Source of the DNA: Aliivibrio fischeri ES114
GTDB lineage: Bacteria > Pseudomonadota > Gammaproteobacteria > Enterobacterales > Vibrionaceae
Assembly: GCF_000011805.1 (NCBI RefSeq)
Contig: NC_006841.2
DNA: 32,000 bases
Strand: one strand, 5' to 3'
A model generated the notes under the pieces. The model searched no databases, was not told where the DNA came from, and was given only the letters and a program-made list of their open reading frames with translations. Below are positions 1-32,000 of this stretch, piece after piece; positions within the stretch are counted from its first letter, which is position 1, and each line of letters begins with the position of its first letter. Position numbers and translations under genes: made by a program.

Positions 1-378
1 GACACATTAGGTCATGATGTGGGTGACGAGGTTTTAAAGAAAACGGCTCAACTGTTAACTGAGACGGTGAGAAGTCGTGATAATGTATTCCGTCTTGGTG
101 GTGATGAGTTTTTAGTTATTGGTCAAGGTATAGCTCAATGTTCAGGGGTGAAAAAGCTAACCTCGAAACTATTAGAGCAGTTTAAGTTTCCCGTAAATAT
201 CGGCAGTGAATCTCTATCTATTTCCCCTAGTGTCGGTGTTGCTATTTATCCTGATGACAGCATTGATGGCGAAGAGCTTATAAAGTTTGCTGACATCGCC
301 ATGTATGAGGCCAAAAAAGATAAAGGCAACTCATATAAAGAGTTTGCCCCTATTATGCTTAAACGAGAAACGGATTGA
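1..378 (+). CDS. Diguanylate cyclase (GGDEF domain), C-terminal fragment; the 5' end lies outside the window
   Basis: The frame is open from the window edge. The translation contains FRLGGDEFLVI (GGDEF motif) preceded by RSRD (RxxD I-site spacing). Stop TGA at 376-378. Confidence 0.85.
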   Translation, partial: DTLGHDVGDEVLKKTAQLLTETVRSRDNVFRLGGDEFLVIGQGIAQCSGVKKLTSKLLEQFKFPVNIGSESLSISPSVGVAIYPDDSIDGEELIKFADIAMYEAKKDKGNSYKEFAPIMLKRETD

Positions 379-2350
379 TTTCTTTTGCTATATGGTAACG
401 ATTTTTTCCTGAAAGTTTAGCATGGTACATGGCCTTATCAGCTTTTTCTAAAGCCTCTTCTAATGGCGTCTGATCGTTACCAGACCAGTAGTATGCTCCA
501 ATACTTGCTGATACATAAGGAATGGCTCCATTAATATGAATAGGGTAGCTAATTGCATTTAAGATACGCTGCAAAATAGCATTAATTTCTTGAGTCGCTA
601 CCCTCGGATTTGTTAAGTACAAACCAAGTAAAAACTCATCGCCAGATAGACGAGCGACAAGATCGTTTTCAAAAACATTATTGGTCAAACGTTGTGAAAT
701 GATTTTCAATAAATCGTCACCACATTGATGCCCATAAGTATCATTTACCGCTTTAAAACCATCTAAATCGAGGAAGATTAGATAAACGGATTTCTGTTTT
801 TTATGTGCATTAAGTAGTTGTTTATAAGCATTTTGACGGTTAGCTAATTGTGTTAACCCATCATGGTTGGCTTCAAAGTTAAGGCGTTGAAGCTCTTTTA
901 CTTGAGTTTGGTCATTAAGTGATATTACAAATGACTCTACTTTATTATCGCCATTTTTGATTAATTTAATGGTTAATAAACAAGGTAACCAATGTGATTT
1001 GTTACCGTGCTTTCTTGAAAAAAACTGACTTGTAACGTCTGTTTGAAGTTTTAAATAACCTACTTTTAGCACTTGTTTTAATACCGATGTATTGAGCTCG
1101 ATAGGCTGACGTAAATGCAGCTGATCTAGATTGGTGATGTTTCCAAATGTTTGAATAAAGGCATTATTTTTAGTCTCTATTACCATTTTTCTTGTTACAA
1201 CAATCACTGAACTTGGATTTTGGTCAAAAATCATTTCAGCCATTCGTTGACGTTGCTCAATGAGATAACGTTGACTGATATCTTCTATATGTACTAATGA
1301 ATTATTTTCACCAGCAATCGGGTAAGTCGATATTTGATATTGCTGTCCTGTACCTTGGTGGCGAAGGGTTGTTGGTTCTAATCGTTGATGGGTTTCGATG
1401 CATTCACGAAGTAGAGTTAATCGGTTGATTGGTTCAAAATCAGACAACAAATTTTCAATATGTTGCTGATTAAGAGAGGTCATTTCATCATTATTGAGCT
1501 GAATTTGAGGCAACAATAAACGAGCTGCTGGATTATGATAAATTACTTTTTTATTAGGTGAGACAACTAATAGCCCTTGATCAAGTGAATCTAGCACTTG
1601 ATTAATGTAATGAGTTTTATCTTCAAGTCTTTGAAATGCCAGTGTTAATTGAGAGTCACGTTGACTTAAGTTATCAAGCATTTCATTAAAGCAATGAGTG
1701 AGCTTTCCAATTTCGTCAGGATGAACAATATGCAGCCTTTGTTCTGTTACCCCTTTTTTGATAACTGTTTGCATTGAATTAAACATGGACAATAAAGGTG
1801 TGGCAATTAATCGGTGTACTCTGTGTGCAAAGAATAACGCTAAAAGTGAGAAGATAACCGTAGTAATTAAGAAAATGGTTAAAATCTGATTGCGTTGTTC
1901 AAACATGCTGTCTTTTGAGGCCCATACTGTCAGATTACCAAGGTGTTCATTATCTAATGTTATTGGGTGTGTAATTGCAAAAAAGACTGAGTGTGAACAT
2001 TGGATATTTCGTTCGTGCCATGAACAGTTTTCAGGCAAGTTATCTAATTTGGCGAAAGGTTCGCTATTAATATGCTCAACTCGAGCAGCGATCACTTCAG
2101 GATCAAAGGACAGTGCATTCATTTGATCTAAACCTGTTTGTTGGTCATTAAAGATCAACGCACCAGATAGATTGCTAGCAATACCTTGAGCGAGAATAGA
2201 CGTACGAGTGTATAAATTAGCACTATGAGTTACTCCCATAAAATGAGCAACACTTGCCCCTAGAATCATTGTACTAAGGGTCAGTAATGTCCAAATAGGG
2301 TAGATGACTTTTTTACGTAACGGTAATGCACTGAACCATTGAAGTATCAT
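359..2350 (-). CDS. Membrane sensor diguanylate cyclase: N-terminal TM + CHASE8-like periplasmic domain + TM + HAMP + PAS-like region + GGDEF domain with an SGDEF variant motif
   Basis: 663-aa ORF. There are two hydrophobic segments (IYPIWTLLTLSTMILGASVA and ILTIFLITTVIFSLLALFFA) flanking about 130 aa whose pattern (LAQGIASNLSGALIFNDQQTGLDQMNAL...PEVIAARV) is typical of CHASE8. The C-terminal part has LIFLDLDGFKAVNDTYGHQCGD...RLSGDEFLL. The ATG overlaps the upstream gene's stop (ATGA). Confidence 0.85.
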   Translation of the reverse strand: MILQWFSALPLRKKVIYPIWTLLTLSTMILGASVAHFMGVTHSANLYTRTSILAQGIASNLSGALIFNDQQTGLDQMNALSFDPEVIAARVEHINSEPFAKLDNLPENCSWHERNIQCSHSVFFAITHPITLDNEHLGNLTVWASKDSMFEQRNQILTIFLITTVIFSLLALFFAHRVHRLIATPLLSMFNSMQTVIKKGVTEQRLHIVHPDEIGKLTHCFNEMLDNLSQRDSQLTLAFQRLEDKTHYINQVLDSLDQGLLVVSPNKKVIYHNPAARLLLPQIQLNNDEMTSLNQQHIENLLSDFEPINRLTLLRECIETHQRLEPTTLRHQGTGQQYQISTYPIAGENNSLVHIEDISQRYLIEQRQRMAEMIFDQNPSSVIVVTRKMVIETKNNAFIQTFGNITNLDQLHLRQPIELNTSVLKQVLKVGYLKLQTDVTSQFFSRKHGNKSHWLPCLLTIKLIKNGDNKVESFVISLNDQTQVKELQRLNFEANHDGLTQLANRQNAYKQLLNAHKKQKSVYLIFLDLDGFKAVNDTYGHQCGDDLLKIISQRLTNNVFENDLVARLSGDEFLLGLYLTNPRVATQEINAILQRILNAISYPIHINGAIPYVSASIGAYYWSGNDQTPLEEALEKADKAMYHAKLSGKNRYHIAKEINPFLV

Positions 2351-2946
2351 AATGACCCCTCATTGGTTGCTATTTCAGATACAGATAATAATTGTGAACG
2401 AAGAGAAAGCTCTGTTGGCTTAATATTATGTAAACTGATCAAAGGTTTAATTCTATTATTTACTTTAATGAAAGCAATCATTCCACCTGCTGTAATAAAC
2501 GGCTGGCCATCACCGATTAACAGTGCGTGTGGTTGCGAGATTTTAAATGTATTGATAATGCTAGGGTCTTGAGTCGAGAGATAAATGACATGGCATGTTT
2601 CTCGTTCGAGATCTTTTACGGATGAATAGGGAATATAGTTAGCTTGTGTTGGTTTTTTGGTTATCAATGCTTGTAATGTATTACTGACATCTAGATCTAA
2701 TTCACTGCAGAAATTAAATTGTTTATTGCTTGGGGCGAACTCACCCCAAGAGGTTAAAAAAGCAAAACGAAATAAATAAACTGCTTTCAAATTATGATCT
2801 TGAATGTTGTTATCGTCAGCTTTGAGATTAAAACTTATAAGTAAAAGCAGCAGGCAGCCTATTACTTTAGAGCATAGCCCATAAAATAATGGTGTGGGTG
2901 AGTTTGCCTGTGCTTTTGTTTTGAACATGGCTATATAAAATTCCAA
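2347..2946 (-). CDS. YfiR-like periplasmic protein (DUF4154 family)
   Basis: 199-aa ORF with a signal-peptide-like N-terminus (CLLLLLISFNLKA/DD) and the motif LKAVYLFRFAFLTSW, typical of YfiR/DUF4154. An alternative start at Met7 (nt 2928) would remove the 16-nt overlap with the TBDR gene. The stop overlaps the DGC start by 4 nt. Confidence 0.7.
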   Translation of the reverse strand: MEFYIAMFKTKAQANSPTPLFYGLCSKVIGCLLLLLISFNLKADDNNIQDHNLKAVYLFRFAFLTSWGEFAPSNKQFNFCSELDLDVSNTLQALITKKPTQANYIPYSSVKDLERETCHVIYLSTQDPSIINTFKISQPHALLIGDGQPFITAGGMIAFIKVNNRIKPLISLHNIKPTELSLRSQLLSVSEIATNEGSL

Positions 2947-5114
2947 CTTAATTCAGCATAGTATTGAGTACCATTTGCAAATGGCCCAAATTGCTCTGGG
3001 TATTCTTTTAATTGGTCACTACCTAGGTTCTCAGCACTTAATTTTATGCTTGGCCATGTTGGTTTATGTTGCCAATTAATCGACATATCAATCGTAACGA
3101 CTTCTGGCCAGATCGTATAATCGTCACCATAAGATTGATATGCTTGAATTAATGCTTCGTCAGGTTCTGATGCTGAAACATAATTCACTACTGATGAAAC
3201 CCAAACTGTTGGATGAATATCCCACATCACGTGCAGTGTGGCATAGTGATGAGGCGTATTTTCTAGATCTAAAATAGGCAATTCATTTGAACCGCAGATA
3301 GAGCCGTTACAATCTCCCTCGATTGTCTTATAGCTGTAATTGGCATTGATTTGCAAGACATCGATTGGTTGCCATTGGATACTCACCTCTCCTCCCATAG
3401 TTTCTTGGGAGAGAGGGTCAACTAATTGAGCAAACATATCATCAATAATTGTGCCGCTAGAATGCTGAGAGCTATCAGGTGTAAAGTATCGACTTCCTCC
3501 GAGACCTCTATAAGCTCTAACATTATCATGCTGACTATAGAATAGGCTTAGGCTTACTTGGAATTGATTATCTTGCCAATAACGGTAACCAATTTCATAC
3601 GTATCGACAGATTCCATGTCTAAATCACGATTACCTAAGTAATGATAGGACATCATGTAGTCATAATAATTTACACTACCATCAGGATTGACGGTATAAG
3701 CACAACTACTGCAATAACTGTTTTTTTGAAACTGTGTATCTAGCTCTAAACGAGAAGGTGTAATGACTGCTCGACCCCAACCCATCCATAAACGTTGGTT
3801 GTCCGTTAATTTTTGTAATGCGCGAACTTGAGGTTGTGAGTACCACTCTTCAGTGATATTGGCATATTGAATACGATTGCCTAGTGTGATTTCTGTTGAA
3901 TCAGTTACATCAACAGCCCAGTTTGCATAAAAACCATAGCTTTGGTTTAAGAACTTATGATCATCAATGGTGCGAATATAAGGTGAGAAGTACTGCTCTT
4001 TTTCAGAGAATTGAGCGTATTCTTCATCAATAATACGAGCATTTGCACCAAGTGTTAATATTCCCCAATCTTGAGTATTAAAGGTGTAACGAGTATCAAG
4101 ATCAATGCGAGTAAAACTTGCTGGTTCATTGGTGCTATCAGATTCACTATGAGTAACCCATAGTTGGTTTTCCCATTGGTTACCGTTTAGTTTTTCGTGA
4201 AGGTATTGGAAACCTGCAAATAACTCTTGTGAGTTCATTTCAGTTAAAAACACATCATAGTCATTTTTATGTGTCGTAGGATCAAGAAAAGCAGGAGTAT
4301 AAGTTAGCCACTGATAATCTTCACGAGACTGGATCCCGCCAAACTGAACAGAAACCGTATTTTGTAAGTTTTGGTAATCAGCGCGCATCCCAAAACGTTC
4401 GGTTAATACTTTTAGGTGTCTAAGCTCTTTAAAATGTTCATCAGTATCAGTAAACGGTGAGTGTTGTAATGATTCAATATAGCCAGATAAATGCGTGTTT
4501 TCGCTAATTTGACCGCTGTGGTGAGCTTTAAACTCTTTGTAGTCAAAATTACCTGTTGAAGCACTTAATTGTGCTTTAGGTGCGCTTTCTGCATCTTTTG
4601 TAATGATATTTATGACACCATTAACCGCGTTTCCTCCCCACATTGTACCTACAGGGCCTAAGACCACTTCAATACGGTCAATACTATCTAGGCTGACAGG
4701 TAAAGTATCCCAGTTAACACCAGAGTACATTGGGTTAACGGCACTTCGGCCATCTATCATGACTAAAAGCGTATTATTTTCACCTTGGTTTTTACTGCGA
4801 GCTGAAACGGTCCAGTCGTAATCGGAAAATTTGGCAACATGAAGCCCTGGAGCAAGAATTAATACATCGGCAATAGAACGGGCACTAGAACGTTCTATTT
4901 CTTTGGAAGTGATTACATGAACAGAAGCTGGAACATCTGACAGACTAAGTGATGTTTTGGTTGCAGTGACGACTTTCGTATCGGCTAGCGATTCAAGTGG
5001 CATATTGAGTAATGCATCAAGATCATCAAATTCATTATCTATGTTTGCGATAACGGGTGAAGACACAAAGATACATAAAGCATACAAAAATGGAGCACGA
5101 GATAGCATCGACAT
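2931..5114 (-). CDS. TonB-dependent outer-membrane receptor
   Basis: 727 aa. It has a signal peptide (ALCIFVSSPVIA/N) and a plug-domain pattern (ESLADTKVVTATKTSLSLSDVPASVHVITSKEIERSSARSIADVLILAPGLHV ... IDRIEVVLGPVGTMWGGNAVNGVINIITK). This is followed by a long beta-barrel-like sequence rich in Y/W/N that ends in an aromatic-rich terminus (ELSWNFI). Confidence 0.85.
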   Translation of the reverse strand: MSMLSRAPFLYALCIFVSSPVIANIDNEFDDLDALLNMPLESLADTKVVTATKTSLSLSDVPASVHVITSKEIERSSARSIADVLILAPGLHVAKFSDYDWTVSARSKNQGENNTLLVMIDGRSAVNPMYSGVNWDTLPVSLDSIDRIEVVLGPVGTMWGGNAVNGVINIITKDAESAPKAQLSASTGNFDYKEFKAHHSGQISENTHLSGYIESLQHSPFTDTDEHFKELRHLKVLTERFGMRADYQNLQNTVSVQFGGIQSREDYQWLTYTPAFLDPTTHKNDYDVFLTEMNSQELFAGFQYLHEKLNGNQWENQLWVTHSESDSTNEPASFTRIDLDTRYTFNTQDWGILTLGANARIIDEEYAQFSEKEQYFSPYIRTIDDHKFLNQSYGFYANWAVDVTDSTEITLGNRIQYANITEEWYSQPQVRALQKLTDNQRLWMGWGRAVITPSRLELDTQFQKNSYCSSCAYTVNPDGSVNYYDYMMSYHYLGNRDLDMESVDTYEIGYRYWQDNQFQVSLSLFYSQHDNVRAYRGLGGSRYFTPDSSQHSSGTIIDDMFAQLVDPLSQETMGGEVSIQWQPIDVLQINANYSYKTIEGDCNGSICGSNELPILDLENTPHHYATLHVMWDIHPTVWVSSVVNYVSASEPDEALIQAYQSYGDDYTIWPEVVTIDMSINWQHKPTWPSIKLSAENLGSDQLKEYPEQFGPFANGTQYYAELSWNFI

Positions 5115-5322
5115 GATATTGAATTAACACCAAATATAACTGAAATAAATATAAGGTATTAACTGAATACCCATTTTGTATATTTTGATGTAATTCTTAA
5201 GTTTAAGATAATGTTAGGAAAGAGATTTACGAGTTAACTCTGTATTTGTGTAATTTATTTCATCATACAGACGTGAAATTAGAATGTAATAAAAAAACAT
5301 TATGAGTTAATAAAAGAATATT

Positions 5323-5338
5323 AGTGATCTAAATCACC
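5323..5338. promoter_or_regulatory. Candidate CRP (cAMP receptor protein) binding site
   Basis: AGTGATCTAAATCACC matches the consensus core TGTGATCTAGATCACA at 13/16 positions, with both GTGA/TCAC half-sites intact and correct 6-bp spacing. It lies in the 558-bp divergent intergenic region between the TBDR operon and cmtB. Confidence 0.4.
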
Positions 5339-5418
5339 TATGATGATGTGCTAAATAATAGTGTTTAAAAAATAAAATAAATATCTAATCACACTTTAAA
5401 GCTTGTCAATTATCCAAG

Positions 5419-5434
5419 TGTGATTTTAATCATA
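5419..5434. promoter_or_regulatory. Candidate CRP binding site upstream of cmtB
   Basis: TGTGATTTTAATCATA matches the CRP core at 12/16 positions. The left half-site is perfect and the spacing is correct. It lies about 240 bp upstream of the cmtB ATG. Confidence 0.35.
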
Positions 5435-5672
5435 AAAAATAAGTTTTAATATTTATATTAATATGTGGGTTATATCAAATTTAATCTATTGAAATGTAGC
5501 AAAACTAAAATTTGTATAAATATTACTTATTTGTTTTGTGAGATTTGTTCTTTCTTTCCTATTGACTGTGATTATTTTGAGTTATCGATCACAAAATGTC
5601 ATCTATTGCCGACTGCCATCTTCTATATTGATAATAGTTTTATCAAATACAGACCAAGAAGAAGGCTCGCTC

Positions 5673-6116
5673 ATGCTATACGATTTAATTGATCATGATT
5701 TAATTGATGTTGTTAATCACGATATTGATGCGTGGGAAGACGCAGTAAAAACAACAACGCGTTACTTAGAACAAAAAGGGTACGTAACTGCAAATTATGC
5801 CGATGCTATTATTCAATCGACATATGATAATGGCCCATATTATGTACTTTGTCCAGGTATCGCTATGCCTCATGCCCGTCCTGAGGCAGGGGTGATAAAA
5901 ACAGGATTAGGCATTCATATATTCCCATCAGCCATCGAGTTTGGCTCTGATCTTGGTCCTGCCAATATATTACTTACCTTAGCTGCAAAAGATTCAGATA
6001 CACATATTGAAGTCATTCAAGCATTGAGTGAGATGCTTGTCGATGAAGAAAACATTGCAAAATTAACCGCAGCAACTTCAAAAAATGAAGTGCTTGATAT
6101 TATTAAAGCATATTAA
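5673..6116 (+). CDS. cmtB: PTS EIIA component, mannitol/fructose (EIIA-2) family, CmtB-like
   Basis: I chose ATG 5673, preceded by AGAAGAAGG, rather than the ORF-track start at 5538. The translation ...NGPYYVLCPGIAMPHARPEAGVIKTG...IQALSEML... aligns by eye along its length with E. coli CmtB, including the phosphorylatable His in the MPHARPE motif. Confidence 0.85.
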   Translation: MLYDLIDHDLIDVVNHDIDAWEDAVKTTTRYLEQKGYVTANYADAIIQSTYDNGPYYVLCPGIAMPHARPEAGVIKTGLGIHIFPSAIEFGSDLGPANILLTLAAKDSDTHIEVIQALSEMLVDEENIAKLTAATSKNEVLDIIKAY

Positions 6117-6129
6117 GAAAGGATATCTC

Positions 6130-7527
6130 ATGAACGCTAGAGCAAAAGTGCAAGCCTTCGGTGGTCATTTGACCGCGATGGTATTGCCAAACATCGGAGC
6201 CTTTATTGCATGGGGCTTTATTACTGCGTTATTTATTCCAACTGGTTGGATGCCAAATGAACAGTTTGGTGAAATCGTTGGCCCTATGATTACTTATTTA
6301 TTGCCGTTACTTATCGGCTATACCGGTGGACAGCTCGTCGGTGATAAACGAGGTGCTGTCGCTGGTGCTATCGGTACGATGGGTGTCATCGTTGGTGCTG
6401 ATATTCCTATGTTCGTTGGTGCCATGATCATGGGACCTGTGAGTGCATGGGCGATTGTTCAGTTTGATAAACGAGTTGAACACAAAATCCCATCAGGTTT
6501 TGAAATGGTGGTAAACAACTTCTCTCTTGGCATCATAGGTATGATCTGTTGCTTGGTGGCATATGAGATTGTAGGACCTGCAGTAACTGCGGCGAATTTA
6601 TTTGTAAAATCGGGTATCGAAGCTTTAGTAGCTACTGGCTTCCTTCCTTTACTTGCAGTCATTAATGAACCTGCAAAAGTTCTCTTTTTAAATAACGCTA
6701 TCGACCAAGGTATTTATTACCCACTAGGCTTACAAGCGGCAGCTGAAACTGGGAAATCTATTTTCTTCATGGTGGCATCTAACCCTGGACCTGGTTTAGG
6801 TATGTTGTTGGCTTATGCGAAATTTGGTCAAGGGTTAAGTAAACGCTCTGCGCCAAGTGCAATTATTATTCATTTCTTTGGTGGTATTCATGAGCTGTAT
6901 TTCCCTTACGTTCTAATGAAGCCAATTATGATTGTTGCAATGATTGCCGGTGCAGCAACAGGTATTGCTACATTCAATTTACTGGATGCTGGTTTGGTTG
7001 CTGGTCCAAGTCCGGGCTCTATTTTCTCTTATTTAGCATTAACACCAAAAGGCAGCTTTATCGCGATGCTTGCGGGCGTAGCAAGTGCCACGGTTGTTTC
7101 ATTCCTTGTTGCCAGTGCAATTCTGAAAATGAGCAAGAAAGAACAATCTGAAGATGAATTTGAGCAATCGGTTATCGATATGAAAGACATGAAAGCCGAA
7201 GGTAAAGCACAGCCTCAAGCATCAGTAGAAAAAACAGGTATGCAACCAATTAAATTTATCGCTTTTGCTTGTGATGCGGGAATGGGTTCAAGTGCAATGG
7301 GTGCCTCAACCTTTAAGAGAAAGCTAGTTAAAGCTGGTTATGACATTGAGGTTAAGAACTTCGCGATAGAAAAAGTACCAAGTGATGCGGATGTTGTTGT
7401 CACTCATGAAAGCTTAGAAGAGCGTGCAATTAAAGCAACAGGATTACCTGTGATAACGATTACCAACTTTCTTAATGACCCAGCACTTAACGAGTTACTT
7501 AATACGATTGAGACACAACAGGCTTAA
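6130..7527 (+). CDS. cmtA: PTS mannitol-family EIICB permease (CmtA/MtlA-like, no fused EIIA)
   Basis: Start ATG 6130, with RBS AAGAAAGGA upstream. The translation shows VQAFGGHLTAMVLPNIGAFIAWGFITALFIPTGW...LLPLLIGYTGG...EPAKVLFLNNAIDQGIY...IHELYFPYVLM and a C-terminal EIIB motif ACDAGMGSSAMGAS. Similarity to E. coli MtlA/CmtA is very close. Confidence 0.9.
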   Translation: MNARAKVQAFGGHLTAMVLPNIGAFIAWGFITALFIPTGWMPNEQFGEIVGPMITYLLPLLIGYTGGQLVGDKRGAVAGAIGTMGVIVGADIPMFVGAMIMGPVSAWAIVQFDKRVEHKIPSGFEMVVNNFSLGIIGMICCLVAYEIVGPAVTAANLFVKSGIEALVATGFLPLLAVINEPAKVLFLNNAIDQGIYYPLGLQAAAETGKSIFFMVASNPGPGLGMLLAYAKFGQGLSKRSAPSAIIIHFFGGIHELYFPYVLMKPIMIVAMIAGAATGIATFNLLDAGLVAGPSPGSIFSYLALTPKGSFIAMLAGVASATVVSFLVASAILKMSKKEQSEDEFEQSVIDMKDMKAEGKAQPQASVEKTGMQPIKFIAFACDAGMGSSAMGASTFKRKLVKAGYDIEVKNFAIEKVPSDADVVVTHESLEERAIKATGLPVITITNFLNDPALNELLNTIETQQA

Positions 7528-7540
7528 CGATATTTATTTC

Positions 7541-7561
7541 TGGGGGATGGTATGTCCCCCA
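7541..7561 (+). other. Intercistronic GC-rich stem-loop between cmtA and yggP
   Basis: TGGGGGA (7541-7547) pairs with TCCCCCA (7555-7561) around a 7-nt loop. No U-tract follows, and the SD AGGAG of the next gene begins 3 nt later. Confidence 0.4.
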
Positions 7562-7577
7562 AGTAGGAGAAAAAATT

Positions 7578-8849
7578 ATGACTCAAACAACAGCTGCGGT
7601 TATTTGTGGTGAAAAAGACATCCAATTAAGAACATTTGAATTACCGTCAATTTCTGCTGATGAATTGCTAGTTAAAAATATTTCAAACAGCGTGTGTTTA
7701 TCAACATACAAAGCGGCATTGCTTGGTAGTAAGCATAAGCGAGTGCCAGAAAATATTGATGAAGTTCCTGTTATTACTGGCCATGAATATGCAGGAGTAA
7801 TTGTTGAAGTTGGTGAGAATTTAAAAGATCAATTTAAAGCTGGAGACTCTTTTGTACTTCAACCTGCAATGGGGTTACCTACGGGGTATTCTGCGGGTTA
7901 TAGTTACGAAACTTTTGGTGGAAATGCAACGTATTCAATTATCCCTAAAATTGCTATCGATTTAGGTTGTGTATTGCCTTATGACGGTTCGTATTACGCA
8001 GATGCTTCTTTGGCTGAGCCAATGTCATGCATTATCGGTGCTTTTCATGCAAGTTATCACACTACACAGTTTGTGTATGAGCATGAAATGGGAATTAAAG
8101 AGGGAGGAACGTTGGCATTACTTGCATGTGCTGGACCTATGGGGATAGGTGCGATTGATTATGCGATTAACGGACCAGTAAAACCAAGACGAATAGTGGT
8201 TACTGATATTGATGAAGATCGTTTATCTCGTGCTGAAAGTTTAATCCCAGTTAGTGCAGCAAAAGCACAGGGTATCGAGTTGATTTATGTCAATACCATT
8301 GAGATGGAAGATCCTGTTACTTACCTTAAATCTCTGAACGATGATCAAGGGTATGATGATGTAATGGTATATGCTGCGGTTGCACAAGTATTAGAGCAAG
8401 CCGATGCACTTCTTGGTAATGATGGTTGTTTGAATTTCTTTGCAGGTCCTACGGATAAAGAGTTTAAAGTGCCATTTAACTTCTATAACGTGCATTATGA
8501 ATCAACGCATATTGTTGGAACGTCTGGTGGTTCTACAGGTGACATGGTGGAGTCTTTGGAACTATCAGCACAAGGTGATATTAATCCTTCTTTTATGATT
8601 ACACATGTTGGAGGCTTACAAGCTGCGCCTCATACCATTTTAAATCAGCTGGATATTCCGGGTGGTAAAAAACTGATTTATCCACATATCGATTTGCCTT
8701 TAACTGCAATTGATAATTTTGCTTCACTTGCAGAACAAGACCCGTTTTTCTCTGAGTTAGATGCGATCTTAGCGAAGAATAACTACGTATGGAATCAACA
8801 TGCAGAAAAAGCATTATTAGAGTTCTATGACGTGAGCTTAAGCGTTTAA
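7578..8849 (+). CDS. yggP: Zn-dependent medium-chain dehydrogenase/reductase, YggP-like (putative sugar/polyol-phosphate dehydrogenase)
   Basis: 423 aa with RBS AGGAG. NSVCLSTYKAALLGSKHKRVPENIDEVPVITGHEYAGVIVEVG...LACAGPMGIGAIDYAING...GTSGGSTGDM...IPGGKKLIYP is colinear with my recollection of E. coli YggP (425 aa). Confidence 0.85.
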   Translation: MTQTTAAVICGEKDIQLRTFELPSISADELLVKNISNSVCLSTYKAALLGSKHKRVPENIDEVPVITGHEYAGVIVEVGENLKDQFKAGDSFVLQPAMGLPTGYSAGYSYETFGGNATYSIIPKIAIDLGCVLPYDGSYYADASLAEPMSCIIGAFHASYHTTQFVYEHEMGIKEGGTLALLACAGPMGIGAIDYAINGPVKPRRIVVTDIDEDRLSRAESLIPVSAAKAQGIELIYVNTIEMEDPVTYLKSLNDDQGYDDVMVYAAVAQVLEQADALLGNDGCLNFFAGPTDKEFKVPFNFYNVHYESTHIVGTSGGSTGDMVESLELSAQGDINPSFMITHVGGLQAAPHTILNQLDIPGGKKLIYPHIDLPLTAIDNFASLAEQDPFFSELDAILAKNNYVWNQHAEKALLEFYDVSLSV

Positions 8850-8862
8850 TTCTATTAACTTT

Positions 8863-8890
8863 ATGTGGTAGCCTCTAGAGGTTACCACAT
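8863..8890. promoter_or_regulatory. 28-bp near-perfect palindrome/hairpin between yggP and the MtlR-family gene
   Basis: ATGTGGTAGCCTC-TA-GAGGTTACCACAT has 13-nt arms with one G.T position. It starts 14 nt after the yggP stop and ends 18 nt before the TTG start at 8908. No U-tract follows. Confidence 0.4.
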
Positions 8891-8907
8891 ACAGAGAGGT
8901 TTAAGCC

Positions 8908-9426
8908 TTGTCACAACATGTTGAATTGTTAGAAACCGTAGAAGAGTGTGATGATGCAACGTCATTTCTTTGTGCTTCTAACAAGTTAATTAATCTCAAA
9001 CTAAAAGCACTATTACCTAATATTTTTGTTCAAGATGAATTGGTGATGGAGTATGCCGTGGAGCCACTTTTAAAAGAAGATGGTCCGCTTGTGACGACTG
9101 ATGTGGTATCTAAATTGATGTTTGCGATGGGGAAAATATCATTAGAAACTTATGCAGATATTGGATTGTACGCCCAAGTTTTAGAATACGCGCAAAGTCA
9201 GCCAAATAAACTGTCATTTGGTGATGATATGATCTATGACTTTATTAGCAATCAAGCGGTATTATCAACACAGCAAGACAGCTTTTATCTTGAGTCAATC
9301 AATCAGTTAAAGTTTTCTTCTTTTGAAGTCTTTTCTCAAATGAGATATGAGTCTCTAATAAAAACCGTTCTCAAACTTTCTTGTGAAATGTTATTAGAAA
9401 AGATAGAAGAGGAAATCACTCAATAA
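8908..9426 (+). CDS. yggD: MtlR/YggD-family regulator (mannitol operon repressor family)
   Basis: 172 aa from a TTG start with RBS GAGAGG 8 nt upstream. The motif EYAVEPLLKEDGPLVTTDVVSKLMFAMGKIS matches the conserved KYAVEPLLDGDGPLGDLSVRLKLIYGLG block of E. coli MtlR/YggD. Confidence 0.8.
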   Translation: MSQHVELLETVEECDDATSFLCASNKLINLKLKALLPNIFVQDELVMEYAVEPLLKEDGPLVTTDVVSKLMFAMGKISLETYADIGLYAQVLEYAQSQPNKLSFGDDMIYDFISNQAVLSTQQDSFYLESINQLKFSSFEVFSQMRYESLIKTVLKLSCEMLLEKIEEEITQ

Positions 9427-9435
9427 GGTTTCCAA

Positions 9436-10170
9436 ATGAAAGTGAATTTAAATGTTAGTGGTTTTGATACCGAAGCGTTTTTTCCAGATAAAGACATCGC
9501 AAAAATTCACAAACCGTTAGTGGAAAAATTTACTCGGTTATATCAAGAGCAAGAAGAACGAATAGTTATTTTTCTTTGCGCTCCCCCAGGAAGTGGTAAG
9601 TCAACATTGGCTGCATTTTGGGAGTATTTATCTCAGCAATCTTCGTCCATTGAACCACTTCAAGTATTGCCATTTGATGGTTTTCATTACACCAATGAAA
9701 TTTTAGAAAGTAATACCACACAACGAAATGGTGAAATCATCTCGTTAAGAAGCATTAAAGGTGGGTTTGAAACGTTCAACCTTACGGATTTGATTCATAA
9801 ATTAAAACAGTTGAAAACACAATCGCCAAAGTGGCCATATTACGATCGTAATTTGCATGACCCTGTTGATGATGCCATTCAGGTTGATAAAAATATCGTG
9901 GTGGTAGAGGGTAATTGGTTATTACTGGATGAGCCAGTTTGGTGTGATTTATATAAGCTTGCAGATTTTACTGTATTTATTGATACGGATGCGGAGTTTT
10001 TAAAAGATAGATTGGTTAATCGTAAAATACGAGGTGGAGTATCAGAAGAGGATGCATTAGCATTTTATGAGAGTTCAGATGCGATAAATGTAGAGAAAGT
10101 ACTTAATCACAGCATTAAAGCTGATTTGAATTTGTATATGAATCAAAATGGATCGTTTGAAATTCAGTAG
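9436..10170 (+). CDS. yggC: P-loop kinase of the YggC / PanK-uridine-kinase-like family
   Basis: 244 aa. VIFLCAPPGSGKSTLAAFWEYLSQQ (Walker A), LPFDGFHY and VVEGNWLLLDE are colinear with E. coli YggC as I recall it. Confidence 0.85.
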   Translation: MKVNLNVSGFDTEAFFPDKDIAKIHKPLVEKFTRLYQEQEERIVIFLCAPPGSGKSTLAAFWEYLSQQSSSIEPLQVLPFDGFHYTNEILESNTTQRNGEIISLRSIKGGFETFNLTDLIHKLKQLKTQSPKWPYYDRNLHDPVDDAIQVDKNIVVVEGNWLLLDEPVWCDLYKLADFTVFIDTDAEFLKDRLVNRKIRGGVSEEDALAFYESSDAINVEKVLNHSIKADLNLYMNQNGSFEIQ

Positions 10171-10179
10171 GAGAGAAAA

Positions 10180-10926
10180 ATGAACGTTGTTGTTGATACA
10201 CACACACATACTCTTGCTAGTGGTCATGCCTATAGCACGATCATTGAAAATGCACGATCTGCACAGAATAAGGGGCTAAAACTTCTTTGTACCACTGATC
10301 ATGCTCCTGAGATGCCGGGAGCCCCCCATTACTGGTATTTCAATAATCAGAGAATTTTGCCCCGCTTTCTTCATCAAGTTGGTATTCTTCGTGGTGTTGA
10401 AGCGAATATATTAAATGTGAAAGGTGAAATAGATTTACCTTCTTCGTCAGATCAACATTTAGATTGGGTTATTGCGAGTTTTCATGAACCTGTATTTGCG
10501 CCCGCAAGTGAAGCCGAACATACTGCCGCTTTACTTAATGTGATAAAAAGTGGCCGTATTGATGTGCTTGGTCATTCAGGAAACCCAAACTATCCGTTTG
10601 ATATTGAACGAGTCCTACAATGTGCAAAAGAACATAACGTTGCGATAGAAGTAAATAATACATCGTTAACAGGAAAAAGCCGTAAAGGAAGTGACGTTCG
10701 TTGCGATAAAATTGTTGAAATAGGTAAAGAGGTTGGTGTGTACTTTACAACAGGATCTGACGCTCATTTTTGTGAGGAAATTGCACGATTAGAGCTGGCA
10801 ATTGCATTGCTTGAAAAATACGAAATCTCAGAAGATAAGATCATTACGACATCGACATCTCGCTTTCTTAATTTTCTCTTGTTAAGAGGAAAGCCAATTA
10901 TTCCAGAATTTGATAGCTTGTATTAA
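10180..10926 (+). CDS. ycdX: PHP-domain metal-dependent phosphatase YcdX
   Basis: 248 aa with RBS GGAG, starting 9 nt after the yggC stop. [16 protein letters not shown]...[16 protein letters not shown]...[10 protein letters not shown]...SFHEPVFAP...GHSGNPNYP...AIEVNNTS...GSDAH match the YcdX/PHP metal-binding His/Asp pattern. Confidence 0.9.
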
Positions 10927-10955
10927 CTGATAAAACTGAACTGCTAATAGACAGT

Positions 10956-10992
10956 AAAAAGCCGATACACATGACGAGTATTGGCTTTCTTA
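10956..10992. terminator. Bidirectional Rho-independent terminator between ycdX and the MFS gene
   Basis: AAAAAGCCGATAC / GTATTGGCTTT form a stem (10 bp including one G.U) around a 9-nt loop. An A-run lies 5' and a T-rich run 3'. It sits between convergent genes. Confidence 0.6.
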
Positions 10993-11014
10993 TTCGTATT
11001 GCCTTGAGACGTAT

Positions 11015-12223
11015 TTACACGCTTTGCAATCTCAGTCTTTCTACTGGTTTATCATTTATTGGTAAATGAATTAATGCTGCACAGAAAGCAAGCACCACTG
11101 TAGACCACCAGATTGGTTCATATGAACCGTAGTAATCGTAAATACGACCACCAGCCCAAGCACCTAAAAAACTGCCTATTTGGTGAGTAAAGAACACTAA
11201 GCCATACAAGGTTGATAAGTAACGAGCACCGAAGATTTGTCGTACTAAACCAGAGGTCAATGGCACAGTGCCTAACCAACAGAAACCAATCGCACCGCCG
11301 AAGATAGCTGCTGTATGTTCTGTTACAGGTAAAGTGACGAATGCACCAATCACAATAGTACGTACAAAATATAATGCGGACATAACATGACGTTTGTTGA
11401 ATTTGTCTCCCATTACACCCCAGAAGTAAGATCCAAAGATATTGAAGATGCCGACATAAGCCAGTGCCATTGCTGCACTTGATGCTGGCAAGTGTTTATC
11501 GGCTAAATAACTTGGTAAATGCGTCGCAATAAACATGACATGGAAGCCACATACAAAGAAACCAGCATGAATTAACCAGTATCCTTTATGTGAAAATGCT
11601 TCTTTTAGAGCTTCAGTAAGGGTTTGAGTATCTTCTATTGCTGCTGTTTGTGAGCTTGGTTTTGCGGTTTTCATAAATAACGCAAAAGCCACCATAAGCG
11701 TACATAACATTGCAAACACTTGCATTGCAATTTGCCAGTTAAAATCGTGTAGCAGCGTTTGTGCGCCAGGGATCATGGCAAACATACCAAATGAACCAGC
11801 GGCTGTCGTTAAGCCAAATGCTTTAGCTGCGTGCTCAGCAGGAACCACTTTTGCTACCGCTCCTAAAATGATCACATAGCTTGTTGCACTTAATCCAAGG
11901 CCAACTAATGCACCAAGAGAGACATAAAGCATACTTGATTCAGTTGTTATAGACGTGAGAGCAAGACCTAATGCATAAGCGATAGCACCAATAATGATAA
12001 TGCGTTTAGAGCCCCATTTGTCAGATGCCATGCCTATAAATGGTTGGAAAATACCAAATAAAAGGTTTTGTAGTGCAATAGCAAAACTGAAAAATTCACG
12101 ACCTGTTTGGAAGTGCTCTGATATTGGCATCATAAAAATGCCGAACGATTGTCTGATCCCTAGACTGATAATTAAAATCCCGATCCCAAGCCATACTAGT
12201 GGTGGAAAACGAAAAATACTCAT
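11015..12223 (-). CDS. MFS transporter (12-TM; oxalate/formate-antiporter / YhjX-like subgroup by appearance), substrate unknown
   Basis: 402 aa that is hydrophobic throughout. It has an MFS-type loop GMASDKWGSKRIIIIG between TM2 and TM3. The start lies 9 nt after the stop of the His-tailed micro-ORF. Confidence 0.85.
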   Translation of the reverse strand: MSIFRFPPLVWLGIGILIISLGIRQSFGIFMMPISEHFQTGREFFSFAIALQNLLFGIFQPFIGMASDKWGSKRIIIIGAIAYALGLALTSITTESSMLYVSLGALVGLGLSATSYVIILGAVAKVVPAEHAAKAFGLTTAAGSFGMFAMIPGAQTLLHDFNWQIAMQVFAMLCTLMVAFALFMKTAKPSSQTAAIEDTQTLTEALKEAFSHKGYWLIHAGFFVCGFHVMFIATHLPSYLADKHLPASSAAMALAYVGIFNIFGSYFWGVMGDKFNKRHVMSALYFVRTIVIGAFVTLPVTEHTAAIFGGAIGFCWLGTVPLTSGLVRQIFGARYLSTLYGLVFFTHQIGSFLGAWAGGRIYDYYGSYEPIWWSTVVLAFCAALIHLPINDKPVERLRLQSV

Positions 12224-12232
12224 AATGTGCTC

Positions 12233-12415
12233 TTAGTGATGGTGGTGAGAATGATGGTGGTTATGATCTTGCCCTGTTTGCTGATGACAACCGCTATTAA
12301 CTGCTTGCTGAGCTAATAAATTTAATAAGGTTGGTGAGTTGTGAACTGCAATTAGACTTAAAACCAATAAAACACTCATTCTGACCAATTGAGCGAAAAT
12401 GGATTGTGAAAACAT
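12233..12415 (-). CDS. Small hydrophobic protein with a C-terminal poly-His tail (putative; function unknown)
   Basis: 60 aa: MFSQSIFAQLVRMSVLLVLSLIAVHNSPTLLNLLAQQAVNSGCHQQTGQDHNHHHSHHHH. Both this ATG and the downstream MFS ATG are preceded by the same TAAGAGC element (TAAGAGCGCAGCATG and TAAGAGCACATTATG), which suggests similar ribosome-binding contexts. I recognise no homolog. Confidence 0.45.
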   Translation of the reverse strand: MFSQSIFAQLVRMSVLLVLSLIAVHNSPTLLNLLAQQAVNSGCHQQTGQDHNHHHSHHHH

Positions 12416-12418
12416 GCT

Positions 12419-12446
12419 GCGCTCTTAGGGTTAAAAATAAGAGCGC
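12419..12446 (-). promoter_or_regulatory. Stable hairpin immediately 5' of the micro-ORF start, sequestering its SD-like AAGAG
   Basis: GCGCTCTTA (12419-12427) and TAAGAGCGC (12438-12446) form a perfect 9-bp stem with a 10-nt loop. On the minus strand the 3' arm ends 3 nt before the ATG at 12415. Confidence 0.4.
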
Positions 12447-12795
12447 GAATAGTATGGAAAGAGACTTGATGAGGCAAATGACCATTTGTAAAGTGGTATA
12501 TGCATTTTTTGCATATATAACGACAATAAGGCTTTTTAATAGTAAATAATGCGTTTATTTTTTCATTTTCACTATTTCATTACATATTTCTTATATTAAA
12601 TTGGTTATTTGTTTAATATATGTTTTTTATTTTAGATATGTATGTTTTTTATATTTAGACCTGTTTTGCTTAAATAGTTGCATAATTTACTGCTTTATTT
12701 AAATAAGTATTGAGCAACAGGATTATATATTAGTAACATTTTTGTGTTAATCACAATTAACGTCAGTTTTTAATATAAATATATGGAATATAAAA

Positions 12796-13569
12796 ATGAA
12801 TAAGATCTTTAAAAAAACGCTATTATGCTGCTCTACAGCAATTGTATTTTCTAGTGCAGCTTCTGCATCTGTTGTTATTCATGAACAGCAAAAAACACCT
12901 GCTTATTTTCAACATGATGGTGTAACTAATACTCAATTGGTAAATGATAGTTTAACGACGATCGTTGCTGATGAACAGTATATGATTTTAGAATCGAATA
13001 ATGTTGATACTGAAACGGGCGGTGCGAACTCTCATACTATTACTGTGTTTGGTTTAACAACGGGCTCTCAAGATACATCAACGGTTAAATATGATGTTAT
13101 CGTTAATGACTATGATCAAGATATCGTTCCTAATTACGTTCTAGGAACAAGTGTGACTGGTACAAAACTGCTAGATGACGCTGGTATTCATATTTACTCA
13201 CCGAGCACTGTTACCCTTGATGGAAAAGAGCTAAATGAAGCTATTGATGCAAGCGCTGGTGCTGCTTCATATAGCTTACCATTAATTGTTGATGGTGAGT
13301 CAGTTGCTGATGTTCAATATAAGATTGAATATGGCAACAACATTATCGTAACTCCAGGAACTAACACACCGTCATATGGTTTGAACCAAGCGGTTACTCC
13401 TGAGCAATTATTTGTAGATTCAGGTGCAACTGTAGATAGTAACGAAGAGGTTGCTATTATTGGTAGTGTGAATACAGCTGAATCAGGTAACCACACGGCT
13501 AATCTAAAAGTGATTGGTTTAACCACAGGTTCTTCTGAAGATATTGCTATTAATTACTCAGTAAATTAA
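12796..13569 (+). CDS. Secreted protein of unknown function with two copies of an Ig-like repeat motif
   Basis: 257 aa with a Sec signal peptide (CCSTAIVFSSAASA/SV). An internal repeat is present: NVDTETGGANSHTITVFGLTTGSQDTSTVKYDVIVN (aa 69-104) versus SVNTAESGNHTANLKVIGLTTGSSEDIAINYSVN (aa 224-257). A terminator follows the gene. Confidence 0.7.
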   Translation: MNKIFKKTLLCCSTAIVFSSAASASVVIHEQQKTPAYFQHDGVTNTQLVNDSLTTIVADEQYMILESNNVDTETGGANSHTITVFGLTTGSQDTSTVKYDVIVNDYDQDIVPNYVLGTSVTGTKLLDDAGIHIYSPSTVTLDGKELNEAIDASAGAASYSLPLIVDGESVADVQYKIEYGNNIIVTPGTNTPSYGLNQAVTPEQLFVDSGATVDSNEEVAIIGSVNTAESGNHTANLKVIGLTTGSSEDIAINYSVN

Positions 13570-13591
13570 TCAAAAGTCATATTTAGAATAT

Positions 13592-13622
13592 AAGCCATGG
13601 TAGAGATATCATGGCTTTTTAT
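13592..13622 (+). terminator. Rho-independent terminator after the secreted-protein gene, shared with the convergent lipoprotein gene
   Basis: AAGCCATG / CATGGCTT form a perfect 8-bp stem with a 10-nt loop, followed by TTTTATTT on the plus strand. Confidence 0.55.
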
Positions 13623-14080
13623 TTGATTTCGCCAACAATAACTTCTTCAACTTTACTGTTTAAGAATAAATTACGTTTAATGATTGGATTGACTGCGGCT
13701 AATGATGCAGAAACACCACTCCACCCTTCAGTATTTGCTTTTAATTCTACATAAGCGACATTATTTTTGATTCTAAAATGCGTCACTCTGCCTGCATCCT
13801 TATAAGTTGCATCGAATATCTCTTGAGCACTTGTTTGAGATAAATCTTTAAATGATGTTTTCGGAATACACTTATTTTTATAAGAGGTCGATTGTAATGG
13901 ATTTGTTCCGCCAATTTGTGAAAACTCAGCCATCGCATTACGATATGCAGAAATATCTTCAGGCAACGACAATATATATTCGTCATTATTACAAGTGACT
14001 GTATTTGAGATTAATTGGGATTCAGGACTACAGCCAGAAAGAAGTGCTAATAATGATATGAACGAAAGAGGTGCTTTCAT
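13619..14080 (-). CDS. Lipoprotein of unknown function
   Basis: 153 aa with an N-terminal lipobox MKAPLSFISLLALLSG/C. The C-terminal half (NNVAYVELKANTEGWSGVSASLAAVNPIIKRNL...VEEVIV) is vaguely GerMN-like. That assignment is a weak impression only. Confidence 0.7.
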   Translation of the reverse strand: MKAPLSFISLLALLSGCSPESQLISNTVTCNNDEYILSLPEDISAYRNAMAEFSQIGGTNPLQSTSYKNKCIPKTSFKDLSQTSAQEIFDATYKDAGRVTHFRIKNNVAYVELKANTEGWSGVSASLAAVNPIIKRNLFLNSKVEEVIVGEIK

Positions 14081-14369
14081 TTTTGATTTTCTGCAAGTTA
14101 GTTATAAGTATATTTAGTTAGTTTATAGAATAAACTGTCAAAAAGGTGTCTTTATTTTGATAATTATGGAAGCGAGTGCAGATTTTATAGGATTTGGTAT
14201 CCATATAGAAGATATTTATATATTTATTATTCGAATGTAATTTCAAATCCTATTTTTATTATCTATTTTGCCTTGTTATGCACTTTATTTTTTGATCTCC
14301 TTATCTGTACGAGTATTGGTAAATTTTCTATTTTTTCCTACACTTAAATGAGTATAAAAAGGAGTGTTT

Positions 14370-14903
14370 ATGAAAGGGATTATTTTTTCAGAGTTTTTAG
14401 AGTTAGTTGAAGATAAATTTGGGTTAGAAGTTTGTCAGCAAATGTTGGATGAAAATAATGATGAAGGGGCTTACACCGCTGTTGGTACTTATGATCACAA
14501 GCATTTGGTAAAACTCATTATATCATTGAGTAAAGTCACTGGCGTAAGCATTGAAGATTTACAGCAAGTGTATGGAAAGTCAGTTTTTCTTACTTTATTT
14601 CAAAGCATGCCAGAGTTAGATGGACAGGCATTAAATACGTTTGAATTTATCAAACAAGTAGAAAGCTACATTCACTTAGAAGTGAAGAAGTTATACGCTG
14701 AAGCGAACCCTCCGCGTTTTAAGTTTATATCAAGTACAGAGACCGAAATGGTAATGGATTATATCTCTGCTCGTTGTTTCTCTCATGTTTGTTTTGGATT
14801 GATTTTAGGTTGTGCAGAACATTTTAATGAGATAATCGATATTCAGATGACTCCTGTTTTAGATGATGGTTCTCAAGTTCGTTTTACCTTAACTAAATCA
14901 TAA
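14370..14903 (+). CDS. hnoX: H-NOX (heme nitric oxide/oxygen binding) sensor protein
   Basis: ATG 14370 lies 6 nt after AAAAAGGAG; the ORF track starts 2 codons earlier at a GTG. The N-terminus MKGIIFSEFLELVEDKFG is typical of H-NOX. A candidate proximal His is present (YIHLEVKK), as is the heme-propionate YxSxR motif (YISAR). Confidence 0.85.
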   Translation: MKGIIFSEFLELVEDKFGLEVCQQMLDENNDEGAYTAVGTYDHKHLVKLIISLSKVTGVSIEDLQQVYGKSVFLTLFQSMPELDGQALNTFEFIKQVESYIHLEVKKLYAEANPPRFKFISSTETEMVMDYISARCFSHVCFGLILGCAEHFNEIIDIQMTPVLDDGSQVRFTLTKS

Positions 14904-14921
14904 ACGATTAAGGCGGGATAA

Positions 14922-16649
14922 ATGGATGTTGATAAAACAATTGAATTATTGAATCGGAAAATTAAACGAGAAAAGGCAGCGAGAAAAGCGGCTGAGGGAC
15001 TATTGGAACGTAAAAGCCATGAGCTCTATATGGCAAAGCAATTAGTAGAAGATACCTTGTTTACTGTCCAAGAGAAGGCTGAAAAAGACGTTGTTTTACT
15101 TGAGTTCAAAAGCTATCTCGATTCTATTTTATTAGATTACAATCAGCGATTATTAAAGGAGCAACCAACCCAAATGTTGTTGCAGAGTCTGATTAATGAT
15201 TTAGGTTGTCTTAACAGTATCCAATCCGTGTGTTTGTCTTTTTCGTCTAACGCCAACGAAACACTCACTCAATTATATGCCGGAAAGCATCAAGAGTTTG
15301 AAACGCTTTCTCAAGCTTCTTATCCTGTTCAATGGAATGAAAGCCTGACTCAAATAACAGTTTTTTTTGAACTTGAAAACATTGAATCAGGTGCTATTCA
15401 ACTTATCTTTAATACCTCACCAAATACAATGTGGCGCGATACGATAGAGAAACAGTTTAGTCTTATTTCTGAAATGATTAACGCTGCGTTTGAACGTAAA
15501 TATTTACTTGATAAAACCCTTAAAGAGAAAAAAAGAGCAGAAAGTTCAGAAAGAGCAACAAGAGACTTCGTTGCGATGATAAACCATGAATTAAGAACAC
15601 CATTAAATGGTTTATTAGGTTCAGCTGAACTTATGGAAGATACAGAAATAACGGACTATCAAAAGAAGCTACTAGAGACAATTCATCAATCAGGTCAAAT
15701 GCTAAGGATCATAATTAATGATTTGCTTGATTTTAGTAAGATGAGTGCAGGAATGTTAGAGCTTAAAATGGCAAATTTTAAGCCTTGTATCTTAGTGAAA
15801 ACTATCGAGCAGATCTTTACGCCACAGATGGCAGAAAAATGCTTACGATTTGATATCCATATTGCTGATAATTTGCCACAGACTCTTATGGGGGATATTG
15901 ATAGAGTTCAGCAAATTTTAGTGAACTTAATTGGTAATGCTTTTAAGTTTACGAAAAGTGGGCATATTAGTTTGAAAGTGGGTTGGCAGAAAAACGCTTT
16001 AGTTTTAATCGTATCTGATACTGGCTGTGGGATACCTCAAGATAAACAAAAGCTGCTTTTTGAGCCATTTACTCAAGTTGACAATTCTAGTCAAAGACAA
16101 TTTGAAGGCACGGGGCTTGGTTTATCTATTTGTAAATTACTCGTTGATGCGATGTCTGGCGAGTTAAGTTTTAAAAGTGAGCTAGGCGAAGGTTCTGAAT
16201 TTCAAGTTAAACTCCCATTAGAGGTAGTCTGTGAACAAAGAACACATTCAAGTGAAGATAATCAGTTGTCTTTTTCAATTGAGAATCTGTCTATTCTCGC
16301 GGTTGAAGATATTAAAATGAACCAAGTAATTTTAAATATGATGCTAAAGAAACTTGGAATAACTCCTGATTTTGCGAATGATGGTATGGAAGCGTTAACC
16401 TATTTACAAGAACACGATGTTGATATTGTTTTAATGGATTGTCGAATGCCGATTCTTGATGGATTTGAAACGACAAAACGTTTAAGGAAGCAAGGGTATA
16501 AAAAGCCCATCTTAGCATTGACCGCGGGAACCACTTCAATGGAGGTTGAAGCTTGTATTGAGGCGGGAATGGATGACACTTTGAGTAAACCTTATAAAGC
16601 AATAGAGTTAGAAGCAATGTTAAAGCTTTGGGGTTCTAAGTATGTATAA
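14922..16649 (+). CDS. hahK: H-NOX-associated hybrid histidine kinase (cytoplasmic; HisKA + HATPase_c + receiver)
   Basis: 575 aa with no TM segments and a coiled-coil N-terminus. It carries an H-box (MINHELRTPLNGLLG), N/G boxes (LIGNAFKFT, DTGCGIP, GTGLGLSI) and a C-terminal REC domain (LAVEDIKMNQ...VLMDCRMPILDG...LTA...KP). It starts 18 nt after hnoX. Confidence 0.85.
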   Translation: MDVDKTIELLNRKIKREKAARKAAEGLLERKSHELYMAKQLVEDTLFTVQEKAEKDVVLLEFKSYLDSILLDYNQRLLKEQPTQMLLQSLINDLGCLNSIQSVCLSFSSNANETLTQLYAGKHQEFETLSQASYPVQWNESLTQITVFFELENIESGAIQLIFNTSPNTMWRDTIEKQFSLISEMINAAFERKYLLDKTLKEKKRAESSERATRDFVAMINHELRTPLNGLLGSAELMEDTEITDYQKKLLETIHQSGQMLRIIINDLLDFSKMSAGMLELKMANFKPCILVKTIEQIFTPQMAEKCLRFDIHIADNLPQTLMGDIDRVQQILVNLIGNAFKFTKSGHISLKVGWQKNALVLIVSDTGCGIPQDKQKLLFEPFTQVDNSSQRQFEGTGLGLSICKLLVDAMSGELSFKSELGEGSEFQVKLPLEVVCEQRTHSSEDNQLSFSIENLSILAVEDIKMNQVILNMMLKKLGITPDFANDGMEALTYLQEHDVDIVLMDCRMPILDGFETTKRLRKQGYKKPILALTAGTTSMEVEACIEAGMDDTLSKPYKAIELEAMLKLWGSKYV

Positions 16650-16676
16650 AAAGCCTCACAATATTGCGAGGCTTTG
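16649..16676. terminator. Candidate terminator hairpin between the convergent hahK and POT transporter genes
   Basis: AAAGCCTC / GAGGCTTT form an 8-bp stem with a 10-nt loop, directly after the hahK stop. The U-tract is short. Confidence 0.45.
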
Positions 16677-16714
16677 AATTATAAGAATGTATATTGGAAT
16701 ATTAAGATCAAGCG

Positions 16715-18190
16715 TTATGCTTTTTGCTCTTTCAACTCGACTTCTTCAGCTTGTTTGCTGCTTTCAAGCATCTTACGAATGATGAATGAAGCAATGAAAG
16801 CGATGGCAACCATTACTACTGCAAGTACAGTGAGTAGTTGGAAATAACTACCATATACTGTTTGTACAAACTCTTGAGTAATGACATGACCTTTTTCTTG
16901 CGCAATAGATGTTGAGAATACTGCACCAATAATGCCACTTAATGCCATCGCTACAGAGAATAAACTTACAGAGAAGCCTTCTATATGTTTTGGTGCAACA
17001 GACAGAATGAAGGCTACCACTAAGCTACCTACAATTACTTCAGCAAATGCTTGGAAGAAGTGAATAAGTAAGAATACTTCAGGACGAATGATTGCATCTT
17101 CACCCACACCCATTACCGCCATGGTTAAAATACCAAAAGCGATCGCAGTTAAGATGAATGCAAAGCCGATTTTTGTTGCTGTTGAAAAATGAATATCGCG
17201 TTTTTCAAGTGCTGAGAAAATCATAGCAATAACTGGACCTGCAACGATACACCACAGCGGATTCATTGCCATTGATGCTTCAGGTGCGATAGGAATAAGG
17301 TCGAATAGGTCACCACGCATAGTATTGATCGTTACCATGGTCATTGATGTCATCATTTGACCGTAGTAGACAAAGAATGCAGTCGTTAGTGCTGTCATGA
17401 TTAGGATCGTGCCCATTTTAAGCGCATCCGATTTCTTTGACTTAAGCATTAAAATCACGAAGTAACCGATAGCTGCAAGGCCAATGCCGTAAACAATGTT
17501 TTGACCAATATCCATGTTTGAGAACATGAAGAAAACTAAGGCAATCATTGCTACTGATGTGATTAGAAATGAAATCCAGTTTTGCATACTTACAGGTTTT
17601 TGATCAATATGAGCACCAACGGTTAATAGTGGTTTACGGAAGATCACCAGAGTCGCAAAAGCTAATAAAGCAAGAACACATGATAATAAGAAACTTCCGT
17701 GGAACCCTAAAACAAGAACAAACATCGGGAATAGATATTGGCCTAGTAGGGCACCAACGTTATTGACTGAATAGTTCACTGGGTAGCAGTTTTCAAAATG
17801 CTCTTGAGTATCAAAAGTACGTTTGTATAGGCTTGGGTAAGAAGGAGACATTAAGCCTCGGCCGTAGCTCGCTAATGCAATACCACACAACGCCATTGGA
17901 ACATTTGTAGTATATGAACCAAGCACCAGCAGTGCATAACCAGTAGCAAAACCAAAGTAACTAATGGTTAGTGAGCGGTAAGCGCCTAAAAACTTATCAG
18001 CAATGAATCCACCAGCAATGGCAAATAATGGACCAATTGATGAAAATGCACCAACAACCATCATGGTGTCAGCTTCGCTGTAGTTTAGTTCTTCAAGGAA
18101 AAAGCGAGTTAAAATAACCATTACGCCATAAAATGATAAGCCAAACATCATTTGGCAAAACATCATGGACTTATTTAGTTTGTTCCACAT
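16715..18190 (-). CDS. Proton-dependent oligopeptide transporter (POT/PTR2 family, Dtp-like)
   Basis: 491 aa, polytopic. The PTR2 signature GGFIADKFLGAYRS follows TM2, and the overall MFS-like topology has about 14 hydrophobic segments. Confidence 0.85.
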   Translation of the reverse strand: MWNKLNKSMMFCQMMFGLSFYGVMVILTRFFLEELNYSEADTMMVVGAFSSIGPLFAIAGGFIADKFLGAYRSLTISYFGFATGYALLVLGSYTTNVPMALCGIALASYGRGLMSPSYPSLYKRTFDTQEHFENCYPVNYSVNNVGALLGQYLFPMFVLVLGFHGSFLLSCVLALLAFATLVIFRKPLLTVGAHIDQKPVSMQNWISFLITSVAMIALVFFMFSNMDIGQNIVYGIGLAAIGYFVILMLKSKKSDALKMGTILIMTALTTAFFVYYGQMMTSMTMVTINTMRGDLFDLIPIAPEASMAMNPLWCIVAGPVIAMIFSALEKRDIHFSTATKIGFAFILTAIAFGILTMAVMGVGEDAIIRPEVFLLIHFFQAFAEVIVGSLVVAFILSVAPKHIEGFSVSLFSVAMALSGIIGAVFSTSIAQEKGHVITQEFVQTVYGSYFQLLTVLAVVMVAIAFIASFIIRKMLESSKQAEEVELKEQKA

Positions 18191-18383
18191 AAGGAGTCTC
18201 TTTTAGATAATTACTTTTCGTATTTTATCATCAAAAGAATGTAACAAAGTACGATATTCTCAAAAAAGCATCGTTTAAATATTGTAAGTAATGGTATTTT
18301 GTGGTTGTTTGTTTCGTTATTTTGTATTATTTGTTTATAATATGTTTTTATTGTTTCTTAAGTAATCAATAATGAGGCAGGGA

Positions 18384-18436
18384 ATAGATGAATCATTCAA
18401 AGTGATTTCTTTTTGAACGATGTCATCTATTTTTTA
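18384..18436. other. Long imperfect hairpin in the peptidase/POT intergenic region (terminator-like on the plus strand, 3'-UTR stem on the minus strand)
   Basis: ATAGATGAATCATTCAAA (18384-18401) pairs with TTTGAACGATGTCATCTAT (18412-18430), giving about 17 bp with one bulge. One position is A.C on the plus strand and G.U on the minus strand. TTTTT follows on the plus strand only. Confidence 0.35.
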
Positions 18437-18454
18437 AATAAGAGAACGAAATCG

Positions 18455-19375
18455 TTATCGTTGAGCTAGTAGGTATTCTAAAGCACCGACAATTGCCGCA
18501 ACTTGCGCGTCATTGCACTCCTGATCGGTTACTTTTTCGCTATCTGGGTAGACTTCCGTTGTTGATACGTAATCAGCATCAGTTAAGCCTGCACATAGTC
18601 CTAACTTTTTAGTCGGATAATTAATTACGCCTTCCTGAACCACATCAGAACCAATAATTTGGTTATTTTCATCTGGTGGCGCAATGTGAGTCACGGTACG
18701 AACAGAGTCAATAATGGCTTTTTGGAACTCTGGAGCAGGTTTTTCTGTATCTCCAACCGTATAAAAACCATCTGGAATATAGCCTTCAATGTAAGCGATA
18801 CCATCACGAGCAGCTAATGCTGGGCGAAACTCTGTTTCATCACTATCGGTTGTTTCGTGCAAATCGATATGAGCAAATACTGGTGCATCTAATGAAGCAA
18901 CTAATGCCATTAACCCTGCTGACTCTTCTGCTGGGCTATTTGGATAAAATGAGCGGTTAGGATCCGTAGCTGTTGGGTTCCAACGATTGATCACTTCATA
19001 ACCCCATGGGCTTACACAAGGTGCAACAACAATATTGAACCATTGACTGTAGTGCTCAGCTTTTGTATCGACAAATTGCAGCGCACCATGAACCCCAGAG
19101 GTTTCGTAACCATGTACGCCACCACTGATCAGTAATGTTGGTTTTGTATCATCCCATTGTTTTGTTTTGATACACAAAAGCGGAAAGCGTTCAGTATCAT
19201 AAGATAAAGCACCATATTGTGATATGTCGAAACGCTCAGATAGAGCCGTGATTTTTGTTACGACTTCTTCTTGATATGAGCGTTTTACTGTCATCGTTGA
19301 AAGCCATGCTGCTTTTTCTTGTTCTCCCCAAGGTTGGCCTTTAATGCCAATTGGGTAACTGTATTCGTCTTTCAT
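18455..19375 (-). CDS. M14-family zinc metallopeptidase (carboxypeptidase / succinylglutamate-desuccinylase-like fold), apparently cytoplasmic
   Basis: I chose ATG 19375, with TAAGGA 8 nt upstream; the ORF track starts 2 codons earlier at a TTG. The HxxE zinc motif (GGVHGYETSG) and a distal His (HIDLHETTD) are present. There is no signal peptide. The start lies only 22 nt after the mshQ-like stop. Confidence 0.8.
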   Translation of the reverse strand: MKDEYSYPIGIKGQPWGEQEKAAWLSTMTVKRSYQEEVVTKITALSERFDISQYGALSYDTERFPLLCIKTKQWDDTKPTLLISGGVHGYETSGVHGALQFVDTKAEHYSQWFNIVVAPCVSPWGYEVINRWNPTATDPNRSFYPNSPAEESAGLMALVASLDAPVFAHIDLHETTDSDETEFRPALAARDGIAYIEGYIPDGFYTVGDTEKPAPEFQKAIIDSVRTVTHIAPPDENNQIIGSDVVQEGVINYPTKKLGLCAGLTDADYVSTTEVYPDSEKVTDQECNDAQVAAIVGALEYLLAQR

Positions 19376-19397
19376 TATCAATCCTTACTTTTGATGA

Positions 19398-22300
19398 TCA
19401 GTTTGTTTGTTCTCGGTTCCATATAATACGATCACTTCCTCTATAAATGCCAAAATGAATGATCGCTTTTATTGAATCTTCAAAAGATTGGTTATTATCG
19501 GCATCTTGTTGCAACCACGGTAAGTTTAATAAAGAAAGTGTTGGTACAACTTGTCCTTGGTTGCCATTACCTGGTGCTGTGAATGTCATACTTGTTAAGC
19601 CATTTTCAACATGAGTTTCATCTAAACTTGCTTTTGTTGTCCCTTTTCCTACTGGTAGCGCATTAGGATCGTTACCCACATCAAAACTGAATTCAGGCAG
19701 AGATAAAACGGTACAGCTGTCATTGATTTTGACGAATCGATTTCCGGTATAAGATTCTGTTTGTATTTTAGATTCAAGATCATTCAATTCAGAGCCATAT
19801 GCATCTTCCATAGTGATACGCCCCCACTCTTGTCGTTGAGTATCTGTGGCTGGAAATGCGTAACCCAGACAAGCACCAGAAGCATTGGTTTTATGACAAA
19901 TTTGGTCTTGGTCTCTTAAGTCATCCGCCGCTAATTGCAGCGTTATTGTATCTTCAACGGGTGCTTTAGGGTTGAAAGGTTTGATGTAACGTAAATTCGC
20001 CCCTTGCAGCTGCATTTTAGCTTGTGCTGGTAATTTAATTACGTTCCCCGGTGTCGCAAAACCAGAGCGCTGCCCTAAAACTGAAAGGGTTTCACTATCA
20101 ATGATGGACATATTTGATGGTGAAGCCGTATAGGTTCTTAAATTCCAACCGTTGTTATAACGCCACCATGAACCAATTGTGTAGTTTTGCAGTAAGGTTC
20201 CCGTTTCAGATAACGGATAAAGACTTAGTGTTGGCGATTCTGTAAAGCTGAACGTTTGTCCCATGTAAGTAAATTCATTACAACCCTCTTGAATGCTTGG
20301 TTTATCTCCCAATACATTAAAGTAAGCAGGAGTAAATCGACCAATAGAGCCTGTATTTGCCGCTTTAATTTGATAAGCCGAGCTACCTAAATAACCTTTT
20401 GGTGGGGTAACCGATATGTCAAATACACCCACTTCACTAATACTTTGAGGAACACGGTTGGTACTCCCTTGTGCTATTTGGTGATCGTAGTGGTTGGTCG
20501 ATAAGTTACCTGTATTCCCTCCTAACTGCTGAGAAGGAGCAACTAACGTATGATCTAAAATTAAATTATCTTGAGCGTAGTTTGGTGTCACAGGGTTATC
20601 AGCAAGGTAGGTGTCGTTATCTCCCATCCATGCGTGTGCTCTTACATTTAAATTAAAGGTTTCACCGGCGTGAGCAAAAATAGAGCAGCTTACGTCTTCA
20701 GATGAACAATTGCTGTTAGCACTTGAGTTATTTTTGTCAGTAACATAAGCACTTAAACCAACAGGAATACTGACAAATAAGTCACTTCCTTCAATATTTT
20801 GATAGTAACTTTTTTGATATTTAGCATTAAGTTGCAGTTGGCCGGCATCTGCGTAATTTAAGGTTATTTTTGCTTCGTTATTGGTAAAGTTTAATGCAAA
20901 TGTGGTTGCTGCACTTTCTTGTTTCCCAATGTCTTTCCATGAATTATTTACTAATCCATACAATGTCGGTGAACCAATTAAATTACTTTGCTTTGGTGTA
21001 ATGTAATCAGACCATAACTGAATATTTTTGGTACCAGTAAATGAGTTACCACAACCTTTGATAGTAGCTTCAACAGGTTTATTGGCTAACTTATCAGGAA
21101 CAATAACTGTCAAACCTTCTGATTCGAAGTTAAGGGTACAGTTTTTATCACTTAATGATTGGCCATTAATGCTACATAGTGTGTGACTAAATGGTTTTGT
21201 TGATGGTGATGAACTCACAACATCCAATTTAACGTTACCTTGTGTAGGTTTACCTATTGATAAATTAGCAATCCCGTTTCTAACCGTAATATTATTGCCG
21301 TTTAGCCAATAGCCATCGCCACCTAAATTACTGGTATCTAAGGTAACATCAACATCTTCAGTAAATAGAGTTGAACAAGATTCGTCGGCACAAGCACGTA
21401 ATGTGACATTAGATACATCACAAGTAGACCCTTGTCCTGAATGATCAAATTCAAAGTGATCAATTTGCTCACCAATTGGTTTTGAGTAAAGTGCACACAC
21501 TTTGAAATTATCAATCTCATGGGTGTTATAAAGCTGACCCGTTGAACCAGTTAATGACATGATGAAATTTTCAGGTGGTTCATCTTGATTATATTGTGGT
21601 CTTAATACATCAATTGGCCCAATTACTTTACTAAAGCTAGGTGCGTGCCCAGCATTAACCACACTACGTTCAACCGTTACATTTGCGTTATTTCGGTTGG
21701 TTGAATCAATAGTAATACGGTAACGATGTGTTCTATTGTAGCCATTATTATTGTCAATATCTGGAGATACACGAGTTCCTGCAATGTAGTTATAGCCTGA
21801 ATATCGTGCACCAGAACCACGTAATACAACAGATTGAGCCGTATTATAAGAGTTGTAGTTTTTAGACCCGCCTTCTTTTGAATAGTTACCGTATTCATCT
21901 AGACCGATACCAAGCCAACCACCTGTAAAACCGGGTTTAACGGCCTCTGAGTTATTCTTAAAGCCATAGCCTAATGGACCACCAAAAGCACCAGCTTGTG
22001 GGGTTACTTCTGCATCTGAAAATACAATAGCTAAACCATCAGCGCCGTTGCCGCCATAGGCCATGTAATCAAATTCAACTTCGATTTTATTACCAAGTGC
22101 AGGGTACAAATATTGATAAGAAGAGGCAGTTGATTGTGCTCTTCGGGCCTGTGTTAATTGCAGACGTCCATTTATGACTGTTGGCGTAAAAGAACCGCTG
22201 CTTCGGCTTGTTACCCAACTGGTGGTTAGACTGTCAAAATTGTCTTCATAACAGGTCATTTCGACGTTATCAGGACACGGGTGGCGTTGTTGATAAAGTT

Positions 22301-23795
22301 GATTAACTTGTTCATCAGTCAGTGCTTGATCAAAAACGTTTACTTCGTCAATTAAACCATCAAAAGTACGTGTTAAATCGTAATCATTACCCACTTGCAA
22401 TGGTTGTGTATTTTCTTTTAAGTGTTTGAGAGGATAGACCGGCTCTATAATTGAACGAACTTCCACACCATTAACGAAAATAGACGCTTTATGCGTGTTA
22501 TGTGCGTCATAGCGGATCACGATATGTGACCAACGGTTAAGAGGAATGCTCTCTCTTGTGGTTAAATTTATTGGATAGTAAGTATCTTTTAGCTCCCAAT
22601 ACCAATTTATTTGACCTTGAGAGTTTAGGTGAAATTCATAGTTTCCATTTTTCGATACAATGGTATTTAAACGATTATAAGAAGGGTAAGAGCTAGGGTT
22701 GATCCATGCACTTACTGTAATCGTATCTTCGTTAGATAACTTACTATTATGTGGTACTTCAATGTATTGCGTTTGGCTTTTCTTGAAGTCACCATAGCCA
22801 CATGTACCCATGTTTGCCATATCAACAGGCAATGCCGGGTTGTCTTTCTTTGGTTGAATTTGGTTTTTGGCTGTGCCGTTAAAATCGTTACCAGAACTGT
22901 CCTTAACTTCACCAATTGCACCACTCCATGAGTTCTCATCTAAGCGTAGAGATAACGCTGCTGGTGGAAGGGTTGGCGGTGGGGTTAGTGTTCTATTGAT
23001 ATAGGCATCACCTTCCATAAATAGACTTCGACTAGAGGCTCGGCCATCAATATGGGATTGGTTGTTTAAGGTTAGTTTATCATTGGCGTAAACATAGCCT
23101 TCGATATAGCTATTATTGTGTAAATAAATATCATCATAACCAACAACAAAAAGTGAGCCATTTCCTGTTTTAGTGATTTTCGCATCGTTATTTAATTCAA
23201 TGTCATTTTTTACAAATAAGCGAGCACTCCCAGTCACATTAATATGTGCTGTTCCGAACATATTTAAATTCTCGACCCAGTAATCGCCTGAACTTAAAGT
23301 GACTTGAGTGCTTTCTAATGTTAGCGTTTTGATTAGCTGCTCTTGGCTATTATGGCCTAGGTAACCATCACAGGTGCCACGTAAGGTGATATTCGAATAC
23401 TTTTTCTTATCAAAGTAAGATGTGCCCGAATCACAAGTTTCTGATCGAGAAGAGTTGTTGTGAATAAATGAACCTAAATTAAGGGCTGGTGTATTTCTTC
23501 CTGTGATTGAACATTGGTGATAGCCACCATTGCCATCATCACAGCTGTCATCTGGTAATTCGTAGTGGCTTATACTTGAACAAAAATCCAAACTACGACC
23601 TTGTGTACCTTCGATTTTAGCATCGTTATACATGGTCAATTGTTTTGGACTAGAGCATTTCATTGAATGCCCTTGAGCTATCCCCGGAAAGTAAGTATTT
23701 GGATTAATCGTTGGAAAAGCGAATGCGCTCAATGGCATTAAACATAAGCTAAACGCTGAAATAATCAGTGAACGAGAGAAAGGTTTAGTCATCAC
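19398..23795 (-). CDS. mshQ: Giant secreted MshQ-like protein: signal peptide, Cys-rich region, beta-helix-like repeat region, LamG-type lectin domain, second ConA/L-type-lectin-like domain, long C-terminal Ig-like/DUF6701-like region
   Basis: 1465 aa with signal peptide SLCLMPLSAFA/FP. The region aa ~155-270 is repetitive with N/G-rich turns (INVTGSARLFVKNDIELNNDAKITKTGNGSLFVVGYDDIYLHNNSYIEGYVYANDKLTLNNQSHIDG). The LamG pattern spans aa ~280-505 (LRLDENSW...DSSGNDFNGT...ITVSAWINP...WSHIVIRYD...IFVNGVEV...LQVGN...FDGLIDEVNVFDQALTDEQV). The lectin-like region spans aa ~515-770 (GRLQLT...GADGLAIVFSD...GGPLGYG...GGWLGIGLDEYGN...HEIDNFKV). The following IDHFEFDHSGQGSTCDVSNVTLRAC block is typical of MshQ-family proteins. 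Confidence 0.8.
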   Translation of the reverse strand: MMTKPFSRSLIISAFSLCLMPLSAFAFPTINPNTYFPGIAQGHSMKCSSPKQLTMYNDAKIEGTQGRSLDFCSSISHYELPDDSCDDGNGGYHQCSITGRNTPALNLGSFIHNNSSRSETCDSGTSYFDKKKYSNITLRGTCDGYLGHNSQEQLIKTLTLESTQVTLSSGDYWVENLNMFGTAHINVTGSARLFVKNDIELNNDAKITKTGNGSLFVVGYDDIYLHNNSYIEGYVYANDKLTLNNQSHIDGRASSRSLFMEGDAYINRTLTPPPTLPPAALSLRLDENSWSGAIGEVKDSSGNDFNGTAKNQIQPKKDNPALPVDMANMGTCGYGDFKKSQTQYIEVPHNSKLSNEDTITVSAWINPSSYPSYNRLNTIVSKNGNYEFHLNSQGQINWYWELKDTYYPINLTTRESIPLNRWSHIVIRYDAHNTHKASIFVNGVEVRSIIEPVYPLKHLKENTQPLQVGNDYDLTRTFDGLIDEVNVFDQALTDEQVNQLYQQRHPCPDNVEMTCYEDNFDSLTTSWVTSRSSGSFTPTVINGRLQLTQARRAQSTASSYQYLYPALGNKIEVEFDYMAYGGNGADGLAIVFSDAEVTPQAGAFGGPLGYGFKNNSEAVKPGFTGGWLGIGLDEYGNYSKEGGSKNYNSYNTAQSVVLRGSGARYSGYNYIAGTRVSPDIDNNNGYNRTHRYRITIDSTNRNNANVTVERSVVNAGHAPSFSKVIGPIDVLRPQYNQDEPPENFIMSLTGSTGQLYNTHEIDNFKVCALYSKPIGEQIDHFEFDHSGQGSTCDVSNVTLRACADESCSTLFTEDVDVTLDTSNLGGDGYWLNGNNITVRNGIANLSIGKPTQGNVKLDVVSSSPSTKPFSHTLCSINGQSLSDKNCTLNFESEGLTVIVPDKLANKPVEATIKGCGNSFTGTKNIQLWSDYITPKQSNLIGSPTLYGLVNNSWKDIGKQESAATTFALNFTNNEAKITLNYADAGQLQLNAKYQKSYYQNIEGSDLFVSIPVGLSAYVTDKNNSSANSNCSSEDVSCSIFAHAGETFNLNVRAHAWMGDNDTYLADNPVTPNYAQDNLILDHTLVAPSQQLGGNTGNLSTNHYDHQIAQGSTNRVPQSISEVGVFDISVTPPKGYLGSSAYQIKAANTGSIGRFTPAYFNVLGDKPSIQEGCNEFTYMGQTFSFTESPTLSLYPLSETGTLLQNYTIGSWWRYNNGWNLRTYTASPSNMSIIDSETLSVLGQRSGFATPGNVIKLPAQAKMQLQGANLRYIKPFNPKAPVEDTITLQLAADDLRDQDQICHKTNASGACLGYAFPATDTQRQEWGRITMEDAYGSELNDLESKIQTESYTGNRFVKINDSCTVLSLPEFSFDVGNDPNALPVGKGTTKASLDETHVENGLTSMTFTAPGNGNQGQVVPTLSLLNLPWLQQDADNNQSFEDSIKAIIHFGIYRGSDRIIWNREQTN

Positions 23796-24219
23796 TACGA
23801 ATACCTACTTCAATAATACGTTGCAAAGTGGTGGTTCCAAATTTACAGGTGGCGGTGCTTGTTAAACTGTACACCTGTCGGCCAGAGTCTAATGTTCCAA
23901 TAGGTTTGCATTTTACTTGTGCTTTACATTGCGATAATCCATCACCCGAGAAGGTATAAACACTTGGTGTATTACCAGCAACAAAGCAACTGCCTGTTTT
24001 TTCCATATAGAAACGACTGATCTCAATTTGAGAGCCAGATTGAGCTGCCATGTTTGTTCTGGTTCCCATAATAGAGGTCACTACATGTGTGCTCATTTTT
24101 TGTTGGTTCTTCGTTGCCATTAAAGCAATAAAACCGACGACGATAAGAACAAAAATCGTCAGAATCAGAGCGGAACCTCGTTGAGATTTATTAAGGCGTA
24201 TTGGCGATAAGGACGTCAT
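23785..24219 (-). CDS. PilX_N/MshP-like minor pilin-like protein (no Glu5)
   Basis: I chose ATG 24219 (MTSLSPIRLNKSQRG/SALILTIFVLIVVGFIALM). The QRGxALI...hydrophobic helix is the PilX N-terminal pattern. The gene overlaps the upstream gene by 29 nt and the mshQ-like start by 11 nt. The ORF-track start at 24258 is less likely. Confidence 0.65.
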   Translation of the reverse strand: MTSLSPIRLNKSQRGSALILTIFVLIVVGFIALMATKNQQKMSTHVVTSIMGTRTNMAAQSGSQIEISRFYMEKTGSCFVAGNTPSVYTFSGDGLSQCKAQVKCKPIGTLDSGRQVYSLTSTATCKFGTTTLQRIIEVGIRSDD

Positions 24220-31890: not shown

Positions 31891-32000
31891 TTAACGCTGC
31901 TCTAATGGATAAGAGCGGTAACTCCACATACCATAAACGCGTAATGCATCTCGGTAGATACCTAATAGTTCTTTATCTGTAGGTACTTTTAACTCTTCAA
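31891..32000 (-). CDS. 3' end of an unidentified gene (C-terminal ~36 codons; the rest lies outside the window)
   Basis: The reverse frame reads ...EELKVPTDKELLGIYRDALRVYGMWSYRSYPLEQR* with stop TAA at 31891-31893, just inside the bidirectional terminator. It is too short to assign to a family. Confidence 0.3.
   Translation of the reverse strand, partial: EELKVPTDKELLGIYRDALRVYGMWSYRSYPLEQR

Follow-up and report, generated by a model that had tools for sequence, protein, structure and literature searches.

YfiB sequesters YfiR through the YfiR strand beta7 (PMC4655355), and YfiR is proposed to bind YfiN at an AAVVF patch (PMC3375315). CHASE8 is the YfiN-type periplasmic domain (PMC8085984), and the YfiR-YfiN core has already been called modular and often present without YfiB (Malone et al. 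2012). Signalling by TonB-dependent receptors (TBDRs) is known chiefly from the FecA type, which works through N-terminal domains and anti-sigma factors, with PahS as a recent case acting via a binding protein. The TBDR-periplasmic protein-kinase relay PahS/PahP/PahK/PahR of Cycloclasticus sp. P1 was characterised in 2023 (Wang et al., iScience, PMC10570129). SPR, FRET, CoIP and two-hybrid experiments showed that PahS binds PAH and that PahP then takes over the PAH and detaches from PahS to dock on PahK (PMC10570129).

We analysed a window of 32,000 nucleotides from Aliivibrio fischeri ES114 (contig NC_006841.2), in which three minus-strand genes encode a TBDR, a YfiR-like protein and a diguanylate cyclase (DGC) (Table 1). 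Cloning primers A0057_F and A0057_R (PMC11575326) match positions 2329-2350 and 359-382 exactly, which identifies the genes as A. fischeri VF_A0059, VF_A0058 and VF_A0057. An earlier note on this DNA had called the three genes tightly coupled, and both the open reading frames and the junction sequences bear this out. At the VF_A0059/VF_A0058 junction, which reads ATA TAG cc ATG TTC, the TBDR stop lies 2 nt from the ATG at 2928. At the VF_A0058/VF_A0057 junction (TCA TTA TGA TAC), the YfiR-like stop overlaps the DGC start in the ATGA that had been noticed before. An alternative in-frame start for VF_A0058, TTG at position 2946, would make the gene overlap that of the TBDR. Since the VF_A0058 orthologues and a 98%-identical database protein (P0001) are all 193 aa long, we take the ATG at 2928 as the true start. 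The earlier note had left both a 2-nt gap and an overlap open at the first junction; the gap stands, while the overlap, which needs the TTG, does not. Its length of 199 aa for the YfiR-like protein was likewise counted from the upstream TTG, the actual length being 193 aa. VF_A0059-VF_A0058-VF_A0057 form one translationally coupled operon, and A0059-A0058-A0057 had been predicted as an operon previously (PMC3948606). We see about an even chance that this operon encodes a YfiR/YfiN-type switch with a dedicated TBDR as its outer-membrane partner in place of YfiB.

Table 1. Features of the VF_A0059-VF_A0058-VF_A0057 operon (positions in the window).
Feature	Position	Strand	Basis
VF_A0059, TonB-dependent receptor (TBDR)	2931..5114	(-)	ORF, 727 aa
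VF_A0059 N-terminal periplasmic extension, residues 24-44 (NIDNEFDDLDALLNMPLESLA)	4983..5045	(-)	Family conservation
VF_A0059 presumed TonB box, residues 45-51, TKVVTAT	4962..4982	(-)	Cir/BtuB alignment
VF_A0059 plug domain, residues 58-167	4614..4943	(-)	Pfam PF07715
VF_A0058, YfiR-like periplasmic protein	2347..2928	(-)	193 aa from ATG; DUF4154
VF_A0057, inner-membrane diguanylate cyclase	359..2350	(-)	ORF, 663 aa; Pfam
VF_A0057 CHASE8 periplasmic domain, residues 49-142	1925..2206	(-)	Pfam 4.3e-9
VF_A0057 GGDEF catalytic domain, residues 494-651, RLSGDEF	398..871	(-)	Pfam 2.3e-42
AT-rich region upstream of the TBDR gene, presumed operon promoter	5115..5537	(-)	GC 0.30

Behind its signal peptide, VF_A0059 has an N-terminal extension and a TonB box, followed by the plug and a barrel of 22 strands. 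The plug is recognised by Pfam at 1.1e-16, and the AF2 model (pLDDT 87.2, pTM 0.86) resembles Cir, PirA, PfeA and BtuB in Foldseek (E down to 6e-35). These matches indicate a full plug and barrel, in agreement with the full-length receptor that had been proposed. From residue 44 onward, VF_A0059 aligns with the mature N-terminus of Cir and BtuB (chain residue 5-6 onward). Residues 45-51 are what we take, from established knowledge of these two receptors, to be the TonB box, and V48 within it is invariant in our TBDR alignment A3. The extension ahead of the box reads LxxLSLEELM in about all of the 123 family TBDRs from the loci, and an LSLEEL-type extension is present in at least 133 of the 143 top library TBDR representatives. 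Residues 16-45 are flexible in the AF2 model (pLDDT below 50), the Cir and BtuB alignments start only at residue 44, and a search of the PDB with the 38-aa consensus of the extension returned nothing at E<=10. The LSLEEL-type extension is a trait of this TBDR family that is absent from solved TBDRs, and residues 24-44 of VF_A0059, just ahead of the TonB box, are a candidate docking segment.

VF_A0058 carries a Sec signal peptide and matches DUF4154 at 1.8e-24. Its AF2 model (pLDDT 82.5) is a single alpha/beta domain that matches the PaYfiR structures 4yna, 4zhu and 6ikk in Foldseek with TM 0.63-0.69, and a broad family profile finds PaYfiR at 1.9e-15. Profile and model thus support VF_A0058 as a YfiR-family protein with a predicted YfiR fold, the assignment already suggested for the middle protein. 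Its identity to YfiR is about 16%. The first cysteine pair of YfiR is kept, Cys74 and Cys112 aligning with C71 and C110, whose disulfide in YfiR forms reversibly with redox state (PMC4655355). The second pair, C145-C152, is missing, with I145 and A152 at those positions; of the 111 TBDR-linked DUF4154 proteins, 4 have C145 and none has C152. In addition, Pro162 replaces YfiR Phe162, the centre of the proposed YfiN-binding patch. Because of the low identity, Pro162 and the lack of C145-C152, the binding surfaces of VF_A0058 may differ from those of YfiR.

The cyclase VF_A0057 is arranged as TM1, CHASE8, TM2, HAMP, PAS, a PAS-like segment and GGDEF. Pfam finds CHASE8 (4.3e-9), HAMP, PAS and GGDEF (2.3e-42), confirming the CHASE8 domain that the earlier note had read in the DGC. 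Setting "CHASE8-like" against the YfiN type was a false contrast, as E. coli DgcN itself matches CHASE8 at 1.3e-33. GALIF at residues 63-67 of VF_A0057 is the counterpart of the YfiN AAVVF patch; its A64 and F67 are near-invariant among 42 TBDR-linked sensors, and (A/G/S)A(L/V/I)xF is found in nearly all of 94 linked sensors. Against the DgcN/YfiN model NF007423, VF_A0057 scores 208 bits, below the equivalog cut-off of 325; judged by its sequence, it is a relative of YfiN and no orthologue. The motif of the GGDEF domain reads SGDEF and is reported to be functional on the evidence of overexpression phenotypes: overexpression of VF_A0057 strongly increases cellulose and decreases motility, and an SADEF mutant loses most of this effect (PMC11575326). 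For the YfiR-like gene, the mutant VF_A0058::Tn, a single uncomplemented insertion, retains 51% of wild-type swimming motility (PMC3948606). A caveat on this mutant is that transposon read-through into VF_A0057 would look identical in motility.

The published phenotypes fit a repressor-cyclase pair VF_A0058/VF_A0057, lower motility of the insertion mutant being expected if a cyclase repressor is lost. In the TBDR-partnered switch that we prefer, secreted VF_A0058 would at rest sit on the GALIF patch of the VF_A0057 CHASE8 domain and keep the enzyme off, comparable to YfiR and YfiN. Ligand in VF_A0059 would release the flexible LSLEEL-type extension and the TonB box into the periplasm. There, at the outer membrane, the released segment would capture VF_A0058, probably by pairing as a strand with the edge strand through which YfiR binds YfiB. 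Freed VF_A0057 would then produce c-di-GMP, with cellulose up and motility down, and in most other bacteria the same input module would drive histidine kinases. It is the coupling of the TBDR to the YfiR-like/cyclase switch that we infer here. Points that count against this switch are the possible differences in the binding surfaces of VF_A0058, the read-through caveat on the insertion mutant, and DUF4154-CHASE8 pairs that have no TBDR close by.

VF_A0058 also resembles binding proteins in structure (5z6v, 3lkv and the L-Trp-bound 3lft), and the YfiR fold is half of a periplasmic-binding-protein fold (PMC4655355). Both points favour a ligand hand-off as in PahS/PahP, in which a small molecule would be imported with TonB energy and passed to the YfiR-like protein. 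Its loaded or unloaded state would decide CHASE8 binding, and the TBDR would be a supplier and no protein sink. Such a hand-off is the mode of the characterised Cycloclasticus system (PMC10570129), and the conserved TonB box suggests real transport. In several loci, one DUF4154 gene is surrounded by 2-4 TBDR paralogues in tandem, which fits several ligand gates serving one sensor. However, DUF4154 forms one alpha/beta domain (about 145 residues) and lacks a two-lobe cleft, and the family-wide TBDR extension makes more sense as a site where a protein docks. Moreover, loss of a ligand-dependent activator should spare motility, whereas the insertion in VF_A0058 lowers it (PMC3948606). We regard a hand-off as possible but rather unlikely.

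Gene neighbourhoods bear directly on the role of the TBDR. In a survey of the kind that the earlier note had proposed, the three families co-occur: the triad is kept in all 31 of the 31 Vibrionaceae loci, with differing flanking contexts, and among the 80 closest metagenomic TBDR homologues a DUF4154 gene is present in 66 of the 69 informative loci (96%). It lies downstream of the TBDR gene in 61 of these, nearly always directly, and upstream in 5. CHASE8 was found in 41 of the 42 adjacent sensors. The TBDR/YfiR-like/CHASE8-HAMP layout recurs in loci L033, L034 and most of L042-L121, and permuted and divergent gene orders still hold a TBDR, a DUF4154 gene and a CHASE8 sensor together across phyla. 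A. fischeri itself has a second, paralogous triad (23-29% identical) that includes VF_A0567, so that each paralogous TBDR has its own YfiR-like protein and cyclase. The linkage of the triad is far above chance. The survey supports the view that VF_A0059 is no incidental neighbour, its family being almost always found beside a DUF4154 gene and a CHASE8 sensor. By profile search the TBDR family comprises up to about 14,500 clusters (50% identity, E<=1e-30), a rough upper bound since other TBDRs may pass this threshold.

This linkage weighs against mere co-expression, in which VF_A0059 would be an ordinary nutrient transporter that only shares a promoter with a self-contained YfiR-like/cyclase sensor of envelope or redox state, for instance to let biofilm behaviour track uptake-gene expression. 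VF_A0059 does have a canonical transporter fold and a TonB box, and the pair equivalent to C71-C110 is kept; as this disulfide is redox-reversible in YfiR (PMC4655355), the YfiR-like/cyclase pair could sense alone. Some DUF4154-CHASE8 pairs also occur without a nearby TBDR, which makes the TBDR an accessory input outside the core. Seen from the TBDR side, however, co-occurrence at this level, which spans phyla and holds for permuted, divergent and tandem gene arrangements alike, is unlike that of a casual neighbour, and neither of the two A. fischeri paralogous TBDRs comes without its own partners. VF_A0059 also shows no sign of being a nutrient-uptake gene. The operon contains no gene for a cytoplasmic-membrane (ABC) importer or a binding protein, and upstream of VF_A0059 we found no Rfam riboswitch and no Fur box, the best match to the latter (12/19) being at chance level. 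Promoter-like hexamers lie at 5409-5380, in a region where such sites are not enriched over shuffled sequences. Taken together, we consider co-expression without a relay improbable.

The outputs of the 42 linked sensors are HATPase_c in 36 and GGDEF in 7 (about one in six); most linked sensors are thus histidine kinases, and they come with receiver and Hpt modules. Such partners are built for signalling to the cytoplasm, which argues against a flow in the reverse direction, from the cell interior to the outer membrane. There, the YfiR-like protein would gate the TBDR, for example at the TonB box or the plug, and the CHASE8 protein would titrate the YfiR-like protein, so that a cytoplasmic or PAS-sensed state would control outer-membrane uptake. 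The two cytoplasmic PAS-type modules of the cyclase could indeed take inputs from inside, and the conserved segment beside the TonB box would suit a TonB competitor. But no system of this kind is known, and in the cases that have been studied YfiR-YfiN passes its signal inward (PMC3375315). We therefore hold the reverse direction to be very improbable.

On a broader scale, we suggest tentatively, and with rather less than even confidence, that this TBDR defines an uncharacterised, phylum-spanning class of transducers. In this class, the LSLEEL-type extension would capture or release a YfiR-like protein, without an STN domain or anti-sigma factor, and so control CHASE8 kinases or, in Vibrionaceae, cyclases; the input at the outer membrane would be either a bound ligand or energisation by TonB. 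In A. fischeri, c-di-GMP would then be fed by two channels of this kind, VF_A0059-57 and the VF_A0567 triad. If true, this would be a second general route by which outer-membrane information enters two-component and c-di-GMP networks, and it would supply the missing input for many YfiR-YfiN-type modules without YfiB. It would also offer a hypothesis for VF_A0057 and VF_A0567, which are among the strongest cyclases of this squid symbiont and act by an unexplained mechanism, and would account for the orphan motility mutant VF_A0058::Tn of 2013. A. fischeri strains, reporters and assays exist, which makes the idea directly testable.

Among known systems, YfiBNR (TpbB; E. coli DgcN; Yersinia HmsCDE) is one of the closest to the operon. 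In both, a DUF4154 gene lies directly upstream of, and overlaps, a gene for a CHASE8-HAMP-GGDEF cyclase, the CHASE8 domain bears an (A/G)A(L/V)xF patch, the C71-C110-equivalent cysteine pair is present, and the third gene of the operon encodes an outer-membrane component. Consistent with this, VF_A0058::Tn (PMC3948606) lowers motility as yfiR loss does in E. coli (PMC4655355). The outer-membrane components themselves differ, YfiB being a 160-aa OmpA/Pal-like lipoprotein encoded downstream, in contrast to the 727-aa TBDR encoded upstream here. With E. coli YfiB as phmmer query, we found no homologue in the window or in the 1.27 Mb of loci, the sole exception beside the 123 related loci being a weak OmpA-like ORF 3.5 kb away in L033. 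Unlike YfiR, VF_A0058 lacks C145-C152, which in YfiR is essential for folding and flanks the YfiB interface, and unlike YfiN, VF_A0057 has two extra PAS-type modules and SGDEF.

The earlier note had held that the triad was only noticed as a conserved neighbourhood. This understates what exists, as a kinase-type trio is covered by three NCBIfam models, and VF_A0057 has been overexpressed and its active site mutated (PMC11575326). The best NCBIfam model for VF_A0059 is NF053590 (TOL_0244 family TBDR; 297 bits against a cut-off of 645) and that for VF_A0058 is NF053591 (TOL_0243 family; 52 bits against 125). The CHASE8-HAMP N-terminus of VF_A0057 scores 81.5 bits with NF053592 (YfiR-like-associated sensor histidine kinase; cut-off 194). 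As controls, the metagenomic kinase-type trios L034 and L044 pass the cut-offs of all three models. Gene order and tight coupling in the NCBIfam trio are as in A. fischeri, while its output is a kinase where ours is GGDEF; these models are curated annotations, and our literature search found no experimental paper on the trio.

FecA-FecR-FecI resembles the operon in using a TBDR as signal input, with a periplasmic segment ahead of the TonB box as the presumed output element. Pfam finds no STN domain in VF_A0059, which has about 21 residues between signal peptide and TonB box, and the genes flanking the operon include none for a sigma or anti-sigma factor. Unlike in the FecA type, a soluble protein of the periplasm and a CHASE8 cyclase or kinase make up the downstream partner. 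V. cholerae NspS-MbaA is similar in that a c-di-GMP enzyme in the membrane is controlled by a soluble periplasmic protein, which binds the periplasmic domain of the enzyme (PMC11575326), but NspS is a full polyamine-binding-protein homologue, MbaA is no CHASE8 protein, and there is no outer-membrane receptor. PahP has been described as a substrate-binding protein of 318 aa with two lobes, and PahK as having no periplasmic domain (PMC10570129), whereas VF_A0058 is a 193-aa single-domain DUF4154 protein and VF_A0057 has CHASE8; on that description, these parts of the two systems are not homologous. PahP is moreover a ligand-loaded activator, while VF_A0058 would act as a repressor. The logic of the Pah system is nevertheless close: its cluster runs from TBDR to periplasmic protein to inner-membrane sensor with no ECF sigma/anti-sigma pair, its TBDR binds the periplasmic protein, which in turn binds the sensor, and its ligand serves as a signal rather than as food.

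The primers published for cloning VF_A0057 have exact matches in the window (2329-2350 and 359-382), and we therefore identified the three minus-strand genes of the triad as VF_A0059 (TonB-dependent receptor, TBDR), VF_A0058 (YfiR-like) and VF_A0057 (cyclase) of A. fischeri chromosome II. A. fischeri proteins are 97-98% identical to the YfiR-like protein of the window. The sequence bears out the tight junctions described in the earlier note, with TAG-cc-ATG between the TBDR stop and the YfiR-like start and an ATGA overlap of the YfiR-like stop with the cyclase start. The 199 aa given there for the YfiR-like protein correspond to the product of an upstream in-frame TTG, while the ATG start, as in orthologues, yields 193 aa. 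At the other end, the coding regions of VF_A0056 and VF_A0057 overlap by 20 nt (359-378), and the scan showed no terminator-like site between the two genes; overexpressing VF_A0056 gave no phenotype (PMC11575326).

Positions and strands of the triad genes and of other features in the window
Feature	Position (nt)	Strand	Remark
VF_A0059, TBDR	2931-5114	-	
VF_A0058, YfiR-like gene	2347-2928	-	
VF_A0057, cyclase	359-2350	-	
VF_A0056, 3' end of GGDEF gene	19-378	+	convergent with VF_A0057
Mannitol-type PTS cluster	5538-9426	+	separate EIIA, EIICB, 423-aa zinc-type alcohol-dehydrogenase-family protein, MtlR
H-NOX (haem-NO-binding) gene, then hybrid histidine kinase	14364-16649	+	signalling pair ~9 kb from the triad
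1465-aa protein (Laminin_G_3 + DUF6701) and small proteins	19398-26053	-	several small proteins with N-terminal methylation (pseudopilin) motifs
DMSO-reductase-type operon	26425-30335	-	one ORF between the two subunits below
DmsC anchor subunit	26425-27270	-	
Molybdopterin catalytic subunit	27897-30335	-	

Among the other features, the H-NOX/hybrid kinase pair resembles hnoX/hahK, an NO-sensing pair of V. fischeri. In the mannitol cluster, the alcohol-dehydrogenase-family protein occupies the place expected for mannitol-1-phosphate dehydrogenase, and the listed GTG start of EIIA is probably too far upstream, since its domain starts at residue 50. The cluster around the 1465-aa protein looks like an MSHA-like pilus or secretion accessory cluster.

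A promoter and terminator scan of the region upstream of the TBDR found 17 promoter-like sites against 22.9 expected, and as these are not enriched we claim no promoter there. The best Fur-box match upstream of the TBDR (12/19) lies at the level of shuffled sequence, so that iron regulation of the operon is not supported. An Rfam scan of the window returned no riboswitch before the TBDR. With neither a Fur box nor a riboswitch nor an ABC importer gene, the triad operon shows no sign of nutrient uptake.

Domain searches and structure models demonstrated the anatomy and folds proposed for the triad. VF_A0059 contains a Plug domain, and its AF2 model (pLDDT 87, pTM 0.86) matches Cir, PirA, PfeA and BtuB. 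Its TonB box, which lines up with the boxes of Cir and BtuB, follows about 21 extra residues. Directly N-terminal to the box lies a motif, DALLNMPLESLADTKVVTATK in the window TBDR and more widely LxxLSLEELMNxEVTSVSK across the family. Essentially all 123 family TBDRs from the loci have it, as do at least 133 of the 143 top library representatives; it is flexible in the AF2 model, and as a consensus peptide it had no match in the PDB. A family profile search of 1.84 billion representatives yielded 14,535 proteins at E<=1e-30, an upper bound on family size, and its top 150 matches were all full-length at >=690 bits; the family is large. A FecA-type transducer was ruled out, as VF_A0059 lacks an STN signalling domain and sigma/anti-sigma genes are absent. 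VF_A0059 also carries cysteine pairs at residues ~469-472 (CSSC) and 599-606 (CNGSICGS), within parts of the barrel region that differ between homologues. Most Vibrionaceae orthologues share its C-x4-C pair, one being without it, and the distant kinase-linked TBDRs do not have it. These pairs may be loop disulfides or bind a metal.

The middle protein is a DUF4154 protein (1.8e-24), as the earlier note had it, and its AF2 model (pLDDT 82.5) matches YfiR crystal structures. A PDB search with a Vibrionaceae-only profile returned nothing at E<=0.01, and a broader family profile was needed to reach P. aeruginosa YfiR (1.9e-15). The TBDR-linked YfiR-like proteins retain the cysteine pair equivalent to YfiR C71-C110. 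The C145-C152 disulfide, common to E. coli and P. aeruginosa YfiR, needed for folding and bordering the YfiB interface (PMC4655355), is missing from them (C145 in 4/111, C152 in 0/111), and a conserved F-x3-GG-x3-F segment stands in its place. In the fold search the VF_A0058 model best matched a 'substrate-binding protein' of Rhodothermus marinus (158 aa, single-domain; 5z6v, 8wgl, 6k1x), with the YfiR structures ranking just under it. The DUF4154 profile has no sequence-level match to this protein; R. marinus is among the species with divergent yfiNR pairs (Malone et al., PMC3375315). A lipobox-like 'VIGC' raised the possibility that VF_A0058 is a lipoprotein, which we ruled out, as orthologues do not conserve the Cys and it precedes the hydrophobic core.

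VF_A0057 has the layout TM-CHASE8-TM-HAMP-PAS-PAS-like-GGDEF. [quoted passage not shown] GALIF (residues 63-67) occupies the position of YfiN AAVVF, the YfiR-binding site proposed by Malone et al. (PMC3375315). Canonical GGDEF is rare in cyclases of the Vibrionaceae triads (loci L001-L032, L122, L123 and the window), with 19 AGDEF, 15 SGDEF and only 3 GGDEF; the window encodes RLSGDEF at 610-630. Ala or Ser for the first Gly is conserved in this clade.

The linkage of the three families was demonstrated from both sides, and the neighbourhood survey proposed earlier found them to co-occur. A search seeded with the YfiR-like protein and limited to a single genome for each species yielded 30 loci in Vibrionaceae (Aliivibrio, Enterovibrio, Grimontia and Vibrio), and a contig lookup added one more. 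At all 31, the TBDR, the YfiR-like gene and the CHASE8-PAS-GGDEF gene stand in the same order in differing flanking contexts. The ORFs split in two in Grimontia marina (L013, TBDR and cyclase) and Grimontia sedimenti (L022, cyclase) are frameshifts, pseudogenes or assembly errors. One Verrucomicrobiia genome has the TBDR and DUF4154 with a CHASE8-HAMP-PAS-histidine kinase. Distant metagenomic DUF4154 loci fall into four arrangements: the trio with a kinase as output, the permuted order sensor-TBDR-DUF4154, a TBDR transcribed divergently, and one pair without a TBDR.

Reciprocally, we seeded with the TBDR and took its 80 closest metagenomic homologues (23-53% identity). A DUF4154 gene was present at 66 of these loci, 61 times downstream of the best-matching TBDR (nearly all directly) and 5 times upstream. 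With 11 loci uninformative owing to contig ends, this amounts to 66 of 69 (96%). The three exceptions (L056, L080, L083) were considered as PahP-like binding protein plus kinase loci and rejected, their neighbours being unrelated (M14 peptidase, P460-like protein). Since this reciprocal linkage spans phyla and gene orders, plain co-expression without a relay is quite improbable.

Among 42 adjacent sensors, CHASE8 was found in 41, HAMP in 37, a kinase ATPase domain in 36, a receiver in 25, Hpt in 9, GGDEF in 7 and EAL in 5. Outputs are usually (hybrid) kinases; roughly one in six is a c-di-GMP enzyme. Because the linkage is kept across loci and nearly every sensor carries CHASE8 with varied outputs, TBDR, YfiR-like protein and CHASE8 constitute a general input module. 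No YfiB homologue was found in the window or adjoining any examined locus. Four loci (L055, L070, L077, L078) have 2-4 tandem paralogous family TBDRs around a single DUF4154 gene, and several receptors may feed one switch; another (L060) has two consecutive TBDR-DUF4154 pairs.

A. fischeri carries a second triad (L122:6001-10530, contig MAJW01000098.1), encoding a 687-aa TBDR, a 174-aa DUF4154 protein and a CHASE8-HAMP-PAS-GGDEF protein. Its proteins share 23-29% identity with those of the window, and the two triads diverged anciently. The reverse cloning primer of VF_A0567, among the cyclases with the strongest phenotypes (PMC11575326), matches the 3' end of its cyclase gene.

Published overexpression phenotypes suggest that the cyclase is active, and disruption of the YfiR-like gene is reported to impair motility. 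Overexpressed VF_A0057 gives one of the strongest phenotypes among A. fischeri cyclases, an effect that needs SGDEF (PMC11575326). A transposon insertion in VF_A0058, annotated as a 'hypothetical protein' in a predicted operon A0059-A0058-A0057, gave a soft-agar motility of 51%, for a reason listed as 'Unknown' (PMC3948606). Neither study ties the triad genes to YfiR/YfiN or a TBDR.

The best-supported reading, to which we give an even chance, is a YfiR/YfiN-type switch with TBDR input. By analogy with YfiR-YfiN, the YfiR-like protein would hold the cyclase off via the GALIF patch. A ligand-occupied or TonB-engaged TBDR would expose its N-terminal extension and TonB box, and the exposed segment would capture the YfiR-like protein as YfiB does YfiR, probably as an added strand along the edge strand with which YfiR binds YfiB, setting the cyclase free. 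The YfiBNR-like relay of the earlier note, with the TBDR replacing YfiB, is partly supported and fits all comparative evidence.

The main rival is that an imported ligand is handed to the YfiR-like protein, as in Cycloclasticus, where PahS (TBDR), PahP (periplasmic binding protein), PahK (kinase) and PahR have been characterised and the periplasmic protein makes ligand-dependent contacts with both TBDR and kinase (Wang et al. 2023, PMC10570129). The TonB box conserved in the TBDR family, the resemblance of the YfiR-like fold to binding proteins and the tandem-TBDR loci would all suit such a hand-off, yet the VF_A0058::Tn motility phenotype, from one uncomplemented insertion, favours a repressor role, and we regard the hand-off as rather doubtful. 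Judged from their published description, PahP and PahK are not members of the families to which the triad proteins belong.

If the TBDR-driven switch is true, it would be a mechanistically new TBDR signalling route in a widespread system, for which A. fischeri offers a tractable symbiont for tests. NCBIfam already curates a kinase-type trio of this kind: NF053590 (TOL_0244-family TBDR), NF053591 (TOL_0243-family YfiR-like) and NF053592 (YfiR-like-associated kinase). Trios of the kinase type from metagenomes reach all three cut-offs, whereas the proteins of the window and of the second A. fischeri triad match the same models with scores far under them. P. aeruginosa PA1613-PA1612-PA1611 may be a further kinase-type triad; papers confirm no more than a PA1612-PA1611 operon and list PA1613 among iron-acquisition proteins. 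The earlier view that such triads had only been noticed is incomplete, given the curated kinase-type trio; we found no paper linking YfiR-family proteins with TBDRs. Malone et al. [quoted passage not shown] The triad is a YfiR/YfiN module of a curated, uncharacterised TBDR-linked subfamily, here with cyclase output and in two copies in A. fischeri.
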